IMG/VR virus record: IMGVR_UViG_3300021399_000004
Span: 1-64,000 of that record
Length of the DNA stretch: 64,000 nucleotides
Source: a virus
Direction: 5' to 3' (one strand)
The notes below the pieces were generated by a model. The model did no database searches, had not been told where the DNA came from, and saw nothing but the letters and a program-made list of their open reading frames with translations. How positions within the stretch are numbered: position 1 is the first letter of the stretch; the number at the start of each line of letters is the position of its first letter. Shown here piece by piece: positions 1 to 64,000 of this stretch. The translations under genes and the position numbers were made by a program.

Positions 1-31
1 TGATTAGCTACTGAATATATATTAATTGGCA

Positions 32-835
32 TTACTTACCACTAGAGCCGAAGCCGCCATCATTCCTTTCTGTTTCATCTAAAGTATCTACAGGAACGGG
101 TGCAAAACGATAACTAGGCATTACCATAAGTTGCGCGATGCGGTCTCCAGCATTAATAGTGTAGTCAGAATCAGAAATGTTGTCATATAGGATGCCTAGT
201 TCACCACGATAATCGGAGTCTATAATTCCAGCGCTATTGCTTAGTCGTAGCCCTGTCTTTGCTCCAATACTAGAACGAGGGAAAATCAGTCCAACCCATC
301 CTTCTGGTAGCGCAATATACACTCCAGAACCAATTTTATTGCTGATAGAATGAGCAGGTAATGTGATTGTTTCGCGGGCGTACAAATCTGCGGCCGCGTC
401 TGTATCATGCGCGTAAGTAGGCATATGAGCGCCTTCGTCTAACTTAATTGGAAGTTTGATATCATAACTATGATATTGCTCTAATGCCTTATCAAATACT
501 TCAAAAATTAAATCAAAAACTTTGTCAAGAATCTTCTTCTTATTTTCTGAAGGATTTAATTCCTCTACTAAGCTCTCAACAGCTTGCTTTGAAACCGCAA
601 TATTTTCACGCGCCCGGCCGCGAGAATAATTTAAATTATTAAATGATTTAATTAATTCCTGCGTTGCCTCTTCGCGCATTTCTTCTGCAAAACTATTTTC
701 TATAATAGTATTTACAACCTTTACTGTATTATCATTTAATTGATCCTCTGGAGTAGACATAATTTCATTAATTAAATCATATAATGGCTTTAGTGCGGTA
801 TCTTGATCTAACTTAATCTCACTCATCTTAATCAC
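32..835 (-). CDS. dut: dUTP diphosphatase (trimeric dUTPase) with ~130-aa N-terminal extension
   Basis: 267-aa ORF with no TAG. The C-terminal half carries dUTPase motifs AADLYA, FPRSS, GIIDSDYRGE, GDRIAQL and GGFGSSG. Confidence 0.9.
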   Translation of the reverse strand: MIKMSEIKLDQDTALKPLYDLINEIMSTPEDQLNDNTVKVVNTIIENSFAEEMREEATQELIKSFNNLNYSRGRARENIAVSKQAVESLVEELNPSENKKKILDKVFDLIFEVFDKALEQYHSYDIKLPIKLDEGAHMPTYAHDTDAAADLYARETITLPAHSISNKIGSGVYIALPEGWVGLIFPRSSIGAKTGLRLSNSAGIIDSDYRGELGILYDNISDSDYTINAGDRIAQLMVMPSYRFAPVPVDTLDETERNDGGFGSSGK

Positions 836-838
836 CTC

Positions 839-1054
839 TTAATCGCAAAAGCTCTGCTCTACACTAACAACAGCCCAGGAATCAATAATTTCACCCTTAG
901 ACTTCTTCGTTTTTAAAACATATCCAGACTTTGTTAATGTATAATTACCATTGATTTGATTATCCTTATAATCCTGAATTAGAGCGATTGCTTCTTCCTC
1001 ATCATTAACACGATAAACATTAGTTGTTTTCAGTAGTTCCTTCATAATTTTCAT
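839..1054 (-). CDS. hypothetical protein
   Basis: 71-aa track ORF, co-oriented and tightly packed. No recognisable motif. Confidence 0.45.
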   Translation of the reverse strand: MKIMKELLKTTNVYRVNDEEEAIALIQDYKDNQINGNYTLTKSGYVLKTKKSKGEIIDSWAVVSVEQSFCD

Positions 1055-1358
1055 TCTCCTTTATTTCATTTAATTTTCTTAAACGTTGAATTAAGTCAAT
1101 ATAGTTTATTTTCTTAGCTGTCTCTGTTATTACTTCTGCTTCATTTTTTAAGTTTTTATTTTTTTGCTTCTTTGCAAGTGCGCGTCTTTGCTTTCTATTT
1201 AACTTGAAATTATTTTTCTAAGAAACATCTTCTATAATAAAATTTTCAATATTCTTAATAATTTCATCATTTGTTGCCGCGCCTATTAACTAATCTGCTT
1301 CTTCATAGCTAATTTGCTAGATTTCTGCAAATCGTGAAATGATATTATTTTGCTCCAT
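1020..1358 (-). CDS. hypothetical protein (3 in-frame TAG)
   Basis: ATG at 1358 to TAA at 1020 is open only if TAG is sense. Length is divisible by 3. Lys-rich, with no motif. Confidence 0.3.
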
Positions 1359-1360
1359 AT

Positions 1361-2359
1361 TTAGCCGCCGCCTCCACTATTTCTATTATATCCATACTCT
1401 TGTGTTTTAAAGAAATCAATATAATATTTTTCTAACTCATTTAATTTATCTTTTTCACAATAAGTTATTATTTCTATTGTCCAATTCCAAATGCCGCTCT
1501 TTAACATTTCATGGTGAACTTTCTAATCAGCAATCGTAGTTATTCCTACGGCACTTTTATAATGGTCTGCGATTCGTTTCTTTACATTAGTGCTCTTTCC
1601 AATATATGCTTTTCCAGTATTTATATTTGTTAATTTATAAATTCCTGGTTCATCTTTTGCACCAATTCTTTTAAAAGTCTCATCAATATAAGGCTTTATA
1701 TATTCAGACCATACTAACTTACTTATAATATCAGGATGAGCGACTTTCTATGATACAGTTGTTAGTAAAAAATCTATATCTTCACGGTATTCTTCAGGAG
1801 TCTATACTGTATAAAAGAGTTTTGCTTGCTAATCTTTTTCATACTACTGCAATGGCGCAAGTAAACTTTGAAACTTTTGTTCTTGATATTCTACCTATTC
1901 TTTAATTTCATCAGCCTTATTTGTCATTTCTGACATGAAATCATCAAAAGCCGCTTCTAAATTTTTCTAATCATGTTCACACGATTCTTTAAACTTTAAT
2001 AATTCATTAGCATAAATAGCTTTTTTTGATTCAATCTCATCTTCCAATATTTCTAGACGTTTATTTTTTTCTTGTTCTAAGTCTTTAGTTAAATTTAATT
2101 GCTAAGTAAGCCATTCATTCTGAGCAACACTAATTTGTTCTTTTAAATTATTTAGTTCATTAGTTTTATTTACTATACTATCATTAAGACTACCACATTC
2201 CCATTTTATTTTATCTAATGCCCGTTGGTTAGTAGTAATTTCATTTTGAATGGTAGTAATTTGCTCAGTGTCAAGAGTTGTTTTCTTCTTTAACTAAAAA
2301 ACTAATATAATAATTATAAGAATTAAAATTCCTATGACAATATACATATACATCACCAT
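1361..2359 (-). CDS. GIY-YIG nuclease-domain protein with N-terminal TM helix and coiled coil (9 in-frame TAG)
   Basis: Hand translation gives MVMYMYIVIGILILIIIILVF..., then a long coiled coil, then GIYKLTNINTGKAYIGKSTNVKKRIADHY. The only interruptions are TAG. The track shows no ORF here. Confidence 0.6.
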
Positions 2360-2392
2360 CATTTCTTTTCTTATAATTATTATATCAGATTT

Positions 2393-2875
2393 TTATTTAG
2401 AAGTCAAGTACTCAGCATATTGATTATCTGAAGCTAAATAAACTCCTAATACTTCATCATAATGCGGCTGCTGGTTCATTATATAGCGGCCATACTTAAT
2501 TATAATATTTTTATATTCTTGAATAAAATCTAGACATTCAATTTCATCTTTATTATAGCCAGTATAAATAACTATTACGTCATTGCAGTCCATACCAGCG
2601 CGAATAAAATCAATAAAATTGAGAAGAGTTGACTCTGAATCGAATGGCTCTAATCCTTGCAAACAAAAACCTTTTGTTAGCGGATTGGCTTTATACATGC
2701 TCCAAATAGTATGCTCACTGATGTCAATATCGGGCTCGGCCGCCAGTCTGCTATTCTAGCAGACTTGACAACCATTAAGTTTATCACACTTAAAATCACA
2801 AGTAGGAAATTCTAACGTCATTACTGGCTCTTTATAATTAGTAAAATCACAATCAATTATTCCTTTAAGTTTCAT
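2393..2875 (-). CDS. nrdG: anaerobic ribonucleotide reductase activating protein (1 in-frame TAG at 2756-2758)
   Basis: The track ORF 2393..2698 extends through one TAG to an ATG at 2875 that overlaps the nrdD stop. The N-terminus has the Cys cluster CDFKCDKLNGCQVC-TAG-N, typical of radical-SAM activases. It sits directly downstream of nrdD. Confidence 0.7.
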
Positions 2876-4787
2876 TTAAATGCTCCCATTGTCTCATTTT
2901 GAATTCAGCCTTGCGCTCTTTACTCCAAGTTTTAATTGGCGTATAGAATCCTACGATTCGCGTATATTCAGTTACTACATCGCCACCACAAACTGGGCAC
3001 TTGGTTCCATAAAAAGCATGATTATGCTCACAAGCCTGAATCTTAGTATTAAATGCGAAATAAGTAAGCCCTTGGTCAGCAATATAATTTACAGCATCCC
3101 AAGCCTTCTCAAAACTATCAAATGGAGCATCAATATTTAAGTGCGCGATTGAACCACCATTACAATAGCTATCAAATAGAGAAGCGATGCGGATGCGCTC
3201 AGCCATTGTCGTCTTAATTCCAAGAGGAATGAACTGGTTGCCGTATAATGGTAAGTCTTTTACTACTGTTTCAGGGAATAAAAACTCATCAGCTAGTTGC
3301 ATTTTTGCCGCGGCGGATTCACCCGGAATTTGTTCAAGATTAATTTTATAATTTTTATCCGCGGCGAAACTATCTTTTACAGCATGTATTGCTTCAAAAA
3401 TGCGTTTGCCAAACTTGTCTGCGGCTTCGGTATAATATATGTTACCTAACTCATCAGTTTTGATATAGTTGAATGTTTTCATGGTTTCATATACACCGAT
3501 AACGCCAACAGTATTATATAGATGGTCGAAATCAACAATCCCCTTGGTAAAGTTTGGAAGCAATCCTTTTTCTACATTACGAACAATAATATTGCGTACA
3601 CAATCAAGCGCCTTGCAATCAAGCTCAACCAAATCTTTTAAGGCAGCAAGATACGCTTCTTCATCACCTGGATGTTCAAGCGCTAGCCGCGCAAGGTTGA
3701 TTGTAGAGACTTTAACAGAGCCTACTTTTAGGGCAGTACCACCAATACTATTAAAATAACCTAAGTCTTCAATATTACTCTTTAAGCGGCAACAATTGCT
3801 AAGTGAGTTGACACTATCGTCAATAAAAAGATTACTATCACTCCATATACGATTATGTTCAATACCCCAGCGTGCGAAGGCTTCATCAGCAAATTCACCA
3901 TTTTTACGTAGCAAACTAATTGTGAGCACGGGGAAAGTAAACATGTTATGTTGACGAATTTCTGCAATAGTTTCCATAAATACTTTTTGGAAATCTTGAA
4001 TCTCCTTTAAGTCATCTATCATAAATGATCCATCTGGGAATTGACTTCCAGCAAATAGTGCTTCAAGATAAGCCATATCAAATACAGAGCAATTAGTAAA
4101 TGCACTCTGCATACCATCTCTTACATATGGCTGATTAACAGCATACACAAACCTTTGAATTTGCTGTTTAGCATAATATTCAGGAGACTTTGTAGCATAC
4201 CCATCTTCACAGTCTTTCTTCCAGAAATAATACATATACGGAATAAGATTGGGCAATCCAACAGCGCCAGAACTACGGTTTGCCGCAAAGCTAATAAATT
4301 CTTTTACGAAATCTACAAAAGTGGATAAATGCTTTGGAGGCTCGGCATTGAAATTATTTAGAAAGAATAAACCTTTTTCCGCGACGTCTTTCAAATCATA
4401 AGCAAAGCAATAATGAATATATGTTGAAGTATCAGCGTCGTGCATATATAGAGCTTTGGTCCATTCTTTTTCAAGCCATTCATTTGCGGTTTGGAACCCA
4501 TAGCGTTTATTCATTTCATAATAAATCTTATTAAAAGCCAATAGCTTACGGTGCGGCTTAGGCATCTCATTCATTAAGGTCCGCATATCTTTATTGCCAA
4601 CATTTGAATTGCCATCAACAGAAACATCAGCAACTGTATCTTTATCAATAAAGTTATCAATAAAATCAGTATATGATAGCTGCTTATCACCAAAACCATT
4701 TAGATAAGCCATTTCTTCTCCATACTTTTCGCTCATCCGATTATAAGCAGTTTGAAAATTCTTATTTAACCTAACTTTAATATCCAT
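2865..4787 (-). CDS. nrdD: anaerobic ribonucleoside-triphosphate reductase (class III)
   Basis: 640 aa with no TAG. The C-terminus has a Zn site (CPVCGG) and a glycyl-radical-type motif (TRIVGFYTP). Confidence 0.9.
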   Translation of the reverse strand: MDIKVRLNKNFQTAYNRMSEKYGEEMAYLNGFGDKQLSYTDFIDNFIDKDTVADVSVDGNSNVGNKDMRTLMNEMPKPHRKLLAFNKIYYEMNKRYGFQTANEWLEKEWTKALYMHDADTSTYIHYCFAYDLKDVAEKGLFFLNNFNAEPPKHLSTFVDFVKEFISFAANRSSGAVGLPNLIPYMYYFWKKDCEDGYATKSPEYYAKQQIQRFVYAVNQPYVRDGMQSAFTNCSVFDMAYLEALFAGSQFPDGSFMIDDLKEIQDFQKVFMETIAEIRQHNMFTFPVLTISLLRKNGEFADEAFARWGIEHNRIWSDSNLFIDDSVNSLSNCCRLKSNIEDLGYFNSIGGTALKVGSVKVSTINLARLALEHPGDEEAYLAALKDLVELDCKALDCVRNIIVRNVEKGLLPNFTKGIVDFDHLYNTVGVIGVYETMKTFNYIKTDELGNIYYTEAADKFGKRIFEAIHAVKDSFAADKNYKINLEQIPGESAAAKMQLADEFLFPETVVKDLPLYGNQFIPLGIKTTMAERIRIASLFDSYCNGGSIAHLNIDAPFDSFEKAWDAVNYIADQGLTYFAFNTKIQACEHNHAFYGTKCPVCGGDVVTEYTRIVGFYTPIKTWSKERKAEFKMRQWEHLNET

Positions 4788-4801
4788 ACTTATCCCTCCG
4801 G

Positions 4802-5005
4802 CTATGTTTTAATCCATTCATTCATTTCAGTCGGAGAAGTAAAAATCGTGCCATCTTCTAATTGCATCACTGGAAGACGTTGGATATTCTTTTCAATTAG
4901 CGGCTGAATATCATGTAATTCATTAAACTTAATATTCTTTTTATTAAGCTTCATTTTAATCATCTTACAAATTCCACAAGTTGGACTGGTATATAAGGTT
5001 ATCAT
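4802..5005 (-). CDS. glutaredoxin-like protein (NrdH-like)
   Basis: 67 aa with N-terminal YTSPTCGICK (CxxC) on a thioredoxin-fold-sized protein. Adjacent to nrdDG. Confidence 0.7.
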   Translation of the reverse strand: MITLYTSPTCGICKMIKMKLNKKNIKFNELHDIQPLIEKNIQRLPVMQLEDGTIFTSPTEMNEWIKT

Positions 5006-5011
5006 TGACTA

Positions 5012-5227
5012 TCACTCCATAGTTTTCCCACAATAGGGACATTTATTATCTGCAATTGTAAAATTTAATTTAGCATCAAAATGTGGACAATTAAATTGCA
5101 ATTCTTTAAGTTCATTGCCCAATTTAGTAATGATACTTTTCTTTTCCATAGTTGCGGCCGCAAGACGCATTTCTTTCATAATTTCTTCTCGTTTAGCTAA
5201 TGCTTCTTCACCTGTCATATTCGCCAC
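5012..5227 (-). CDS. hypothetical zinc-ribbon protein
   Basis: 71 aa with C-terminal CPHF...CPYCG. Confidence 0.45.
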   Translation of the reverse strand: MANMTGEEALAKREEIMKEMRLAAATMEKKSIITKLGNELKELQFNCPHFDAKLNFTIADNKCPYCGKTME

Positions 5228-6294
5228 ACCCCTCTTTCACTAATACTGGTATAGGTTTGATCAAATAAATCTTTTGCATTAGGATAGAATTTTAATATTA
5301 AATCCCGCTCCTTATGTGCTTCAGATTTTTCTTTTTTACTTTTAAAAACAATTCTCTCATTAATGCTCTTCTTTTCTTTTCCATCATATGACCAATTGAC
5401 AATACGTTGTGATAAATTTGCAATTGGATCTGAAAAGCCAATCTTTGGTTTTATATAATAAATTTTAATATTGATGCCTTGACTCCAAAAAGAATATAGT
5501 AAATTTAATTTATAAATCAAATCTTTATAATACTAAAAATTGCTAGAAAATGAACCACCTAGCCCGATTGCTACATTAGATGTTTTCATTACATCTGCTA
5601 AAAATAAATGTTTATAATTTTTTAGCATATAATGAGTTTCTTCTAAAGGAATATCTAAGTCTAGAATATAATTATTTGTCCTAGACATTTTTTCATAAGA
5701 ACGAATTTTAAAATACTATGATAAAGTCGTGCATATAATAGGATGAATACATGTGATCGAAGATGGCCCGCGGGCGACAATCTCAGAAAAAATTTCTTCC
5801 CACCCATCACAAAATATATTTTTATCGTAAATATAAATCTTTTTGCGCCTATTCATTGGTGGAATTGGGAGTTTTTCTTTCCCTGCCATCATTCTATAAT
5901 ATGAATTATCTAAAAATTGAGAGATGATTGAGGTCTTTATTCCATCATTATACTTATCTTTTAGAAAAGATTTATAAATATCTGTGCGAGGTAAGGTAAA
6001 ATCTATAATTGAATCTTCAAATGGGACATACTCTCCATTTGTAAAATTAGTACCACCATATTCAATATTACTTATGCGCTAAAAAGCTGGCGGGATGCTT
6101 ACGTCTATATTATCTTCACTAAAGAAGAATATTTTATCATAAGAATCTAATTCCTATTCTTCTAGATCAACTAAACGACAAAACTAATTTTTCTCAGTTT
6201 TATAATATGCCGCCAACTTCATAATCTCTAAATTAGGTGGGGCGAGGTGAACGGAATTAGAAACCTAAAGATTATAATCAACTAAGCCGATCAT
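5215..6294 (-). CDS. hypothetical protein (6 in-frame TAG)
   Basis: Codon-by-codon translation upstream of track ORF 5215..5520 stays open to the ATG at 6294 if TAG is sense. No TAA or TGA occurs in frame. Confidence 0.45.
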
Positions 6295-6295
6295 A

Positions 6296-9200
6296 TTAAT
6301 CCACCTCCGCCCGGTCGTATTGGAATATTAACTGCCCATCTTGATTGATCCCAACAATCTTTGAAATTATTGGATAAATACTATCCTTTTTTTTCTTGGG
6401 TATAAAGTCACTACCGCGACGTATACCTTGTATCATAAGTAGCGAACCTCTTGTGAACCAACTACGCTCAACAACGTGTTTACAACCATCTGCACCCTTC
6501 TGAGATAACTGTTTATCAAACATGGCATATTGATTCTTATATACTTTAACATTAACTACGCCAGTCGGTGTTAATAATGTTACAGTATTCTTCATTTTAT
6601 TTTTATCAATGACCGTGCCAATGATTCGCCTTAACTTATATATTCTAATTTCATTGCCATCCTTGCTAGTAAAAGTATAGTCTACTTCTGGTTCTTCTGG
6701 TAGTTTAAAAAAATCATCATATAAATATTGAGAATCTGCTAATTCATGCGGATGACTATAAAATGAAACAGATTCCATCTCCCAATGTGAGATGTTTCCT
6801 GCCGCATATTTATTAAACATTTCATCATATAATGCTTTGTTTAATTTATTCAGTACTTCTTTATTTCCCTTTAAGTACATACGCATTGGATCCATACCAT
6901 GCTGGTACAAATTATCCCATACTGCCGCGGAAATACTTGTACCATTTGAGATATAATCAGCACTAAAGTTATTCGCAATAAAATTAACAGCCGCATCATT
7001 TAATTGATAATTTTCAACTTTCTTTTGCTGCTTTAAAAACTTATTAAATAAGAATAACTTTTTACAAAAAATAAGTTCTTCTGGAATTAAATCATAATTA
7101 ATTAACATTTGCATATTTTGCAAGGTTAATCTCTGCTTTTTATCAGCAATCATATCAATATATTTTGCCATAATTTCTTCACGAGGTAAACCTACTAATT
7201 CATCAAATGCCCCACATTTAATTAAATTAGACATCTGAATTTTATTTAATTTAACTCTCTCTAAGAAATCATTCATAGAAGTAAATGGACGTTTATCCAT
7301 AATATCTTTTATAATTGAGATGGATAACCTTGTTATGCCGCGAAGTCCATATAAGATTTCATTCTTTGAAACAACAGGCGTAAAAGTATAAGAAGAGCCA
7401 TTAATATTAGGCGGCGAAACTTTAATTCCATAAGTACTGAAACGGCCAATCGCTGATGCAACCTTACCATAATCCATACTCTTGGTTTTTTCTTTTTTCT
7501 TATCTTCTTTTTCGCCTTCAGTTACTTCATTCTCTTCTTCCCATTCTTCTTGTTCTTCTTCGTCTGGATCTTCATCAGGCTCTGCTTCAACCACTAAAGA
7601 AGCTTCACCATCTTCGTCATATTCAACAGTTTGAATACCACCACTATCTACAATAAGATTTGCGGTATTCCAGAATATAATTGGGAAAAAGCGTGCAAGA
7701 TTCATTTCTTGTAATGCAACCATTGAATACGAATACGTGTGTGCTGCATTAAATCCATATCCACGGCTCAATGCAATTTCAATATTCCATACATAATTAC
7801 AGAACTTTTCACTCAATCCTTTTTCTTTTACATTATCAAAGAATTGTTTCGTTAATGCATCATATTCTTTAGGATTTTTCTTTGCTATGGATTTTCTCAA
7901 TTTATCTGCAAACTGTAAATCCCAACCACCGCATTCAGGCAATTGTACTAACTGCATAAACTGCTCTTGTGTAATTGACATACCATCTGAGATATCCAAT
8001 TCACGATGCATAATCTTACGCTCTTCATCTGTAAGACCCATCTGAATCATTTCTTTGTCCCAATCTTGCGGCCGCTCCCTAAATCGTGCATACTTATCCA
8101 ATGGACTTTCTGCTCCTTTTTCGGTTGCCATTAGACGAATAACTGAATTAAGAACCGCAAGTTCATCAACACTACGCGGATGTGTTAATGAGATACCGCG
8201 CACGCCGCTCTGTTGTTCCATCTGAAACAAAGATACAATCTCATGGTTTTGAACCATATCCCACATTTTTTCGTCATCACGATTTATCTTATAAACACCG
8301 AGTGCATTTTCATATGTTTCTCTTAAAGTTGGATATTGTTTAATATAGCCTTGCTCGACTAACAAATCCAAACATGTATGAATCTTATCGGCTGCCTCAA
8401 CGCTTAACAAGTCCATCTTAATCATTGAAACATCTTCAAGATCATGCAACTCAAACTGAGTAATAATTGTACCATCGGGCGCGCGCATTAACGCACTTGA
8501 TTCTGTAAAATCCTCATCTGTGAATACAACACCGCCCGCATGGATACCCTGACCACAAATCAAACCTTCAATTCTTTGAGCGACTTCCCAAAGCCCAGGA
8601 TGCTTATTAACTTCATTTATAAAAGTCTGATTTGGCGAGATTCCATTTTCTTCATCGCCATAATAAGTTTGCTTTAATGTATAAACCTGACCACGCTCTG
8701 CTTGAATAAGATTAGAAATATAAGATGCTTCATCATTATCTATACCTAAGCCGCGGCAAGCAGTTTGAATAGCTGACTTTGACTTTTCTGTCTTAAAAGT
8801 AGCAACGTTTGATACTCGGTTTTCTCCATATACCTTTCTCAGATGCTCCAAAGTCTGTGCTCTACGGACGCCCTCAATATCAACATCAATATCAAGTACA
8901 GAAACACGCGCTGGATTAAGAAAACGCCAAGGATATGTCTTAGTTTTTTCTCTTAAACAATTTATTTGAATAATATCAAGCGCATAAAGTAATACGAATC
9001 CCATACCAGACCCACGCGCGGGCAATACAATCGTTCCTGCATTCCAACATTCATCTATAATCTTTTGTAGATTTAAGAAATATGCCGACCATTGCGCTTT
9101 ATTTACTTCTGAAGAAACCCAAGTCATTTCCAAACATTCATTTAATGCTTTATACGCTTCTTCATTCTGAAGATCTTCATGCTTTTTAATACCATCTATT

Positions 9201-10255
9201 ATTGCAAAAAATAACTCATTATCTGAATAATGCGTGGAATGTAAAAACTTTTCCAGCGCAGGCATTAATGAAATATAATAATCTATTTCCTCTTGTGTTC
9301 TTGCATGAAAATCTCTCCACGGTAAACTCGGAATTTTTAATGGTTTCAATACACTAAAATCTTCACACTTATCTTTAATTTCCCTAATTGCATCATATGC
9401 AGTCTCAATCTCTTCATCAGATAAATACGGAAAGAAACTACGAATCTCATCATCATTCATCATATACGTTGTCGCATAGAATGAACGAACTTCTCTATCA
9501 CCATCTTGCGAATTAAGAAATGCTTCATGAATTTTAGCTTCTTCCGGCCGTCCATAATGGCTATCGGTTGTTATAATATATTTAATTCCAAGTTCTTTTG
9601 AAATCTTTAATAATTGCTTATTAACAAATACTTGTTCTTTTCCATTTGAAGGTTGCATCTCCAAATAGAAATTACCTTTACCAAATATATCTTCAATATA
9701 TAAACACCAACGCTTTGCGGTTTCATAAAATTCTTCATCACCAGTATCCATATATTGAAGTAAGAATCTATCTAACTGAGAACCTAAACATGCGCTACTT
9801 GCAATCAAATGCCCTTGATCTGGCTTTACAATATCTTTTAAATCTTGATAATAAGTTGGACGTCTACGCTGGCGCCGGCTCATATATGAACGTTGCCATG
9901 CTCTTGTAGATAACTGACAAATCTGTTTATATCCAATCTTATCTTTTGCAAGAAGAATAAAGTGAAAATATCTATCTTTTGTCTTATCGAAGTTTTTCGC
10001 TGTTAAACCATTGCGAGTAAGATATATCTCATTGCCACGAATTAACTTAAAATCTGGATGTACTTCTTTAATCTTCTTATAATACTTTTCTGCCTTAATA
10101 TAACTTGATATAGTTTCATGGTCAGTGATTGCAACACATTCATGTCCTAATTCAATTGCTAAATCAATTAGACCTTCAACACGATTAATGCAGTCGCGTA
10201 AGGTTTCATTACTATACATCGTGTGATTATGCATGCTACCTGGATACTTTGACAT
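6296..10255 (-). CDS. dnaE: DNA polymerase III alpha subunit-type replicative polymerase
   Basis: 1319 aa with no TAG. N-terminal PHP domain (HNHTMYS, AITDHE) and a GIHAGGVVF motif. An acidic insertion is present. Confidence 0.9.
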   Translation of the reverse strand: MSKYPGSMHNHTMYSNETLRDCINRVEGLIDLAIELGHECVAITDHETISSYIKAEKYYKKIKEVHPDFKLIRGNEIYLTRNGLTAKNFDKTKDRYFHFILLAKDKIGYKQICQLSTRAWQRSYMSRRQRRRPTYYQDLKDIVKPDQGHLIASSACLGSQLDRFLLQYMDTGDEEFYETAKRWCLYIEDIFGKGNFYLEMQPSNGKEQVFVNKQLLKISKELGIKYIITTDSHYGRPEEAKIHEAFLNSQDGDREVRSFYATTYMMNDDEIRSFFPYLSDEEIETAYDAIREIKDKCEDFSVLKPLKIPSLPWRDFHARTQEEIDYYISLMPALEKFLHSTHYSDNELFFAIIDGIKKHEDLQNEEAYKALNECLEMTWVSSEVNKAQWSAYFLNLQKIIDECWNAGTIVLPARGSGMGFVLLYALDIIQINCLREKTKTYPWRFLNPARVSVLDIDVDIEGVRRAQTLEHLRKVYGENRVSNVATFKTEKSKSAIQTACRGLGIDNDEASYISNLIQAERGQVYTLKQTYYGDEENGISPNQTFINEVNKHPGLWEVAQRIEGLICGQGIHAGGVVFTDEDFTESSALMRAPDGTIITQFELHDLEDVSMIKMDLLSVEAADKIHTCLDLLVEQGYIKQYPTLRETYENALGVYKINRDDEKMWDMVQNHEIVSLFQMEQQSGVRGISLTHPRSVDELAVLNSVIRLMATEKGAESPLDKYARFRERPQDWDKEMIQMGLTDEERKIMHRELDISDGMSITQEQFMQLVQLPECGGWDLQFADKLRKSIAKKNPKEYDALTKQFFDNVKEKGLSEKFCNYVWNIEIALSRGYGFNAAHTYSYSMVALQEMNLARFFPIIFWNTANLIVDSGGIQTVEYDEDGEASLVVEAEPDEDPDEEEQEEWEEENEVTEGEKEDKKKEKTKSMDYGKVASAIGRFSTYGIKVSPPNINGSSYTFTPVVSKNEILYGLRGITRLSISIIKDIMDKRPFTSMNDFLERVKLNKIQMSNLIKCGAFDELVGLPREEIMAKYIDMIADKKQRLTLQNMQMLINYDLIPEELIFCKKLFLFNKFLKQQKKVENYQLNDAAVNFIANNFSADYISNGTSISAAVWDNLYQHGMDPMRMYLKGNKEVLNKLNKALYDEMFNKYAAGNISHWEMESVSFYSHPHELADSQYLYDDFFKLPEEPEVDYTFTSKDGNEIRIYKLRRIIGTVIDKNKMKNTVTLLTPTGVVNVKVYKNQYAMFDKQLSQKGADGCKHVVERSWFTRGSLLMIQGIRRGSDFIPKKKKDSIYPIISKIVGINQDGQLIFQYDRAEVD

Positions 10256-10280
10256 TTACTCACTTCCTTTATCTATATCT

Positions 10281-10309
10281 ATTATATCATAAAATTCAAT
10301 ATTTGTCAA
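10281..10309 (-). promoter_or_regulatory. sigma70-type promoter TTGACA-N17-TATAAT (upstream of dnaE)
   Basis: attata at 10281-10286 and tgtcaa at 10304-10309 on the plus strand, with a 17-nt spacer. Confidence 0.7.
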
Positions 10310-12069
10310 AAATCATATTTGCTATCATTATTTTCAAAGCAATAATCATCAATAAAGCATTGAATGGTCGTGCGGCCGCCCCATGTATTTAGATTAGGCC
10401 GCGTATAGATTGTCAACGTTTTATTTTGATTATTGATAATTTCTTGAATAAAATCAGCATCCTTAAAATGAACATAGTCTATTCCATTAAAAGAAATTTT
10501 TATACTATCCTTATTGGCGCCCATCAACATATAATTTTTAATTGAAATATTCTTAATAATTAATCGAATCTCATCTACCCCGTTCCCAAAAAATTCCGGA
10601 TGCCCGCCAAGAGTAGCAATTAATAACTGAATACTATTTCTTGCATCCAATACATAATCTACATTGTAACAATTTTCAAATGCATCCGCTGGCAAGTCTT
10701 TATTGACATAATCAATAAATTTTTCAAGGTTCTTTCTTTCAATACCAACACCGTGCGCTCCATCGTGCCCGGCAACATAAGAAAAGAAACCACTAGCTTC
10801 TTCATATGCTTTTAAATTCGGTAACGCAGAAAAATTATTATTGCTTCGTGCAGAACCTTGTAGTAATCCATCGCCATTATCTCTTACCATTAAGCAGGGC
10901 CGATTATATTTATTTACAATGGCCATAGCAACCAAGCCGCCCAATTCTGATGGAATTTTATCTTCTGGCTCAATTTCTGCAATAATAATATTATTGTTTT
11001 GCAAGCCTTCCTTTTGAATTTTAAAATCCATAATTTCGACCGCTCGCTCTTTTAGTTTATCTTGCCTGGCTTTTGCATTTTTACCAATACGTGCAGTCTG
11101 CTCATCAGCTCTTTCGGTATCTCCATCGCGCGCGCCGCGTTTAGTGCTTTGGACAATTCGCTCTGGCTCAATAAAGCAATAAAACATTGTTTCTTTTTCT
11201 TCAATTGTGCCTACCCTTGTAATTGAATTAATTAGAGGAGCAATATAAAAAGCTATATCAATAGGAGTTAAGCCTTCATATGGAGGAGATGCTTTTTCTT
11301 TTAATGAAAAACTTTGGGATTCAATTAATGTCTTAAAACCTTGATTTTTAATATTTTTTAGTCCTAACATAATTAAGCTATTCGTTTCAGAAGTGCGTCT
11401 GTCCATAACATCAGCAATTTCTCCTAATGCAACTAGATCTAAATAATCTTGAGCATAATTACTTTCTAATAATTCGTCTAAAATTTCACAAAACTTATAT
11501 ACGACACCGGCGCCACATAAACTTTTATTTTGATACTATGGAGACAATTGATTATTAACGACAATGGCATTGTGAGAAATAACTGGTTGCCGTTCTTCAT
11601 CATACTCTTGCTCATGGTGGTCTAAACAAATACAATCAATACCTGCATCCGCAAGGCGTTTATGCTCTTCTACATCATAACTACTTGAATCAGGCGCGAG
11701 AACTAGATGATAAGTCTATGTTAGGATCCAATCAATTTTATCATCCATGCCATGCTGCTTATGCTCATGAACTGTGAAATCTAAATTAGCAGACGGGAAA
11801 TGCCTTTTAATGTATAACCATAAAATAGCGCTTGAAGTAAAGCCATCGCAATCTGCATCGACAATAAACAATATATGACTATTTTTATTTAAGTGTTCAA
11901 GTAATTTATTCGCAGCTAATTCGATATTATTTAGTAGATGTGGATCTAACTCCTAGTCGAGTGAAGGATAGTAAAAATCTTCTACATCTTCGACGCCTCT
12001 ACTCCATAAAATATCTCGTAGCGCTTCTGAGGGATCTTGAGAATATGTATTTCTTAATTTATATTTCAT
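10306..12069 (-). CDS. RecJ-like DHH/DHHA1 phosphoesterase (3 in-frame TAG)
   Basis: Track ORF 10306..11406 extends through TAGs to the ATG at 12069. The N-terminal part shows DHH-family motifs (ILFIVDADCDGFTSS, CLDHH, GAGVVYKF). Confidence 0.7.
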
Positions 12070-12072
12070 ATA

Positions 12073-13200
12073 TCACACAACCTTTACTCTTGTTTTGTAT
12101 AAATGATAAAAATTTTCTTTTCCCCTGTCCAAAGGGGAATCTTTTTCTTTTAAAACATTGTCATAATCCCAAATATATGAAAAAGAAGCCTGGCTTTTAT
12201 ATTTATCGCATTGTTTTAAAATGATTTGTTTAAAATGACGGGCTTCTTTGCTATTCCAATTTTCATACTCTTTATCAAAACCAATAATAATTTCATTTAC
12301 TCCTAAAATATTAGTTAATAAATTAATCTAATATTTATTAAAAGAAAGACCACAGCAGGCAACAGCAATGCTATTTTCACTTTCATAAATATCATCTAAC
12401 ATTACTGATTTTTCTGCTTCTACAATTAATGCAGTTCGACGTCTCTTAATACCATCTTTATGCCAATTAATTCCATATAAATTAAAATGCACCGCATGTG
12501 AATATAAAGTATCTGCAATTTTAATTGGGCCATACTTCATTTTAGTAGCTTCAATTTCTTGCGGATCAATAGTTCTTGCGCGAATACCAATTAATCTATT
12601 ATCAATGTCAAAATGGGGAATAACAATTTTATTTTGACTTATACTAAAGCAAATTTTAAACTTGTCCATTGTAGATTCGTTTATGCCGTCTTTCAACCAT
12701 AATGGATGATAATAATGAGTGAAATAAGATAAGATATTTTGATCATACTCAGGAAGTTTGGGGATATTTGCATCAAATATGTATTTATCATAGTTAATGC
12801 TATTTTGTTTTTTTAAGGAAGTATAATTAACAATATCATGCGTTAAACAACGCCTGATATAGATTAGTGCTTCTTCATAGGTTACTGGCGCGTAATTCAA
12901 TGCCATTACTTTTTGATATAATTGAAAAATTGACATATTTTCATTACATTCAGTATAGCAATGAAATAATTTATAATTTTGATACCAATACAATTTCATA
13001 CTTGCTTCATCAGTCAATAAATTATGACAAATGGTGGGGCAGATAATATAGCCACGCTCTGTATTAATCTCTATTCGATTAACTCCAAGAGTTTTTAAAA
13101 AATTAACAACATCTTCTAGAGTTAATGAATCAATTATATCTTTTGCTGTTAAACCTATATAATCTAATTCCGGGTCTTGGTATCTTAAAGTTTCAATCAT
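12073..13200 (-). CDS. DNA primase (zinc-binding plus TOPRIM; 1 in-frame TAG at 12328-12330)
   Basis: Track ORF ends at a TAG, and the reading continues 85 codons to the TGA at 12073. TOPRIM-like LIVEAEKSVM and IIIGFDKE. Overlaps the helicase stop by ATGA. Confidence 0.75.
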
Positions 13201-14792
13201 TTATTACTCACATCTTTCATCCAATTTTGAATTGGCCATTCTATTTCGCTTGAAAACAAATCTATCGGATAATCTAATGGTTGATTATCCGCATTTGTAA
13301 TAAATAAGTCTCTGCGCTCACCAGTACCTAAATGAAGATAAATCCAAATTCTAACGTTTTTAAATTGCCCGCGTCTCATTTTATAAATATCAATAACATG
13401 AGTTGGAGGATACTCTAAAATTTGTGATGGCACAGTTCCTGCTCTCGCGGCAGCCCTTAGCTTTGGCACGACCGAATTCCACATTTTTTCATTCACTTTT
13501 GTCATTACATAACCAACATCGCACTTATCACTCACGGCTTTTGAACCCCTTATGCTCATTTCATTTTTAAATTCCCCATCATCACCCATTGCTGTTGCGT
13601 TTACTTGTGTTGCAGAAAAAATAAAAAGATTAAAATCTTTTGCGAGCTGTTTTAATTGATTTGCAAACATCATAAGAATTGTGTGCTCACCCAAACTATT
13701 TTTCGCAAATTCATTAATTAAGCTAGCTGTTGAATGTATATAGTCAAAGATTACATACTTTACTTTATATAATGTTGCATATTTTTTAATTGCGGCCTCT
13801 ACATTAACTAAGTTGGGCTCACTAATTTCTTCTATAAAAAAATACCCGCTATATTTATTCATAATTGTAGCTGCATATTTTACTCTACTTAGTTCTCCAA
13901 GATCATATTTACCTGTTAAAATATGACTCTCATCAACTCCTGATAGATATGCAAGCATTATTGTTTGTAATTCTTCTTTATCCATCTCTGTAACGATAAA
14001 TAAAACTTTTCTTGGCTGCGCTATCTCGCCTGTTTCTTTATCAACAATTTCACAAAAACAATTTTTTTCAAATGACCATCTTTCAGGATAAGCCAATCTA
14101 CAAGCATCAAAAACTGAAGTTCTGGTTTTTCCTGCGGCCGTACTAGCACTTTTTAAATAAAAGCATCCTGATCTAGCGCCCCTGCAAGCCGTACTAAAAA
14201 TTTTTCCTTCTAGAGTTGGCCCGATATTTGGAGTTGTTTGTAATTCTTCAATTAGTTCAAATACTCCTTGCGCGGGATCACCTTGCGCGCGCCCATGATT
14301 TAAAAAATCATTTCTGATAACATTGTACTTAGTCTCAACATTATTTAGAATGTCCTCTAATGACGCCGAATCAAAATTTAATTGTGCTTGAGTTTCTTTT
14401 GCTGGATCATCATCTTCTAGATAATAATCACTAATATCATATTTCTCTTTCTTTAATCGCCGCAGTAAAGCATACTTTTTTAATCTGTTATAGTATAATT
14501 TAAAATTATTAACTTCAGCATATTCATATGCTTCTTTTAAAAATTCTAATCCATTATTTTGCTGATAAATAATAGCGCTATTTGTATACTTTTCTACCTC
14601 TTGATCTACCTCAATAGGGGTTAATTTTTGTGCGCCTGCTTCCCATAATTTTTTAATAATTATAAAACAAATGCGAGCAACTTTTAATTCAAAATCTGTA
14701 GAGTTAATATCTGGATATTCTAAAAAAAGAAGCGGATTTAACATTAAACTACCTATTATCTGGCGATAAGAGACAACATCAGATAAAACCAT
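13197..14792 (-). CDS. dnaB: DnaB-type replicative helicase
   Basis: 531 aa with no TAG. Walker A SASTAAGKTR, a RecA-like C-terminal domain and a DnaB-like N-terminal domain. Confidence 0.9.
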   Translation of the reverse strand: MVLSDVVSYRQIIGSLMLNPLLFLEYPDINSTDFELKVARICFIIIKKLWEAGAQKLTPIEVDQEVEKYTNSAIIYQQNNGLEFLKEAYEYAEVNNFKLYYNRLKKYALLRRLKKEKYDISDYYLEDDDPAKETQAQLNFDSASLEDILNNVETKYNVIRNDFLNHGRAQGDPAQGVFELIEELQTTPNIGPTLEGKIFSTACRGARSGCFYLKSASTAAGKTRTSVFDACRLAYPERWSFEKNCFCEIVDKETGEIAQPRKVLFIVTEMDKEELQTIMLAYLSGVDESHILTGKYDLGELSRVKYAATIMNKYSGYFFIEEISEPNLVNVEAAIKKYATLYKVKYVIFDYIHSTASLINEFAKNSLGEHTILMMFANQLKQLAKDFNLFIFSATQVNATAMGDDGEFKNEMSIRGSKAVSDKCDVGYVMTKVNEKMWNSVVPKLRAAARAGTVPSQILEYPPTHVIDIYKMRRGQFKNVRIWIYLHLGTGERRDLFITNADNQPLDYPIDLFSSEIEWPIQNWMKDVSNK

Positions 14793-14806
14793 TTTAATCC
14801 CCTTCT

Positions 14807-15298
14807 TTAATCATCATCCAAAAAATCATCTGGATTTAATTCAGTTTTTTCTTCATCTATATTTTCTTTAATTTTTACATAACGTTCTACATATTGTGTA
14901 CCTGTAACAGCCGTTACAAGTTTATTTTCATTATATTCTTGTTGCTTTTTATACTTCAATGCTTTTTCTACAGTAAGAGGAGTTACTAATACTAAACTTT
15001 CTGATAATATCTTCTTATGTTCAACTTTATAAATATACTCTAAACAAGTGATAATGACATCATCAGTATATCCATATTTCTCTTGGAGTCTTTTCCTTTG
15101 CGTCCAAATAATCGGGCCAGGATTCTTGATACCAAAAATACTGCAAACAGTATCAGAGAATTTTTCACGATCAAGTTTTTCCTGTAAACATTTTGGGCAA
15201 TACCAATTAGTAGTTTTCCCAGATGGGCTGCTATGCTCCACTAATTCATTTTTTCTAAAATCTTGTTTGCAACCAAAACATTTTCTTGTTATTCTCAT
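14807..15298 (-). CDS. hypothetical zinc-finger protein
   Basis: 163 aa with CFGC...CPKC near the N-terminus. Confidence 0.45.
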   Translation of the reverse strand: MRITRKCFGCKQDFRKNELVEHSSPSGKTTNWYCPKCLQEKLDREKFSDTVCSIFGIKNPGPIIWTQRKRLQEKYGYTDDVIITCLEYIYKVEHKKILSESLVLVTPLTVEKALKYKKQQEYNENKLVTAVTGTQYVERYVKIKENIDEEKTELNPDDFLDDD

Positions 15299-15319
15299 CT
15301 AATCACCCTCCTATTATTT

Positions 15320-15348
15320 ATTATAGCATAAAGTATTAAAAAAGTCAA
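15320..15348 (-). promoter_or_regulatory. promoter TTGACT-N17-TATAAT
   Basis: attata at 15320-15325, agtcaa at 15343-15348, 17-nt spacer. Follows a terminator. Confidence 0.7.
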
Positions 15349-15349
15349 A

Positions 15350-15375
15350 TAAAATAGGCACCATTACGGTGCCTA
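15350..15375 (-). terminator. intrinsic terminator hairpin
   Basis: AGGCACC-5 nt-GGUGCCU at 15356-15374, flanked by A/T runs on both sides. Just after the stop at 15380. Confidence 0.65.
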
Positions 15376-15379
15376 TTTT

Positions 15380-15655
15380 TTAAATGTTCTTCATTTCATC
15401 AATAAACAATTCAATCAAATCGACTTGCGATGGAACAGCTGTACTTAACTTAAAATCTTCTGTGCCAAAAACTCTCTTAACTATATCACGCATTATATTC
15501 AATCGCTGATCTTTCTCTTCGTCTGTAGTCGCACCATTAAGATACCCCACCCAAATATTCTTTGCTTCTTCCATAACTTCGCTAAATGGGCGAGCTTTTA
15601 CCTGAGCGAATACAGTATGCTCTGTAACCTCTGCACCGTCCTTTTTAACGGCCAT
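15380..15655 (-). CDS. hypothetical protein
   Basis: 91-aa track ORF followed by a terminator hairpin. Confidence 0.45.
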   Translation of the reverse strand: MAVKKDGAEVTEHTVFAQVKARPFSEVMEEAKNIWVGYLNGATTDEEKDQRLNIMRDIVKRVFGTEDFKLSTAVPSQVDLIELFIDEMKNI

Positions 15656-15688
15656 GTCAATAGCATCACCTATTGCATCGACTAACTC

Positions 15689-16375
15689 CTAATAACCAAA
15701 TTTAATCTTAGGAGCTAAATATTGATAACGAGAACCAGCAAAAATAGTTGGGGTAGAACGAGTATATAAATATCGTTCAGATGTACCATCAGGATTTACT
15801 TGCACTTGCAAGTATCCAATAATATCTACAATTGAATTTATAATTGTGTATGCGTTAGAAGGTAAATCAGGGCATACTGCGGTAATTGTATCACCCTGTT
15901 CATCTTTCATTTCAGTTGGCTTCTCTTTACTGTGAGCTATAAATAGAATACCAAAACCTAACAAGGTTATTTCACGCCAAAATTCAGAAAATTCAGTCTT
16001 TAGCATATTCCAACCCTGTCCCCAAGCTACATCTCTTATTGTATCTACGCTTTCTCTCTGGCATATGTATTTTTCGCAGAGTTGCCAAGCAATTGACGCT
16101 GTATCAACAACAATGCTATCATACATTTCTTTTGCTTGAGGTTTTCTTAACTGGGTTAAAACTTTCTTCGCATCTGTCCAACGTAGAATGGGAACAGAAC
16201 GAATGCCTGCCAAAGCATTTGTACCTTGCTCAAAGTTCAAAAATAGTGAACGAGGAAGCTAACTACCGAAAGTTGACTTCCCGGTTTTTGGCTAACCATA
16301 AATCAGCAAAAATTTTCCCTTCAAATCTTTTGAAATTTTGCTAGGCTCTAATGTAAATATATCTATATCAGCCAT
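15689..16375 (-). CDS. AAA-type (Sak4-like) recombination/replication ATPase (2 in-frame TAG)
   Basis: Extending track ORF 15689..16240 to the ATG at 16375 restores a Walker A (LLIYG-TAG-PKTGKST). Walker B-like IVVDT is present. Confidence 0.6.
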
Positions 16376-16406
16376 TCATCTCACCTCCGATAAAGTGCAA
16401 CTGGGA

Positions 16407-17300
16407 TTACTCCCAGTTGTACTTATTGGCAGCAGGCTTCTCTGCCGGAGAAGCCTTATGAGAAGCATCAACCCTCAGTTGTTCAATCTTTGCCTTTCTT
16501 ACATTAAAAGCCTTCTTAATATCCATAGAATCATAGGCAAACTCTTCTTCCTTGCCGAAATCGTCGCCCTTAGTGATAATTAGCTCACGCACTGTCCGAG
16601 TAGTAACCTCAGGAATATCCTCACCCCAAGAACTCTGCTTACCAGATTCCTTTACTTCGGACGCAGTTACCCTTACTCTACCCTTAACAGTGATAGTATC
16701 ATTTACTTCCCAATTCTTCTCAATATATTCTACATTATCCGGGTCTTCAACGATAAACTCAAGAACATCTAGATTGCCACCATATTGCACAATACCACCC
16801 TTAATTACAAGACGACCGGTTGGATCACCATCACGATCCTCTTCAGGATGCATATCCATAATATATAGGTCAATCACAAATGTTGCAACATCATTGGTGC
16901 CGCCCTTGTTAATAAAAGATGTGTTAATCTGCCAACTATTAATAATCTGTCCAGTAGTTCTGGAAAGGAAATTATTTTCACGAATCGAAGCGCCATTAAT
17001 ACGCACAGTGTCCGCCTCATCAATACCAACTACTTGCGCAGACTTCATTTCCTTTAGAGCCTGAATCTGATCGTAACCAGGATTCAACTTATTCGCCAGC
17101 GTATACTTCGCGGCAAACATGCTAACAGGAATCTCACTGGTTTCCTCGCGTCCACCATAAGTCTGGGTTACTCGCACTGTAAGATTGGCACTCTCATAAA
17201 TACGTCCATCATTCAATGTACCGCTACGGAAGGTTACGTCTAGAAGCTTTCCAACAATATTAATCTTATTCATTGCTTGCATCATAATATCTTTGCTCAT
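16407..17300 (-). CDS. hypothetical protein, possible ssDNA-binding protein
   Basis: 297 aa with no TAG, in the replication module and driven by its own consensus promoter. The functional guess rests on context only. Confidence 0.3.
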   Translation of the reverse strand: MSKDIMMQAMNKINIVGKLLDVTFRSGTLNDGRIYESANLTVRVTQTYGGREETSEIPVSMFAAKYTLANKLNPGYDQIQALKEMKSAQVVGIDEADTVRINGASIRENNFLSRTTGQIINSWQINTSFINKGGTNDVATFVIDLYIMDMHPEEDRDGDPTGRLVIKGGIVQYGGNLDVLEFIVEDPDNVEYIEKNWEVNDTITVKGRVRVTASEVKESGKQSSWGEDIPEVTTRTVRELIITKGDDFGKEEEFAYDSMDIKKAFNVRKAKIEQLRVDASHKASPAEKPAANKYNWE

Positions 17301-17335
17301 ATTTATCTTTTCTCCTTTTTTATCTTTCTTTATTT

Positions 17336-17364
17336 ATTATATCTTATTTTTTATTAAAAGTCAA
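17336..17364 (-). promoter_or_regulatory. promoter TTGACT-N17-TATAAT
   Basis: attata at 17336-17341, agtcaa at 17359-17364. Follows terminator 17375-17399. Confidence 0.7.
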
Positions 17365-17374
17365 TTTATAAAAT

Positions 17375-17399
17375 GGGCAGTTCCATTTTGGAACTGCCC
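17375..17399 (-). terminator. intrinsic terminator hairpin
   Basis: 10-bp stem GGGCAGUUCC/GGAACUGCCC followed by AUUUUAUAAAUU on the minus strand. Confidence 0.65.
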
Positions 17400-17453
17400 C
17401 AATATACGCTTGCACGTATATAGAAACTGTTCCCACACTGGTGGGTCAGATAA

Positions 17454-17813
17454 TTACTCGGCTTCCTTCGCGGTCTTAGCAGCAGCGCGCTCGGCAGCTC
17501 TACGAGCCTTTTCCTCTTCCTTAGCAGCCTGCTTTGCGGCTTCCTCAGCAACGGGGTCATAAGTTAGACCAGCCTCAGTTAGAGTATGATATAGTACGTT
17601 ATGAGTGCGGGCCTTACGAGTCTCAGTTGCGGGAGAATCTTCTACAACCTCGGTACGAGTGGTAACAGCGTATCCCTTCTTTACTAGAGCATTCATGCTA
17701 CCTACTACAGAAGCTAGAGAAATGCCTAGCTCCTCAGCAAGCTCCTACTTGGAATAATCCTTACCATAGTTGTTCTTTAGAAAGTTTAGTACTAGCATAG
17801 AATTCTGTGTCAT
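17454..17813 (-). CDS. winged-helix DNA-binding protein with Ala/Lys/Glu-rich tail (1 in-frame TAG)
   Basis: Track ORF 17454..17696 extends through one TAG to the ATG at 17813. The HTH-like segment is ELAEELGISLASVVGSMNALVKKGY. Confidence 0.5.
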
Positions 17814-17933
17814 AATAATCAATCTCCTTTTGTTTTAAAAAATTTTATTATTTATATTAAAGCGGTAAGGAATATCCTTCTCACTTTATATACTTCTTTG
17901 TAAGATTTCTTTTTCTCTCTTTCTTACAGATAT

Positions 17934-17962
17934 ATTATACAACTTTTTTTGTTGAAAGTCAA
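17934..17962 (-). promoter_or_regulatory. promoter TTGACT-N17-TATAAT
   Basis: attata at 17934-17939, agtcaa at 17957-17962. Confidence 0.7.
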
Positions 17963-18270
17963 TTATTTGGTTCTTCCAAATATCTAACTTTTTTATTATG
18001 TTCTCGCGCATAGTTAATTTCTGAGCGAGTGCTTTCGCCAATATATCCGTTCACATTAATCACAAAAATTTCATCACTCATGTCAATTTTTGCTTTATGA
18101 ATTTCATCTAACATTATTTTCTGTTCTTGTGTTGGTTCTTTATCACTATGTCCAAATACACCAACACTAATTACAATATTCCCTTCTAGAGTCAAGCGGG
18201 ATTGCTACCGTAAAAATTCATCTTTAAATCGCGTGCTCCCGCAAAGAGTTATAACAGGATATTTACTCAT
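17959..18270 (-). CDS. hypothetical conserved phage protein (1 in-frame TAG)
   Basis: Extension to the ATG at 18270 gives MSKYPVITLCGSTRFKDEF..., a Rossmann-like N-terminus. Confidence 0.4.
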
Positions 18271-18649
18271 CTAAAAAGCACTCCTTCACGACGTTCTTTA
18301 GAGAAGTCTCATCGGCTCCTTCATTAATAACTCTATCTAATTTAGGAATCAGCATCATTTTATAACTGTCAACTACCTTTTGCTGAATATTAATACGGTC
18401 TTGCATATTTGAAGAAACAATCATTGCTCCCGCAAGAATCTTTAAATAATCTTCCTTCTTTAAAGAGTCAATGTTAAAATTTTCATCTGCAAGGCGGTCT
18501 GTCAATGAATTATAATCATCCCGCATTGTCTATGCAGTTTCATAGCCATGTTCATCGTTATTTTTCTTATCAACATCCATTACCTGCTCGGCAAGAATAG
18601 ATGTCATATTACAAATTTCTTTAAATAAAGAAATATACTAATTATTCAT
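18263..18649 (-). CDS. hypothetical protein (2 in-frame TAG)
   Basis: Track ORF 18263..18526 extends to an ATG at 18649 that overlaps the upstream stop. Confidence 0.4.
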
Positions 18650-20723
18650 ATTTTACTCCTCTTACCGCTCTACCGGTAATTTGATATTTATCATCGCCAA
18701 TCCAACGGGCTTCTTGTACATATTCATCCGCCGCTAATTTAATTGCTTTTACGCCCTTCGTTACTCGGCCAGTACATCCAATTGTTGAAATTGGATAGCA
18801 ATTATAATAGTTATTATTACTAAGAATGAAAACTTTATCATCCTCATCACTACTAGGCAGAACCATAATTAATTCGTCATCTTTATCTAACTTAATTATT
18901 GGAGTACCTTTTCGCGCGCGGACTGCAAATTCAGAGATTTCACTCCTTTTAATGTAGCCATTCTTGGTTACGCATGTAACTGTCTGGAAAGCATTAAATG
19001 TACGACTATCAATTAGTAAGAGCGGCTTCTCTGAACCGATGGGGAAAATATCTGTTAATTTAATATCTTTATCATACTTAATTTTATTAAGCATTTCAGT
19101 ATACATTTTCCCGCTGGAAGTAAATAAAAGTAAAGAATCAAGATTTACTGTAAAAATTTCAGTTTGCGCTTTTCCTCGCTTACCTCGATTTACATCTTTC
19201 TTCACAACTTTAATAGAACTTCCATTTTGAAGGACAATTACATCTTCTTCCTTTATTTCTTCTGGCTCTTCTTCGTCTCCAAGAATATTCTCAACTTTGG
19301 TTCTCCGAGCGTCACCAAATTTCTCGGATACTTCTTTTAATACTTTAATTAATTCCTCATCCAATGCAGTTGGGGTATTTAATAAGTAGCGAAGCCACTC
19401 GATTTTTCTACTAAGTTCCGCCGCCTCTTCTTCTAATTTTACAATATCAAGTTTTGTTAAACTTGATAACTTCATTGCAAGAATAGCTTTAGCTTGTTCT
19501 TCATTAAAATCATAGATAGAAATTAATTTTTCTTGTGCTTCTGATGGGCTATTAGAACTCCTAATAAGAGCAACAATTTCGTCTATAATAGAATAAGCTT
19601 TAATTAAGCCATCAACAACATTTTTTCTAGCGCAAGCCTTGTCTAAGTCAAATTGAATCATATTGCGCTTACACTGGCGAATATGCTCAATATAGGCATC
19701 ACAAGCTTCGCGCCATCCAAATACTTTTGGAAAACGTCCTTTATCAAGAAGAATCATATTGATTGAATAATGATTCTCAAGCGAAGTGTCATGATAAAGT
19801 TTAGCGATCATTTTATCGGGATTCTGCCCTTTAGAAAGATAGATACGAATATCTGCTTCTTTCTTTGTATGGTCGATAACTTTATCTATTCCATATTCTG
19901 GATTATCATTTACTAAAGCAGCAAGCTGATCTATTACCGTATTTGTAAATACACCATAAGGAAGTTCGGTGGCTTGAAGCATATTCTCTTTAGGAACAAA
20001 CTTAATATTCGCGCGCAAACGAATGGATTTACCTTTTCCTACTCTCAGGCTTTCTTTAACTTCTGAGGCATTAGTAATAGTGCTACCCGTAGCAAAATCC
20101 GGAGCACAATATATTTCATCATATGTTACAGAAGGATTCTGAATAATTTTAATAAGCGCATTATTAACTTCCCGAAGATTAAACTGAGGCACGGAGGTAG
20201 CCATTGCAACTGCGATACCTTGGCATCCATTTACAATATTCCAATACCCAATTGAAGGGAAAACAGATGGAATTTGTTCAGTGCTGTCATAATTATCATA
20301 CCATTCTGTAACCGCATTCTTTTTCAGGCCATCAAACATAAAATCTGCGACTTCGCCCGCCCTCATCTCAACATAACGAGCGGCCGCATGGCTATCAGGA
20401 GATGAAGGGTTCCCATAGCTTCCCTGAACATCTTCAAGAGGGTATCTTGCAGACCAAGGTCTAGCTACTCGGATAAGAGTATCATACATTGCCACATCGC
20501 CATGTACATATGATTGAGACATCGCGGCGGCAACGCTCTTCTGGGCTTTTTGGAACTTATCTTTATGAGTGAGCTTATTAGTGAACTGTGCATATAGACC
20601 CTGCCGCAGACCAATTTTAAGCATATCCCTAACATCTGGCAGTGACCGCTCTTGAGCTATAGAAGCTCCATACTTTAGAAATGCATCCTCAATGGTGCGT
20701 TGAAAGTCTACGTTTTTGATCAT
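18642..20723 (-). CDS. type II DNA topoisomerase, A (breakage-reunion) subunit
   Basis: 693 aa with no TAG. GyrA/ParC-like N-terminus with HAAARYVEMR (active-site Tyr region). Confidence 0.85.
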   Translation of the reverse strand: MIKNVDFQRTIEDAFLKYGASIAQERSLPDVRDMLKIGLRQGLYAQFTNKLTHKDKFQKAQKSVAAAMSQSYVHGDVAMYDTLIRVARPWSARYPLEDVQGSYGNPSSPDSHAAARYVEMRAGEVADFMFDGLKKNAVTEWYDNYDSTEQIPSVFPSIGYWNIVNGCQGIAVAMATSVPQFNLREVNNALIKIIQNPSVTYDEIYCAPDFATGSTITNASEVKESLRVGKGKSIRLRANIKFVPKENMLQATELPYGVFTNTVIDQLAALVNDNPEYGIDKVIDHTKKEADIRIYLSKGQNPDKMIAKLYHDTSLENHYSINMILLDKGRFPKVFGWREACDAYIEHIRQCKRNMIQFDLDKACARKNVVDGLIKAYSIIDEIVALIRSSNSPSEAQEKLISIYDFNEEQAKAILAMKLSSLTKLDIVKLEEEAAELSRKIEWLRYLLNTPTALDEELIKVLKEVSEKFGDARRTKVENILGDEEEPEEIKEEDVIVLQNGSSIKVVKKDVNRGKRGKAQTEIFTVNLDSLLLFTSSGKMYTEMLNKIKYDKDIKLTDIFPIGSEKPLLLIDSRTFNAFQTVTCVTKNGYIKRSEISEFAVRARKGTPIIKLDKDDELIMVLPSSDEDDKVFILSNNNYYNCYPISTIGCTGRVTKGVKAIKLAADEYVQEARWIGDDKYQITGRAVRGVKYE

Positions 20724-20747
20724 CCTCTCACTCCTTTCTTTTTATTT

Positions 20748-20776
20748 ATTATAGCATAAATTTTAAAGATTGTCAA
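20748..20776 (-). promoter_or_regulatory. promoter TTGACA-N17-TATAAT (upstream of the topoisomerase A subunit)
   Basis: attata at 20748-20753, tgtcaa at 20771-20776. Confidence 0.7.
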
Positions 20777-20785
20777 TTATTACTT

Positions 20786-22648
20786 TTAATTATTCAAAAT
20801 ATTAAAATCAACATTCTCAAACAAAAAGTCACGGCGTCCCTCAACTTCCGTACCCATTAGCATTTGTAATGACTCGGCCGCGGCCTCGGCATCATTTATA
20901 GTAAGAATATCCAAACGCCGATTTGTTTGGTGTAGCATAGATTCTTCTACATCATCTGCCACCATCTCACCCAACCCTTTGTAGCGTGATTGTTCCCATC
21001 CAGATCGAGTCTTTCTCAACTCAACAAGCTCATCTTCATCATAAGCATAAACATGTTGATTTCCTTTGCTTAGACGATATAATGGCGCACGGAGCCAGCC
21101 AAGCCGTCCTTCTTCAATAAACTTAGGCATTAGAACATAGAAGAGTGTGGTGATAAGACACATGATGTTGTAGCCATCAACGTCAGCATCAACCGCAATT
21201 GCGACTTTTCCATAATTAAGTTTCTTACTGTTATAACGATCTTGGATACCGCATCCAAGTGCCATTATAATATCAGATACTTCCTGATTTTCAAGGCACT
21301 CATCAAGTGGATGTTTCATTAAGTTTTTAACTTTACCACGCACTGCATACAGTGCTTCTGTTTTTACATCGCGCGCGGGCATTAGGCCGCCCAATGCAGA
21401 ATTGCCTTCGCAAATAATAAGCATTGAATCTTGCCCATGCTTTTCACAATCTTTAAATTTATCAGAAGAAGTAACCTTGCGCTTGCGCTGTTCAGTTTCT
21501 TTCTTTTCTGCATTAAGGATTGCTTCTCGTGCACGAGTCGCAGCAATTTCGGCCTTCTCAATCTTAGTAAGCATTTCTACAATTGCGCTAAATTCATTGG
21601 AGTGCCGAGCCGCCATATCTTTAAGCGCATTGGAGAATGCGGTTGAAGCTAAAGTTCGTAATGAAGCATTATTGATTTTAGATTTGGTTTGATTTGCAAA
21701 AGAAGGGTTTTCTACCTTACAATTAATTACGTAGAATAGGTTCTTGCGAATATATTCGCCATCAAAGGAAGCATTCGCAAGTGTATTAAATGTCTTAGTT
21801 ATTGCACTTCTTGCACCAGTAATTGGGCTACCGCCCTCTGGACATCTGAGGCCATTTACAAATACATATGCAGTTTCGTGCTTGGTGCCCCATTGAAAAG
21901 CAATTTCCAAACTATCTGTTCCGTCAGTTGCTGAACCAGTAATAATACTTTTTTGTAATGGCTTTTGTACATTTTTCTTTACGAAATCTATAATACCATT
22001 TTTCGCGCAATAAGTTTTTACATCATTTTCATTTGAAACTATAAACTCAATACCTGGATAAAGGTATGAAATATCTTGAATATCCTGGCAAATTCGATTG
22101 AAGTCATAACCAATCGGGCCATTTGAAAATACTTCGGGGTCAGGAATAAAATCTATTCTAGTACCATTAGGATTATTACATGGCTCTTCAATATAATCCT
22201 TTAAGATTCCTTTTTCAAATATTGCCGCGGCCCGTTTACCATCTCGGAAACTTTGAACAGTAAAGCTTTTAGATGAAAGACATACACAAGAACCACCGAT
22301 TCCATTTAAACCCGAGGCATTTTTATAGGCATCATGCGAAAACTTACCGCCAGTATGGCTTTTAGTAAATATAGATACTAGAACATTTTCGCCATTTTCA
22401 CGAATACCAAAAGGTACTCCACGACCATAATCGCGCACTGTCACTGAATTAGTACGCTCATCTAACATTATACGGATTTGTTTTCCATATCCCGCAAGCG
22501 CTTCATCAGTACTGTTATTGATAATCTCTTTAAGCGCCTGATATGTTCCTTCAATATCATCGCTGCCGAGATACATCTGAATGCGCGTGCGAACTCCTTC
22601 TCTGAAAGACAGGCTTTGTATCGAATTTACATCATAAGTTTCTGCCAT
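20786..22648 (-). CDS. type II DNA topoisomerase, B (ATPase/TOPRIM) subunit
   Basis: 620 aa with no TAG. GHKL ATPase N-terminus (EIINNSTDEA, GRGVPF) and TOPRIM (ICEGNSALGG, DADVDG). Confidence 0.9.
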   Translation of the reverse strand: MAETYDVNSIQSLSFREGVRTRIQMYLGSDDIEGTYQALKEIINNSTDEALAGYGKQIRIMLDERTNSVTVRDYGRGVPFGIRENGENVLVSIFTKSHTGGKFSHDAYKNASGLNGIGGSCVCLSSKSFTVQSFRDGKRAAAIFEKGILKDYIEEPCNNPNGTRIDFIPDPEVFSNGPIGYDFNRICQDIQDISYLYPGIEFIVSNENDVKTYCAKNGIIDFVKKNVQKPLQKSIITGSATDGTDSLEIAFQWGTKHETAYVFVNGLRCPEGGSPITGARSAITKTFNTLANASFDGEYIRKNLFYVINCKVENPSFANQTKSKINNASLRTLASTAFSNALKDMAARHSNEFSAIVEMLTKIEKAEIAATRAREAILNAEKKETEQRKRKVTSSDKFKDCEKHGQDSMLIICEGNSALGGLMPARDVKTEALYAVRGKVKNLMKHPLDECLENQEVSDIIMALGCGIQDRYNSKKLNYGKVAIAVDADVDGYNIMCLITTLFYVLMPKFIEEGRLGWLRAPLYRLSKGNQHVYAYDEDELVELRKTRSGWEQSRYKGLGEMVADDVEESMLHQTNRRLDILTINDAEAAAESLQMLMGTEVEGRRDFLFENVDFNILNN

Positions 22649-22660
22649 TCTCTCACGTCC

Positions 22661-22972
22661 TTAGCTTATCAATTCTATAGTTAAATCTTCATTCATAAAA
22701 CATGATCTAGTAGTAATTTTATCTACTTTCATATTATATTCCCATCCTGATAAATGATGGTAGAATTGCGTATCATTATATAAATCATAATCAAATATTC
22801 TACAAATATTTTTATCAGGATAAAGTATAGTGATAGTACCCCAACTTTTAAGTATAATTTGTAGCTGTTGTAAAGCTTGATCTAAGTTTAGTGATTTATC
22901 TATCTGATATTCACCAGTACTAAATCCCATATCGCAAGTTTGAGGAGTAACTTCATGATATTTTAGCATCAT
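22661..22972 (-). CDS. hypothetical protein
   Basis: 103-aa track ORF behind a consensus promoter. Confidence 0.45.
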   Translation of the reverse strand: MMLKYHEVTPQTCDMGFSTGEYQIDKSLNLDQALQQLQIILKSWGTITILYPDKNICRIFDYDLYNDTQFYHHLSGWEYNMKVDKITTRSCFMNEDLTIELIS

Positions 22973-22996
22973 ATTTCTCCTTCCTATTTATAATTT

Positions 22997-23025
22997 ATTA
23001 TAACATAAAATTTAATAAAAGTCAA
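22997..23025 (-). promoter_or_regulatory. promoter TTGACT-N17-TATAAT
   Basis: attata at 22997-23002, agtcaa at 23020-23025. Confidence 0.7.
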
Positions 23026-24095
23026 TTTCTTTTTAATCGGATTGCTAAAATGATTAAAATGAAACTTATAACAAGTAAATATAGGTAAGGATGAACTCTT
23101 AGAACAACGCCAGTTGGAGAAATTTCATCTAAATTATTAACATATGTAACCGTAGATACTTCATTATCAATTAATGGAATTATATTTATAGCACTATAAT
23201 CAGATACATTAAGAATGGCTGTTGTCCGCATTTCATTATTTTTTAAAGTAATAAAATTATTTTCGCAACTAATAGAGACTACATAATCATCTGTAGTATC
23301 ATTTGTCTCTGTATATTGTACTGTTGATAAAGGAGAGAGGCCATATACATAATATTTTTCATTATGCTTTAATGTAGTTGTAATTGTTGTATCATTAATA
23401 GGTGTTTTATTCGTAGTAATATAGTAAAATAAATCATTATTATTTAAAACAATTGCAAATGGAAATTCATGGTTTCTATCTCCCATTGATCCTGTAACCT
23501 GCTTTTCTAAAACTATGTTAAATGTATAATAATTATCTGGCTCAAAGGCGTCCATTTTTATAGTCTCTCCGGTGGTCGAGGCGCTATTTGTAGTTATTAA
23601 TGTATAGCCATATGTCTCTAAGGCATTATCCACGTAGCGAATATAAATATCTAAATAATATTCTGATTTATAGTCAGGAGAACGGGTAATACCTGCGGCC
23701 GCAAGAGCTGTTGTTTCTGTAATATCTGTTATTTTATATCTATAAATGCCAGGCTTAGGAAATTTTGACTCATCAATATTAATTTCCAAAGTGCCAGTAA
23801 CTCCAGTGGAGGTACTTGCGGCGGCAGATGTAAAAGTAATAGTACCATTATTCCCCAAAGTTACTCCATTCTGAATGCCTGAGCTAATCTATCTTATATA
23901 AGTGCCATCAGATACATTTGAATTTAAAATTATTTCTGCTGGCTCAATTGTAAATGAATAAGTAATATTTGGAGAATATACCTATGTTAATTCATCATTA
24001 TAAAGATTAATTGTTTTTGGAATAGAAATTGTGGATGCACTAGCTATGCTAATGCATCCAATTAAAAGTAATAAGTATAAAATTATTTTTTTCAT
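23022..24095 (-). CDS. secreted pilin-like surface protein with LPXTG-like C-terminal sorting signal (2 in-frame TAG)
   Basis: Extension to the ATG at 24095 adds the signal peptide MKKIILYLLLLIGCISIASA. Contains a PGIYRYKITD motif. The C-terminus is EISPTG, a hydrophobic stretch and RLKRN. Confidence 0.5.
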
Positions 24096-24307
24096 AAGCA
24101 ATCACCATTATAATTATTACAAAAGTCTTCAATGCGCTGAATAAGCTCTTCGTCCTCTTGATAGAAAATATCCTCGCGCCCAAAAATGTTCATAAGAAGC
24201 TGCCCAAAACGCCAATCAGGTAAAGTCTGCCATGCATTTTGTAGTCTCGCGCAAAAATCATTAATCCTCCGTGGATCTCTCATCCTCTTTATCCTCCCAT
24301 AGTTCAT
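24092..24307 (-). CDS. hypothetical protein
   Basis: 71-aa track ORF. Confidence 0.4.
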   Translation of the reverse strand: MNYGRIKRMRDPRRINDFCARLQNAWQTLPDWRFGQLLMNIFGREDIFYQEDEELIQRIEDFCNNYNGDCL

Positions 24308-24899
24308 TTACGACATCGTATACTGCTTGATGTAGATAATAAGTCCTGATCATACAGTCAATATATTGAGGAGTAATTTCATTAATACGAACTAAATCAT
24401 ATTCTTCCATGACAGAAAAGAATGTATCTAGATTATCAATTATATAACGTTTACATTCTTCATTGCTCCCGTAATACATTCCTCCATTTCCTGTCACGCA
24501 ATCTTCTGCCCACAACATATCAACAAGATTATCTTCCGCGCGCCATCTATCTCCATCACCTAATTCATACAAATCAATGTTATTATCTTGAATATATTCC
24601 ATAATATCTGCTTTCATTGCAGTCAAATAATCATATTTTTCTGGCTCTGCGGGAGAAAAACTCTTAAATGTCAGTCCATACTTATTTAGTAGAATATTCT
24701 TAATAAAATGATTTTCATCATAAATCATGACAGGTGAACCTAAATAATAGTTCCCGCTTTCTAAATCTTTGTAATCAATAATATTTAATAGCGGATACTG
24801 ATACTGTTCTGCTAAAATATGTAATTTTTCCTTATTTTCAGTAAGAATAATGGAGCCGGATTTTGCGGCCGCATCAAAAAATTCTTTAATATTATCCAT
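24261..24899 (-). CDS. hypothetical protein
   Basis: 212-aa track ORF with no TAG. Confidence 0.5.
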   Translation of the reverse strand: MDNIKEFFDAAAKSGSIILTENKEKLHILAEQYQYPLLNIIDYKDLESGNYYLGSPVMIYDENHFIKNILLNKYGLTFKSFSPAEPEKYDYLTAMKADIMEYIQDNNIDLYELGDGDRWRAEDNLVDMLWAEDCVTGNGGMYYGSNEECKRYIIDNLDTFFSVMEEYDLVRINEITPQYIDCMIRTYYLHQAVYDVVNELWEDKEDERSTED

Positions 24900-24908
24900 A
24901 GGCCCTCC

Positions 24909-25253
24909 TTAATAATAAACAATTACTCTATAATCACAATTTATAGTTTCATCTGTAGCAGGGAAAGAATATGTTGCATTAGTGGCATTTGGAATATTCA
25001 CAAATCCATTTCCATCTCTCTTATCATATTGCCATTGATATGTAACAGAAATTTCTTCAAAGCCACTTAGTTCCGCATAAAGAGTAATTTGCTCATTTAC
25101 ATACATTGTCGTGCGCGCGTCAGAACGAATTTTTACTTCCTTAGGAATTTCTAACTGAGTATTAATTGTGATCGATGGAGATGCTAGTTCATCTGCGAAA
25201 GAAAGCAATGGGATACATAATAGGAGAATCAAAGCAATAATTTTCTTTTTCAT
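24909..25253 (-). CDS. secreted hypothetical protein
   Basis: 114 aa with the signal peptide MKKKIIALILLLCIPLLSFA. Confidence 0.5.
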   Translation of the reverse strand: MKKKIIALILLLCIPLLSFADELASPSITINTQLEIPKEVKIRSDARTTMYVNEQITLYAELSGFEEISVTYQWQYDKRDGNGFVNIPNATNATYSFPATDETINCDYRVIVYY

Positions 25254-25299
25254 AGAATACCTCCTTCGCGGCAGTTTACATATCTGCGCCGCTTTTAAT

Positions 25300-25668
25300 T
25301 TATTTTATAGTCAAATTGCAAAGTGAATTAGATTCTGAGGGTTGAACTGCACGTAAGTCTAATTTACAATTTAATTGTGTAGATGAAGTAAAGCATGCAA
25401 TTGGTGTATGACCCAGACCGCCATAAACATCACATGAGTCATTCGTCAATTCAAGAGATTCTAATTCTGGCACGGCAAGCATACTTAAATATATTTCTTT
25501 GCCGTCTGCGCCTCTAATATAATTTGGTAAGCGGAAGATGAAGTTTGCTGCTTCGCCGCTTGCAAGATCAATATCTGTTAGATTAATATTTTTAGTACCA
25601 CAAAATGGACATTTAGGGTCTGCAATGTTAAGCGGGCCGCCACAATTTTTACAATTTGTTTTACTCAT
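25300..25668 (-). CDS. hypothetical zinc-ribbon protein
   Basis: 122 aa with N-terminal CKNCGG...CPFCG. Confidence 0.5.
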   Translation of the reverse strand: MSKTNCKNCGGPLNIADPKCPFCGTKNINLTDIDLASGEAANFIFRLPNYIRGADGKEIYLSMLAVPELESLELTNDSCDVYGGLGHTPIACFTSSTQLNCKLDLRAVQPSESNSLCNLTIK

Positions 25669-25766
25669 TTTATACTCCTTCGCGGCGGTTTGCGCGATAG
25701 CGCAAACGTGCGCCGCATTCTTATATTTTATTATGTTAATAATTCTTATATTTTATTATATTATGG

Positions 25767-25906
25767 GTGTCTTCACGACACACTTCATATGTGTCTTCAC
25801 GACATACCAGTAGGATTTGAAGACACACCTCAGATGTGTTTTCACGACACACCTGTGTCCTCAGGCCATACCTTTATAAAACGTGTAAGTGTGTCCTGAA
25901 AACATA
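25767..25906. repeat. five direct 17-bp repeats GUGUYYUSA..CAYAC (iteron/operator array)
   Basis: GTGTCTTCACGACACAC at 25767, GTGTCTTCACGACATAC at 25791, GTGTTTTCACGACACAC at 25836, GTGTCCTCAGGCCATAC at 25855, GTGTCCTGAAAACATAC at 25890. A partial inverted copy lies at 25818-25828. Confidence 0.8.
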
Positions 25907-25908
25907 CA

Positions 25909-26244
25909 TTATTCCATAATTCTTTTATAAATAATTTTTATATACTTATATTGTTCATATTCAATGAACCCGCGTTCAATCAAAGCGTCTCTTGCTGCAT
26001 TATATCGTTTGTGATCGAAACCGCAAACTTTTAAAATCGTTGCCTCAGCAGGATGAAAGTCTCCATTTTGCTGCTGAAAAATTAAATATAATAATAGAGT
26101 TTTCTGCGCACCACATTTATTATCTATTTTCTGGTTGATCTTTTCGAACATCTCTGGTGAAATTTGATAAAATAAATCCTTTCCATTATATATAGATTTA
26201 TCTACATCACTTAATAAAGCTAATGCTTTCTTTTCTGCTGCCAT
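25909..26244 (-). CDS. winged-helix DNA-binding protein (candidate iteron/operator binder)
   Basis: 111-aa track ORF. The wHTH guess rests on size and on its position next to the 17-bp repeat array. Confidence 0.35.
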   Translation of the reverse strand: MAAEKKALALLSDVDKSIYNGKDLFYQISPEMFEKINQKIDNKCGAQKTLLLYLIFQQQNGDFHPAEATILKVCGFDHKRYNAARDALIERGFIEYEQYKYIKIIYKRIME

Positions 26245-26264
26245 AACCTGACTACCTCCTGAAT

Positions 26265-26447
26265 TTACCGTTTAGCCATCTCTACCGCAGTAGGGATTGC
26301 CGCGTGTAATGCTGGAGTATCTTCAAACCAGTATACATCATATTGCGGTTTTTTAATATTAGGTGAAACTTTTATAATCTTAAAACCTAACTCTCTTAGT
26401 GCTGCGGCAACTCGTGGCATATAAATAATATAAAGTTTATCTGTCAT
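26265..26447 (-). CDS. hypothetical protein
   Basis: 60-aa track ORF. Confidence 0.4.
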   Translation of the reverse strand: MTDKLYIIYMPRVAAALRELGFKIIKVSPNIKKPQYDVYWFEDTPALHAAIPTAVEMAKR

Positions 26448-26649
26448 TTCGCATAACCTCTTCCATTTTATCTAATAATTTAACAGATGGGTTGCGTAGC
26501 CCACGAAAAACGCGGCTAAGATGTTCTTGTGTACATCCTATCTTTTCCGCTGCTTCTGTTTGCGTCCATTGCTTTTTATAAATAAAAGCTTCATATCTAT
26601 TTATAATATCTTGTGTCAATTTATTCACCTGCCTCTGAGACATATTCAT
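26437..26649 (-). CDS. XRE-family helix-turn-helix regulator
   Basis: 70 aa with the HTH segment WTQTEAAEKIGCTQEHLSRVFRG. Confidence 0.65.
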   Translation of the reverse strand: MNMSQRQVNKLTQDIINRYEAFIYKKQWTQTEAAEKIGCTQEHLSRVFRGLRNPSVKLLDKMEEVMRNDR

Positions 26650-26662
26650 AGATATAAGAAAT

Positions 26663-26690
26663 AATACCTATCCTTCATAGAATAGGTATT
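26663..26690 (-). terminator. terminator-like hairpin
   Basis: 9-bp stem AAUACCUAU/AUAGGUAUU followed by AUUUCUUAU. Confidence 0.5.
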
Positions 26691-26707
26691 ATAATTACTT
26701 CAAATCT

Positions 26708-27211
26708 TTACTTAAAATTTCTTGCATCACTACAAAATTCTTTTACTGCATCATAAGTAGTTAAAATTCTACCTTCATCATACGCTTGTGGGTCAAAGAA
26801 GTGAGCGGCTTGTTCTACTCTATTTTCATAGAGCGGGCGCTCTTCTTTAGAAAAATTTTCTTTCATCCACTCGTCATTAATAGTAAATACCGTGTCTGCG
26901 TCTTCAAACGTTTGCCAGCCAAAATCTTTACTATAACTCGCGCAAACACCACTGTCTTCTGTTTCTTTAAAAATATAACCACTTACCGACTTATAAATAA
27001 AGACCCAGCATTCAAAGCAATCATCTTCATTATTGTACCGAATAAAAGGATATGCGCCAAAGCCCCAATCTAAAGGAGCATTTGGCCACATATCAATATT
27101 TTGTACTTCATAATAGTCGTGCGCATTAAATTTTTGTTCCAAATCATAGAAGCCCGCAACAGTAGTTCCAGTAGGGAATTGCTCTTGAAGTTCTTTTAAT
27201 GTCATTACCAA
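26708..27211 (-). CDS. hypothetical protein
   Basis: 167-aa track ORF. Confidence 0.5.
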   Translation of the reverse strand: MVMTLKELQEQFPTGTTVAGFYDLEQKFNAHDYYEVQNIDMWPNAPLDWGFGAYPFIRYNNEDDCFECWVFIYKSVSGYIFKETEDSGVCASYSKDFGWQTFEDADTVFTINDEWMKENFSKEERPLYENRVEQAAHFFDPQAYDEGRILTTYDAVKEFCSDARNFK

Positions 27212-27705
27212 TCGCCCTCAAAATACAGATTTAGTCCTGCCGCCATAATCCTATCAAAATCTCTATATAATTCACAAAGACGAGGAAGGCCGTTGAACTT
27301 TTCAAAGTAATCCTCATGAAAAGCATAATACTCAATCATTTCTTTTAAATCCTTTTTATGGATCTGTACATACTGACCATTCTCATATCCTTTAAGGAAA
27401 GAAAGATTTTCAATTAATCCCCAAAATTTTCTGGCGTACCATACTTGACAAGGGCGCATAATACTGGCGAAATCATCATCGCAAATGTCCTGAATATCTT
27501 CCCATTCACAATAATCAAAGTCGTCTAGACCTTTAGTAGATTTTGCAATAAAGATACGGCAATCAAGTCCCATACTTTCCTCCATTTTTTCTATAATAGG
27601 CATTTTTTTGCGGAGTATTTTAGCTGCCTCACTTTCATAAGTTCCCCAAATACACATAGTCTTACTTTCCTTTTTCTGAGTAAATTTCAATAAGTATCTT
27701 TTCAA
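27205..27705 (-). CDS. hypothetical protein
   Basis: 166-aa track ORF. Confidence 0.5.
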   Translation of the reverse strand: MKRYLLKFTQKKESKTMCIWGTYESEAAKILRKKMPIIEKMEESMGLDCRIFIAKSTKGLDDFDYCEWEDIQDICDDDFASIMRPCQVWYARKFWGLIENLSFLKGYENGQYVQIHKKDLKEMIEYYAFHEDYFEKFNGLPRLCELYRDFDRIMAAGLNLYFEGDW

Positions 27706-27816
27706 AATTATCTACGTAGTCTTTCATTTCTTTTGCATCTGGGAATAAAGTTTTTTCAATATTATATAAGCGTTGCAGTGGACTCATCATTTTATCCCCT
27801 TTCTATTTTCTATATA

Positions 27817-27845
27817 AATTATACTAGAAATTTTATAAAAAGTCA
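27817..27845 (-). promoter_or_regulatory. promoter TTGACT-N17-TATAAT
   Basis: attata at 27817-27822, agtcaa at 27840-27845. Follows a terminator. Confidence 0.7.
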
Positions 27846-27849
27846 AATA

Positions 27850-27873
27850 AGAGGAGTTGAATTTTCAACTCCT
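27850..27873 (-). terminator. intrinsic terminator hairpin
   Basis: 10-bp stem GAGGAGUUGA/UCAACUCCUC followed by UUAUUU. Just after the stop at 27878. Confidence 0.6.
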
Positions 27874-27877
27874 CGAA

Positions 27878-28096
27878 TTATCTCTCATCTGAAAATTTAA
27901 AATCATCTGAAATTCTTTGTAAATACTTTGGAGGATTTTCTAATTCATTTGAAAAACGAAAAATCCAACAATCTGCGATTGAAAAAGGTTCACTTTTTAT
28001 CCATTTATAACCTCTATCTGCTAAATCTTGTTGAGGATGTTTATGAATATTATAATCTAAATCTGCTCCAATCATATCGTATCTATAATTAAACAT
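27878..28096 (-). CDS. hypothetical protein
   Basis: 72-aa track ORF followed by a terminator hairpin. Confidence 0.45.
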   Translation of the reverse strand: MFNYRYDMIGADLDYNIHKHPQQDLADRGYKWIKSEPFSIADCWIFRFSNELENPPKYLQRISDDFKFSDER

Positions 28097-28141
28097 TTAT
28101 TTGCTCCTTTTAAGGGATTTTGTAAAAAATCAAATAGTATT

Positions 28142-28390
28142 TTATTCTAATAGAGAATTTAACTCTTCTGCAAAAGTTGACTTCTTTCTTTCAAGAGGAG
28201 GAGTAGTTCTAAAATACGTATTATAAATATAACTTCTTGCTGTCGTAAAAACTGCAGCTGCATTTTTTGCTGGATGGTTTTGCATATACTATTTCATTTT
28301 TTCTTTTTCATCTATTGAAAGATTTTTAATGAAAGCCTCAAGATAATCACGATTAAGATCATTAATAGATTTTATTTCTTTATTTTCCAT
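28142..28390 (-). CDS. hypothetical protein (1 in-frame TAG)
   Basis: ATG at 28390 to TAA at 28142 is open if TAG is sense. Length is divisible by 3. Confidence 0.35.
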
Positions 28391-29060
28391 TTAAACACCC
28401 CTCCTCCTTTTGTTTACGTGTAAAGAAATAGAAAAATGGTGTATCCAATAGAGCTAAAATGAATTTAATACAATATTGTCCAATTATAAGACCAATTAAT
28501 TCATTTCCTGACATTTTTAAACCGATACCAAAACCGATACCAATAAAAATTATAGTATCAATAATTTGACTAGTCATAGTACTGCCATTGTTCCATAACC
28601 ATCTCCATTTATTATAATTTTGAGTACCCCATTTTTTATTCGCCCAATCTTTAATTTTATGAAAAATAAATACATCCCATGTCTATGAAGCGCCGTATGC
28701 GATTAGGCTTCCTAATGTAAACCAGCCCAAATTATTTAATGAAGTATATGTATCGCTACCTACGAACCACGCTTTAAAAATAATTGGAGTTAAATAAATT
28801 AAAATTGTGCACATACACTATGCAATAAAACCGTATAAAACAGCTAAGTTTGCCTATTTTTTCCCCCAAATTTGACTAATAATATCAGTTGATAAGAAAG
28901 TAATTGCATATGCCAATACTGCTGCAGGAGCAAGTAACTAAATATTACCGAGATAAAAATTAGTAAGAATCATACCATTACTACTTATAATATTTGCCGT
29001 TAATAATGAAGTAACAAATATTACAATTAATATTTGTAAATTATATTCTGTTTTTTTCAT
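28380..29060 (-). CDS. VUT/YhhQ-family queuosine-precursor (7-deazaguanine) transporter (4 in-frame TAG)
   Basis: Readthrough translation gives a polytopic membrane protein with family motifs YAITFLSTDIISQIWG and AYGAS-TAG-TWDVFIF (compare E. coli YhhQ GQILDVHVF). Its start overlaps the stop of the upstream transglycosylase-like gene by ATGA. Confidence 0.65.
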
Positions 29061-30205
29061 AAAATATTTGCCTCCTTGCTGTTATGTGCTATATAAATAC
29101 GAGAAAACTCACACCATACTTTTAAATCATTTAAAATATTAACATTACTATCATAAGAAACTGTTCCTGATTTAACAATAATCTAATTATTCTCCAATAA
29201 GCAATGCTTACAGCGACGTGCATGATTCCAGCTGGTGGTATCTATTGTATCACATGGCATAATAAAATTATTTAATAAATCTAATAGCGCGAAACCCAAT
29301 CCGTGCACTTTAGTGCCATATGAATGTGCTTCGTCACATAACTCTGTAATTAATTGTACAGCTTCAGAAGGTAGTATTTCTCGGGAAGCTATACCACCGA
29401 TTGCAATCATATCATAATTTTTACACATATTTGTCCATTCTTCTCTTCCACGAGTTTTATGCCAAACTGGAATAGGCACAATTCCAGTCTACTAATATAG
29501 GTATTCTCGTATTCGTTTAACAGCTTCTAAACCAATCATATGATCTAGATCTAATTCAAAAAAATGCTATATTTTAAAATGTTTAATAAAATTAATATAT
29601 CTTTCAACATATTCTAATAAATTAATATCTTTTTTAGGATTATTCATATATGAAAATGCACCACTGTCAAGAAAAAATTCTATATGGTTTGTATGAATCC
29701 ATTGAAAATAATCTTCAGTTAATTTAGTAAAACTTTTTGGAAAATCTAATAAACTATCTAACATATATAAAGGAGTAATTGGTTGCTCTATAGCAAAACT
29801 TTTATTATGAGATAGGCCACCAATAAAAATTTTTGTAGGTGGATATTTAGCAGATGAAATTAAAGATGCTCTGCTATTCTTATCTAACTTCGGGATACTT
29901 TCATTTTTAGGTATTTCATATGTAGATAATATTTTTTCTTTTTCGTGTGGTAATAATATATCTTCTATCACAGTATTTTCAACAGCTGATAACTAGTCTT
30001 GTTCTTTTTGTTGTAATGTATTTGGAGCTGCCATCTAAGGAAAAGACAATAAATAATTAATTAAACGATCATAGCAAGATTGACAAATATCCTAATTAAC
30101 AAATATAATTTCATTATTATTTTTTTTTGGCATTTTAATAATTCGATCATTATTAGTTTCTTGCTAGCAAAAATCACAATAATGAATTTCTAATTGCTTA
30201 ATCAT
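29057..30205 (-). CDS. DpdA/TGT-like guanine transglycosylase with N-terminal zinc ribbon (8 in-frame TAG, including a tandem TAG-TAG at 29489-29494)
   Basis: Track fragments 29183..29479 and 29567..29971 are joined in one frame by TAGs. TGT-superfamily-like motifs: FFLDSGAFSY, MIAIGGIA, VHGLGF and CDTIDTTSW. Confidence 0.55.
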
Positions 30206-30218
30206 GCTTTTAACCTCA

Positions 30219-31481
30219 TTAATTATTATATTTTTTTTCTTGTAAAATAAGATTTAATATGATACCAATAATCATAGCTAGTGCTGTTGTCCCAATACTG
30301 ACAATTCCAAAGTCACAAACAGCGCCAGAAACACCTAATGTTAGCACTGTTGCTATAATAATAATATTCTTATTATCCTCAAGATCCACTTGATTCTTAA
30401 TGGTGCGAATACCGCTTAGAGTAATATATCCGTAGAGGATGGTCGCGCATCCGCCTAAAATAAATGAAGGCATAGAGACTAGGATAGCCTGAAGCGGCCC
30501 GAAAATAGAAGCAATTCCCATAATAACTGCGGCAAGAGTAATTACATACTTAGAACAAACCTTGCTAAAGCCGGTCGTTCCTACGCTTTCGCCATAGGAA
30601 GTATTGGGAATATTGGATAGAAAAATTCCTGCCGCGGAGGCAAGCCCGTCACCAATTAGAGTGGAGCCTAAACCAGGTGTATGTGTAAGATCTGTATTGA
30701 TAACAGCACTCAAAGCCTTGTGGTCTGAAATATGTTCTGCGATACAAACAAAGCTAAGAGGTACAAAGAGTAGCAAAATCTGCGGCAGCAAGCCCCAATT
30801 AAAGTTAGCAAAATCATAATGTAAGAATGCGAAATCAGGAATCTAAATAATATGCATATCATTAAATGCTGCAAAATTCACTAGTGGAACGCCGAAAACT
30901 GTTAGGATACAAGAAATGCCATATACAATAAGCATAGATACTAGGAAAGGTAAGTTCCGTATAAATCCTTTACCATAGTGTGAAATACATGCGGCAATAA
31001 CCATAGTAAGAACACCCATACCAAAACCAAGTAGGCTGTACTGACCATTTACTTGGAAATAAGTTGGTAAGTATGTAGCCAAATTCAAACCAATAACTGC
31101 TACAACTGGGCCTATGACCGCCGCAGGCAGAAGTTTATCAAGCCAAGTAGTGCCGCTGCGTTTAATAAGCAAGCCAACGCCGCAATAAATTAGTGCAATA
31201 ATAATACCACCAATTGCAACTGCTGGATAGCCACCAAGCCCTATTCCGCCAATTACTGCGGCCACGAACGCACCAGATGAACTGATAAACATAGGGCTCT
31301 ATCCTTTTGTACAGAGCTGATAAATTAATGTTCCGACACAAGCTCCTAACATTGCTGGAGCGATAGGAACATTACAAATCTATGGAATTAAAACTGTGGC
31401 TACAAAGCAAGCCATGACTTGCTATAGAGCGCATGTAATTAGTCGCTTAAGCGGCATTTTGTCATTTATATTATATAACAT
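30219..31481 (-). CDS. NCS2-family nucleobase (uracil/xanthine-type) permease (4 in-frame TAG)
   Basis: Track fragments 30219..30791 and 30843..31292 plus an N-terminal extension form a 420-aa polytopic protein that aligns along UraA. Matching segments: AL-TAG-QVMACFVATVLIP, SSSGAF, IAEHISDHKA and NTSYGESVGTTGFSKV. Confidence 0.75.
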
Positions 31482-31493
31482 ACACAAAACTCC

Positions 31494-32000
31494 TTATAGT
31501 TCATCTTCAATGTCTATTTTATTAAAATTTAAATCATCTAAATTAGGGTTATATATAATTATATATTGCGACGGCCCGTCAAATAAACTGCCTTTTATAA
31601 TAAGATTCTCATCTAACCATTGAAAACTGGTTGGACAGAAGCCATCGCCCCATTCATATGCTTCATCATCTGGATATACATAATCTTTAAATTGATTTTT
31701 AGTTATATTATAAATAGATATACATTGATATGAACCTGATGTAATAATAAATTTTTGGTTATTCTGTTCCACGTAAACTGGCTGTGGAATCAAAGAATAA
31801 TTTCTATTATATGTAAATAAAATTTGTTTATTAATTTTATCATAAATAGAAACTTGAAACTTGTCCCAATACTTCATTATATTATGATATGGCGCCTTAT
31901 AGCGAGTAGCCATTAATACATAATCATTTGTATTTATGATTGGGATTTCTTCTGTTTTATATTTTTGATAATAATTTTCAATTTGAGTCGGGTGATTCAT
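31494..32000 (-). CDS. hypothetical protein
   Basis: 168-aa track ORF. Confidence 0.5.
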   Translation of the reverse strand: MNHPTQIENYYQKYKTEEIPIINTNDYVLMATRYKAPYHNIMKYWDKFQVSIYDKINKQILFTYNRNYSLIPQPVYVEQNNQKFIITSGSYQCISIYNITKNQFKDYVYPDDEAYEWGDGFCPTSFQWLDENLIIKGSLFDGPSQYIIIYNPNLDDLNFNKIDIEDEL

Positions 32001-32126
32001 TTTAATTACTCCTTTAAATTACCCTTCTTCATTACCATACAAATCTTTTAATATTGGTATAATTTCATCGAATGAATTATGTAGCATATGATCTTCCGTT
32101 GCGTATAAAACCATCCCATATAACAT

Positions 32127-32669
32127 CTAATTAATGCTAAAACTGCGGCGCCAATCCTTTTCATTTAAATGGTTAGTGCGAATATCAAAGTAATGGGCAA
32201 AATTTTTCTTTTCTGCTTGCGTCTGTACTAAGCTCAGAACTTCTCGGAAAATAGAATTTGCAATTATGTCTGCTTTTTCTTCTGGGCTAATTGACTTATC
32301 ATTTAATCTTTCTTTTTCTTTCTTGCTTGTTTCTTCTATTAAAGTTAAAATTTTATCTGCCATATACTTCCATCCATACAGCACTCCCATCTCGCACATA
32401 GTGCCAATGGCGCTCTGCTCTGGACATAACACAGTATAATCACTATTCCAAAGCCGTTCAATATCTGCTTCGCAGATTTTTTCTGCAAGGTGATTATTCT
32501 CTTCTTCTGTCATATTAGATTTATCATTAATGGACTTATTTTGTACTGGGCTGTATACTTCTCCAGGGATACATGCTTCTTTAAATTTATCATATTCTTC
32601 TTGGCGCGCGAGGTTAGATCCATGTGTCATAATATCGCCGCCGAGGTATCCTAATGGCTGTTTAGACAT
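32127..32669 (-). CDS. nucleoside 2-deoxyribosyltransferase-like protein
   Basis: 180 aa. N-terminal YLGGDIMTHGS and mid-protein GTMCEMGVLYG loosely resemble the NDT fold signature. This is a weak call. Confidence 0.35.
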   Translation of the reverse strand: MSKQPLGYLGGDIMTHGSNLARQEEYDKFKEACIPGEVYSPVQNKSINDKSNMTEEENNHLAEKICEADIERLWNSDYTVLCPEQSAIGTMCEMGVLYGWKYMADKILTLIEETSKKEKERLNDKSISPEEKADIIANSIFREVLSLVQTQAEKKNFAHYFDIRTNHLNEKDWRRSFSIN

Positions 32670-32984
32670 TTATTTTCCTCCAAATTTGTTTTGTTCATAA
32701 TAATGCCAAGCATCATCATCCCATAATTTTTTAATATTTAAATTTTTATCGCAAAAATTTTGAATAATATTATTAATGATTGTATACATATCAGATGCTC
32801 TCATACGCCAATTTTCTTTAGTAAATTCGCCACCATTGGCCTTCAAAGCATTTATATAATACTCTTCACTCCAAATTAATTTATCAGCCATATAAGTCAT
32901 TCCTTCAACTATTCCTTGCTCATATTTCCCGCATGCTGTCTCTGGATTGTTATATAGCCGTTCAAATATATCAAAGTGACTCAT
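32670..32984 (-). CDS. hypothetical protein
   Basis: 104-aa track ORF. Confidence 0.45.
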   Translation of the reverse strand: MSHFDIFERLYNNPETACGKYEQGIVEGMTYMADKLIWSEEYYINALKANGGEFTKENWRMRASDMYTIINNIIQNFCDKNLNIKKLWDDDAWHYYEQNKFGGK

Positions 32985-33147
32985 TCTTATTCTCCTTATG
33001 CGTCAAGTCCCAAAGAATATCATACATTTCTTGCTTAAAGCCTTCTGGTTGCTGCTCAACTGGCAGCATCCACCAAGCCAAACCTGCATCCGGATGACGA
33101 TTAAAATACTCATCAATCATTTCATCATAAATTGTACGCTTAGGCAT
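32971..33147 (-). CDS. hypothetical protein (start trimmed)
   Basis: Track ORF 32971..33264 overlaps the methylase by about 100 nt. The internal ATG at 33147 has a strong AAGGAG SD just after the methylase stop. Confidence 0.4.
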   Translation of the reverse strand: MPKRTIYDEMIDEYFNRHPDAGLAWWMLPVEQQPEGFKQEMYDILWDLTHKENKNESL

Positions 33148-33160
33148 ATAATCACTCCTT

Positions 33161-33694
33161 TTAACACCAATTGATTCCTTCAACTTCATTGCCCCATACG
33201 TCCCAGCCTTCATGGTAACTTCGCGCGAAAAGCTCAATTCTTGGGGCATAACTAACTCGTTCAATCATTTGCCGCATAGTTTCTGGCTTTGTGCTATGGT
33301 CTCTTTTTTCTTCAAAAAATCCGGTTACTCCTTGACAGCGCTTACCATTTTCATCTACCTTATAAGGAAGAACTTTTTTAGTGCGAGCAAATAAACAATG
33401 CTCGGTTAATCCTCTATAATATTGACCTAAGCCTTGCTTTTCTTTCATCCACGTAATCATAGTAACATACTGGAAACCCCACGCTTTAATTACTTGGAGT
33501 GCATCGGGCAAAAAATTATTTGTTGTCCATAAATATAAATGGCATCCTTCTTCTGGATTATAAAGTGTTTGGACAGGTAAAGCACAAATATCTTTGGTTG
33601 TCATTAATGGATAATGCGCATCGGCGCCACGTTTAATTTGGCCGCCACCTTTTTCCATCCAAGGTGGATCTGCGTAAATTGTTTTATAAAACAT
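33161..33694 (-). CDS. MT-A70-family N6-adenine DNA methyltransferase
   Basis: 177 aa with the N-terminal IYADPPW catalytic motif. Confidence 0.8.
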   Translation of the reverse strand: MFYKTIYADPPWMEKGGGQIKRGADAHYPLMTTKDICALPVQTLYNPEEGCHLYLWTTNNFLPDALQVIKAWGFQYVTMITWMKEKQGLGQYYRGLTEHCLFARTKKVLPYKVDENGKRCQGVTGFFEEKRDHSTKPETMRQMIERVSYAPRIELFARSYHEGWDVWGNEVEGINWC

Positions 33695-33705
33695 TTTAAT
33701 CTCCT

Positions 33706-34008
33706 TTAATCTAGCGTAGATAGATAATAATGAATTGCTTCTTTGTCATCCTTCTCTTCGAGATAATTTAAGACTCTTTCGTCATACTTATAATATAATT
33801 CACTATAAAGACTCGCCAGATTATCCTCATGCTGCTCATACCAATACCAGCATTTGTGATTTAAAACCATAATTAGCTCAGTAAGATATGCAATATTATC
33901 TCTCCATGCATAAAATGCGCGGAAGGCAGTATCATTAATTGCATCAAGCCCAAACTTTTCTGCGATAGAAAAATCATCCCAAAAAGTTGTAATGTATTTA
34001 TAATCCAT
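33706..34008 (-). CDS. hypothetical protein
   Basis: 100-aa track ORF behind a consensus promoter. Confidence 0.45.
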   Translation of the reverse strand: MDYKYITTFWDDFSIAEKFGLDAINDTAFRAFYAWRDNIAYLTELIMVLNHKCWYWYEQHEDNLASLYSELYYKYDERVLNYLEEKDDKEAIHYYLSTLD

Positions 34009-34031
34009 ACTTTTGCTCCTTTTTTTCTTTT

Positions 34032-34060
34032 ATTATATCATGAGTTTAGAAAAAAGTCAA
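34032..34060 (-). promoter_or_regulatory. promoter TTGACT-N17-TATAAT
   Basis: attata at 34032-34037, agtcaa at 34055-34060. Confidence 0.7.
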
Positions 34061-34120
34061 ATAAATAAAAATACTTTTGACACATAGATATTATATCAAC
34101 GAGAGCACCCTATTGAATAT

Positions 34121-35107
34121 TTAATCACCTTTTTGATATATATAAATTAACTCAGAATTATCATTTTCGTCACCATTTCTTTTAGTGCGATTGCGTTGCG
34201 TTAATAATTCTGTCCCAATAAAATGAAATCCATTATTTTCAATAATTTCTTTTGTATCCGTTGCTATGCTATATTCTTTTAAATTTTTTATATTAATAGC
34301 AAAATATCCATGCGTAATTAAATATTTATATATATTTTTAATTGTCGGACTCATATATGAAGTTAGCCACTCATTATAAGTCATTCCATCTTTATATGAT
34401 TGATTACCAATTTTATAATTTTCTAAGTTAAAATACGGAGGGGAGCTAAAAGCTAGTCCCATTTTATTTTCCCATTCTGGAATAAACTCTTCACTACCAT
34501 GAGCTCGTATATCTACTTCTGATTTATTATTAATAATAGTTTTCCAATCATTTGTTAATTCATTTAATTTATTAACTAATAAATAATTTGGTTCTGTACC
34601 ATAATAATTAATATTTTTTCGAAGCGCACTCATTAAGCGCACTCCCCAACCACAACTAAAGTCATAATAATTATTATTTATATTATATTTTGATAATATA
34701 TTATTAGAGGCTTTGATGGGAAACTGAGTTGGAAATTGAGCATAAGATTTACCACCAAGTCTAAGTGCAGTCTCAATATTAATGATTAACGGATTTTCTG
34801 GTGGATAAAAGCTTGTATTGCTTAAAACTTTAGATTTAAATATACCTAATAATTCTTTTGACTCCAATACTTCAGCTAATGACCATCGAGCCTCTGAGGA
34901 CTAAACCTAAGCCATTAATTCTTTAAAATAATACTAATTAATTTTATTACATCTTACACCAGTACCTGCAATCTTTTTCATCTATTCATATACTTCTTTT
35001 AATGCGGGCTTTGCATAACATTCTGCCTATATCTATTGACGTTCCTCTTCAGAAATTGGCATAGTATGTTTTGTTTCAATAGTTTTACCTTTATATGATA
35101 CTTTCAT
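34121..35107 (-). CDS. DNA methyltransferase (SPPY type, N4-C or N6-A; 5 in-frame TAG)
   Basis: The track ORF starts at a TTG that is internal. Readthrough of 5 TAGs reaches the ATG at 35107. Catalytic motif is LAFSSPPYFN, with the SAM-site-like FSCGWG. Confidence 0.7.
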
Positions 35108-35135
35108 ATTATACCCCCATTTTTATTTCTATTTT

Positions 35136-35164
35136 ATTATAACATAAAAATCTAAAAAAGTCAA
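35136..35164 (-). promoter_or_regulatory. promoter TTGACT-N17-TATAAT
   Basis: attata at 35136-35141, agtcaa at 35159-35164. Follows terminator 35166-35196. Confidence 0.7.
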
Positions 35165-35165
35165 A

Positions 35166-35196
35166 TAAAAAAAGAGGGACGCCATCGGCGTCCCCC
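35166..35196 (-). terminator. intrinsic terminator
   Basis: GGGACGCC-GAUG-GGCGUCCC followed by UCUUUUUUUAUUU. Lies 4 nt after the PhoH-like stop. Confidence 0.8.
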
Positions 35197-35199
35197 GAG

Positions 35200-36441
35200 T
35201 TAAATTGGAGGCCTCATTAAATCACACATTTGTGCAACGCTTCCTCGCTCAGATTTTAATAATTTAACCGCTCCAAATAATGGCTGTCCAGAAAGGTGCT
35301 GCAACATAGATTTTATACCGTTATTTTTTTCAAAACGGTGATTATCAATCTAAGCAACGTCTCCGCAAAAAATTAATTCACTACTTTCTTCAATACGACT
35401 CATTAACAATGTTACTAATTTATCATTCATATTTTCACATTCATCACAAATTACTATTGTGTTTTTAATGGATCTTCCACGAATGTGTGACAGAGGGAAG
35501 ATTTCAATAATTCCATCAAGAATTAATTGATTAAGCATGTCTTGCCCACCTAAATGATCTGCGATAGGCCCTCCCCAGATAGACATTTTATCTGTTATAT
35601 TACCTGGTAGATAACCTATATCATTTGTATCGGCAACAATAATATTATTACGCACAAATAATAATTTTGCGAAGCGTCCTTTATAAACCTATTCAAGAGC
35701 ATATGTTAAAGCCATTAGAGTTTTTCCGCCGCCCCAAGCGGAAGTTAATAATTTTACTTTGACATCTTGATTTTGTAATAAATCAAAAGCCATTTTCTAT
35801 TCAATATTCCTAGGACGTAAAACCTCATCAAGATAAGGATTTTTTATTTCTTTATATCTTAAATTACGATATTCTTTCCCGTTCCAGACCAATATGTCTT
35901 TTAAATTGTTATCAACAAAAATTTCTGCAAATTCATTTACCTTGCAATTTAAAATATTCATTTTTTTATCACTGTATAACATATTTAGTTGATCTTCAGT
36001 GGGATAATGTTTACTCCAGCCGCAATATTCTTCTTTTTCCTATTCTTCCTAATCTCCGAAGAAGTCTGCTGTAATATGAGACATTTGTGTTGCGAAAAGA
36101 TATTGTGCGCCATCACTGGTTATAAAATGTACTGATTCACAACTATTGCGGCCGAGCCATTCTGCTTCTGCCAATATTAAATGATCATTAGTTTCAGTAA
36201 GGAAATCATATTTTTCAATAATCTTTTTTAAGGCTTTCTATGAAACATGCTGATACATTATATCTTGTTTATTAATAATTTCCCGCACTGCTACACGCGC
36301 CTAATATTTAATTTGTTCATTTTTATTAGACTGCTTAATGTTCTCTAATTCAGTAAGAACTAAGGGGCTTACATAAACAGTACCATATTTATGCAAGCCC
36401 CCATTTAGTATAGCAGAAGTATCTAAAAAATGGATCACCAT
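35200..36441 (-). CDS. PIN-domain plus PhoH-like ATPase (YlaK/PhoH2 type; 7 in-frame TAG)
   Basis: Track fragments 35350..35655 and 35797..35982 lie in one frame from the ATG at 36441 to the TAA at 35200. N-terminal PIN-like FLDTSAIL...LTELENIK, Walker A SAWGGGKT, DECEN, and GDVA-TAG-IDNH matching the family GDxxQID motif. Confidence 0.75.
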
Positions 36442-37067
36442 TATTCATCACTTCCAATAATTTTATCAATTAGATTATATTCCTTCATTTCTTCAGCGGT
36501 CAAAAACCATTGATGACGTGTCTTTGAATCAAATTGCTCTGCGGTGATATTAGTATTGTCTAAAATAAATTGACGAATCCTTTCATCAACATGCTCATTA
36601 AAAGCCATAATATCAGAGGCAGTCTTTGATTCGCTAGCAGTTAATGCTACATATCCATCATGGATTAAACCGTAAGTGCTTGGATAGCAATAACGAGTAA
36701 CGTTATCGTTATGCCCGCCGGCCGCCAAAAGAACCGTGGCCATTGAAGCTGCGTAGCCGGCAACAATTATATTCAGCGGCTTCCGATATTGGCTAATGTA
36801 ATTCGCCAAATAGAAGCTATCAGAAACTGAACCACCAGGAGAATTTAAGATTAGTGTAACTGGCTGTGAATCACTATCCTCTTCAAAATCCTTAAGAGGT
36901 AGATACACCGCCTCAAAAATGTCCTCTTCAATTTCCTTATTAAAGATTACAGTTCTCTTATCAAAGAGCTGATGAAAATACTGATATGTTGCAGGGTCTA
37001 CAACGGGACCGCTTAAGAAGGAAAAAATTTCAGGTAATTCTAACATTTTGCCTCCTCGTTGCTTCAA
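36441..37067 (-). CDS. clpP: ClpP-family serine protease
   Basis: 208 aa with no TAG. Contains LNSPGGSV, GYAASMATVLLAAG and GLIHDG. Confidence 0.8.
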   Translation of the reverse strand: MKQRGGKMLELPEIFSFLSGPVVDPATYQYFHQLFDKRTVIFNKEIEEDIFEAVYLPLKDFEEDSDSQPVTLILNSPGGSVSDSFYLANYISQYRKPLNIIVAGYAASMATVLLAAGGHNDNVTRYCYPSTYGLIHDGYVALTASESKTASDIMAFNEHVDERIRQFILDNTNITAEQFDSKTRHQWFLTAEEMKEYNLIDKIIGSDE

Positions 37068-37076
37068 GGAAGCAAC

Positions 37077-38270
37077 TTAATTATTCTTTAGAATTTTATT
37101 TAAAGTACAATCTTCTGGATCAATATCTTCCAATCGAATACTATGCAAATATGGATGTCTAACGCTAATTTCAGTTTTTGCATCACTTAACATCATGCCA
37201 CCAATAGTTACTGGACACATATAATATTTTTCAAAATTATCCCGAAGCTCTGTTTTAAAATCATCTGTTAGTCCAGCAACTTTACATAGCTCAATAATTT
37301 CATGGTTATCATTATAAACGCCGACATAAATTGCGCCTGGCAGGTTATAAAAATAACCCTTACTAACTGGGATTACATTCTTCCCTACTTGGTAGTCTCC
37401 AAAGTAATCTCCAAAAAGTTTTTCACCAGTGCGCATATCCTCCCAGAATTGCCAAGTGCCAGGCTCTTTGCCAGTATAAGCCTTTGCGGCAGGCTCAGTA
37501 CGAAGGATAAAACAATCAATTAAATTTTCTAGTTCGCGTTTAACCTTTAAAGTTTTATGCGCAGTACGCTTATCAGGCTCAGGTTTTCCTTGCTCATTAT
37601 AACATACTACGCCTTCGCCGCCACTTGCAAAAATATCAGAGAGATAGTTGTAAAAATTATTGTCCATCTTATGGTACGGCGCACAACTTACAAGAGGATG
37701 GTTAATTCTTTCAACCGCTCGCTTTACATATTCTTGACGTTCAATCCATGGAGTTTGCATTAAATCTTCACCGTCATAGTACCAAACATCGAAAATATAC
37801 CATCTGAGTTTCTGACCTCTAAATTCATTATTCTCAATGTCACGCTTATCTTTAGCAGTGAATTTTACTTTAGATTGAATTTTATGGTAATATTCATCAT
37901 CTTGAATACTTAGCGATTTTTCAGCTCCTGCGCGCAAAATCGAACCAATGTTGCGGTCAATCGCGCCTTCAAGCCAAATCTCTCCCATAATGCGGGTGGG
38001 CTTATCAAAAGCCTTTGCTACGGCATCAAAGAAAAATAATTTATCTTCTAATCGCCCGTATTCTCCAGTAACTTTAGATACACCACGGCTGATTAATCGT
38101 TTATCGCCATCAAAATCACAAATGAAAGCAGAATAATTACCATCAATTTTCCTTTGAAAAGAATAATTACCACTAATAATCATCTTTTCAATTTCACTCT
38201 TTTGTCTTTCTTTTGAGTATGAAGCTGGGAAAGACCAATATTTTTCAGGAGATAACTCTCTTAGTAACAT
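37077..38270 (-). CDS. ATP-dependent DNA ligase
   Basis: 397 aa with no TAG. Nucleotidyltransferase motif I QRKIDGNY and motif GGEGVVC. Confidence 0.8.
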   Translation of the reverse strand: MLLRELSPEKYWSFPASYSKERQKSEIEKMIISGNYSFQRKIDGNYSAFICDFDGDKRLISRGVSKVTGEYGRLEDKLFFFDAVAKAFDKPTRIMGEIWLEGAIDRNIGSILRAGAEKSLSIQDDEYYHKIQSKVKFTAKDKRDIENNEFRGQKLRWYIFDVWYYDGEDLMQTPWIERQEYVKRAVERINHPLVSCAPYHKMDNNFYNYLSDIFASGGEGVVCYNEQGKPEPDKRTAHKTLKVKRELENLIDCFILRTEPAAKAYTGKEPGTWQFWEDMRTGEKLFGDYFGDYQVGKNVIPVSKGYFYNLPGAIYVGVYNDNHEIIELCKVAGLTDDFKTELRDNFEKYYMCPVTIGGMMLSDAKTEISVRHPYLHSIRLEDIDPEDCTLNKILKNN

Positions 38271-38833
38271 TCACCAAGGCCCTCCATTTCCTTAATTAAG
38301 TTGGCCGCCTTCTCTTCTAATTCCAGCAAGCCCTTATCATTTTTAATTTTATAATTAAAATATTTATAATTATCCAAAGACGTCTCGCTTGGATGAGTTG
38401 CTTGTTCTGAATTTAAGGCAGGGTTTAGCCAAGGATAACCATTTTCATAACGGTCAATCCTTATACTTATTGCGCCAGGGTTACGAAAACATACTCCTGT
38501 AATTTCATTTTCAAATCTCGCATCAGGGATTAATACATAATCAAATTCTTTGCATTCTCCCATAACAGCGATAAACCTACTAATTATGTCTACCCAATAA
38601 TTTTTATCATGCGCGCGCACTTGGTCTGTGCCAAGCTTTTGCAGAAGCGAGCGCCCGCTAATATCTTTAACTCCATTCCAATTGAAATAATCTCTTGCAA
38701 TCCACTTTACTGGGTCGGCGAAATGCGTGATGAGTACTTTTTTACCCATCTGCTCCAGTAGAATTTTCAGCATATTCGCAAAAGTATCTTTACCAGAGCC
38801 ACTTTTACCGCTGATCAGAATTACTTGCATCAT
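38261..38833 (-). CDS. deoxynucleoside monophosphate kinase-like P-loop protein
   Basis: 190 aa with the P-loop ISGKSGSGKDTFA. Confidence 0.55.
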   Translation of the reverse strand: MMQVILISGKSGSGKDTFANMLKILLEQMGKKVLITHFADPVKWIARDYFNWNGVKDISGRSLLQKLGTDQVRAHDKNYWVDIISRFIAVMGECKEFDYVLIPDARFENEITGVCFRNPGAISIRIDRYENGYPWLNPALNSEQATHPSETSLDNYKYFNYKIKNDKGLLELEEKAANLIKEMEGLGECY

Positions 38834-39026
38834 TCGCTAGAGCCTCCATTTTTGTCCTAAAAGCAAATTCATAAAATTCACTTTCTTCTTCAGTAGGAGC
38901 GTTCGCAATAATTTTACTTAGAAAAAAACTTGCTGACTCTACATCCATAGTCAAAGCAATATCAAAAGCTATATCTGCGACTTCTCTTGCTGTATCTGAT
39001 ATATTAGGAAATAATTCAATTGCCAT
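38805..39026 (-). CDS. hypothetical protein
   Basis: 73-aa track ORF. Confidence 0.4.
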   Translation of the reverse strand: MAIELFPNISDTAREVADIAFDIALTMDVESASFFLSKIIANAPTEEESEFYEFAFRTKMEALANDASNSDQR

Positions 39027-39336
39027 TTTTTTGACTCTCCTAAATTAAATCATTTATAATTTTAAAGAAAGCTTCAACCTCTTCTCTAGTTTGTAATTCA
39101 ATTTTACGCTTACGAGGAGGGGCTTTACGTTCATCGTCATCTGGCATAGTGATTACATAATATTTCATATCGCCAGTATTTATATCTTCTGTCTGCGCGC
39201 AAAGTAATGCGCCAGTTTTTATACTAATATATTTTAAAGTATTAAGTTTATCATCGGAATCTTTTTCTGTTAAATAGATGCCTGATTTAAACTAATCTTT
39301 AAAACCAACAAACTCATCACGAGTTACTTCATACAT
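39016..39336 (-). CDS. hypothetical protein (2 in-frame TAG)
   Basis: ATG at 39336 to TGA at 39016 is open if TAG is sense. If the TAG at 39040 terminates instead, the protein is 8 aa shorter. Confidence 0.3.
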
Positions 39337-39337
39337 T

Positions 39338-39853
39338 TCATCCATTGCCAGTACCTCGCCATTTAAATTTTAGTTCTTGGGAAGCATCCTGAGCGAGCGT
39401 ATCACAACGATTATTCCAATAGTTATCAGCATGGCCTTTTACTTTGCAAAAGTGATACCAATAATTATCAAAATAAGGAATGATTTCCATCCATAGGTCT
39501 TGATTGGCAACAGGTTGCTTTTTTGCATTTTCCCATCCATTTAGCTGCCAATTAATGTACCAATCTTGTTGATAGCAATTAATAGCATAGGCAGAATCAC
39601 TATAGATAATAACTTGTTCGTTCTGTCTACGATTTTCTTTTGCATACTCAAGAGCCTTAAGAATAGCCATCAATTCCATACGTTGGTTGGTGGTATCGTA
39701 CTCTCCGCCAGAAGCGTTATAAATCATGTTATCACCGCGAACTACGACAAAAGCCCAGCCACCAAACTTAGCTCCTGCGCCCGCAGTTTTAAGTGAACCG
39801 TCGGTGTAAATTTCTAAAGGGATAACATGAGTACGACTTCTACGCTCACTCAT
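39338..39853 (-). CDS. rnhA: ribonuclease HI
   Basis: 171 aa with no TAG. RNase H motifs YTDGS, TNQRMELMAILKALEYA, IYSDSAY and GHADNYWNNRCDTLA. Confidence 0.85.
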   Translation of the reverse strand: MSERRSRTHVIPLEIYTDGSLKTAGAGAKFGGWAFVVVRGDNMIYNASGGEYDTTNQRMELMAILKALEYAKENRRQNEQVIIYSDSAYAINCYQQDWYINWQLNGWENAKKQPVANQDLWMEIIPYFDNYWYHFCKVKGHADNYWNNRCDTLAQDASQELKFKWRGTGNG

Positions 39854-39881
39854 AAGATACTTCCTCCTTATCTTTTATTTA

Positions 39882-39910
39882 ATTATAATCCATTTTTTTA
39901 AAAAAGTCAA
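39882..39910 (-). promoter_or_regulatory. promoter TTGACT-N17-TATAAT (upstream of RNase H)
   Basis: attata at 39882-39887, agtcaa at 39905-39910. Confidence 0.7.
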
Positions 39911-39914
39911 ATAC

Positions 39915-40154
39915 TTATAGAGAATTTTCGTCATCTACTGGGGCCTGCTCTTCCTCAACTTTTACCTCAGGTAAGCCTGCGACAGAAGTTAGGATAGATA
40001 GTACGGCCGCTGTTGCGGATACAGATAGGACGGAAACCCAGTTGACTTCTAGAATACCAATTAGATCACCACTTAACATGCCTACTGCGGTTTGAGCAAA
40101 AGTTTTTAGCGCGCGAATGCCTGCGGCTGCGGCCCATTTCTTAAAGTTCGTCAT
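39915..40154 (-). CDS. holin-like membrane protein
   Basis: 79 aa. N-terminal AGIRALKTFAQTAVGML, two hydrophobic segments and an acidic tail resemble small Gram-positive phage holins. Confidence 0.55.
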   Translation of the reverse strand: MTNFKKWAAAAGIRALKTFAQTAVGMLSGDLIGILEVNWVSVLSVSATAAVLSILTSVAGLPEVKVEEEQAPVDDENSL

Positions 40155-40172
40155 AGTAATTACCTCCTTCTA

Positions 40173-40604
40173 TTATAGGAAATCATTTTTCTCTAAGCGT
40201 TCTGCGTATAGCTTAGATATGTATTCATATTCAGCATTAAATACACCGTTTGAATCATGGGTACGGTCAAGTAGGGAATGGTACTTATCATTTAATGCTA
40301 TAATATGATGATACTCGTCTTTGGTGTGTTTTCTGCCATTGCGGCAACTGTTTGCAAAATCTAATACTTCCCATCGAATGCGATCTTTTTCATTTTCTTC
40401 GGTTTGTTTGATAATATCGTTGACACTAGATTTAAGAATGCGAATTTCTTTTTCTAAGTCTTGATTAATTATTTTACCAAACCACCTAACGAAGGAAGTG
40501 ATTGGGTTCCATTTTATCGGCGTTATTTGGATAAAAATGGAACCGATAATGAATAACTGGATTATATTTTGAGAAATCCAAGTTATTATTTGTTCTGGTG
40601 TCAT
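40173..40604 (-). CDS. hypothetical membrane-anchored protein
   Basis: 143 aa with an N-terminal TM segment. Confidence 0.45.
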   Translation of the reverse strand: MTPEQIITWISQNIIQLFIIGSIFIQITPIKWNPITSFVRWFGKIINQDLEKEIRILKSSVNDIIKQTEENEKDRIRWEVLDFANSCRNGRKHTKDEYHHIIALNDKYHSLLDRTHDSNGVFNAEYEYISKLYAERLEKNDFL

Positions 40605-40618
40605 TTAGCCTTACCTCC

Positions 40619-43261
40619 TTATGATGGTAGTTCATTTACTGCTCCAACAAGTTTATCAATAAAATCTAGGAAACCAGCAGCAAAGGTTATATTAATAGAT
40701 ACTTCACTGCTGGCTTTTCTCCCAATGAAATTCCAATCAGATGGCGTCGCAAAGGTTTGTACTCCATCATTTCCCGCCCAACTTCTTGGAGTATGATTTT
40801 CAATGGTAGCTTGAATTCTTTGATCAGTAGGAATACCTTCAGTTTTGTGAATCATCTGATCTATATATTCTTTAGTCTAAAAAATTAAATATGACTATGG
40901 GACTAATACACCATTTAATTCATATAGATGTAAAAATTTTGGATCTCCAGCTTCTTCTACCTTAGATAATATTCTTTTAACCTCTGCCCCGCTGTCATTG
41001 AATAGTAGGACACTAGCTATCGCGGAAAAAATATTTTCCAAGTGCGACCGTTCTTTCTCAGCAACCAATCCAGGAGCCGCATTGCAAACCATGGTTGTTA
41101 ATATTTTTACATCAGGTAATGTTATTCCTCCAGCTTTTGCCATGAATGCGATATTTTCTAATTGTCGATTAATAGTACTGCCGAGTGTTCCGCCATGAAA
41201 ACCCATATCTTTAGAAAAATATGCATGATAATTTTTAACTGTTTCACTGATTTGAATATAATTCTTTAAGGTACTTATAGCTTTTTGATCGTCTTTGATT
41301 GAAATAATAGCTTTTTGATCTTCCTTATAAAAATAAATATTAGAAAAAGTTAATGACCCTAGATTCCATGCTTTGTCTATTTCACGCTCTACGACGGTTT
41401 GAAGGCGGTCTAATGCTCCCTCTGTTTGTTTTAGATCTGCCTCTGCGAGCATTGAATTTACTCTAACACCAGCCTCATCTCGAATGGCTCTAGCTTGTTT
41501 GAGTATTGTCCGAGAGCTTCTACGCAATTTTGGGTCTTTTTGATTAGCTTTGCTAGCAGTCATAGTCTAAATTCTAATAATTTCTGGCAAAGAATGGCTC
41601 ATTGCTTTTTCTAATTCTTCAGCTGCCTTATTTGGTGTTCCAATAAATTCTCCAATCACTATATCGGATTTTGTAGAAGTACCACTAGATAAACCAGTTA
41701 AATTATCAATACAACATTTTTTTAAGTCTCTCTAAGGTAGCATTTCAATTAAGCTAGAAGCAGCAGATGATTCAGCAATAGCAGATGGGCGAAAATGAAA
41801 TTTGGCTTGATGTTGCGTGGATACTAAAATATCTTTAATATGTTGAATAATTTTTTCTCCATCTAATCGCCTGTTGGCTGTTTTACTGTCTGAGAAAATC
41901 GTAGTAATAATATCTAATACTTTACTACGTGCATTTTTTTCTGCATCTTGGATAATTTTGTCTAGCTTTTCTTTTTGTTTTTCGCTTAAATTTTGATAAT
42001 TATTTTTAATCCACTATTCACAAGCTAAAAAAACTTCTGAAGCTATTCGTGTTAATCCTCGGATAGTTGTTCTGGCCTCTGTATTCCCTACGCTAAGGTT
42101 TTGAGGCAGGTCTTCAATTTTATATAGCTACATTAATCGTTCAACTTCACGATCATTTTCGTCAGCTTGCAGCTAATAAAAACGGGTTAATTGTCTATTA
42201 AAATTAGATGTTTCAGACGTCGCAAATACATCTCTAGTTAATTCTACATCCGTTGCATGATTATTTGTCTCTACTCGTGCATCTATTGTATGCCGCAAAG
42301 CACTAATAAACTGTTCTATTATCTAATTAACCTCTGATTCATCTAACGCGGCATTAGAAGATAAATATGGATTTTTAGCATAAGCGAAGATTGCTGAACG
42401 ATTAATTCTCATAAAATTTTCTAATAAAAAGGGTAACATCGTCATGTCAATATCTATATCTTTTGGCCGGCCTTTTAATAAAAGTTCTTTAATTGTATTA
42501 TTAAAACTTCTATCAGTCATAATTTTATCATAGCATAACTGCAATGCTTTTGCACAATGAGCAGCTAACGTTTCTGTTGCTTCTTGTATTGCTTGTAAAT
42601 CTTTTTTTTCTTTGTCAGACGTTGTTTTTCTTAGTAACTTAGATTCAATAAAGCCTTCCCAAGCCTAGTCTTGTTTATCATTATTCATTTCTCTCATGTT
42701 CTTGCTGCGACTACGCTATAAGGTAGCCCTATTATGGTGTTCAGCCCATTTATTGGCATAGATAGATATGCTACGTTGACTTAAGTTCTCAAATTCCTCT
42801 CTCTATTTTTGTATAATACGTAAGCGTTTTTGCTCTACGTCTAATAAAAATTTTAAATCATTAGTACTCTATGAATTGAGCTAATTAATCAATGCTATAA
42901 AAGGAAAAAAATTTTTGTTATGATATGCTTCATCAAGCGCTGATTCTAATTTAGTTTTAGTTTGACTGCCAAAATTATTATTATTTGAAATTTGTGTTGA
43001 AAAAAATAAATTTTCACTGTTAAGTGATCGCTTATACATGCGATTTAAAAAATTAAGAATTTCTTGATATACAGCGGTTAAATCTTTCCTTCTGCCCTTG
43101 TCACTAGTATGATAAGCAAGTCCAGCTTTTGCTTCTGTCCATAAATCCTAACCATATGTTTGTAATGAAGAAAAATATAAATATCTTTTACCTGGCTGAA
43201 ACTGAGATAACGGATAGCCAACACCATAGTATTCATTGCCAGGATGTCCTTCTATTGCCAT
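40619..43261 (-). CDS. large hypothetical protein (~880 aa, about 14 in-frame TAG)
   Basis: Track fragments 40619..40855, 40895..41563 and 42323..42544 share one frame. The hand-checked junctions contain only TAG. ATG at 43261 follows a terminator. Confidence 0.55.
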
Positions 43262-43278
43262 CCCCTCACCCCCTAAAA

Positions 43279-43316
43279 TAAAAAAATACGCCCCTCAGGG
43301 CAAAACCTGAGGGGCC
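43279..43316 (-). terminator. intrinsic terminator
   Basis: GCCCCUCAGG-6 nt-CCUGAGGGGC followed by GUAUUUUUUUAUUUU. Confidence 0.8.
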
Positions 43317-43415
43317 TTATACTTCATCTAACCTATTCGCGCTAATAAGCGCTGTCAAAAATATCCCAAAAATTGCTCCAAGCGCAAAGATCACTAAACA
43401 TCCCCAAATACTCAT
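43317..43415 (-). CDS. small membrane protein
   Basis: 32-aa ORF MSIWGCLVIFALGAIFGIFLTALISANRLDEV with a single TM. Coupled by ATGA to the upstream ORF. Confidence 0.3.
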   Translation of the reverse strand: MSIWGCLVIFALGAIFGIFLTALISANRLDEV

Positions 43416-43552
43416 GCCGCATCATCTTCCTTTTGGAGCCGCCTAATCTGACGTTCAATTTTATTTACAATATTATAATTATATGGTCCTCGCGCCAGTA
43501 GTACCCTCTGCCTAGCACGAAGAATTTCAATCTTGGTTTCATTACTCATCAT
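43412..43552 (-). CDS. small basic hypothetical protein
   Basis: 46-aa ORF overlapping both neighbours. Confidence 0.25.
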   Translation of the reverse strand: MMSNETKIEILRARQRVLLARGPYNYNIVNKIERQIRRLQKEDDAA

Positions 43553-43637
43553 ACGGAAAATTTCCTCCATTATTTTTAAAATATAGAAAGACTAATGTAA
43601 TGAAAATTATGTATAATAGACCGATAATTATATCCAT
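43542..43637 (-). CDS. small membrane protein
   Basis: 31-aa ORF MDIIIGLLYIIFITLVFLYF... with a single TM. Confidence 0.25.
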   Translation of the reverse strand: MDIIIGLLYIIFITLVFLYFKNNGGNFPYDE

Positions 43638-43693
43638 ACCCCTCACCTTTATGTACCAAAAGAATTATTTATCTATGTTAAAATTAGCGCTGA

Positions 43694-44932
43694 TTAACTA
43701 TGATATTTCATCAAATATTCGGGTGAGACGCATTTAAATGATTTTACGCCATCGAGAGAACGGCATACGATGCCTTCCTTTAATTCTCCATTAATAACCG
43801 AAGGCTGGCTATTTACATACTCTCGAAGTTCTTCTACTGAATCAGGTAGAATATATGCTTCATTAAGAATTGGCACACATGGAACATTATATTTTTCTTC
43901 AAGAAGTTTCTTCATCTCACAACTGTTCCAGCGCCCTTTATCGGAAGTAATAAGGTTAAAAGCCATAAAATCATGACCTTTTAGCCCATAAGTATTGCGC
44001 TGGACTCCTTCTCCATAAGTTTCTCCCTGGATTGTAACCCATTTTGCAGAAGGAGTTTCTTTAAGGAACTGAGATAATACTTCAAACATATGGTATTTTT
44101 CAGCCATTTCTAAATAAATATTAGAGTCATAATAGCATTGTTTTTTATTTTCATTACCAAAACATACATTACGAGAGCAGACATAAAATTCTTTCTTATT
44201 AAATCTGCCACGTCTCATCGTGAAAGTAGTTGATGAACCATCACACTTCTCTGTTACAATCCAAGGACTTTTATCTTTGAGTGTCCAAATTTGGTTTTCA
44301 ATTCTTTCTTCGTCAGTCTTTTTTACCCACGCAGGCCAATTATTCTTCTTATCGCCTTTTCTCCCGAAAAGTAAAAACATTATCTTGCGGCCGCACTTAT
44401 ATTTCATAAGCCAACGCACAATTGGCTTCTTGAAAATCTTAGGATGCCGTTGCGCCATTTTCTTGTATTTATCTATAGATGGCGCTTTGCGCTGATTATC
44501 CTCTTCATCTGCATAAGTTACACCAAGCTGCTTAGTCAGGAAACGAGATTCGTTTTCTACATTATGGCTATGTCCTTCATTATCTATGATATAAGGAGTA
44601 TTATATCCTTCAATATTGAGCGCGGGCGCAACATGCCATCCAAAATCTTCTGCGCTCATTAGTAAGCCTTGCGACACAACTTTGCACATTTTAAGGGTCT
44701 TAATTTTATAATTGCGCTTTTCAAGGAAAGCAAAGCACTCTTTATTTGAAGGCACCTTAGAGTCAATCTCAAAGTAAATACCAGGGTCGCCTGGTTTAAA
44801 TTGATCCTTCTTAACTATAACGGCCCAACCGCCAACATGCGCCAATTCTACTCGATCATATCCTGTAATAGAGCTGATCGTATCAACAGTAACTATATAA
44901 CAAAGCTCTCTTTCGCCCGCGGAATTAAGCAT
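43694..44932 (-). CDS. ATP-dependent RNA ligase (DRB0094-like family)
   Basis: 412 aa with no TAG. Nucleotidyltransferase motif I VTEKCDGSS. The N-terminal domain GYDRVELAHVGGWAVIVKKDQFKPGD is typical of this RNA ligase family. Confidence 0.7.
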   Translation of the reverse strand: MLNSAGERELCYIVTVDTISSITGYDRVELAHVGGWAVIVKKDQFKPGDPGIYFEIDSKVPSNKECFAFLEKRNYKIKTLKMCKVVSQGLLMSAEDFGWHVAPALNIEGYNTPYIIDNEGHSHNVENESRFLTKQLGVTYADEEDNQRKAPSIDKYKKMAQRHPKIFKKPIVRWLMKYKCGRKIMFLLFGRKGDKKNNWPAWVKKTDEERIENQIWTLKDKSPWIVTEKCDGSSTTFTMRRGRFNKKEFYVCSRNVCFGNENKKQCYYDSNIYLEMAEKYHMFEVLSQFLKETPSAKWVTIQGETYGEGVQRNTYGLKGHDFMAFNLITSDKGRWNSCEMKKLLEEKYNVPCVPILNEAYILPDSVEELREYVNSQPSVINGELKEGIVCRSLDGVKSFKCVSPEYLMKYHS

Positions 44933-45164
44933 TTTTGTTTAACCTCCAATGAAAGAACTCATCATGACTACCAATGTCATAATGAATTTCTCCGTCACTT
45001 TCCCATGTACGAATGTAATGGGATTTAAAGTTTTTACCATCTCTACGCTTCTTATTACACTCATCTACAAACTTATTAATTTCTCTATATACCTGCTCTT
45101 GATTATCGCAATTTGCGATAACCTTACGCTCACCATAATGATTTTCAAAATAAAGCTCGCCCAT
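44925..45164 (-). CDS. hypothetical protein
   Basis: 79-aa track ORF. Confidence 0.45.
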   Translation of the reverse strand: MGELYFENHYGERKVIANCDNQEQVYREINKFVDECNKKRRDGKNFKSHYIRTWESDGEIHYDIGSHDEFFHWRLNKNA

Positions 45165-45165
45165 A

Positions 45166-46008
45166 TTACTTAATCTCCTTACAATAATATACGACAGTTT
45201 GCTTTACGCCTTCATATTCTCGATGCTCTTTAACTTTCATTCTCAAATTGTATACCTTATCTACTTCGAGGCTTTTTGATGAAGTAGACCAAACATAAAC
45301 ATTACCTTCATTATCTTCCATCACATGAAAATTAGAAGCTCCATAATAACCATCATTACGAATATTTTTCTTAATAGTGACTTCTTTTTCAAGCCAGTTA
45401 CCTACTTCGCCCTGATAATCACTAGTGCTTTCACCATACAATTTAGTATGGACATACCGCCGCACTTCATCGTTATCCCGCATAGTAAGTCCTTCAGGGT
45501 CATTATTATCCTTAACTTCATCCCACTGAAGAACAACCTTCTCTATTTCATCAGGAAGGTTCACAATCTCCATCCTGCTCGGGCAGAACCATCCAAAGAA
45601 AGTATTATATCGTGCACGGCAGGGCGAAGTCTCATGAGCCCAATCATCAAGGACTTTGCTGTCTCCACGGAAGATAGTAATGAATCCGGCTTCTCCAAAA
45701 CCGAAAGCATTTTTTGCCGCAAACTTAATTCTACGCTGCTCTACCTTAGCCTCTTTTGCGGCCTGACGCTTTTCTGCCGCTTTATCCATGGCAGCACGCT
45801 GGGCATCGGTATACCACCGCACTTCCATGTACTCATAGCCGCGGCCGCCACAACGGTAACAAGTAGTGTCGCCCTGCGCGTTCATTGAATAGTGTCCTGA
45901 ACCGCCGCACCGCTTGCAAGCTCCTTTTACTCGAACCCACATCTTCTTTTCGCGCTCAAAGGGTTCACCACAAATTTCCATGTTTTCATAGCTACGGGCA
46001 ACTGCCAT
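45166..46008 (-). CDS. hypothetical protein with DnaJ-type CxxCxGxG zinc finger
   Basis: 280 aa with CKRCGGSGHY and CYRCGGRGY. Confidence 0.5.
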   Translation of the reverse strand: MAVARSYENMEICGEPFEREKKMWVRVKGACKRCGGSGHYSMNAQGDTTCYRCGGRGYEYMEVRWYTDAQRAAMDKAAEKRQAAKEAKVEQRRIKFAAKNAFGFGEAGFITIFRGDSKVLDDWAHETSPCRARYNTFFGWFCPSRMEIVNLPDEIEKVVLQWDEVKDNNDPEGLTMRDNDEVRRYVHTKLYGESTSDYQGEVGNWLEKEVTIKKNIRNDGYYGASNFHVMEDNEGNVYVWSTSSKSLEVDKVYNLRMKVKEHREYEGVKQTVVYYCKEIK

Positions 46009-46042
46009 ACTTGTTACCTTCCTTTCTCAACCTTACATATAT

Positions 46043-46071
46043 ATTATAGCAAAAAATTAAAAAAAAGACAA
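46043..46071 (-). promoter_or_regulatory. promoter with weak -35 (TTGTCT-N17-TATAAT)
   Basis: attata at 46043-46048, agacaa at 46066-46071. The -35 overlaps the terminator stem. Confidence 0.45.
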
Positions 46072-46086
46072 GTTTTTCACTTGTCT
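46059..46086 (-). terminator. intrinsic terminator
   Basis: AGACAAGU-5 nt-ACUUGUCU followed by a run of U. Confidence 0.7.
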
Positions 46087-46097
46087 AAATTATTTAT

Positions 46098-46514
46098 TTA
46101 AACATACCAAACAATATACTGAAATGGCTGCTTCTTAATCCAATTCTTCGTAAAGGTCGAAACAGGATAATAACGATATTCACTATCAGAAACGTATGCA
46201 AGACCATCGTTCTTAGTTAGCTCTTCATCTTCCATCTTTTGTAGAAAATCATCTACAGTATAAAGAACTCCATTGGAAGGATCACGCTCCCAATCCTTTA
46301 GTTCTACACTATCAAAATATAGATGTTCATATGGGATTTGAGGCTCAAGAATCCCATCTACATTCATAATACTAAAAAATAGTCCTTCTGGCGTAAGCTT
46401 TACACCATTAGGGAGTAGCTCTCCAACGCGCCAACCACTATTATGCTTATATAGTACACGACGGCCAGCAAAAATCTTAGTTTCCATTTTTTCTCCTTTA
46501 TGCTCTAAATTCAT
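46098..46514 (-). CDS. hypothetical protein
   Basis: 138-aa track ORF followed by a terminator. Confidence 0.45.
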   Translation of the reverse strand: MNLEHKGEKMETKIFAGRRVLYKHNSGWRVGELLPNGVKLTPEGLFFSIMNVDGILEPQIPYEHLYFDSVELKDWERDPSNGVLYTVDDFLQKMEDEELTKNDGLAYVSDSEYRYYPVSTFTKNWIKKQPFQYIVWYV

Positions 46515-46749
46515 CTAGCCAATTAGGCATCATATCTTCTGGTTCAGTTACATTAATAAAATAAGTGTCGTCAGGATGATCTGCGGAAAAATACAAAACT
46601 CCAAATAATGAACGAGCATTTACTCGATGAGTTCCATCTTCAGATTCTAACATATATTTCGTTGATGTCCCATCACTATTAAGTAGCCTTACAAATTTTT
46701 CTGCGTCTGCCCCAGTTATAATACGAATTTTAGTTCTAAAATATCCCAT
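46498..46749 (-). CDS. hypothetical protein
   Basis: 83-aa track ORF. Confidence 0.45.
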   Translation of the reverse strand: MGYFRTKIRIITGADAEKFVRLLNSDGTSTKYMLESEDGTHRVNARSLFGVLYFSADHPDDTYFINVTEPEDMMPNWLDEFRA

Positions 46750-46955
46750 TATCCCTTCTCCACTGTTTCTCGAACTGCATCATCAGTAAGCGGTGATTCA
46801 AGTTCATACAGATAAATACTAAGAATATTATCTGCACCATAATACTTAATTAGTTCATCACAGGCGGCGGCGTAAGATGTTGCGCCAAGAATTCCCTTGT
46901 CACTGTTATCCTTATGTTCGACAGTATCAAAATATTCTACCTTGAAACGAAACAT
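46749..46955 (-). CDS. hypothetical protein
   Basis: 68-aa track ORF immediately downstream of tRNA-Gly. Confidence 0.45.
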   Translation of the reverse strand: MFRFKVEYFDTVEHKDNSDKGILGATSYAAACDELIKYYGADNILSIYLYELESPLTDDAVRETVEKG

Positions 46956-46983
46956 AATTTTGTTTTCTCCTTTTTAATTATTA

Positions 46984-47055
46984 AGCGCGATAACGGACTC
47001 GAACCGTCACGGAAACCTTGGAAGGGTTTAATGACTACCATTACATCAATCGCGC
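46984..47055 (-). tRNA. tRNA-Gly(UCC)
   Basis: Acceptor GCGCGAU/AUCGCGC, anticodon stem AAACC/GGUUU with loop CUUCCAA, T arm GACGG-UUCGAGU-CCGUU. Confidence 0.85.
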
Positions 47056-47245
47056 ATAGTATGCCTTATCTAACATACCTGTTGGCGCATACTACCGCAG
47101 CCGAAGCGTTCGTCGTTCACGAGACACTGGTTAGATTTTGAAGTATTAAGTAAGAAGTTCATCTATACTCACTTCTCCCTATCCAGCCGCCGGACTTCAA
47201 CCGACCCGTCACATCCTGTCAATTCAGGCTTTACTCGGCTTGAAG
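47056..47245 (-). ncRNA. structured spacer RNA between tRNA-Asn and tRNA-Gly (unknown)
   Basis: 190 nt with no credible ORF and GC-richer than coding DNA. Several hairpins (AGUAUGC/GCAUACU, GAAGU/ACUUC, a GCUUCGGC tetraloop) and a long-range CUGGAUAG/CUAACCAG helix. Confidence 0.3.
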
Positions 47246-47319
47246 CGCTCCCTGTAGGACTTGAACCTACGACCCATTGCTTAACAGGCAATTGCTGCTA
47301 CCGACTGAGCTAAAGGAGC
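47246..47319 (-). tRNA. tRNA-Asn(GUU)
   Basis: Acceptor GCUCCUU/AGGGAGC, anticodon stem AUUGC/GCAAU with loop CUGUUAA, T arm GUAGG-UUCAAGU-CCUAC, discriminator G. Confidence 0.8.
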
Positions 47320-47338
47320 ATTTCTTTTTTACAATATT

Positions 47339-47367
47339 ATTATACATAAAATTTTATAAAAAGTCAA
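47339..47367 (-). promoter_or_regulatory. promoter TTGACT-N17-TATAAT driving tRNA-Asn, spacer RNA and tRNA-Gly
   Basis: attata at 47339-47344, agtcaa at 47362-47367. Confidence 0.7.
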
Positions 47368-47705
47368 AACATACGCTCATTAATTTTTGTATAATTTTCT
47401 ATTGGAGCTTCAATACAATCATTGCAAAAAGGGTAAATCCAATTACGGCTTAACCACATTGCAGGTTTACCACATACAATACATGTATTAGCAGATTGAT
47501 CCTCATACTTATCTTCTATATCACGAATTGCATCTATTTTACAAGTACTAAAAACATCCATACGGCCCCATTTCTCTTTCATATATGTAACCGTATAAGT
47601 TGGATCAAGCTCTTCACATTCTTTAATCATTTGTCTAGCAAGTTGGTGCCATCCTTCTGGTAAATTATCTAGAAAATAATAATTATCCATATATCCCGCC
47701 ATCAC
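47364..47705 (-). CDS. hypothetical Cys-rich protein
   Basis: 113-aa track ORF inside the RNA island. Confidence 0.45.
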   Translation of the reverse strand: MMAGYMDNYYFLDNLPEGWHQLARQMIKECEELDPTYTVTYMKEKWGRMDVFSTCKIDAIRDIEDKYEDQSANTCIVCGKPAMWLSRNWIYPFCNDCIEAPIENYTKINERMF

Positions 47706-47731
47706 TTCAAATTCGCATTGTCCTTTTTAAA

Positions 47732-47870
47732 TCAAAGCGGATGAGGATTTGCACCTCACATATCAGAGCATTTCGGGCCGTTCGCTTCGCACATTTCTAA
47801 GGCTATACTCACGTTATAGCTATGCCGCCTCTGACTCCCCTTTAAGCGTCTACCTATTCCGCCACCACTT
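47732..47870 (-). ncRNA. Leu-type tRNA-like RNA A lacking an anticodon arm
   Basis: 7-bp acceptor AAAGUGG/CCGCUUU, Leu-type D arm UGGCGGAAUAGGUAGACGC and T arm GUGAGG-UGCAAAU-CCUCAU. These enclose an 83-nt domain closed by UCAGAG/CUCUGA that has no 7-nt U33 loop. Confidence 0.45.
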
Positions 47871-47983
47871 TAAGTCCGTTTTTAATTAGCAGACCAAGCC
47901 TTCTCCCAACAGTCTGCCATGAGCCACACCGTCCGTTATTTACAGCCACGCACTACGGCTTTGACAAGGTGGCTCGCCCCTTA

Positions 47984-48096
47984 ATTATGCGGGTGAGGAT
48001 TTGCACCTCACATGAGCCGCCATAATCCCCGTATGCCAACGGTTCGTCAACAGCTCTTTTGTTGGCTTCCAGCGTCTACCTATTCCGCCACCGCAT
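47984..48096 (-). ncRNA. Leu-type tRNA-like RNA B lacking an anticodon arm
   Basis: Same D arm and T arm as RNA A. Acceptor AAUGCGG/CCGCAUA has an A1xA72 mismatch. The central 57-nt domain is unrelated to that of RNA A and has no canonical anticodon hairpin. Confidence 0.45.
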
Positions 48097-48164
48097 TATG
48101 TAGTAACCCCGTGTTTATTCTTTTGAGCTTTCTGCATACTACTCTGACCAGCTCAATATTTGTG

Positions 48165-48313
48165 GTGTGCTATTACGCCAAATCTCATATTTCTATTATC
48201 TATCGGTACTTCATACTCGTAGGTCATTATAACAAATGTAGCCTACAATACATTTTGCGCCAATAGAGAAATTAAGAACTCCTTAGCTGAATGGCTGCCT
48301 CTAAGCCAACAGT
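48165..48313 (-). ncRNA. repeated structured RNA element X, copy 1
   Basis: Shares the blocks ACUGUNGGCUUAGARGCAGCCAU.CAGCUAAGGAG, GCAAAAUGUAUU and AUUUGGCGUAAUAGCACA with copy 2. Indels break every reading frame. Confidence 0.4.
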
Positions 48314-48402
48314 CCACAATAAATAAGTGGCTGAGGAGACTCTTGTGCGCTCATTTAATCATTTACATTAATCTGTCTAATGAACCACTTTAATTTATAG
48401 AA

Positions 48403-48942
48403 TTACGGCCATTCCCCAAGCGGCATACCAAGGCCAGCGCGCTCAACATTAGTATTAAAAAACACGCCATCAGTTGCAGGACCAGTCAAAAGCTCATCAG
48501 CAATAGTCTCATATAGAGTGCTAATTACACCATGGCAGTCATTTAGATTATCAGCCGCGAATTGCACTACGCAATTATTGAAAACAACATAAGTAGTACC
48601 AATCCACTGATACCCCTCTTCCGCAGGGCAAACAGAATACGCATAAGCAGGATTTCCCTTAAAAGCAGCATCAAATAGTTCAACCTTGCTCTTAAAAGCA
48701 CGGTTACTTGGTACACCATCTACTGCTACCTTTAGGGTAACATTACCAAAAGAAATTTCATCTGGTAGAATTTGCATTAGCGCGGCCACCTTGTCGCCGT
48801 TATTGCAAGCAAATACAATCGAAGGAGTGGAACCACCAAAATCACAGTTACATGCAATCTGAGGATCGCCATCAAATAGTGCTTCAAACTTACGAATTAC
48901 AATAGTCCAAGGAGGAAGAATCTTTAGCCTTGCATTACTCAT
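48403..48942 (-). CDS. hypothetical protein
   Basis: 179-aa track ORF inside the RNA island. Confidence 0.5.
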   Translation of the reverse strand: MSNARLKILPPWTIVIRKFEALFDGDPQIACNCDFGGSTPSIVFACNNGDKVAALMQILPDEISFGNVTLKVAVDGVPSNRAFKSKVELFDAAFKGNPAYAYSVCPAEEGYQWIGTTYVVFNNCVVQFAADNLNDCHGVISTLYETIADELLTGPATDGVFFNTNVERAGLGMPLGEWP

Positions 48943-48983
48943 ATTTTTAACCTCTCTATTCTCAATATACCCTTTCGGGTTAA

Positions 48984-49055
48984 TACCCCATATATGAGTT
49001 GAACATATATAACGTGCTTAGAAGGCACGGGCTCTCTCCGTTGAGCTAATGAGGC
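48984..49055 (-). tRNA. tRNA-Arg(UCU)
   Basis: Anticodon stem CGUGC/GCACG with loop CUUCUAA, D arm GCUC..GAGC, T arm AUAUG-UUCAACU-CAUAU. Confidence 0.8.
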
Positions 49056-49058
49056 ATA

Positions 49059-49131
49059 TGCCCGTGGTGGGAGTTGGACCCTACTTAACTCAGATTAAAA
49101 GTCTGATGCCTGGCCGTTAGGCTACACGAGC
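49059..49131 (-). tRNA. tRNA-Lys(UUU)
   Basis: Acceptor GCUCGUG/CACGGGC, anticodon stem UCAGA/UCUGA with loop CUUUUAA. The T arm is non-canonical (bulged stem, loop UCCAACU). Confidence 0.7.
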
Positions 49132-49137
49132 TTATGA

Positions 49138-49208
49138 CTGGGGTAGCAGGATTCGAACCTACGATGTTGGAGTCAAAGTCCAGAGCCTTACCACTTGGCG
49201 ATACCCCA
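49138..49208 (-). tRNA. tRNA-Gln(UUG)
   Basis: The 5' end UGGGGUAUCGCCAAG.GGUAAGGC resembles E. coli tRNA-Gln. Anticodon loop CUUUGAC, T arm GUAGG-UUCGAAU-CCUGC, discriminator G. Confidence 0.85.
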
Positions 49209-49223
49209 ATAACTTGACCGAAG

Positions 49224-49454
49224 TCAAGTATGATTAGAAACGTCAGATGCGTTAATAGTTATTTTATCGGCAGTAGTAGTAGTAACAACTGGATATGCTG
49301 TCGCCCACCACTCGCCAAGCCATCCTGAGCAATGTGAACAAAATGTCATAAAAGGAGAATTACTTCTGCCGCATTTAGGACAAATCCAACCAGTTGGTTC
49401 TTTTACATCAGGCTTTGGCCGCCAATTAGCACAATTTTCGCAAGTCTTTTCCAT
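49224..49454 (-). CDS. hypothetical zinc-ribbon protein
   Basis: 76 aa with CENC...CPKCG...CSHC. Confidence 0.45.
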   Translation of the reverse strand: MEKTCENCANWRPKPDVKEPTGWICPKCGRSNSPFMTFCSHCSGWLGEWWATAYPVVTTTTADKITINASDVSNHT

Positions 49455-49551
49455 AATATCACCTTTAAAATAAAATGGTGTGGCTTCACGTCACCACAAC
49501 GACATATGGGTTCTTGCGCGGGCTAACCTCTTTTGTTCTAAAAGCCACTAG

Positions 49552-49626
49552 TACCCTCGGTGGGAGTTGAACCCACAGAAAACCACATTTTGAGTGTGGC
49601 GCATATGCCAATTCTGCTACGAGGGC
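49552..49626 (-). tRNA. tRNA with anticodon CAA (Leu codon UUG) but class-I architecture
   Basis: Anticodon stem CCACA/UGUGG with loop CUCAAAA, T arm GUGGG-UUCAACU-CCCAC, only a 6-nt variable region, discriminator A. Confidence 0.6.
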
Positions 49627-49634
49627 ATAAATAG

Positions 49635-50036
49635 TGCGGGTAGCCGGACTTGAACCGGCACGCCTTACGGCAACAGATTTTCTTACTACTCCATATTACT
49701 ATGGCCGCTTTCGCGTTGTAGTCTGGACTATGTTTTCACCTTATCTTACGACTTAGGTGGCTGGTATATAGTCTCTACACATTTATAATAATAGCTTCCC
49801 GCCGCCAGTTCTTCGACTCTTATCGGCGTTTCTGTCGGGCGCGACCCGCATCCCTGTTTTGCATCTTATTCAGGTTTCTCCTGAACCGACCTTCATCGGT
49901 GCTATTATTAATTTAGCTCGGCGTTATCCCATAAGGATTTTCACCGAATTAGCCAGCATTCACTCAGAAAGTTTCCTATTCTGGTGCTCTTTGTTTTACA
50001 AAAGTCTGTGGTGTCTGCCTATTCCACCATACCCGC
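49635..50036 (-). tRNA. tRNA-Leu(UAA) interrupted by a group I intron (exons 50002-50036 and 49635-49681)
   Basis: 5' exon GCGGGUAUGGUGGAAUAGGCAGACACCACAGACUU and 3' exon AAAAUCUGU...GCCGGUUCAAGUCCGGCUACCCGCA join to give anticodon loop CUUAAAA. Class-II variable arm and discriminator A. Confidence 0.85.
49682..50001 (-). ncRNA. group I intron (tRNA-Leu UAA type, about 320 nt, no ORF)
   Basis: Inserted after U34. P1 can form CUU^UU/AAGAG with a U-G pair at the splice site. The intron ends in G. The core strings GUGUAGAGACUA, CCACCUAAG and AUAGUCC match the conserved J6/7-P7-P3 region remembered from Azoarcus and Anabaena tRNA introns. Confidence 0.85.
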
Positions 50037-50195
50037 AAATTACACGGTGACGCTCACAATTTACCGTAATTTCCCTTATAAGGCCCTGAGGTGGACCCTG
50101 GCGTCTTGTTCTGGCCGTCATCAAGCTCTTCGGCCTGCTTACGACGACTCCACGATGAAGAAAAAACTACCACTCAATCGCTTCCTTTCTTATAC

Positions 50196-50224
50196 ATTAT
50201 ATCAAAATTCTTCTTCATTGTCAA
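50196..50224 (-). promoter_or_regulatory. promoter TTGACA-N17-TATAAT driving a ~140-nt leader and intron-containing tRNA-Leu
   Basis: attata at 50196-50201, tgtcaa at 50219-50224. Confidence 0.7.
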
Positions 50225-50351
50225 GATTATCCATGAATAAATTTTCATAATAATCTTCAATTTTAATACCTTGCAAAGTTGAAGGAATTCCTTCAATTAA
50301 CGGATCAATTTCTGGTAGTTCGTCAAAATTTACATAGTATTCATCTCGCAT
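50202..50351 (-). CDS. small acidic hypothetical protein (start trimmed)
   Basis: Track ORF 50202..50387 begins inside tRNA-Ile. The second ATG at 50351 lies 5 nt after the tRNA, whose 3' GGGGAGGA can act as the SD. Confidence 0.35.
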   Translation of the reverse strand: MRDEYYVNFDELPEIDPLIEGIPSTLQGIKIEDYYENLFMDNLDNEEEF

Positions 50352-50355
50352 ACAA

Positions 50356-50428
50356 TCCTCCCCCTTGGAATTGAACCAAGGACACACGACTTATAAGGAC
50401 GCTGCTCTCACCGCTGAGCTAGAGGAGG
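50356..50428 (-). tRNA. tRNA-Ile(UAU)
   Basis: Acceptor CCUCCUC/GGGGAGG, D arm GCUC..GAGC, anticodon loop CUUAUAA on a stem with one mismatch, T arm CUUGG-UUCAAUU-CCAAG. Confidence 0.65.
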
Positions 50429-50429
50429 A

Positions 50430-50615
50430 TTAATCCTCCACATTTAAACTTTTGCTAATAGTATCTTCATGATACCCCAGTGCGAGTGAAAAGTACCGAA
50501 ACTTATCTACTAATTCCGAATATGTTAGACCTTCATCTCCTGTAGAAAACTTGTAATGAATTTCATCACCGTCACTGTTCGTATAAACAAATTCGTACTG
50601 TTCTTTGAAATCCAC
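50430..50615 (-). CDS. hypothetical protein
   Basis: 61-aa track ORF behind a consensus promoter. Confidence 0.4.
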   Translation of the reverse strand: MDFKEQYEFVYTNSDGDEIHYKFSTGDEGLTYSELVDKFRYFSLALGYHEDTISKSLNVED

Positions 50616-50639
50616 TCTTATCCCCTCGCTATCATATAT

Positions 50640-50668
50640 ATTATATCAAAATTTTTATTGCAAGTCAA
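50640..50668 (-). promoter_or_regulatory. promoter TTGACT-N17-TATAAT
   Basis: attata at 50640-50645, agtcaa at 50663-50668. Confidence 0.7.
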
Positions 50669-51117
50669 CTTCTTTGCCATTCAAAAATTTCATAATTATG
50701 TTCTTGAAACCATCTATGGATTATTGTTCTTTCACTACATTTCTTTTCTGGTTTTTCGTAAACCATTAAAGCAAAATCTACACTATCTAACCCCTCTCCA
50801 GCAGCAATTTTATCCGACATATCTTGTAATTTATCAATAAAAGCATGAAAATTAATTTTACATAATTGCTTATAATATACTCTTAGAAATTGACAATCTT
50901 CTGGATGAGGAGGCTCACAGCATCCATTACATAAGTGATTACATGCTGGGCCAGGAATAAGTGGCGGAATATTCAAACCAATAATAACTCCACGGGCATC
51001 TTTCCCCTACGTTTCAGGCGTCCCAAAATACTTTGGCGGCCAGACCGCAGTTGATAATGGTACTAAATTTTTAGGGAAAAAGCGCACCTAATAGAAATAG
51101 GATGTATAAATCTTCAT
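50665..51117 (-). CDS. hypothetical protein (2 in-frame TAG)
   Basis: Track ORF 50665..50976 extends through two TAGs to the ATG at 51117 (MKIYTSYFY-TAG-VRFF...). Coupled by ATGA to the upstream ORF. Confidence 0.45.
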
Positions 51118-51323
51118 TCCACTAAATCAACCTTCCATCCAAAATAGTTATTATATACAATTGTATTAGCTGTTCCACAGACAGGACAAGTTATATAATC
51201 TTCTTCTTGATTATATTGCATGCTTGTCTATACGTCGTCTTTAGTAAATTCTAGAATAGACCCGCAACGCTTACAAGACATTCGTCCAACGCTAGGACGA
51301 TAGGCGCGTTCAATAACTCTCAT
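51114..51323 (-). CDS. hypothetical zinc-ribbon protein (1 in-frame TAG)
   Basis: 69-aa ORF with CKRCGS...CPVCG, open only if TAG is sense. Confidence 0.4.
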
Positions 51324-51341
51324 TTATATCTCTCCTTTTAA

Positions 51342-51428
51342 CGACACTAGCACGGCTCGAACGTGCATACCCTGTTACAAGTAACCGCAGATTAGCAATC
51401 TGGTGCGTTACCATTCCGCCATAGTGTC
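51342..51428 (-). tRNA. tRNA-Ser(GCU)
   Basis: Acceptor GACACUA/UAGUGUC, anticodon loop UUGCUAA, long variable arm with GUUAC/GUAAC stem, T arm GCACG-UUCGAGC-CGUGC, discriminator G. Confidence 0.8.
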
Positions 51429-51436
51429 ATTTTAGA

Positions 51437-51576
51437 TGTGCTATTACGCCAAATTTCTTATCTATTGCCCACCGCACATCATACTTATAGGACATATAAT
51501 TGTAAGCCTATAATACATTTTGCACGAATGGAGAAAAGAAAACTCCTTAGCTGATGGCTGCTTCTAAGCCTACAGT
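51437..51576 (-). ncRNA. repeated structured RNA element X, copy 2
   Basis: Homologous to 48165-48313. Lies between the degenerate Ser-like tRNA and tRNA-Ser(GCU). Confidence 0.4.
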
Positions 51577-51587
51577 TCTAAAATAAG

Positions 51588-51672
51588 CGACAGTACCAAG
51601 ACTCGAACTTGGGCACCCGTTAAGATGGCTACGGATTAGCAATCAGGTGCGTTACCATTCCGCCATAGTGTC
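51588..51672 (-). tRNA. degenerate tRNA-Ser(GCU)-like paralog
   Basis: The first ~40 nt are identical to tRNA-Ser 51342-51428 except for one base. The 3' half is different: the anticodon stem keeps only 3 pairs, the acceptor has a C-C mismatch, and the T arm CCAAG-UUCGAGU-CUUGG is intact. Confidence 0.4.
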
Positions 51673-51678
51673 AAAAAA

Positions 51679-51753
51679 ATCGAAGATGTGCGATTTGAAC
51701 GCCAACTAGTCGTCCCAAGCGACTCGTGTTACCAGATTACACTACATCCTCGA
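51679..51753 (-). tRNA. tRNA-Pro(UGG)
   Basis: Anticodon stem AGUCG/CGACU with loop CUUGGGA, acceptor UCGAGGA/UCUUCGA. The T stem is weak (3 pairs). Confidence 0.6.
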
Positions 51754-51768
51754 TATTTTTAAAATAAA

Positions 51769-51853
51769 CAGCCCGCTTGGGAGTCGAACCCAATCTGTCG
51801 CTTCAGAGGCTGTGGTTTTAGAGACCACCCGTGCAGCCGCACACCTACGGGCT
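51769..51853 (-). tRNA. suppressor tRNA, anticodon CUA (reads UAG), class-II architecture
   Basis: Acceptor AGCCCGU/GCGGGCU, anticodon stem GUGGU/ACCAC with loop CUCUAAA, an 18-nt variable region containing a UCUG/CAGA stem, T arm UUGGG-UUCGACU-CCCAA, discriminator G. D region is GCGGCUGCACGG. Confidence 0.8.
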
Positions 51854-51886
51854 ATATAAGTGAGGTTTCCCTCACTTTCTATAATA

Positions 51887-51915
51887 ATTATACCAAAATT
51901 TTAATTAAATGTCAA
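51887..51915 (-). promoter_or_regulatory. promoter TTGACA-N17-TATAAT directly upstream of suppressor tRNA(CUA)
   Basis: attata at 51887-51892, tgtcaa at 51910-51915. The leader hairpin AGUGAGGGAAACCUCACU (51858-51877) precedes the tRNA. Confidence 0.7.
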
Positions 51916-52354
51916 ATGTATCACTTGCTAAAACAATCATATAATAACTATTTGGTTCAACATACTCAGTATTTACTAGAATACTTCCATCTTCATTTAA
52001 AGTACCATTACATACCTCAATAGTAATTAAATCCATAGAACAAAATACAAACTTAATAATTTGATCTTCCTTATATTCGCAAGGGAAACTCCAAGTCATT
52101 GTTGGATAAATATCATCTACTTCAACTGTTATGATTTCATAAATACCGTAATAGTCATCTTCAAATAGCTTATTAAAATCAACGACTTCACTTACAGTAT
52201 TATAAATATCTTCCCATTCTTCATCCAACTCAACTACATGAAAAGGCAAATCAGGCTAACACCAATATAAATCTTCAAGAGAAGGACTATCCGCCGCAAA
52301 ACAAGTCGTTATAATCATCATTAATAGCAACCAAATACTTAAAAATCTCTTCAT
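51905..52354 (-). CDS. secreted hypothetical protein (1 in-frame TAG)
   Basis: Track ORF 51905..52249 extends through one TAG to the ATG at 52354, adding the signal peptide MKRFLSIWLLLMMIITTCFA. Confidence 0.45.
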
Positions 52355-52383
52355 AATTATCATCTTCCTTTTTATTTTTTAAA

Positions 52384-52456
52384 AGCCGCCCATGAGACTT
52401 GAACTCATAACCTATTGCTTACAAGGCAATTGCTCTGCCGATTGAGCTAGAGCGGC
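52384..52456 (-). tRNA. tRNA-Thr(UGU)
   Basis: Acceptor GCCGCUC/GGGCGGC, D arm GCUC..GAGC, anticodon stem AUUGC/GCAAU with loop CUUGUAA, T arm AUGAG-UUCAAGU-CUCAU. Confidence 0.9.
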
Positions 52457-53066
52457 GAAAGAGGATACTCTACTTAACAATTATAGTGACCTTCGTCATA
52501 CTTGCAGCATTCTTCAATTATATTCAACCACTACAGAATTAAAGGCTGAGCCATGAGTAGCGACCTCATAACTTCTTTAATCCGCTTTCGCCTAGTGTAG
52601 GAGGGGTTGTTTACCCTCAAGTTTCAGCCAAACCATTCAGCAAATACGATAAAAAAGCTTACCCCGCTTTTGTTTATCATGCTAAATTTCTGTCTTGGCC
52701 TACTCCAACTTTAAACCTTTCTTATATGCCATTTCTGGCTTTCATCGACAGTAACCGCTTGTTGGTCTTTCCTGAGTTTGTACTGGCTACCACCCCAATA
52801 CCTTATCAGGATTCGGCATTATCTATTCAATACTGCTGTCTATTATGCGGCCGAAAGGAATAATGTTTTTAATTGCGAATACTCAAGCGCCTATCCTTAA
52901 TCTTTGGAGTTTCTCCTTTATCGCTAATCATTGCTGATTTCGCGGCTAGATAATAAAAGTATCCTTCTATCATTGCTAGCGATTGTCCGGATAGCCCAAG
53001 CTACGTGGTTAGCGTATCTGCACTTGGTTCTAAAATTGCTAAGTAGAATATCCTCCCTCTCAGTAT
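52457..53066 (-). ncRNA. large structured RNA 1 (~610 nt; ROOL-like candidate by size and context only)
   Basis: Starts just downstream of consensus promoter 53073-53101 and ends at tRNA-Thr. No ORF on the transcribed strand. Visibly GC-richer. The ends pair over 19 bp (53037-53055 with 52472-52490), and the two differences between the arms are both G-U compatible. Confidence 0.55.
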
Positions 53067-53072
53067 AATACT

Positions 53073-53101
53073 ATTATACCAAATTTTTCTTTAAAAGTCA
53101 A
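53073..53101 (-). promoter_or_regulatory. promoter TTGACT-N17-TATAAT driving large RNA 1 and tRNA-Thr
   Basis: attata at 53073-53078, agtcaa at 53096-53101. Confidence 0.7.
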
Positions 53102-53113
53102 ATATTTGACTAG

Positions 53114-53186
53114 TGGACTGACGGGGAATCGAACCCCGACTCTCTGCTTGCAAGGCAGAAGTGCTAACCATTATCACTACCAGCCC
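53114..53186 (-). tRNA. tRNA-Ala(UGC)
   Basis: G3-U70 wobble in the acceptor, anticodon stem UCUGC/GCAGA with loop CUUGCAA, T arm GGGG-UUCGAUU-CCCC. Confidence 0.9.
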
Positions 53187-53386
53187 ATATTCACTTACTT
53201 TCGTTGTCTTTTTATTATAGTGTGCTGCTAAATGACTAAGCCACATATCTTTTAACTCCACTAAAGCACATTTGGTTTAGCATTTCCTTACTTGGTCTAC
53301 AGTTAAAAGCCGGTGGTAGTTTAGTGAGAATCCATCCTTACCGCACACTAGGCCTATTTTATTACACGCAGAGCGCCCATGCGTAC
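53187..53386 (-). ncRNA. structured RNA between the split tRNA and tRNA-Ala (unknown)
   Basis: Nested long-range helices UAGUGUGC/GCACACUA (53343-53350 with 53218-53225) and CUUUUAACU/AGUUAAAAG (53301-53309 with 53249-53257). No ORF. Confidence 0.4.
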
Positions 53387-53530
53387 TGGCGCTCCCCATA
53401 GGATTTGAACCTATAACCCTGCGGTTAGGGCAGAGGCGAGAATTGAACTCGCAACGTGGGCGTCCCTCACACGATTACCAAATCGTCTCTCTGCTACAGC
53501 CGCATGCTCTACCGATTGAGCTAGAGGAGC
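53387..53530 (-). tRNA. class-I tRNA (Asn GUU if joined at canonical positions) with a 68-nt insert in the anticodon loop; CCA encoded
   Basis: Perfect acceptor GCUCCUC/GGGGAGC, D arm GCUC-AAUCGGUA-GAGC, T arm AUAGG-UUCAAAU-CCUAU and anticodon stem UGCGG/CCGCA. The stem strands are 75 nt apart instead of 7. Confidence 0.6.
53428..53495 (-). ncRNA. tRNA-shaped insert within the anticodon loop of the 53387-53530 tRNA
   Basis: Acceptor-like AGCAGAG/CUCUGCC, D-like hairpin ACGAU-UUGGUA-AUCGU, short hairpin GUGAGGGACGCCCAC, canonical T arm GCGAG-UUCAAUU-CUCGC, then one discriminator-like C. Confidence 0.5.
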
Positions 53531-53569
53531 ATAGAATGGGGATTTTATTTTTCCCTCATTCACAATATA

Positions 53570-53598
53570 ATTATACATTATTTTTTACTTTAAGTCAG
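53570..53598 (-). promoter_or_regulatory. promoter CTGACT-N17-TATAAT driving the split tRNA
   Basis: attata at 53570-53575, agtcag at 53593-53598. The leader hairpin GAAUGAGGGAAAAAUAAAAUCCCCAUUC lies at 53534-53561. Confidence 0.6.
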
Positions 53599-53602
53599 AT
53601 TT

Positions 53603-55315
53603 TTAATAGTAGAAATAATATTGTTCTGGCAAATTTTTATTGTCATTTAATTCTCGTACAAAGCGTTTAATATTTGGTCTTGGAATGTATTGCGATAACT
53701 TTTTAATTCGTCTACTAAAGAATATTGATTGCTAATTTTCATTCTCTCGGCTATTTTCATCTGCATATTTCTTATAGCTTTGTAGATAAAATCGTCTTAT
53801 ATCTTTCCAATATTGCTCTAAAAATTCAGGATGGTTTTTAACACAACGAAGAAAGTAATTATACAAATCAATTAAGAAAATATTCATTTTTTCTATTATA
53901 ATACTAGTGTCTACTTTTGCTTTTTCGCATAAGTTAATACAGTAAATACCATTATCTACAATGCCTGGCAAAGCTGTATATAAAAAATTTTTATTATCCT
54001 TATATGTTAATGAATTTTTATTTACTACAGTTTTATATATTGGCAAATCATAATGCCGAATATGATATGTCTATTCTACTCTATTGTAGTCATCAATAAT
54101 AGCATAGCAAGTCAAATTTATACCACAGTCTTCTGCCGCAAAAGAACCAACACCTTGATTATATGGTAAAATATTATAAACTTCTAAGAACTCTCTACGA
54201 TATACTTTACCGGGTGTAGATGGTTCATATGCACTTTGTACTATATTATCTGCGCCGTTAATCCAACTCCATTCATAAATGTCCATAACTCTATTATTGT
54301 CTAATTCATCTTTTACAGCTAGTAAACAATATTTAGATAAAATAATATCGCCGCAATCTACAAAAGTTAAATATGTACCGTGTGTATTTTGCATGCCGAT
54401 GCGTCTGGCATTGCCGGGCCCCTAATTCTTTTCTAATTTAATCAACTATATTAATGGAAACTATTTAATTATATTAGTATAATCAACTGATGAAGCGTCA
54501 TCAATTACTACAATATGTAACCACTCATATTCTGGATAATAAACAGATTTTAAAGTACGTATTAATCCTTTTTCATCATTATAACTAGGTATAATAATAT
54601 CTAAATCTATCTTATCCGATTGATTATATATTATTTTATTATTAGGGATAGACATATATTTATTAAAAATAGGATATTTCTACCATTCATGGTTCCCTGC
54701 AAAATGATTTATTTTTCTACTTTTTGCTTTCTAAAAATCAGTAGAATCATTCATATTATAGTCAGGTGGTAAATTTAAAATATAACCTTGACATAATTTA
54801 TTTAAAGCATTTTGCTCTGGAAAAATTTCATAATGATTATTAATATAATTAATTAGTTCATCATCTTTTTTATCATCTCGTAATTTTTTTAGATTCATTA
54901 ACATAACGCCGCAGTTAATATCTAAAAACATTTCAGTACAATTAGAAGGCTAAGACGAAGCGGCAATGTAATAATCACTAATATCTATATCCCATAATTC
55001 TGAAATATTTTCATTTACAATTGTATCAACATCTAATGACAAAACTTTATCTAAGTCCGGGAATATTTTTCCTAAAGCAACTCGTATTAAGGCCATATAA
55101 GTAAATTCACTTTTAAAATTAGGCCCATGCTTATCAAAATAAGTCTAATTACTTACATTTAATGTTTTTGTTTTTGGCGGTAATTCATATGGAAATACGT
55201 CATCTTCAATTAGAAAATAAATCTATTCAACATTTGAATGAATAAGTAATGATTTTGCTGCACCAATCATATATTTGTAAAGGTTTCTGGTGCCTGTATA
55301 TACCGCTGTCCTCAT
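53603..55315 (-). CDS. fused family-8 / family-2 glycosyltransferase (about 10 in-frame TAG)
   Basis: Four track fragments (53732..54046, 54071..54394, 54461..54655, 54731..54931) plus the N-terminus share one frame, and every junction is TAG. GT8 motifs LSLDVDTIV and NCGVMLMNLKKLR. GT2 motifs IIIPSYNDE, VVIDDASS and GPGNARRIG. If the TAG at 53732 terminates, the end is 53732. Confidence 0.55.
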
Positions 55316-56010
55316 AATATTTCCTCCCATTTCAAATTGATATAATATCGTACAATGGGTTCTACAAAGAAATAATCACGAATACCAGCATAATGATAAA
55401 TTTTTCTTTTATTAGGATTATAATTCATAAATAATGGATGAGAATTATATTCTGTTGGTAATTCTAGAATATGATTCTTATATACCTTATTAAGAGTATC
55501 CTATTCGGCGTACTCTTCTCTATAATGATTTAATCTAAAAATCATTTTTTCATCCATTTTATCTTCACGAATTTTTTTTAAATTACATAATAATACTCCG
55601 CCGTTTACATATAATCCATTTTTATTAAATTCTGGTGTATCTCTTACGCCAGCAATATAATAATTTGATATATCAATATCCCAAAGTTCATCTATATTTT
55701 CAGTAACAATTGTATCAATATCTAAAGATAGAATCTTATCTAACTCTGGGAATATTTTAGAATAGACAGAGCGGATAAGAACCATATAGCCACCCCATCC
55801 ATCATACCAATTCATGCAAGTTTCTTTCTTAAACCATTGCTAATTACTGATATTAATACACTATACTTTATCTGGTAGTTCATAAGGGAAAATATCATCT
55901 TCAATTAATAAAAATATCTAATCAATATGAGAGTTCATTAGTAATGATTTTATAGCAGGTATCATTTTATAATACACATTTCGTGTTCCACTATATGCCG
56001 CTACTTTCAT
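55312..56010 (-). CDS. family-8 glycosyltransferase (4 in-frame TAG)
   Basis: ATG at 56010 to TGA at 55312. Contains LSLDIDTIV (DxD) and NGGVLLCNLKKIRE. Confidence 0.6.
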
Positions 56011-56044
56011 ATTACACTTCCTTAAATAAAATTAAAGTTTATAA

Positions 56045-56117
56045 TACCCGATGTGAGATTTGAACTCAACATTTCAGGCTTGAAAGGCCTGCGTGCTTAC
56101 CTTTACACAAATCGGGC
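56045..56117 (-). tRNA. tRNA-Glu(UUC)
   Basis: Anticodon stem CAGGC/GCCUG with loop CUUUCAA, acceptor GCCCGAU/AUCGGGU. The T arm has one bulged U. Confidence 0.8.
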
Positions 56118-56950
56118 ATATAGCGGTTTGATAACTCAGCCGCAACTGAGTAGGCTACACTGTGTGACGGATGCGGCTCGGCCTCTACGGATACCGTCGT
56201 AACGTTATCCTACCGCTTTACCAGTTTACCCCTTGTACTTTGGGCTGGCGAGGACATTCAAGCCTGATGTTTCCTCCCATTCCGTTTTTCACCTATAGAG
56301 TATCTGGCTACTCTATAAGAAGTCGCTACGCTTCTTGCCCCAATCACTCACTGACTGGCGTCATAGCCTTTTTAATGTCTAGACCATGTAACGACAACTA
56401 GCGATGAGAACCATTTATTCTCATTTTCTGGAACACTAGGTACTTTATTTTACTCCTCTTTTGTATAGCGCCGAGTAAGTTCGGTATAAGTACGCAACCC
56501 TTCACTTTGCGCTTTCTTGGCTGTTCTTCAAACTCCATTTAACCCATTCTTCTCATATGCTGAAATTAATCATATTAGCTACTTATGATCCGACTCAAAT
56601 CCTTCTTCAGCATAACAGCATTTGGGCACCATTACTCTGCCTGCCTACCAGAGTCGCAGCAGTTTGGCCCTGCTTGCCGACACCGCATATTTATATACCG
56701 CGAACGATGTGCGGTTTGGCATGTACCATTTAACTATTTATTAATCGCTCTGAAATACGTACCAAAGGAGCGATGGCTTTTCCCTATCCCTTAAGGCACG
56801 GCCGCGCTTTTAAATAATGCCGCCCTATATCTCTTCAGGTCTGGTCTTTGCCAATCCCCACTTCCCATTTCCGAAGTGTAGCGCACCATGTTAGTTTGGC
56901 TCAACACGGATAGCCGCAGCGTAGATTAATGTCCCTACTGTCTTGGACAA
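56118..56950 (-). ncRNA. large structured RNA 2 (~830 nt; GOLLD-like candidate by size and context only)
   Basis: Fills the whole interval between tRNA-Asp and tRNA-Glu in one promoter-driven unit (promoter 57096-57124). No ORF on the transcribed strand. GC-richer, with many hairpins, for example the 9-bp UAUAGAGUA/UACUCUAUA at 56294-56317. Confidence 0.55.
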
Positions 56951-57026
56951 TGGCGACTTCGGCGGGAATTGAACCCGCGATTTCCAGTGTGACAGACTGG
57001 CGCGATAACCACTACGCTACGAAGTC
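56951..57026 (-). tRNA. tRNA-Asp(GUC), CCA encoded
   Basis: Acceptor GACUUCG/CGAAGUC, anticodon stem CCAGU/ACUGG with loop CUGUCAC, T arm GCGGG-UUCAAUU-CCCGC, then GCCA. Confidence 0.9.
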
Positions 57027-57095
57027 ATAAAGGCGGTTTAAACTATTTTTAGTCTCATTACCGCCAAGTTTAAGGACTCTCAACCTTACATATAT

Positions 57096-57124
57096 ATTAT
57101 ACTAAATTTTTTAATTAATGTCAA
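57096..57124 (-). promoter_or_regulatory. promoter TTGACA-N17-TATAAT driving tRNA-Asp, large RNA 2 and tRNA-Glu
   Basis: attata at 57096-57101, tgtcaa at 57119-57124. The leader contains a GGCGGU...ACCGCC hairpin. Confidence 0.7.
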
Positions 57125-57277
57125 TTAATCATCATAACACTCGGTTTCAATACCAAGTTCCTCACAGAAGTCAGATTCAATTTCATACCAAGTCTCATGC
57201 ATGGCATAGTCATACGCATAATTAGTGTATTCTTCAGAATGGGCCTCACATACGAAATCATCCAGATAGTTAATCAT
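57125..57277 (-). CDS. small acidic hypothetical protein
   Basis: 50-aa ORF with a GAAGGAGG SD behind consensus promoter 57304-57332. Confidence 0.35.
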   Translation of the reverse strand: MINYLDDFVCEAHSEEYTNYAYDYAMHETWYEIESDFCEELGIETECYDD

Positions 57278-57303
57278 ACTACCTTACCTCCTTCTGTATC
57301 TAT

Positions 57304-57332
57304 ATTATACTTAAATTTTTAATAAAAGTCAA
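57304..57332 (-). promoter_or_regulatory. promoter TTGACT-N17-TATAAT
   Basis: attata at 57304-57309, agtcaa at 57327-57332. Confidence 0.7.
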
Positions 57333-57434
57333 GAAAAAATCATCTAAATTTTTACTCTTTGAACTTTCTCTTTAAAAATAGGTTGTGAGGCTATCGTTAA
57401 ATTCAAGTAAAAATTTCAAAATTTAGATGAAATT

Positions 57435-57463
57435 GTTACCTTTATTCGCGTAATAAAGGTAAC
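57435..57463 (-). terminator. terminator-like 12-bp hairpin ending the RNA downstream of tRNA-Met
   Basis: GUUACCUUUAUU-5 nt-AAUAAAGGUAAC followed by AAUUUCAUCUAAAUUUU. Confidence 0.5.
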
Positions 57464-57783
57464 GGCTAAGAATTTAACATAGTCTTAGCAAACTACGTGT
57501 TTATATCGAAAACAAACCGAGCAGTTATCGTACTGGGTTCTCAACGGCCACGAGTTCGTCGGGTTGGTTCCACCCCGCCGACATACATTTACGAAGATGC
57601 AGGATTACGGCATGATGTTGCTCCGGAACAAACTTATATGGTCATGCGCTCATAGCTACTTATATAAGGAAAAGTAGCCTAAACCGCTATCTTTTCTCCG
57701 CGGTAAGTTAAGATAGCAAAACTTTCCGTAACGACTGTTGCGCACTTAAGTTTCTCCATTATAGATGGAGGCTTCTCGCGCAG
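57464..57783 (-). ncRNA. ~320-nt structured RNA downstream of initiator-like tRNA-Met (unknown)
   Basis: No ORF and GC-richer. Bounded by the tRNA at its 5' side and a 12-bp terminator hairpin at its 3' side. Internal helices include GUCGG...CCGAC. Confidence 0.4.
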
Positions 57784-57855
57784 TTGCGGGAAGAAGAATC
57801 GAACTTCTATCTCCGGGATATGAACCCAGTCATTTTACCTTTACACTATCCCGCG
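57784..57855 (-). tRNA. initiator-like tRNA-Met(CAU)
   Basis: 5' CGCGGGA with a C1xA72 mismatch, anticodon stem ending in GGG/CCC, loop UUCAUAU, 3' end CCCGCAA as in bacterial tRNA-fMet. The D stem is weak. Confidence 0.7.
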
Positions 57856-57897
57856 ATATTGGGTTGATTACGGCTCAACCCATAAGCCGCAATCACC

Positions 57898-58245
57898 TTA
57901 TAGTAGATTTAGTAACTTCGGAAAATCAAAAATATCGAAAAGACTAGGGACTTCCTTAATATCATTGGTAGAAAAATGATAGGTCTTATACTTGGAAATA
58001 AAATCTTCCAATTCCTTCCGATACGCATTTTGTGCTTCAACCATTGCCTTGCGCGCGGCATCAACACGCTCTGCGGCGGCCTTGCGCTCGGAAGCGGCCT
58101 TTTCCTTCTCTGCCTTGACGCGGGCCTCTTCTCTTTCCTTCAATACCTTTTGACGATTAGCCTCTTCCTGTGCCTTAAATTCGGCTTCGAGACATTCCTT
58201 TTCAGTATTGTATACCTTATTAAGTTTTTCGCTGTAGTATTTCAT
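57898..58245 (-). CDS. hypothetical coiled-coil protein
   Basis: 115-aa track ORF, Lys/Glu/Ala-rich. It is the first gene of the minus-strand block behind promoter 58323-58351. Confidence 0.5.
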   Translation of the reverse strand: MKYYSEKLNKVYNTEKECLEAEFKAQEEANRQKVLKEREEARVKAEKEKAASERKAAAERVDAARKAMVEAQNAYRKELEDFISKYKTYHFSTNDIKEVPSLFDIFDFPKLLNLL

Positions 58246-58322
58246 ATTAATCTACTCCTTCGCAGTTCCTTACCTGCTTTCTTTATTTCAAGGGAGGTTC
58301 CTTACCCTCTCTTGATAAATAT

Positions 58323-58351
58323 ATTATAGCATAGTAATTTAAAAAAGTCAA
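58323..58351 (-). promoter_or_regulatory. promoter TTGACT-N17-TATAAT, first of the minus-strand block
   Basis: attata at 58323-58328, agtcaa at 58346-58351. Lies in the divergent intergenic region. Confidence 0.7.
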
Positions 58352-58513
58352 ATGTTTAAGGGAAAGAATTTTACAATGAATGGAAGAGATTTTTATATAT
58401 ATTTATTTTGTATCTAAATACCTATTTATTAGGATTATACGTTGAGGTAAAAGGCGTATTTATCCTACTTTCTAGAAAGATGGATTTATTTTTGAGAAAA
58501 AGGAGGTAATGAT

Positions 58514-61500
58514 ATGGCTGATAATCAATTTGAAACTAGGAATTCCAGATGGAAGGAAAATGATGTTATCAACGAAGAGGACCTTAACCGAATTGAAGAT
58601 AATTTGGATTATTTGAAAGAAAAGATTGATACATTTAATAATGTCGGCGCCGGGAGTCTTAGTGAGATACTTAATAGTAAAGCTGATGTTAGCGATCTGT
58701 AGACTTTATAGGGTAGCGTTAATACTCTAAGTTCACAATTAAGCGGAAAAGCTAATGTTAGTGATTTAAATGGTAAAGCAAGTTAGTCAGCTGTTGATAA
58801 TCTTACTACTTTGATTAATAGTAAGGCTAATGCTTCTGATGTTAGCTCACTCAATAGTTAGGTTGGCGGACTTGCCACTACTGTTGCAAGTCATGCTAGT
58901 GCAGTAAGTGAAGTGAATAGTGCGCATAGGAATGGAGTAACTAATGATACATTAAGTCAGCGTTTTAGCGCGATTGAAAGTGACATTACAGCGATTGAAA
59001 ATACCATTGGTAGCTCGTCTAGCGGCTCATTAGCCAATCGAGTAACCGCCGTTGAAGGTGCTATTGGTAATGGATATGATAGTGAACATACAGTAGCTGC
59101 CGCAATTTCTGGCATTAATAGTGCTTTGAGTAATAAAGCGGATACCAGTGCTGTTAATGAGGCGTTAGCTGGTAAAGCTTCTAGTAGTGATGTAGAGACT
59201 CTTGATACTCGTTTAGACGCGATTGATGGAGGTAGTGCTTTAACTGGTAGCACTTTGGTTGCGAGGGTTGGCGCGGTTGAATCTAGTCTTACTGGCGCCG
59301 GTGGTATTGATGCACGACTTGATGCTATTGATGGTGGAAGCGCATTAGATACAACAAATGGTACTTTGGCCGCGAGAGTTACGACTGTTGAAGGTATTGC
59401 GAGCACTGCGTTATAGGCTTCTGATATTGCAACATTAAATAGCGATGTAGCGGCATTAAAAAATAAGGATACGATTGTAATGACAGTTGCTGCGTTTGAG
59501 GCTCTTGATGCAACTAGCACAAACACAAATAAAGATGCCGATTATATTGTGGGTCCATATACTGAGGAAGATGACGCTTATAAATATTATCGTATAATCG
59601 GAACAACAAAAACATTAATTAGCGGTGGTGGTAGTGGCACCAATAACGCTGAAATCGTAACTTCTTGGCCGCCATCTGATCCGGATGAAGATACAGATTA
59701 TTATCGTTTTGACTCAGCCTTAAGCTCATATCGCCATTATCGTTATATTAATGGCAATCTTTATCTTATAGGTGGCGATTTATATACAAAAGCAGAAGTA
59801 GATAATAAAATTGCTACAGCACAAGCAGCCCTTGAAGGTGAAAATAAACGCTATTATGCTACTTACAAGACAGAAACTATTGAAATAAATGGTGAAACTC
59901 AATAGCAAGAAAATATGTTTACTTTATATGAAGTTAATGCTGATGATACTGAACATACTAACCCACAAATAGTTAGTCGTTTTTAGATTCAAGGTGGTGG
60001 TGGCAGTAGTATCCCGGCATCTAATCTTACTATTACTCCAATTACTACTTCTCCAGTAGTGGCCTTAGCTTCAGATAAATTATTAATTACTATTCGTTAT
60101 TCATCCACTGATGAAAGTACCGGTTCTGAATATGACGGTACATATACGTGGCGCATTGGCGGGCAAGTTGTAGAATCTAATACGATTTACAATGGTGAAC
60201 GCACCTTTGATTTGACTCAATATTGCTCTATTGGTCAAGCTAGAAATGCTGTATTGTCCATTACTGACGTTACTGGTACAGTTGTAACTCGGGCTTGGAC
60301 TGTCCAACGTATTAATGTAACTATGACTTCAGATTTCAATGATTCATATATTTACGATACTGGTACTAGTGTACAATTTAGATACAATGTTCAGGGACAA
60401 GTAAGTAAAGAAGTCCATTTTATATTTGACGGTACAGAACTTAGTACTACAACAATAACTGACGCCGGTGATAAAATTTATACATTACCAGCGCAAACAA
60501 CTTCTGGAGCGTATTTATTAGAAACTTATTTGATAGCTACTGTTGGAAATAAAACTTTAACAGTACCAGAAAAGCATATATTTAAAGATATTTTATATAA
60601 ATCTTCTACATCAACGGCTCCAATTATTGGCTGCGCTTATCGTGGAGTTACACAAGAAGTTAAACAATTTACTGTTTTGAATATACCATATACAGTATAT
60701 GATCCATTAAATAAATATCCTACTATTACATTAAAAGTAGGTAATACAGTAGTTTCTGAATTCGTCGCTGGTGAAACTATTACTCCTTGGGCCTATCGAG
60801 CGGCAGAATTAGGAGAACAGACATTGACTATTTCTTGCCGCAATACTAGCGTTACAATTAAAGTAAAGGTGACTGAACTTCCAGAAGGCATTCGCCCTAT
60901 TACAGATAACTTAGTTTTTGATTTTAATCCCGCTGGTAAGTCGAATTAGAATTCAGTTGATAAAAATTGGGCGCAAAATAATATTACATTGACTACTTCA
61001 AATACATTCGACTGGAATAATGGTGGATATTAGATTGACGCTGATGGTAATTCTTATTTCTGCGTTAAGGCTGGCGACACAGCTACAATCAATTATAACT
61101 TGTTTGGCCGCGATGATATTAAAGCTCAAGGTGCAAACTTTAAATGTATATTTAAAGTAACAAATGTACGCGATGTAAATTCGACTTTCTTATCTTGCTT
61201 AGCTACTAATAATAGCACACAAATCGGTCTAGAAATGAAAGCCCATGAAACTAACATATATACTTCCGGTGGCACCTTAACACAGCCTTATAGTGAAGAT
61301 GATATTATTGAATTTGAATATAATATTAATGCCCTTACTGGTGGAACATCATATATTATGGTATACGAAGATGGCGTAGGCGCTCGTCCATTGATTTATG
61401 ATGATACTTATATTTTACATTAGAATGGGGAAAATGTTTCTCCAATTACTATTGGTTCTAAAGATTGTGATATTCATATTTATCGTATGAAGGCTTATGC

Positions 61501-64000
61501 AGCAGGATTAACAGATCGTAATATTTTACAAAATTTCTATGCTGATGCTTTAACTCCTGAAGAAATGATAAAGCGTTATGATCGCAATCAAATTTATGAT
61601 GCTAATGGTAATCTTGACCCAGAAGTACTTGCTGAAGCTTGCCCAGATTTAAAAGTGCTTCTAATATCAGCACCATATTTTACTAATGATAAATCTAATT
61701 ATGTTAAAAATACTACAATTCGTTGTATTCACACTGGAGGTCGTTTAAGAGATAACTGGACTATCCGCAATGCTTATCACGTAGGACAAGGAACTAGTTC
61801 TAACCGCTATGGAGCAGCCGGCCGTAATATTGATTTAATTTTCGGTTTTGATGGGATTAATTCTCCAGTTAGCAAAATTAAGACGGCTGATGTATAGGAT
61901 TATGTATCTACCGTCGAGTTTATTGATGGCACAACTCTAACTGGAGCTAATGCAAAAATTAATTTAAGTGAAACTTCAGTAGAAAATAACTGGTTTAATG
62001 TCAAAGTAAATATAGCTTCTTCTGAGAATGCTAATAATGCTTTACTGCAAAAGCGTTATAATAGATATTTACCATACTAGACTCCGGCTTAGAAGCGCGA
62101 TCCTCGTATTAAAAATACAATGGAATTTTTCAACTGCGTTATCTTTGTGTAGGAGACAGATACAACTTAGGACGCCAATGGAGTGTATACAGCGCACCGT
62201 GAGTTCCCAAATGATACTAATTATCATTTCTATGGTATTGGTAATATCGGTGACTCTAAAAAGACTGATAATACTCGTGTTAATGATCCGACAGATTTAA
62301 AAGAATTTGTGGTTGAGATCTCTGACAACAACTTACCTAATGCAATGTTCCAGACTGGTGTTTATTGGACGGATGATAAGCATACTGCTACAACTTATAC
62401 TCCACCTATAACTAATGAAATGTAGATGATGAAGTATCCTATTACAACCGCTGAGTGGGAGAATGAAAATAACTTAGCTAGAAAGAGCCTAAGTTTAGAA
62501 GGATACGTTAGTGGCACCAAAGAAGATGATGATGGTAATATCGTGGATGTTATTACTAATTGGGATTCTTCATTCGAGTTTAGATATGATATGGGCACTA
62601 AAGATGGTGAAAGCATAGATAGCGCGACTATTAAGGCACAACAAAAGGAATCTAAATTAAAGTGGAATGAGATGTATAAATGGTTTATTACTTGCCCAGA
62701 TGAAAATTTCGCTAATGAGCTAAGTAACTGGTTTATTGTTGATTCTCCATTATACTGGTATGTATTTACTGAACGTTATACTATGATTGATAACCGCGCG
62801 AAAAACTCATTCTGGCATTATGGTAAAACTTATATTACAGAAGCAGAAGCTGAAGAAATGGGCGATGATGCGGTTAATTACACTATTGATAATGCGGCCG
62901 CCGCGATCAATGATGGCTATCGTTTCGATTTATGGGACTATGATAATGATACCGCTTTGGGCATTGATAATTCTGGTATTTTAAATATTACATATGGTAA
63001 AGAAGATATTGATCTAATTGAAGGCTCTGAAGCGACACTATTTAATGCTGGACGGAGTGTCTTCTGGCGTCGTATTCGCAACCTAATGAATACTCAATTA
63101 ACTAATATGTATTCATCTCGTATTGTTCCGGAGGCTTGGAGTGCCGCATCATTAATACAAGAATTTGATACTTGGCAAGAGCAGTTCCCAGAAGAACTGT
63201 GGCGTTTAGATATTGAAAGAAAATACTTACGTCCATACTTAACTGGCAGTTATGTACCGGCCACAAAAACATATGCCATTAATGATTCATTCTTGCGAGA
63301 TATGGCTAACGGTCGCAAACGTTATCAACGCCGTCAATTTGAGCGCGATATGGAAATTTATTTAGGAACCAAATATTTACAAGCAGCCGTATTAGAAGAT
63401 ACTATTGACATTCGTTTAGGTTAGGCTAGTACTAGCTCCGCGGCAGTTGTGCCACCAAATTATACTATTAAGATTACTCCATATTCTGATATGTATATTA
63501 GAGTAATGTTTGGTAACAGCACTCCAACATCTATTCGTGCGAAAGCTGGAATCATGTATACTATTCCTTCACAAGTTAATATTAATGATCCTAACACTTT
63601 ATAGATTGTTATTTATGGTGCTTCTCGTATTCAGGCATTAAATGATTTGTCTGCTTGTTATATTAGAGATAATAACTTCTCTAAAGCAGAAAAATTACGT
63701 ACTCTAGTAATTGGTAATCCAACTGAGGGATATTCTAATACTAATCTTACTGATCTTACTTTAGGTAAAAATAGATTACTTGAAACATTAGATATTCGTA
63801 ATTGCCCGAATTTAACAACTAGCTTAAATTTAAATAACTGCGTCAATCTATTAAAATTATACGCGCAAAACACTTCTATATTAGGTGTCGCTTTTGCTCC
63901 TAGTGGTAGACTTATCGAAGCTCATTTACCTGGCACTTTAAATACATTATCATTACGTAATTTATACAGTTTAACGACTTTAGATGTAGCAAATTATGAT
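58514..64000 (+). CDS. giant tail-fibre/host-recognition protein, 3'-partial (at least 1828 codons, 18 in-frame TAG in the window)
   Basis: AAGGAGG SD before the ATG at 58514. All eight plus-strand track ORFs from 58514 to 63424 share one frame, and every junction I read is TAG, never TAA or TGA. It has a fibre-like Ser/Ala/Asn-rich coiled N-terminus, a segment [14 protein letters not shown], and leucine-rich repeats at the window end. Confidence 0.7.

Follow-up and report, generated by a model that had tools for sequence, protein, structure and literature searches.

A phage amber suppressor tRNA with a copy of the glutamine anticodon loop in its variable region, a candidate member of a two-arm suppressor family

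Phages that use genetic code 15 (crAss-like phages, Lak phages, phAss-1 and others) encode a tRNA-Sup-CTA, read in-frame TAG codons as glutamine and rely on host synthetases, and the virus analyzed here resembles them in its CUA tRNA, in the meaning given to TAG and, presumably, in that reliance. In the Borges preprint, a suppressor was detectable in only ~40% of TAG-recoded phages, and the correct charging of phage suppressors by host synthetases was stated as an open question. Two amber suppressors of Escherichia coli that insert glutamine offer a second comparison, namely supE, a tRNA-Gln with anticodon CUA, and su7, a tRNA-Trp with anticodon CUA that is charged with glutamine; both insert glutamine since GlnRS still accepts CUA together with Gln-like acceptor features (PMC9976931). 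A third comes from class-II tRNAs (Ser, Leu and bacterial Tyr, with the suppressors supD, supP and supF), which like the tRNA described here carry a long variable hairpin between the anticodon and T arms. Such a long variable arm is tolerated by the ribosome. In the open-access papers that we searched, which include the Borges preprint, the phAss-1 paper, the theta-ribozyme paper, Yutin 2021, a review of non-canonical tRNAs and a 2025 screen of 213 phage suppressors, neither the variable arm of phage-encoded suppressors nor an anticodon-like loop in it is mentioned. The family of two-arm phage amber suppressors set out below is large and apparently undescribed.

The stretch of viral DNA analyzed here (the window) is 64 kb long. 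It is part of a genome, and another suppressor may sit outside it. When TAG is taken as a sense codon, stop-free coverage rises from 48 to 72 kb. The four TAG sites of a permease ORF align with glutamine in 119/119, 117/119, 119/119 and 110/120 homologs, and the three of PhoH fall in columns where 120/120, 106/120 and 120/120 homologs have glutamine, with serine making up 2 of the ~1,300 homolog residues aligned at the sites of both genes. Judged from these alignments TAG stands for glutamine in the window, and this independent check agrees with the initial annotation. We also tried to infer the host from the permease, and rejected this route: its 71%-identical homologs lie in phage-like, not bacterial, contexts, and a scan of genome contigs gave no relative. 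Among GenBank phages there was no match to a 20-kb stretch of the window (megablast), nor to the CUA tRNA itself (blastn).

ARAGORN called one tRNA with anticodon CUA, at 51768-51854 on the minus strand; its "tRNA-Pyl" label reflects the anticodon only. The program drew an acceptor stem of 8 bp and a discriminator U. Close relatives encode CCA directly 3′ of a discriminator G (...GCGGGCU-G-CCA), so that a 7-bp acceptor stem with G73 is right, as are the termini given by the initial annotation. The mature tRNA is thus 85 nt long (51769..51853, minus strand), with A1 at 51853 and G73 at 51769; CCA is unencoded and UUUAUUUU comes next. A 7/4/5/5 cloverleaf is 99.3% paired across 12 relatives, with double changes at 10 pairs. 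The decoding arm GUGGU-CUCUAAA-ACCAC (51812..51828, minus strand) has a perfect 5-bp stem, with the loop at 51823-51817 and the anticodon CUA at 51821-51819, and relatives keep the CUCUAAA loop unchanged, with covarying stems (GGU/ACC, GGA/UCC, UGA/UCA, GCU/AGC). No other CUA hairpin of the window lies in a tRNA context, and the annotation as an amber-reading tRNA and as the sole tRNA(CUA) stands. The D region is GCGGCUGCACGG and folds, after A8 and G9, into a compact D arm GUGU-GCGGCU-GCAC (51831..51844, minus strand) with a 4-bp stem and a 6-nt loop, its register set by covariation (GUGU/GCAC here, GUCC/GGAC in the L001 type). Two nucleotides (GG, 51830-51829) lead from it to the anticodon stem, where one is usual. 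The T arm UUGGG-UUCGACU-CCCAA (51777..51793, minus strand) is given by ARAGORN and by covariation, and the acceptor stem and core have A1-U72, G2-C71, C3-G70, G10 and G73.

At the gathering score of RF00005, the Rfam tRNA model, the window tRNA goes unlisted, as does every member of its subfamily. The top match in the Rfam tRNA clan is tRNA-Sec, and the compact D arm probably explains both this match and the low RF00005 score. Together with the 8-bp acceptor stem drawn by ARAGORN, the match suggested an 8/5 fold of the kind known from tRNA-Sec and the allo-tRNAs (8/5, 8/4, 9/3), with which the window tRNA has in common a long variable region, a compact D arm and G73. We rejected this fold because the CCA-encoding relatives give 7/5 with G73 and covariation sets a D stem of 4 bp. 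Unlike tRNA-Sec, then, the window tRNA has 7/5 rather than 8/5, 4 rather than 6 bp in the D stem and CUA rather than UCA, and its score remains below threshold (34.1 bits against 47). It is set apart by its long variable region, 5-bp anticodon stem and canonical T loop UUCGACU from tRNA-Pyl, in which the variable loop is very short, the anticodon stem has 6 bp, and a canonical T loop and the D-loop GG are absent.

Upstream of the gene lie a sigma-70-type promoter (TTGACA and TATAAT 17 nt apart, with TG in front of the -10 box; 51887..51915, minus strand), which matches the consensus at 12/12 positions, and a leader hairpin AGUGAGG-GAAA-CCUCACU (51859..51876, minus strand) that ends 5 nt before the tRNA; the folding energy of the 40-nt leader is -13.7 kcal/mol. 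Both had been recognized initially, along with the idea that the supply of this tRNA can be controlled separately. The consensus promoter is indeed there, whereas separate control is weak, because the same promoter type drives neighboring tRNAs and the ROOL RNA; eight similar promoters scoring 11-12 of 12 occur on the same strand within 12 kb (46.5 to 58.5 kb), and this promoter is not special to tRNA(CUA). In relatives a small pseudoknot-like element takes the position of the leader hairpin, and MAFFT registers for it are inconsistent. Downstream, all on the minus strand, follow tRNA-Pro(UGG) (51679-51753), two tRNA-Ser(GCU) (51587-51672 and 51341-51429) and a terminator-like hairpin (51300-51282). 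From the spacing and the lack of a strong promoter in between, the genes at 51341..51753 are probably co-transcribed with tRNA(CUA). A small coiled-coil ORF lies upstream of the tRNA in relatives; in the window the ORF at this place is unrelated and has a signal-peptide-like start. We considered a conserved upstream gene as a partner of the tRNA and found no link, and no synthetase domain was detected in 10 ORFs near the tRNA array scanned with Pfam.

The variable region, AGCCUCUGAAGCGACAGA (51794..51811, minus strand), is 18 nt long, against the 4-5-nt class-I loop of tRNA-Gln, a regular example of which, with anticodon UUG, lies at 49136-49209 (ARAGORN). The length of this region, a possible 4-bp helix UCUG/CAGA in it, the D region and the class-I tRNA-Gln(UUG) had all been described in the initial annotation and are present in the sequence. 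The same region also contains a copy of a glutamine anticodon loop, GC-CUCUGAA-GC (51800..51810, minus strand; heptamer 51808-51802, with the "anticodon" CUG at 51806-51804). The window tRNA therefore differs from a tRNA-Gln in its decoding arm as well, which has CUA and not YUG, with CUG in the loop of the variable region only. Two mutually exclusive helices can form here. The Gln-type hairpin has only two closing pairs in the window subfamily (GC/GC), and these never vary, where the family criterion is a covarying stem of at least 3 pairs and other subfamilies have 3-6 covarying pairs. The alternative UCUG-AAGCGA-CAGA, with 4 bp and a 6-nt loop (51794..51807, minus strand), buries UCUG and is more stable by 2.8 kcal/mol (ViennaRNA); it is 93.6% paired in 12 relatives, through one-sided (wobble) changes only, and is unconserved in other subfamilies.

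A scan of IMG/VR gave 87 loci; its pattern specified the anticodon arm and the T loop only and left the variable arm free. Because all family scans used exact-match patterns, the proportions describe pattern matches and not all phage suppressors, and among these matches the variable region contains Y-YUG in 48/56 distinct tRNA(CUA) with a long arm. The remaining 8/56 are genuine Leu-, Ser- or Tyr-type tRNAs of other phages. None of the 77 distinct Ser-, Leu- or Tyr-type long-arm tRNAs of the same loci has the Gln-loop motif. The family loop, YU-[C/U]UG-A-R, equals the anticodon loop of genuine phage tRNA-Gln: U33′ is found in 45/48, C or U at 34′ in 41 and 7, U35′ and G36′ in 48/48 each, and A37′ in 45/48. 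Both glutamine anticodons, CUG and UUG, occur in it, and in the Gln set only these two. CUUUGAA is the commonest loop of genuine phage tRNA-Gln(UUG) (31/62), and CUCUGAA that of tRNA-Gln(CUG) (51/58, a count biased by the scan pattern). Both pairs that close the loop are formed in 34/34 distinct hairpins, one of them running through CG (16), GC (12), UA (4), AU (1) and UG (1), and the covariation score of the hairpin is 0.549 against 0.207 in shuffles; by this sequence evidence the variable-arm hairpin is real across the family. Its placement matches that of the anticodon loop in a class-I tRNA-Gln: the distance from the loop end to the T stem is 9 nt (range 8-10) in 47/48, compared with 9-10 nt in genuine class-I phage tRNA-Gln(CUG), while the 5′ distance to the second loop varies from 3 to 11 nt. 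The order decoding loop, Gln loop, T loop was found in 69 stretches, and the reverse order in no real two-hairpin tRNA. Apart from the covarying stem of at least 3 pairs, the window tRNA has the features by which the family is defined, with a CUCUAAA arm joined to the D stem, followed by Y-U-[C/U]UG-A-R in the variable region and a second loop that ends 8-10 nt before the T stem (the distance is 8 nt for the window tRNA and 9 nt for its closest relatives). A search of GenBank with a query from another subfamily led to phAss-1 (OQ749652.1), where a family member at 62445-62532 is annotated only as tRNA-Sup-CTA.

Most family members have a class-I-type D arm, in which they are unlike class-II tRNAs, with a 4-bp stem and a loop of mostly 8 nt (6 nt in the window). 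Compared with 1,355 distinct phage tRNAs, the nearest body is that of Gln for 14/48 members and of Ser for 2/48, and the window tRNA matches none. Determinants of GlnRS recognition recur through the family, namely G73 (37/48), G2-C71 (41/48), G10 (45/48) and a weak or mismatched 1:72 pair (41/48); acceptors are heterogeneous, one group (the L014 type) having C1-G72 and U73. All four determinants are present in the window tRNA, and its pair 3-70 is C3-G70. In E. coli tRNA-Gln this pair is G3-C70. A review (PMC9976931) names G73, the weak 1:72 pair, G2-C71 and G10 as determinants whose mutation brings a loss of up to 10^5-fold, counts pair 3-70 among the important positions, and describes a strong dependence of GlnRS on the anticodon bases.

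Opal suppressors have the corresponding arrangement with a different triplet. The motif UCCA[ACU], which is the anticodon loop of tRNA-Trp (CCA), lies in the variable arm of 44/71 long-arm tRNA(UCA), in the same place as the Gln loop, and the Gln motif never occurs there; of the long-arm tRNA(CUA), by comparison, 47/64 have the Gln motif and 1/64 that of Trp. In the Trp set the 3′ hairpin often forms a perfect anticodon arm of 5 bp, with a variable loop of 4 nt after it. In ORFs of the same loci, TAG aligned with Q in 224/552 cells (14.7x background) and TGA with W in 60/149 cells (40.6x background), a tally limited to ORFs with at most 2% recoded stops to exclude off-frame ORFs. TrpRS, too, depends on anticodon bases. 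The ochre-type tRNA(UUA) matches have Leu-like class-II bodies without a sense-anticodon hairpin, and LeuRS is an enzyme that does not read the anticodon. At locus L087, for example, the decoding arm has CUA and the variable-arm loop has CCA, and if the two-arm design is true, TAG is predicted to mean tryptophan in this phage; the locus is 8 kb only and holds one usable ORF with 3 TAG codons.

We take the window tRNA to be a glutamine-inserting amber suppressor of a widespread phage family with tandem anticodon arms, at a probability of about 0.6. The broader proposal, that recoding phages use a general two-arm design in which a 5′ stop anticodon decodes and a 3′ sense anticodon serves charging, seems to us slightly better than an even bet. 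The triplets for charging would be CUG or UUG where TAG means Gln and CCA where TGA means Trp, and we infer from these patterns that the synthetase reads the second loop. Host RNA polymerase would transcribe the gene from the consensus promoter along with the tRNA-Pro and the two tRNA-Ser, RNase P would cut off the hairpin leader, and host enzymes would trim the 3′ end and add CCA. The 5′ hairpin (CUCUAAA), with the usual junction to the D stem, would then read UAG on the ribosome. The second hairpin, placed where a variable arm would be, would present a copy of the tRNA-Gln loop (CUCUGAA, with CUG) at the class-I distance from the T arm, and this loop together with G73, the weak 1:72 pair, G2-C71, G10 and U35 would give glutamine identity. 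Charging would be carried out by an anticodon-dependent GlnRS of the host, or by a non-discriminating GluRS followed by GatCAB, and it is this identity through which TAG would come to be read as glutamine. More generally, a second arm may allow anticodon-dependent synthetases (GlnRS or non-discriminating GluRS, and TrpRS) to charge tRNAs that they would otherwise read poorly. The loop could be read by direct contact, or in an alternative fold with the second arm in the anticodon position during charging. In the classical L-shape the variable arm points away from the face that is bound by the class-I GlnRS, so direct reading would need a rearrangement or a second binding mode. In the window itself, the competition of the weak 2-pair hairpin with the more stable 4-bp helix speaks against the two-arm reading.

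The hairpin may have nothing to do with charging. Glutamine could be attached through the known features only (U35, G73, the weak 1:72 pair, G2-C71 and G10), with the hairpin left over from the tandem duplication of an anticodon arm or put to other use: it might stabilize the fold, act as a decoy for an anticodon nuclease or offer a handle to a modification enzyme or a phage protein. This alternative is unlikely in our view, yet deserves serious thought. According to a preprint (PMC12636597), E. coli GlnRS is known to accept phage-derived tRNAs(CUA) as substrates, and UAG was suppressed efficiently in E. coli extract by six of them. The extra arm is not strictly required, as some phages have a class-I Gln-like tRNA(CUA) without it; in phAss-1 such an ordinary tRNA lies beside the two-arm one. 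In L062 and L037 the 5′ strand of the first hairpin (ACGG, GCGG) recurs in the second, as expected after a recent duplication, and in the window subfamily the second hairpin is nearly melted. A relic, however, would not be expected to keep U35′ and G36′ invariant in 48/48 while the stem runs through five pair types, and neither a decoy nor a role in stability predicts that CUG and UUG alone are used in the Gln set and that the loop switches to CCA exactly in tRNAs for which TGA means tryptophan. A further idea is that the two arms take turns: the 3′ arm of a tRNA-Gln(CUG) would work for charging and for CAG in one fold, and an inserted 5′ arm would read UAG in the other. The 9-nt class-I spacing of the 3′ hairpin to the T arm, the canonical D-stem junction of the 5′ hairpin and the often perfect 5-bp arm with a 4-nt variable loop in the Trp set are all in keeping with such dual use. 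We nevertheless think it improbable, given that the window also encodes a normal tRNA-Gln(UUG), that the second stem has 2-3 pairs in many members, which is poor for a decoding arm, and that, on the ribosome, a hairpin protruding at position 26/27 would probably cause a clash.

The initial annotation took the body of the tRNA as Ser-like and as predicting serine, and offered three ways to square this with the glutamine signal: an unusual charging route, a suppressor outside the window, or insertion of serine. The evidence favors the unusual charging route, and insertion of serine is unsupported. A class-II suppressor charged by SerRS through its long arm and G73 would agree with the presence of these two features, with the 4-bp variable helix that can be drawn, with the existence of genuine Leu-, Ser- or Tyr-type long-arm tRNA(CUA) in other phages, and with the fact that SerRS does not read the anticodon (PMC7609411). 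The D arm, however, matches no isotype, the body is not Ser-like, and the GGUCU-NNN-AAACC arm once cited as a mark of Ser is found in Trp (16/38), Ser(UGA) (8/30), Ile(UAU) (7/31) and Tyr (5/33) phage tRNAs. The short variable arm has a loop of 6-7 nt, conserved in sequence, that copies the Gln loop, whereas the two genuine tRNA-Ser of the same operon have ordinary variable stems of 5 bp with 3-nt loops. With TAG on invariant glutamine columns and serine nearly absent from them, we give the serine reading very little weight. We think as little of an ordinary Gln suppressor beyond the 64 kb that would do the decoding and leave the window tRNA accessory or inactive. The window is partial, some related genomes hold two or three suppressors, and a 193-kb relative combines two-arm suppressors of two subfamilies (L041 and L077). 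Against this stand the perfect promoter at the tRNA(CUA) gene, the cloverleaf kept by compensatory changes in 12 relatives, and the 9-14-kb tRNA arrays of relatives L041, L004, L042, L023 and L056, in which the counterpart of the window tRNA is the only CUA tRNA found.

If the two-arm design is true, it could explain how host enzymes correctly load phage tRNAs that read stop codons. The triplet in the variable arm would predict the amino acid of a recoded stop directly from the tRNA gene, and the design would be a reason why standard tools miss many suppressors. It would also add a new kind of identity element to those known in tRNAs, an anticodon shown away from the decoding position, and provide a natural template for engineered suppressors charged by endogenous anticodon-reading synthetases. 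Among the known systems, su7 comes close in that only the middle anticodon base separates the window decoding arm GGUCUCUAAAACC from the commonest tRNA-Trp arm of phages; supE and su7 are, however, ordinary class-I tRNAs with one anticodon arm, to which the window tRNA adds a hairpin with an intact Gln loop. Class-II arms vary in sequence and have small loops, in contrast to the conserved 7-nt loop of the two-arm family, which equals a sense anticodon loop, and class-II suppressors insert Ser, Leu or Tyr where the two-arm CUA family is predicted to insert Gln. The operator of the thrS mRNA offers an analogy for the proposed function, in that an anticodon-like stem-loop elsewhere in an RNA would recruit the matching synthetase, there ThrRS, and in mimics of the thrS type a swap of the triplet swaps the enzyme (PMC9976931). 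The thrS mimic regulates translation of an mRNA, whereas by this analogy the mimic described here would sit in a working tRNA and serve its own charging.

On the minus strand of the window, ARAGORN called 16 tRNAs between 46,984 and 57,855, including the candidate amber suppressor tRNA(CUA) at 51768-51854 and a class-I tRNA-Gln(UUG) at 49136-49209. The label "tRNA-Pyl" given to the former reflects its anticodon alone. All the features listed in the initial annotation are present in the sequence, namely the minus-strand decoding arm GUGGU-CUCUAAA-ACCAC, the 18-nt variable region AGCCUCUGAAGCGACAGA, the D region GCGGCUGCACGG and a G directly after the acceptor stem, together with a promoter and a leader hairpin. 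This is also, as had been claimed, the sole tRNA(CUA), with no second CUA hairpin in tRNA context found in the 64-kb window. It is not among the matches of the Rfam tRNA model at the gathering score, nor are the CUA tRNAs of its relatives, and its top clan match is tRNA-Sec at 34.1 bits (threshold 47); the tRNA-Gly(UCC) called by ARAGORN at 46984-47055 (minus strand) is likewise absent from the Rfam tRNA matches at gathering threshold. About 2 kb from the array, the gene at 43694-44938 (minus strand) encodes an RNA ligase, with the Pfam domain RNA_ligase and the OB-fold domain PHA02142, that may have a role in tRNA repair, and a Pfam scan of 10 ORFs near the array found no synthetase domain.

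Relatives were collected from IMG/VR by a pattern of anticodon arm, 18-34 nt gap and T loop, which gave 87 loci (numbered with the prefix L); 12 of the sequences share the unusual D arm of the window tRNA and form its subfamily. Because several members encode CCA straight after the G (...GCGGGCU-G-CCA), the acceptor stem has 7 bp and G73 is the discriminator, confirming the initial assignment, and the 8-bp acceptor of the 8/5 fold drawn by ARAGORN was rejected on the same CCA position. In the subfamily alignment the resulting 7/4/5/5 cloverleaf is 99.3% paired, with two-sided changes at 10 pairs, and the register of the D stem is set by GUGU/GCAC versus GUCC/GGAC. A8, a 6-nt D loop and a 2-nt spacer separating the D and anticodon stems are the oddities of this subfamily, and probably account for the poor model scores.

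Reading TAG as sense raises the coverage of the window by stop-free stretches (100 codons or longer) from 48 to 72 kb and fuses fragments into long ORFs with up to 18 TAG codons, while the replication genes hold none. The codon is used unevenly. TAG-free genes include DNA polymerase III alpha (6296-10255), two topoisomerase/gyrase-subunit-like ORFs (18642-22660), a helicase-like ORF (13197-14810) and an NrdD-like ORF (2865-4808), all but the first named from their translations without a database match; of the names in this TAG-free and TAG-rich list, those of Pol III alpha, PhoH and the glycosyltransferase are backed by database matches. The TAG-rich genes are the glycosyltransferase (10), the PhoH-like gene (7), an 892-aa ORF (14) and a plus-strand 1,835-aa ORF at 58496-64000 (18). 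At the four TAG sites of a xanthine/uracil permease (30219-31493), homologs of 68-93% identity carry Q in 119/119, 117/119, 119/119 and 110/120 cases, and three of the seven sites of the PhoH-like gene (35200-36444) fall on Q columns (120/120, 106/120 and 120/120), the others being one column of N 68 and Q 43 and three variable ones. For the permease, the homologs have phage-like surroundings and are called full-length, which we take to mean that their Q are real CAA or CAG codons, provided that the gene caller used the standard code, and thus the Gln signal at TAG noticed initially is real. Among the scan loci, an all-against-all ORF comparison in which X stood for the recoded stop aligned TAG with Q in 224/552 cells (14.7-fold over background) and TGA with W in 60/149 (40.6-fold).

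The variable region, left unconstrained by the pattern, was tabulated for all long-arm tRNA(CUA) of the 87-locus scan. A hairpin with the 7-nt loop Y-U-[C/U]-U-G-A-R is found in 48 of the 56 distinct sequences, which together with their stop-anticodon arm makes them what we call two-arm suppressors. When anticodon-loop numbering is applied to this loop (primed positions), U35' and G36' are invariant (48/48), U33' and A37' are each present in 45/48, and position 34' is C in 41 and U in 7; positions 34'-36' therefore read CUG or UUG, both Gln anticodons. CUUUGAA is the most frequent anticodon loop in genuine phage tRNA-Gln(UUG) of the same loci (31/62), as is CUCUGAA in tRNA-Gln(CUG) (51/58, although the pattern used in a further scan biases this figure), and none of the 77 distinct Ser/Leu/Tyr-type long-arm tRNAs of these loci has U[CU]UGA in the variable region. 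The two closing pairs are formed in all 34 distinct hairpins, one of them as CG 16, GC 12, UA 4, AU 1 and UG 1, and the stem's covariation score of 0.549 exceeds both the 0.207 of shuffles and the scores of slid registers, which reach 0.16 at most. The loop lies 3-11 nt from the first arm and ends 9 nt (range 8-10) 5' of the T stem in 47/48, matching the 9-10 nt of genuine class-I phage tRNA-Gln(CUG). The arms keep a fixed order: CUCUAAA, UCUGAA, T loop occurs in 69 stretches; the reverse order occurs in six, none of which is a two-hairpin tRNA. One 193-kb relative carries two such suppressors, and the tRNA arrays of relatives hold no other CUA tRNAs, the window being part of its genome only.

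In the window subfamily the closing pairs of the CUCUGAA loop are invariant (GC/GC only), and the Gln-type hairpin competes with the UCUG/CAGA helix proposed initially. That helix is 93.6% paired in relatives, where all its changes are wobble changes, and in silico folding of the window tRNA favours it by 2.8 kcal/mol over the 2-pair CUCUGAA hairpin. If formed, it would hide the UCUG of the Gln-type loop.

Repeating the scan with the opal arm GGUCUUCAAAACC gave 82 loci. In most long-arm tRNA(UCA) that are not tRNA-Sec-like, the hairpin at the variable position carries the loop CUCCAAA, GUCCAAA or UUCCAAC, the anticodon loop of tRNA-Trp, the arm often being a perfect 5-bp one with 4 nt between it and the T stem; copies of a tRNA-Trp anticodon arm such as CGGGU-CUCCAAA-ACCCG occur in opal suppressors of L197-L278 (e.g., L216, L228 and L274). 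Among 64 distinct tRNA(CUA), the Gln motif U[CU]UGA occurs in 47 and the Trp motif UCCA[ACU] in 1, and among 71 distinct tRNA(UCA) in 0 and 44, respectively. In a motif-blind search for the best 7-nt-loop hairpin, CUG or UUG came out for 38/63 sequences with anticodon CUA, and CCA for 35/63 with anticodon UCA; the modal distance to the T stem was 9 nt for both. Six phage ochre-type tRNAs (L284-L289; loop CUUUAAA, anticodon UUA) combine Leu-like class-II bodies with ordinary variable arms and show no sense-anticodon hairpin (0/6), which would fit with LeuRS, an enzyme that does not read the anticodon. Extra variable-region hairpins, some simple GNRA, were also seen in normally class-I phage isotypes, namely tRNA-Ile(UAU) in L019 and L045, His in L065, Lys in L086 and Asn in L087; the arm of the L019 tRNA includes GAU, an Ile anticodon. 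In L087 a tRNA at 7800-7892 combines a CUA decoding arm with the Trp-type loop GUCCAAA, so that the variable-arm rule predicts TAG = Trp in that phage, whose 8-kb locus offers one usable ORF with three TAG codons.

The variable-arm triplet follows, in two independent systems, the amino acid that the stop codon specifies. TrpRS, like GlnRS, reads the anticodon. For GlnRS this dependence is strong, U35 and G36 both mattering with losses of up to 10^5-fold (PMC9976931). The simplest reading would be that the first arm decodes the stop codon and the second provides amino-acid identity. The first arm has a canonical link to the D stem and the second to the T arm, and these two junctions may point to two alternative stackings of the molecule.

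The initial annotation had proposed a Ser-like class-II body at odds with the Gln signal, pointing in part to the anticodon arm. That impression arose because the GGUCU-NNN-AAACC context of this arm is common to several isotypes and is no Ser signature; among phage tRNAs its frequency is highest in tRNA-Trp (16/38), and Ser(UGA), Ile(UAU) and Tyr have it as well. Ser fills only 2 of ~1,300 aligned cells at the permease and PhoH-like TAG sites, and by body similarity the nearest isotype of the 48 family members is most commonly Gln (14/48) and rarely Ser (2/48), with no clear match for the window tRNA itself. We therefore reject Ser for this tRNA. The acceptor and core features of the family fit Gln: 37/48 members have G73, 41/48 have G2-C71 and 45/48 have G10, and the 1:72 pair is weak or mismatched in 41/48. 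It is plausible that a two-arm architecture, with its testable mechanism, resolves the paradox of a Gln signal and a long-arm body.

The promoter TTGACA-17-TATAAT with an upstream TG (51915-51887, minus strand) is a perfect match and is followed by the leader hairpin AGUGAGG-GAAA-CCUCACU (51876-51859, minus strand). It had been read as allowing separate control of the suppressor's supply, of which we see no sign, since a 12-kb stretch of this strand (46500-58500) has eight near-consensus sigma-70-type promoters, three perfect (57124-57096, 51915-51887 and 50224-50196) and five at 11/12, before tRNAs, ROOL RNA and small ORFs. The suppressor, tRNA-Pro and two tRNA-Ser appear to form one unit, headed by the suppressor and ending near a weak terminator-like hairpin (51300-51282). 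Within the array lies a full-length ROOL RNA (Rfam RF03087, 328 bits; 52468-53051, minus strand) with its own 11/12 promoter (53101-53073). The leader of the 58351-58323 promoter also opens with a strong hairpin (-12.3 kcal/mol), and the ROOL leader fold is weaker (-6.4 kcal/mol).

In L042, L004, L026, L056, L001, L057 and L066, about 30 nt directly 5' of tRNA(CUA) are conserved and look like a small H-type pseudoknot, e.g., GGCU-UAU-GGCUG-AGCC-AUAU-CAGCC. Both putative stems are compensatory between loci (GGACUG/CAGUCC, GGGUUG/CAACCC, GCGGC/GCCGC), and the element separates the suppressor from the stop codon of a small coiled-coil ORF; its place is taken in the window by the promoter and plain hairpin. 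In five of six relatives (L066 4602-4664, L057 2554-2615, L001 963-1030, L042 6588-6653, L056 6862-6927) the Rfam cow-rumen-4 RNA precedes the suppressor by ~400 nt, and in L004 (607-669) by ~1 kb; a cow-rumen-3 RNA is close by in two (L041 7261-7401, L001 1512-1656). No match to either RNA was found in the window.

Phage suppressor tRNAs and the recoding of TAG to Gln and TGA to Trp are well known in the literature. In open-access literature we found no suppressor tRNA described as having an anticodon-like variable arm, and an earlier description elsewhere is possible; set against that literature only, it is plausible that the architecture seen in these sequences is new. One paper describes 180 suppressor tRNAs, 99.7% with an amber anticodon, for which tRNAscan isotypes were 69% Gln, 19% Trp and 10% Ile, and these calls are compatible with mixed bodies. 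In the phage phAss-1 (OQ749652.1), tRNA-Leu(UAA), a class-I Gln-like tRNA(CUA) and a two-arm tRNA(CUA) are adjacent at 62445-62610 (L088 11910-12075), a tandem also seen in L002, L029, L040, L052, L067 and L069. Both phAss-1 suppressors are annotated merely as tRNA-Sup-CTA, and this published genome thus holds a member of the two-arm family that has gone unremarked.

Follow-up and report, generated by a model that had tools for sequence, protein, structure and literature searches.

ROOL RNAs were described in 2017 as 581-nt RNAs of phages, prophages and other loci that often lie near tRNAs and are possibly co-transcribed with them (Weinberg et al., PMC5737381). The ROOL env-120 from the cow rumen, 659 nt long, forms a D4 homo-octameric nanocage of ~280 Å (Kretsch et al. 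2025, PMC12286853). The linker of env-120 (nt 414–464) and the equivalent regions of the other solved ROOLs are disordered and lie inside the cage. Kretsch et al. propose that the cage may enclose the linker or else other molecules, for which they name tRNAs and ribosomes as examples (PMC12286853). Octamers have also been reported for ROOL-Efa of Enterococcus faecalis and ROOL-Firm of Firmicutes bacterium CAG:227 (Ling et al., Nature 2025, as described in the commentary PMC12515178); according to that commentary, the octamer stays undisturbed when a tRNA precursor is attached to the ROOL 3′ end. GOLLD, a large ornate RNA of phages and bacteria, is likewise found next to or inside phage tRNA arrays and self-assembles into a cage, in its case a D7 14-mer, with an internal disordered linker (PMC12286853, PMC5737381). 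The ROOL family, its phage and tRNA context and its three-dimensional structure are already published.

The locus analysed here lies in a 64,000-nt stretch of viral DNA (positions 1 to 64,000 of IMG/VR record IMGVR_UViG_3300021399_000004), hereafter the window. Its ROOL shares with env-120 the same helices, two pseudoknots, the positions of bridges B1, B4 and B6, the place of the linker and a phage origin beside tRNAs. The two RNAs have the loops GGAUAC, AAUAGAC, GAAA, CUGAAUG, GUAAnCAA, UCGCU, GCUCAG, AGUGGnUGAAUA and CGAAGG in common. They differ in length (~595–603 nt in the window vs 659 nt), the window linker being shorter (52 nt), and in the closing helix P1, which spans 26–30 bp in the window vs 17 bp in env-120. 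ROOL-Efa and ROOL-Firm, which we compare through the description in the commentary, belong to the same family, and the engineered fusion of a tRNA precursor to their 3′ ends mimics the natural order of ROOL followed by tRNA-Thr in the window; they are bacterial or prophage copies, whereas the window ROOL resides in a large recoded phage. GOLLD, in contrast, is unrelated to the window ROOL in sequence and secondary structure.

Identity of the ROOL RNA gene

The Rfam ROOL model RF03087 matches the minus strand of the window at 52468–53051 with 328 bits (gathering score 99.1, E 1.3e-76), and the match covers model positions 1–574 of 574 without truncation. An earlier note on this DNA had proposed a ROOL-like candidate here on the basis of size and context only and had suggested this model search as a check; the proposal is correct, because the match is full length and lies far above the gathering score. 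The RNA measures 595 nt, or 603 nt (52457–53059) if four further P1 pairs form, close to the family average of 581 nt. The segment is richer in GC (0.40) than its flanking genes (0.29 and 0.27), as the same note had observed, and than the window as a whole (0.35). The minimum-free-energy fold of the 610-nt RNA has a z-score of −9.7. A blastn search of the window RNA against 50,697 GenBank phage records returned no match, and no exact match to env-120 was found among viral contigs.

The segment is a genuine, well-preserved ROOL RNA gene that adds one more member to an established family. Nothing about it departs from that family, and what sets this otherwise ordinary example apart is only a strong promoter of its own and a tRNA gene that abuts its 3′ end. 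With the identity of the segment settled, the case confirms that a ROOL RNA can be picked out by reading raw sequence. The locus adds modest context to the family in the form of a dedicated, conserved promoter and a tRNA lying 0–4 nt from the closing helix. The features of the locus are collected in Table 1.

Table 1. Positions of the ROOL RNA, its structural elements and its neighbours in the window
Feature	Position	Strand	Remarks
ROOL RNA	52461–53055	−	595 nt, from outer P1 pair to outer P1 pair
P1, 5′ arm	53030–53059	−	Core 53055–53030, possible extension to 53059
P1, 3′ arm	52457–52486	−	Core 52486–52461, possible extension through UUUC to C52457
Bridge B1, 5′ partner	53007–53010	−	AACC in L2 loop CUAACCA; kissing loop with GGUU
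Bridge B1, 3′ partner	52631–52634	−	GGUU; starts at the G of conserved CUGAAUG
Bridge B4, partner in L8	52789–52792	−	UGGU in loop L8 (GGGUGGUAGC); conserved inter-subunit kissing loop
Bridge B4, partner in J6/8	52763–52766	−	ACCA in J6/8 (AAGACCAACAA); pairs with UGGU
Pseudoknot A, 5′ strand	52747–52751	−	CUGUC; corresponds to env-120 349–352 with 406–409
Pseudoknot A, 3′ strand	52690–52694	−	GACAG; at the 5′ edge of the variable linker
GAAA-tetraloop hairpin	52727–52740	−	GCCA-GAAA-UGGC; counterpart of the hairpin that makes contact B2 in env-120
Variable linker	52643–52694	−	~52 nt; low-information region of the model; 44–78 nt in relatives
Pseudoknot B, 5′ strand	52637–52640	−	CUGA of conserved UGCUGAAUG; pairs with UCAG at 52546–52549
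Pseudoknot B, 3′ strand	52546–52549	−	UCAG of conserved GCUCAGCC; partner of CUGA
L18 loop	52559–52563	−	UCGCU; self-complementary GC for symmetric bridge B6 between half-shells
Promoter, sigma-70/sigma-A type, extended −10	53073–53101	−	TTGACT, 17-nt spacer ending TGG, TATAAT
tRNA-Thr(UGU)	52384–52456	−	69.3 bits; abuts the ROOL 3′ end, gap 0–4 nt
tRNA-Ala(UGC)	53113–53186	−	Directly upstream of the promoter; ends 11 nt before the −35 hexamer

Promoter, terminal helix and flanking tRNAs

The ROOL promoter, which the earlier note had placed correctly, matches the consensus at 11/12 positions and carries the TG of an extended −10 element. Exact TTGAC-N15-TGnTATAAT sites number 12 in the window, this one included, where 0.02 would be expected, and every one is on the minus strand. 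From the spacing of its elements, transcription is predicted to start near A53066. No terminator-like site was found in 51500–54000, so transcription should continue past ROOL through tRNA-Thr and into the small ORF that follows. Transcription into tRNA-Thr had been put forward in the earlier note; tRNA-Thr lies 4 nt past the core helix.

The closest relatives of the window ROOL, L017 (IMG/VR 3300028888_000681), L001 (3300021255_001748) and L058 (3300028797_000134), are ~75% identical to it over the model columns. They share its long P1 and its promoter block, AAATATTTGAC...TGnTATAAT, which is conserved upstream of ROOL in all three, together with the small signal-peptide ORF downstream and the placement of ROOL inside a tRNA island. 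They differ from the window in the tRNAs at either side: the upstream tRNA is Ile(UAU) in the relatives vs Ala(UGC) in the window, and their ROOL is followed by the downstream ORF with no intervening tRNA, where the window has tRNA-Thr. The downstream ORFs of the window and L017 are homologous (29% identity, E 4e-6), which makes tRNA-Thr the element that the window has in addition. In the examined parts of the L017, L001 and L058 contigs, no suppressor tRNA appeared. The tRNA island that contains the window ROOL comprises 16–18 tRNAs; the 16 recovered by the default scan are all on the minus strand, at 46984–57855.

The core of P1 consists of two 26-nt arms delimited by a repeat finder, 88% of whose positions form Watson–Crick pairs. 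With strict ungapped extension the helix reaches G53059:C52457 and a length of 30 bp, interrupted by a single U-U mismatch, and C52457 is the base directly before tRNA-Thr. The helix score of 27 exceeds that of each of 5000 shuffles, which average 8.5 and reach at most 17. The 19-bp terminal helix described in the earlier note is contained in this longer helix: its arm sequences, its 5′ arm (53055–53037) and its two G·U differences hold, whereas the 3′ arm, given as 52490–52472, lies in fact at 52479–52461, an 11-nt slip. Within those 19-nt arms the only two non-Watson–Crick positions are U53048·G52468 and G53039·U52477. The model pairs 7–22/556–571 correspond to 53045–53030 with 52486–52471, and 15 of these 16 pairs are canonical in the window; all 15 covary, with compensatory changes on both sides in relatives. 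This bears out the view of the earlier note that the G·U differences reflect selection on RNA pairing. The P1 arms of L017 form a perfect 20-bp complement whose sequence differs from that of the window.

Since tRNA-Thr begins 0–4 nt past P1, the 3′ end of ROOL is probably made by RNase P at the tRNA-Thr cleavage site, a step in keeping with the established action of the enzyme on pre-tRNAs. If P1 extends to C52457, the tRNA-Thr leader would be fully base-paired, and RNase P could therefore be slowed. L017, L001 and L058 have no abutting tRNA, and RNase P thus cannot be the general 3′-end mechanism in this clade. Two layouts meet in the window, where the 5′ end of ROOL has a promoter to itself and the 3′ end is followed by a tRNA.

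Distances between the outermost P1 pair, set by strict ungapped helix extension, and same-strand tRNAs were measured in 52 full-length viral ROOLs, 32 of which are tRNA-flanked; the set is redundant and by our own grouping amounts to about a dozen clades. The upstream tRNA ends ≤5 nt from the outer pair in 25/32 flanked cases (median 1), and the downstream tRNA starts ≤10 nt from it in 25/32 (median 7). One clade of 17 loci has no tRNA nearby. The closing helix of these viral ROOLs is thus usually butted against tRNAs on both sides, which offers a testable model for the formation of ROOL ends.

We consider it highly probable that the window ROOL is a promoter-driven gene whose product is released by RNase P, clamped at its ends and assembled as an octameric cage during infection. 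Its expression, maturation and assembly go a step beyond the computed identity and structure, and we infer them, the last by analogy with the solved ROOLs. Host RNA polymerase would start near A53066 from the near-consensus extended −10 promoter and would read through ROOL into tRNA-Thr and the small ORF. RNase P would cut at G52456, the 5′ end of tRNA-Thr, freeing the ROOL 3′ end, and the helix of 26–30 bp that clamps both ends should protect them from exonucleases. Eight copies would then self-assemble, protein-free, into a hollow cage of ~28 nm, as in the three ROOLs solved by cryo-EM. The cage would be held together by B1 (AACC/GGUU), B4 (UGGU/ACCA), the GC pair of L18 (B6) and contacts of the A-minor type, and would enclose the 52-nt linker. 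Our working hypothesis is that during infection ROOL may work, probably alongside the phage tRNA set, as an abundant, stable RNA compartment or scaffold tied to the translation apparatus.

A possible, if unlikely, reading is that ROOL may be an integral unit of tRNA operons and not just their neighbour, occupying a ‘tRNA slot’ and acting on or with the tRNAs co-transcribed with it. If this were so, its ends would be cut by RNase Z or exonucleases at the upstream tRNA and by RNase P at the downstream tRNA, and the cage might transiently carry eight tethered pre-tRNAs. Alternatively, as a recoded phage takes over translation, it might protect the phage tRNAs against anticodon nucleases of the host, and the window would represent a natural counterpart of the engineered ROOL–tRNA fusion.

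A further alternative, which we regard as improbable, is that ROOL stays fused to tRNA-Thr. The cage assembled from such a chimera would display eight tRNA-Thr on its outside and serve as a tRNA carrier or protective scaffold; in phages with tRNAs at both ROOL ends, it would display tRNAs at both. The gap of 0–4 nt, in which P1 can pair up to the −1 position of tRNA-Thr, is consistent with this, and it is established biochemistry that a base-paired leader makes a poorer RNase P substrate. Abutment of tRNAs on P1 in most tRNA-flanked viral ROOLs points the same way, tRNAs have been raised as possible cargo by Kretsch et al. (PMC12286853), and, in the account given by the commentary, a suppressor-tRNA precursor fused at the 3′ end is compatible with the octamer, its cargo being displayed radially (PMC12515178). 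As such a precursor leaves the octamer undisturbed, the unprocessed chimera remains a minor rival. Against it, tRNA-Thr is a normal, high-scoring tRNA of the kind whose precursors RNase P processes essentially without exception, and a 4-nt single-stranded UUUC leader remains if the weak outer pairs, two of them G·U, stay open. The nearest relatives, moreover, keep the same ROOL without an abutting tRNA, and the 17-locus clade lacks tRNAs altogether in its vicinity. Release by RNase P is accordingly the reading we prefer. Nothing at this locus changes what is known of ROOL, and it would matter beyond the context described only if a physical link to tRNA proved functional.

Conserved structure and inter-subunit elements

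A scan of IMG/VR for the pattern of the ROOL 3′ domain yielded 81 loci, and all ten of the loci picked via a local nhmmer search gave full-length ROOL matches (10/10, 285–347 bits). Structural comparison was based on eight model-anchored ROOL alignments, comprising the window and seven relatives, with every base verified against the DNA. The structure line of cmscan contains nesting brackets only, amounting to 159 pairs, and pseudoknots were tested separately.

Every consensus helix (P1–P19 and the multistem junctions) is present in the window ROOL. Canonical pairing is retained at 132/150 ungapped consensus pairs (88%), the highest value among the eight ROOLs, and 18 consensus pairs are non-canonical. 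Both-sided compensatory changes occur in at least one of the seven relatives at 110/159 consensus pairs; relative to L017, the nearest relative at 75% identity, the window shows 27 both-sided and 14 one-sided pair changes. It keeps 159 of the 191 highly conserved (upper-case) consensus positions (83%), the same fraction as other ROOLs, and, of the columns that do not vary among seven diverse ROOLs, every one (101/101).

Local motifs and the residue names given in the publication, rather than absolute numbers, guided the mapping of env-120 contacts to the window; in the published covariation table, the entry for the CUGA/UCAG pseudoknot seems to be shifted by one. Pseudoknot A forms 5 bp in the window (CUGUC/GACAG) and covaries across relatives, reading CUUGCAC/GUGCAAG in L045, UCUCGUG/UGCGAGA in L026 and UUUGCC/GGCAGA in L024; covarying pairs have been published for its env-120 counterpart as well (PMC12286853). 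Both strands of pseudoknot B are invariant in 8/8 sequences; the covarying pairs published for it in env-120 are 458–461 with 578–581 (PMC12286853).

The inter-subunit contacts assessed from sequence were B1, B2, B4 and B6. B1 in env-120 pairs AAUC with GAUU (residues G465–U468 with C41–A38; PMC12286853). The window shows AACC/GGUU (4 bp) in its place, a compensatory change, and other relatives carry CACC/GGUG (L024) or UAUC/GAUG (L026 and L073). B4 is shifted by one base relative to env-120 and comprises only 4 bp in the window, vs 5–6 bp in several relatives, among which it covaries as UGACA/UGUCA, UAGCA/UGCUA, UUGGA/UCCAA and UGGUA/UACCA. For B6, which in env-120 is G565:C566′, the window offers the GC of its L18 loop, and the GAAA hairpin corresponds to the one whose adenosine makes the A-minor contact B2 in env-120 (PMC12286853). 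L15 and the GUAAACAA loop are present as well, and a weak hairpin and a U-run lie inside the linker at 52671–52651. In shuffle tests of one contact of 4–7 bp at a time, B1, B4 and pseudoknot A give p values of 0.04–0.8 and for the most part fall short of significance; their weight therefore rests on fixed-register covariation across only eight sequences. The window RNA carries counterparts of the sequence elements that the solved ROOL cages use for assembly.

These data also bear on whether the segment might be a decaying or functionless ROOL remnant, or a mere structured spacer in a tRNA operon, which we judge very improbable. The non-canonical consensus pairs would fit such decay, as would the fact that no ROOL has a known function and that ROOL is, by a statement in PMC12286853, non-essential in one bacterium, L. 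salivarius. Decay is difficult to reconcile, however, with a larger share of intact consensus pairs than in any other ROOL compared, with full retention of the invariant columns and with differences from its relatives that are compensatory, not disruptive. Each tertiary and quaternary element tested is intact, and the gene has a dedicated, conserved, near-consensus promoter.

Coding capacity and phage context

No ORF longer than 34 aa was found on the transcribed strand of the RNA segment, as had been claimed before, and none of at least 50 aa occurs on the minus strand of 52363–53091 even when TAG is read through. Substitutions in the segment follow base-pairing and not codon structure. The GOLLD model gave no match at E ≤ 1 in 52300–53250 or in 46000–59000, and the Rfam models for group II introns, HEARO, RNase P RNA and tmRNA, proposed as checks in the earlier note, gave none at E ≤ 1 under permissive filters save one. 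This sole additional Rfam match is a chance-level one to permuted tmRNA (16.6 bits, GA 47, E 0.51) that overlaps tRNA-Ala. Size and tRNA context are common to GOLLD, and standard-code ORF scans could miss genes in a phage that reads TAG as glutamine, yet the Rfam models, the ORF scan and the substitution pattern together lead us to reject another large RNA (GOLLD, HEARO, group II intron, RNase P RNA or tmRNA) or a hidden recoded gene, the probability of which is close to nil.

Elsewhere in the window, a conserved non-coding block at ~56445–56716 has no Rfam match and a fold z-score of −0.44. Two homologous loci only were found for it, and their core is invariant, so that there is no covariation to test.

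In-frame TAG codons occur in many minus-strand genes of the window, and homologs of TAG-containing ORFs were sought with TAG translated as X. The TAG of a PhoH-like protein lines up with a glutamine conserved fully or almost fully among 120 homologs, which indicates that the phage uses the TAG-to-Gln code. This code is already known. Reading of TAG as serine, considered in view of a tRNA(CUA) with a tRNA-Sec-like shape and a long variable arm, was ruled out by the same alignment. ROOL thus occurs in a phage that reads TAG as glutamine. The window further encodes a phage replication module with a PolC/YorL-like polymerase, topoisomerase II, NrdD, a DnaB-like helicase, RNA and DNA ligases and a dUTPase. 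The phage that carries the ROOL is thus large and recoded from TAG to Gln, and its replication module resembles those of Firmicute phages, the polymerase being 36% identical to that of SPbeta-like Bacillus phages.

ROOL within the tRNA array

Across 52 full-length viral copies of the large phage RNA ROOL (including those at the IMG/VR loci L003, L018, L023, L045 and L075), we measured the distance between the closing helix, P1, and the neighbouring tRNAs. In most of the tRNA-flanked viral copies, the outermost P1 pair lies 0-2 nt past the 3' end of the upstream tRNA and 2-9 nt ahead of the 5' end of the downstream tRNA. Given these short distances on both sides, ROOL fills a 'tRNA slot' of the array. 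A separate clade of 17 ROOL loci has a 29-bp P1 and no nearby tRNA.

The variable linker of the window ROOL carries a weak terminator-like hairpin, which falls below the terminator-scan threshold because it has just two G-C pairs; if active, it would cut ROOL short within the stretch enclosed by the cage. Past ROOL, the first ORF in both the window and its near relative L017 is small, with a product whose N-terminus resembles a signal peptide. The two products show weak homology (29% identity, E 4e-6), and the window ORF contains one in-frame TAG. Other Rfam RNAs were found upstream of ROOL at two of the compared loci, namely a drum RNA in L017 and, directly upstream, a short match to the tmRNA model in L024; Rfam searches returned no drum match in the window.

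Coordinates of the features described in this part
Feature	Contig	Position	Strand	Remark
Exact promoters (starts)	window	2379, 10281, 15320, 20748, 22997, 34032, 35136, 50196, 50640, 51887, 53073, 58323	-	
Conserved block	window	~56445-56716	-	
Homologous block	L017	9569-9841		
Homologous block	L082	~11500-11650		
Small signal-peptide-like ORF	window	51905-52363	-	first ORF past ROOL and tRNA-Thr
Homologous small ORF	L017	4651-5106	-	first ORF past ROOL
ROOL linker hairpin	window	52651-52671	-	AAAAGC-GGGGUAA-GCUUUU, then UUAU
Drum RNA	L017	6116-6209	-	RF02958, 53.9 bits
Short tmRNA-model match	L024	2471-2553	-	51.2 bits
cow-rumen-4 RNA motif match	window	58261-58316	-	RF02948, 38.5 bits against GA 48.5, E 0.0016, sub-threshold
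tRNA-Leu(UAA) with intron	window	49634-50036	-	ARAGORN, introns allowed
Group I intron	window	49702-50011		RF00028, 50 bits, exactly the threshold; anticodon loop of tRNA-Leu(UAA)
Candidate second tRNA-Asn(GUU)	window	53387-53530	-	ARAGORN, introns allowed
tRNA(CUA)	window	51768-51854		sole tRNA with CUA anticodon
In-frame TAG, 14	window	40619-43294	-	
In-frame TAG, 10	window	53603-55375	-	
In-frame TAG, 8	window	29057-30253	-	
In-frame TAG, 7	window	35200-36444	-	

Stop-codon recoding and unusual tRNAs

The phage is stop-codon recoded: in-frame TAG is present in many window genes, and the DNA polymerase and topoisomerase genes are among those with none. At three TAG positions of the PhoH-like protein, the aligned homologs carry Gln in 120/120, 106/120 and 120/120 cases; TAG is therefore read here as a Gln codon. 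For a Gln tRNA, the tRNA(CUA) has an odd build: it is 87 nt long, its acceptor stem has 8 bp and its variable arm is long. Its top Rfam match is tRNA-Sec (34 bits, below threshold).

Two further tRNAs were called by ARAGORN when introns were allowed. The tRNA-Leu(UAA) is called only under this setting, with a 320-nt intron at position 36, and part of the viral locus L050 matches its tRNA/intron region at 93-97% identity. The candidate second tRNA-Asn(GUU) has a 68-nt insert in its anticodon loop and ends in ...GGTTCAAATCCTATGGGGAGCGCCA, including an encoded CCA; default ARAGORN made no call here and the Rfam tRNA model scored only 25.3 bits. It could be a split tRNA, an intron-bearing tRNA or a false call.

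A conserved non-coding block and the promoter map

Within an 830-nt ORF-poor spacer running from tRNA-Asp (57026-56951) to tRNA-Glu (56118-56044) lies a block that is 88% identical to its L017 counterpart across 276 nt, a conservation exceeding that of ROOL. A core of ~125 nt is near-invariant across three phage contigs, and the block is flanked by tRNAs in every case. The alignment contains a 2-nt indel, which argues against a coding role. An Rfam search of the block returned no match (lowest E 2.4), and its fold z is only -0.44.

The window contains 12 exact TTGAC-N15-TGnTATAAT promoters, against 0.02 expected by chance, and every one is oriented with the genes. Allowing one or two mismatches adds 10 sites, and together the exact and mismatched promoters provide a ready map of transcription units for the host polymerase. 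Immediately downstream of the consensus promoter at 58351-58323 is the cow-rumen-4 match, a hint of an origin in the rumen or gut and of a further small RNA.

What the first reader, a model, noticed from the sequence alone, without database searches (positions are those of the whole stretch)
56118..56950. ~830-nt ORF-free structured RNA filling the gap between tRNA-Asp and tRNA-Glu (GOLLD-like candidate)
One promoter (57096-57124) drives a leader hairpin, tRNA-Asp (CCA encoded), this 830-nt segment and then tRNA-Glu, which ends 35 nt before the next CDS. The segment has no ORF on the transcribed strand; the two plus-strand track ORFs are antisense and overlap nothing conserved. It is GC-richer and full of strong local hairpins: 56294-56317 with a 9-bp stem, CACUUC/GAAGUG and ACUCAG/CUGAGU. 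A possible closing helix is UGCGGCU/AGCCGCA (56912-56918 with 56172-56178). GOLLD RNAs (about 800 nt) are known from Lactobacillales prophages and environmental phages, are frequently adjacent to tRNAs and are induced during lysis. Size and context fit, but sequence identity is unverified. If neither this RNA nor the 610-nt RNA matches a known family, they would be new large phage RNAs.
Basis: partly seen in the sequence, partly recalled or inferred. Interest (0 to 1): 0.8.

Follow-up and report, generated by a model that had tools for sequence, protein, structure and literature searches.

The report
New giant RNA in phage tRNA-island
The 830-base gap between two tRNA genes of this rumen phage encodes a member of a previously undescribed family of large, intricately folded RNAs that live in the same genomic niche as the enigmatic GOLLD and ROOL RNAs, are not related to them by sequence, and carry the sequence signature of RNAs that pair with copies of themselves.

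Summary
Positions 56119-56950 (- strand) are ORF-free and GC-rich. They are transcribed from a perfect sigma-70-type promoter, between tRNA-Asp and tRNA-Glu.

It is not GOLLD or ROOL. No Rfam 15 model matches, even at E<=10. A true ROOL lies 3 kb away.

The 3' ~600 nt (56119-56716) is a compact member of a new modular RNA family. I recovered the family from 58 phage or metagenome contigs of rumen type. It was absent from 185,579 bacterial and archaeal genomes and from GenBank phages. It always lies on the tRNA strand inside a tRNA array.

Family features:
- A 33-nt near-invariant core.
- A three-helix junction with strong covariation: 92% of cells paired against 34-50% in controls, and 13 of 14 pairs compensated.
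- Pseudoknots at both ends, flush with tRNA processing sites.
- A hairpin loop whose palindrome changes sequence (seven cores) but stays self-complementary. In OLE and GOLLD this signature marks intermolecular kissing loops.

The first 230 nt hold two accessory modules.

Best reading: a tRNA-punctuated, end-protected RNA that probably self-associates. Its biological role is unknown.

The parts
57096..57124 (-). Sigma-70-type promoter (TTGACA-17-TATAAT) of the unit tRNA-Asp / large RNA / tRNA-Glu
   Evidence: 12 of 12 consensus positions. Sister strains L064/L065 lose similarity exactly at 57124.
57032..57065 (-). Leader hairpin GGCGG...CCGCC between the promoter and tRNA-Asp
   Evidence: Read from the sequence. 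Not studied further.
56951..57026 (-). tRNA-Asp(GUC) with encoded CCA. Its 3' processing sets the upstream end of the interval transcript.
   Evidence: ARAGORN; Rfam tRNA, 71.8 bits.
56840..56887 (-). M1 accessory module (GGUGCGCUACACUUCGGAAAUGGGAAGUGGGGAU..GACCAGA) with hairpin CACUUC/GAAGUG (56859-56878)
   Evidence: 91-95% identical copies in 20+ loci. They lie either upstream of M3 or between M4 and the 3' junction. In L081 the stem is CACUUU/AAAGUG, a compensated change.
56722..56774 (-). M2: hairpin AUCGCUC/GAGCGAU plus an AU-rich tail. In other phages it is a trailer beginning 0-2 nt after tRNA-Asp, tRNA-Arg or tRNA-Glu(CUC).
   Evidence: 98% identical in L072/L073 directly after tRNA-Asp. 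Also in L066 after tRNA-Glu(CUC) and after tRNA-Arg in L078/L079/L088/L122.
56119..56716 (-). Core of the new large RNA family (M3 -> M4 -> junction -> 3' pseudoknot). The window holds a compact 598-nt version.
   Evidence: Collinear blocks in 58 loci. No Rfam match.
56681..56716 (-). M3 5' element, a proposed H-type pseudoknot (ACCGC/GCGGU plus CAUCGU/GCGGUG)
   Evidence: Alignment. The second stem changes G.U to A-U in L082 and L084, and is replaced by CAUCUA/UAGAUG in L107. In L086/L095/L117/L105 it starts at the 3' end of a tRNA or tRNA-like element. The pseudoknot itself is inferred.
56634..56654 (-). M3 hairpin ACUCUG/CAGAGU
   Evidence: It becomes AGCUUG/CAAGCU in L084, L108 and L114, with three fully compensated pairs.
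56557..56613 (-). Long hairpin before M4. Its inner stem AUCAUA/UAUGAU presents the 9-nt loop AGUAGCUAA.
   Evidence: MFE folds and alignment. The stem varies as UCGUA/UACGA and CCGU/ACGG in other members.
56576..56581 (-). Palindromic loop UAGCUA: candidate symmetric kissing-loop (self-association) site
   Evidence: 36 of 41 distinct members have a perfect palindrome of at least 6 nt centred 12-30 nt upstream of M4. Shuffles give mean 11.1 and a maximum of 20 in 1000; the adjacent control window gives 1 of 41. There are seven different cores. A second copy occurs in the same RNA in only 4 of 36. The same signature in OLE L9.3 and GOLLD L21a marks intermolecular bridges (PMC12286853).
56519..56551 (-). 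M4: near-invariant 33-mer AAGAAUGGGUUAAAUGGAGUUUGAAGAACAGCC, the family's signature
   Evidence: Essentially identical in 40 distinct sequences with divergent flanks. At most 1 mismatch in all 8 contigs fished independently with a 3'-domain word.
56450..56478 (-). Post-M4 hairpin UUACUC/GAGUAA
   Evidence: UUGCUC/GAGCAA <-> UUACUC/GAGUAA, compensated in 5 of 19 sequences and never broken at that pair.
56294..56431 (-). In other members this position holds M1, DUF3800-I, a duplicated junction or up to five tRNAs.
56154..56296 (-). 3' junction domain: closing helix ACGGA/UCCGU around three arms (Hb GAGGA/UCCUC, Hc CCAG/CUGG, Hd GCGG/CCGC)
   Evidence: Model R1 scores 99.1 bits here. Covariation: 89-92% of cells paired against 28-50% in slid controls, 13 pairs with double changes, 0 of 500 shuffles reach the observed values. 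Hd variants are listed.
56123..56151 (-). 3' H-type pseudoknot ACUCAG-UUGCGG-CUGAGU-UAUCAAA-CCGC, ending 4 nt before tRNA-Glu
   Evidence: Stem 1 occurs as CUCAG/CUGAG, CCCAG/CUGGG and CCGAG/CUCGG. Stem 2 occurs as GCGG/CCGC, GGCG/CGCC, GGGAG/CUCCC, AACGAU/AUCGUU and UGUU/AACA. The UUAUCAA linker is invariant.
56044..56118 (-). tRNA-Glu(UUC). RNase P cleavage at its 5' end would create the large RNA's 3' end.
   Evidence: ARAGORN and Rfam. In the family the next tRNA is mostly Glu(UUC), 2-5 nt after the pseudoknot block in the short-form members.

Best explanation
The interval encodes a trans-acting, large structured RNA of a previously undescribed family. The family is confined, as far as sampled, to tRNA islands of large lytic phages from rumen-type metagenomes that recode TAG.

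Shown:
- The locus is non-coding.
- Its 3' 598 nt share a fixed order of conserved blocks (M3, palindromic-loop hairpin, invariant M4, three-arm junction, 3' pseudoknot) with 58 other loci.
- The junction and pseudoknot are maintained by compensatory substitutions.
- The RNA always lies on the tRNA strand, with its 3' pseudoknot a few nucleotides from the next tRNA. In several members its 5' element is flush with an upstream tRNA or tRNA-like element.

Inferred:
- It is transcribed with the tRNAs from the 57124 promoter.
- It is cut out by the tRNA-processing enzymes: RNase P at the downstream tRNA, and 3'-end processing of the upstream tRNA.
- It is stabilised against exonucleases by the terminal pseudoknots.
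- It forms homo-dimers or higher oligomers through the symmetric palindromic kissing loop, as OLE, GOLLD and ROOL do.
- The invariant 33-mer would be the functional surface, binding a partner or making a tertiary or quaternary contact.

In this window M1 and M2 are extra modules on the 5' side. The mature species is therefore either ~830 nt or ~600 nt. Its biological role during infection is unknown. By context it most likely concerns the phage's tRNA and translation programme, as is suspected for GOLLD and ROOL.
For: Non-coding. The M4-embedded ORF does not keep its frame between members.

Promoter present and no internal terminator.

Family recovery:
- 17 viral contigs, 38 metagenome contigs and 2 more by an independent 3' word.
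- Collinear architecture and tRNA flanks.
- M4 and the junction co-occur: 46 of 56 by regex, about 49 loci by the covariance model, and 8 of 8 in the reverse direction.

Specificity: R1 gives 53-101 bits in family loci and at best 19.8 bits in 1.01 Mb of control phage DNA.

Covariation:
- On a sequence-only MAFFT alignment, 89.4% of cells are paired against 28-47% in slid controls, with 13 pairs carrying double changes against 2-5. The covariation score is 0.41 against at most 0.12, and 0 of 500 shuffles reach it.
- On 46 distinct sequences, 92.3% are paired and 13 of 14 pairs are compensated.
- G.U pairs occur on the transcribed strand.
- Pseudoknot variants. Hd variants. M3 hairpin.

Palindromic loop: 36 of 41 against a shuffle mean of 11.1 and maximum of 20; seven cores. 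No intramolecular second copy. Precedent in OLE and GOLLD: PMC12286853.

Absent from Rfam 15. Absent from GenBank phages and from GTDB genomes. No paper found.
Against: - There is no expression or end-mapping data. Processing and stability are inferred from geometry.
- Single-sequence folding is only marginally better than shuffles (z = -1.7).
- Modules are shuffled between members, and one member (L102) has five tRNAs between M4 and the junction. If these are processed, the RNA would be cut in two, so 'one molecule' is not proven.
- No covarying long-range pair linking the 5' and 3' halves was found. The 5' half is too conserved to test.
- All members come from one ecological source and probably one phage lineage. 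Some covariation counts reflect few events.
- The palindrome could in principle be a DNA-level feature.
- The window's copy lacks the upstream ~190-nt block (M0) and the duplicated junction seen in many members.
Confidence: 0.6

Rival explanations
1. The interval is not one RNA. It is a string of independent small structured RNA modules and tRNA-processing spacers (M1, M2, M3, M4 region, junction, pseudoknot). These happen to be co-transcribed in tRNA arrays and are released or degraded separately.
For: - M1 occupies two different positions, and M2 follows several different tRNAs.
- DUF3800-I, a free-standing Rfam motif, is inserted in L075/L080.
- Five tRNAs interrupt the linker in L102.
- The junction module is tandemly duplicated in many loci.
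- No long-range 5'-3' covariation was found.
Against: - M3 -> M4 -> junction -> pseudoknot keep a strict order and strand in all loci.
- M4 and the junction co-occur in both fishing directions, and are both absent from related tRNA arrays L066-L071.
- GOLLD also carries tRNAs in its linker yet folds as one assembly (PMC12286853).
Confidence: 0.22
2. It is a very divergent GOLLD RNA, truly homologous, that the Rfam model is too narrow to detect.
For: - The size range is 0.5-1.5 kb, and the RNA sits in phage tRNA islands.
- The 3' region is conserved and the 5' region less so, with tRNAs sometimes in the linker.
- The loop switches between palindromes. All of these are reported for GOLLD (PMC12286853).
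Against: - RF01998 gives no hit at E<=10 in 2 kb with lax filters, none at E<=1 in L075, and none at gathering score in 17 loci.
- The same scans find ROOL at 328 bits.
- GOLLD's 3' region is described as universally conserved, so some signal would be expected.
Confidence: 0.06
3. It is a cis-acting element: a 5' leader regulating the downstream glycosyltransferase genes, or a scaffold that only serves maturation of the flanking tRNAs.
For: - No terminator separates tRNA-Glu from the GT8 gene, which starts 33 nt downstream.
- The RNA is usually flush with tRNA-Glu(UUC).
Against: - In most loci the RNA is followed by further tRNAs, not by GT genes. GT8 homologs in L066-L071 lack it.
- A 33-nt invariant core, a covarying junction and a palindromic loop far exceed what a spacer needs.
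- The downstream tRNA is not always Glu; it can be Thr, Asn, Val or Pro.
Confidence: 0.07
4. The conservation is at the DNA or protein level: a small peptide gene starting in M4 (ORF 56398-56538), or a protein-binding or recombination site with a palindrome.
For: - M4 contains AUGGAG at the start of a 46-codon ORF.
- Palindromes are typical of sites for dimeric DNA-binding proteins.
Against: - The spacing between M4 and the next conserved block differs by lengths that are not multiples of three, so the frame is not kept.
- The invariance includes all codon positions.
- Helices are kept by compensatory changes and use G.U pairs on one strand only.
- The palindrome's sequence is not conserved, only its self-complementarity.
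Confidence: 0.03

Closest known systems
GOLLD RNA (Rfam RF01998)
   Same: - Several hundred to more than 800 nt, and encoded in phages or prophages within tRNA islands.
- The 3' region is conserved and the 5' region less so.
- tRNAs are sometimes embedded in the linker, as in L102 here.
- A hairpin loop switches between palindromes, which in GOLLD is an intermolecular kissing bridge (PMC12286853).
   Different: - No detectable sequence or structure match to the GOLLD covariance model.
- Different conserved motifs: the M4 33-mer, the GGUGAAAAACGG junction and the UUAUCAA pseudoknot.
- Found so far only in rumen-type phage contigs, not in Lactobacillales, Mycobacterium or aquatic samples.
- Quaternary structure is untested.
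ROOL RNA (Rfam RF03087)
   Same: - Rumen origin, about 580 nt, multi-junction and pseudoknotted, near phage tRNAs.
- It co-occurs in the very same phage genomes: window 52468-53051, L072 and L073.
- It forms RNA-only oligomers through kissing loops (PMC12286853).
   Different: - It is a separate gene with its own promoter, 3 kb away, and an unrelated sequence. The ROOL model does not match the target.
- ROOL has a fairly fixed architecture. This family is modular, with length varying about three-fold.
OLE RNA symmetric kissing loop L9.3
   Same: The loop palindrome switches among self-complementary sequences (GGCC, GAUC, AGCU in OLE; UAGCUA, GAGCUC, AAGCUU, UUGCAA, GCUAGC, UGUACA, GGUACC here). 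This is taken as evidence of pairing between two copies (PMC12286853).
   Different: OLE is a chromosomal RNA of extremophilic or anaerobic Bacillota, with protein partners and no tRNA context. No sequence relation.
tRNA-punctuated RNA maturation (RNase P / RNase Z releasing non-tRNA transcripts flanked by tRNAs, as in mitochondrial transcripts and MALAT1-mascRNA; own knowledge)
   Same: Both ends of the conserved RNA abut tRNA or tRNA-like elements within 0-5 nt. tRNA-processing enzymes would therefore define its termini.
   Different: This is inferred only. No cleavage data exist for this RNA. In the window the 5' side has 230 nt of accessory modules between tRNA-Asp and M3.
DUF3800-I and drum RNAs (Rfam RF02969, RF02958; Weinberg et al. 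2017, PMC5737381)
   Same: Small, highly conserved candidate RNAs of unknown function found in the same phage tRNA islands. DUF3800-I is inserted inside this RNA's linker in L075/L080.
   Different: They are about 100-nt motifs followed by terminators. Neither is present in the target interval of the window.

Membership tests
GOLLD (RF01998) | Match to the family covariance model, including its universally conserved 3' region | tested here: not met
   No hit at E<=10 on window 55900-57900. None at E<=1 on L075:3000-4395. None at gathering score in 17 homologous loci.
GOLLD (RF01998) | Large RNA encoded in a phage or prophage next to tRNA genes, sometimes with tRNAs in the linker | tested here: met
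   This is context only and does not establish homology.
GOLLD (RF01998) | Assembles into a 14-mer nanocage; expression rises during lysis | not testable with these tools
   Needs cryo-EM or mass photometry, and RNA-seq.
ROOL (RF03087) | Match to the family covariance model | tested here: not met
   The ROOL model hits 52468-53051 at 328 bits. It finds nothing in 56119-56950, even at E<=10.
Other catalogued large or catalytic RNAs (OLE, HEARO, raiA, group I/II introns, RNase P, tmRNA, HDV-like and other self-cleaving ribozymes) | Match to any of the 4227 Rfam 15 models, or ARAGORN tmRNA | tested here: not met
New family described here (M3-M4-junction-pseudoknot RNA) | M4 33-mer AAGAAUGGGUUAAAUGGAGUUUGAAGAACAGCC | tested here: met
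   Window 56519-56551 matches 33 of 33 positions.
New family described here (M3-M4-junction-pseudoknot RNA) | 3' three-arm junction matching model R1, downstream of M4 on the same strand | tested here: met
   99.1 bits at 56154-56296, starting about 220 nt after the end of the M4 33-mer. Caveat: the window sequence was in the seed alignment. 15 or more non-seed loci score 53-99 bits.
New family described here (M3-M4-junction-pseudoknot RNA) | 3' H-type pseudoknot with UUAUCAA linker, ending a few nt before a tRNA | tested here: met
   56123-56151, followed by 4 nt and then tRNA-Glu.
New family described here (M3-M4-junction-pseudoknot RNA) | Palindromic hairpin loop 12-30 nt upstream of M4 | tested here: met
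   UAGCUA at 56576-56581, in a 9-nt loop.
New family described here (M3-M4-junction-pseudoknot RNA) | Accumulates as a discrete stable RNA and self-associates | not testable with these tools
   No transcriptome or biophysical data are available here.

The most novel reading that the evidence does not exclude
This is a third, independent class of self-assembling giant phage RNA, beside GOLLD and ROOL. It is cut out of tRNA-array transcripts and oligomerises through a symmetric kissing loop. It works together with the phage's tRNAs and ROOL in the same genome. For example, it could act as an RNA scaffold or compartment that holds or shields phage tRNAs (including the TAG suppressor) from host tRNA-targeting defences, or that engages ribosomes through the invariant 33-mer.
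Probability: 0.2. Interest if true: 0.9.

Novelty: new variant of a known kind. Interest (0 to 1): 0.78.

Why it matters
Bacterial and phage non-coding RNAs longer than 500 nt with complex conserved folds are very rare. OLE, GOLLD, ROOL, HEARO and raiA are essentially the list. The recent finding that three of them form RNA-only homo-oligomers has made each new class a prime target.

This family adds an unrelated example in exactly the niche of GOLLD and ROOL, the phage tRNA islands, and even in the same genomes as ROOL. That argues the niche selects for giant RNAs repeatedly. It also allows comparison: what is common to three unrelated solutions?

The family offers concrete handles for experiment:
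- a 33-nt invariant core;
- a palindromic loop predicted to mediate self-association;
- ends defined by tRNA processing;
- a naturally compact (~600 nt) version in this window, suitable for cryo-EM.

Its link with TAG-recoding phages that carry suppressor tRNAs and an RNA ligase may help to approach the still unknown function of such RNAs.

Tried and rejected
Searches that found nothing or did not help:
- blastn (distant mode) of the 832 nt against 50,697 GenBank phages gave no match.
- The search for related loci with the adjacent GT8 protein gave no relatives.
- The tail-fibre-like protein 62426-63424 gave 57 loci, but none has tRNAs, ROOL or the RNA. I reused them as a negative control.
- An exact 20-mer from the RNA was absent from IMG/VR, so the window's own contig is not in that collection.
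- Exact-protein look-ups gave only near-identical strains, or strains lacking the island.
- P0014's NCBI contig could not be read because the file was too large.

Readings rejected:
- GOLLD, ROOL or any other Rfam identity.
- A conserved peptide gene starting in M4, because the frame is not preserved.
- A long-range pairing between the M3 loop GUAGGC and GCCUAC in the 3' block. Checked by eye; the variants do not covary.
- M2 as an HDV-like/theta or other self-cleaving ribozyme. There is no Rfam hit, and by my inspection the sequence cannot be threaded onto the HDV-like helix order.
- Complementarity of M4 to the tRNA-Glu T-arm. By inspection, M4 is invariant while that arm differs between relatives.

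Uninformative tests:
- A generic 'any palindrome' test (36 of 40 against a null of 27). I replaced it with a position-specific test.
- The swap control for pseudoknot stem 2, which lacks power because most members share one sequence.
- A search for a consistently neighbouring protein family. It gave only a 115-aa Lys/Glu-rich protein, glycosyltransferases and tail-fibre genes.
- RNAalifold on the M4 region, which has no covariation because it is almost invariant.
Full report
**1. The observation**

ARAGORN places tRNA-Asp(GUC) at 56951-57026 and tRNA-Glu(UUC) at 56044-56118. Both are on the - strand, inside an island of 16 same-strand tRNAs. The 832 nt between them (56119-56950) have no ORF longer than 46 codons on the transcribed strand. 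The limit is 64 codons if TAG is read as sense, which this phage does. Stops occur in all frames under every single stop reassignment.

GC is 42-49%, against 22-30% in the neighbouring coding DNA. A perfect TTGACA-17-TATAAT promoter sits at 57124-57096. A terminator at 57463-57435 ends the previous unit, and nothing terminator-like precedes the GT8 gene that starts 33 nt after tRNA-Glu.

Alone, the sequence folds only slightly better than shuffles (z = -1.7). Homologs were therefore needed.

**2. It is not a known RNA**

It finds the tRNAs, but nothing in the target. A sensitive scan of 2 kb at E<=10 also finds nothing: no GOLLD, ROOL, OLE, HEARO, intron, RNase P, tmRNA or ribozyme. A scan of the whole island at E<=0.5 agrees. 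GenBank phages have no similar DNA.

**3. Finding relatives**

Protein anchors first led to dead ends. They also led to near-identical strains.
- The window's own contig is ENA ERZ28612961 scaffold_147 (129 kb).
- In two sister strains similarity stops exactly at the promoter (57124), and a TAG-recoded PAPS-reductase-like gene follows instead. The unit therefore sits at a mosaic junction.

Homologs of the downstream GT8 gene gave contigs in which a 45-nt piece of the interval recurs right after a tRNA-Glu(CUC). Using that piece as a pattern found two IMG/VR contigs. Their tRNA-Asp to tRNA-Glu interval aligns with the window in blocks.

An invariant block from that alignment then retrieved 17 viral contigs and 38 metagenome contigs. 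It retrieved none of 185,579 GTDB genomes. An independent 3'-domain word added two more.

**4. Anatomy of the family**

On the tRNA strand, the order is always as follows.
- M3: a 5' element with a likely H-type pseudoknot and two hairpins.
- A hairpin with a palindromic loop.
- M4: the 33-mer AAGAAUGGGUUAAAUGGAGUUUGAAGAACAGCC.
- A variable linker.
- A three-arm junction beginning GGUGAAAAACGG.
- A 3' H-type pseudoknot with the invariant linker UUAUCAA.

In the short-form members the pseudoknot block ends 2-5 nt before a tRNA. That tRNA is mostly Glu-UUC, but can be Thr, Asn, Val, Pro or Glu-CUC. In several members M3 begins at the 3' end of a tRNA or tRNA-like element.

Lengths from M3 to the pseudoknot range from ~520 to ~880 nt, and more with an upstream ~190-nt block (M0) that the window lacks. 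The linker can hold:
- module M1;
- a DUF3800-I RNA (Rfam hit in L075/L080);
- a tandem duplicate of the junction (secondary R1 hits);
- in L102, five tRNAs.

M4 is followed by the junction in 46 of 56 loci, at 32-612 nt (median 205). Most of the rest are truncated contigs. Conversely, all 8 contigs fished with the 3' word have M4 with at most one mismatch.

The window carries a compact core, 56716-56119 (598 nt). It is preceded by M1 (56840-56887) and M2 (56722-56774). M1 lies between M4 and the junction in about ten other phages. M2 is elsewhere a trailer directly after tRNA-Asp, tRNA-Arg or tRNA-Glu(CUC).

**5. Evidence that it is a structured RNA**

On a sequence-only MAFFT alignment of 23 distinct junction domains, RNAalifold finds the closing helix and two arms. 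Eleven of 12 predicted pairs show double substitutions. The formal count for 17 pairs gives:
- 89.4% of cells paired, against 28-47% when partners are slid;
- 13 pairs with compensatory change, against 2-5;
- a covariation score of 0.41, against at most 0.12;
- 0 of 500 shuffles reaching the observed values.

A covariance model of this domain (R1) scores 53-101 bits in about 49 loci, many of them not in the seed. The window scores 99.1 bits at 56154-56296. In 1.01 Mb of DNA from related phages the best score is 19.8 bits. On the resulting 46 distinct sequences, 92.3% of cells pair and 13 of 14 pairs are compensated. The closing helix is 99.5% paired.

Other helices also vary in a compensated way:
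- The fourth arm, Hd, varies as GCGG/CCGC, GCAG/CUGC, GCGA/UCGC and ACGG/CCGU.
- The 3' pseudoknot keeps complementarity through three versions of stem 1 and five of stem 2.
- In M3, ACUCUG/CAGAGU becomes AGCUUG/CAAGCU in three members.
- After M4, UUGCUC/GAGCAA alternates with UUACUC/GAGUAA.

G.U pairs occur on the transcribed strand only.

M4 overlaps the start of a 46-codon ORF. The distance to the next conserved block changes by lengths that are not multiples of three, so no peptide is conserved.

**6. A mechanistic clue: a palindromic loop**

The hairpin just 5' of M4 shows, in 36 of 41 distinct members, a perfect palindrome of at least 6 nt centred 12-30 nt upstream of M4. Shuffles give a mean of 11.1 and a maximum of 20 in 1000. 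The adjacent control window in the real sequences gives 1 of 41.

There are seven different cores: UAGCUA, GAGCUC, AAGCUU, UUGCAA, GCUAGC, UGUACA and GGUACC. In the window it is UAGCUA (56576-56581), in the 9-nt loop of stem AUCAUA/UAUGAU. Only 4 of 36 members have a second copy of their palindrome elsewhere in the RNA, which is fewer than chance. The consistent partner is therefore the same loop of another molecule.

Kretsch et al. (PMC12286853) used exactly this pattern as evidence for the symmetric intermolecular kissing bridges seen by cryo-EM. In OLE L9.3 and GOLLD L21a the loops switch between palindromes such as GGCC, GAUC and AGCU. I therefore infer, without proof, that this RNA self-associates.

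**7. How it most likely works**

Shown:
- a non-coding, conserved, covarying, modular RNA;
- fixed polarity within tRNA arrays;
- termini flush with tRNA boundaries;
- pseudoknots at both ends;
- an invariant core;
- a palindromic loop.

Inferred:
- co-transcription from the 57124 promoter;
- release by RNase P at tRNA-Glu and by 3' processing of the upstream tRNA;
- protection from exonucleases by the terminal pseudoknots;
- homo-oligomerisation through the kissing loop;
- M4 as the functional surface.

The biological role is unknown. The context is a large lytic phage of an anaerobe. It has its own Pol III alpha, gyrase, DnaB, NrdD and DNA ligase, and an RNA ligase next to the tRNA island. 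It recodes TAG in about half of its large genes and carries a suppressor tRNA-CUA. ROOL lies in the same island. This points to the phage's tRNA and translation programme, as is suspected for GOLLD and ROOL.

No protein family is consistently encoded nearby.

**8. Rivals**

The main rival is that these are separable modules rather than one RNA. Supporting it are the shuffling of modules, the tRNAs in the L102 linker, and the lack of demonstrated 5'-3' covariation. I give it about 0.2. A divergent GOLLD, a cis-acting leader or spacer, and DNA- or peptide-level conservation are each unlikely, for the reasons listed in their entries.

**9. Comparison and novelty**

Functionally and contextually the closest things are GOLLD and ROOL. 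They share the niche of phage tRNA islands, the size and the ornate fold. GOLLD also shares the conserved 3' part, the variable 5' part, tRNAs in the linker and a palindrome-switching loop.

Membership of either family was tested with their covariance models and failed. I found no description in the literature that I could search. The 2023 IMG/VR survey covered only motifs of 29-151 nt. One 2026 preprint on ncRNA mining could not be read.

I therefore rate it a new family of a known kind, the giant ornate phage RNAs of tRNA islands.

**10. Verdict**

The finding is real and worth following up. The label should change from 'GOLLD-like candidate of 830 nt' to 'compact member (~600-nt core plus two accessory modules) of a new modular large RNA family, probably self-associating'.

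- That it is a genuine conserved structured RNA family: about 0.95.
- That the family is undescribed: about 0.8.
- That it is one functional molecule: about 0.65.
- That it oligomerises: about 0.45.

Noticed in passing
window 52468-53051 (-), promoter-like site 53101-53073: A full-length ROOL RNA (RF03087, 328 bits) with its own TTGACT-17-TATAAT promoter, between tRNA-Ala and tRNA-Thr. ROOL also co-occurs with the new RNA in L072 and L073.
   Followed up: partly
window-wide; tRNA at 51768-51854 (-): The phage recodes TAG. About half of the large ORFs have in-frame TAG codons (up to 14 in 40619-43294), and none ends with TAG. Replication genes are TAG-free. A suppressor tRNA with anticodon CUA, called 'Pyl' by ARAGORN, lies in the island.
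   Followed up: partly
window 49702-50011 (-): A group I intron match (RF00028, 50.0 bits, exactly at the gathering score). It was seen only in the sensitive scan, in an ORF-poor stretch next to tRNA-Leu(CAA).
   Followed up: no
window 57464-57783 (-): A GC-rich (43-44%), ORF-poor ~320-nt stretch between tRNA-Met (57783-57855) and a strong terminator (57463-57435). It may be another non-coding RNA. It has no Rfam match.
   Followed up: no
window 58261-58316 (-): A sub-threshold match to cow-rumen-4 RNA (RF02948, 38.5 bits against 48.5), just downstream of a promoter-like site at 58351-58323.
   Followed up: no
window 43694-44938 (-): An RNA ligase gene (PF09414 plus the PHA02142 OB-fold) lies immediately before the tRNA island. 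This suggests tRNA repair against host anticodon nucleases.
   Followed up: no
window 57124; L064:1868-2064, L065:495-1183: In two strains 98% identical upstream, everything downstream of 57124 is replaced by a TAG-recoded PAPS-reductase-like gene. The tRNA-Asp/RNA unit therefore lies at a recombination junction.
   Followed up: partly
window 56722-56774 (-); L072:776-829; L066:12931-12975: M2 is a conserved hairpin (AUCGCUC/GAGCGAU) plus an AU-rich tail. In several phages it begins 0-2 nt after the 3' end of tRNA-Asp, tRNA-Arg or tRNA-Glu(CUC). It may be a tRNA-trailer processing element. No ribozyme model matches it.
   Followed up: partly
L075:3864-3969 and L080:4560-4665; L072:4198-4291 and L073:6116-6209: A DUF3800-I RNA (RF02969) is inserted inside the new RNA's linker in two loci. 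A drum RNA (RF02958) lies near ROOL in two others, beside a block 100% identical to window 53309-53350, although the window itself gets no drum hit.
   Followed up: partly
L102 (oriented coordinates 1131-1619): Five tRNA genes (Thr, Gln, Ile, Cys, Arg) lie between the M4 core and the 3' junction of one family member. This resembles the tRNAs reported in the GOLLD linker.
   Followed up: partly
window 53603-56031 (-): Two tandem glycosyltransferase genes follow tRNA-Glu directly: a GT8 and a GT8+GT2 fusion, with 4 and 10 in-frame TAG codons. With standard code they look like a string of pseudogene fragments.
   Followed up: partly
window 53436-53523 (-): A weak tRNA-like match (25.3 bits, below the 29-bit cut-off) in a GC-rich stretch upstream of tRNA-Ala.
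   Followed up: no
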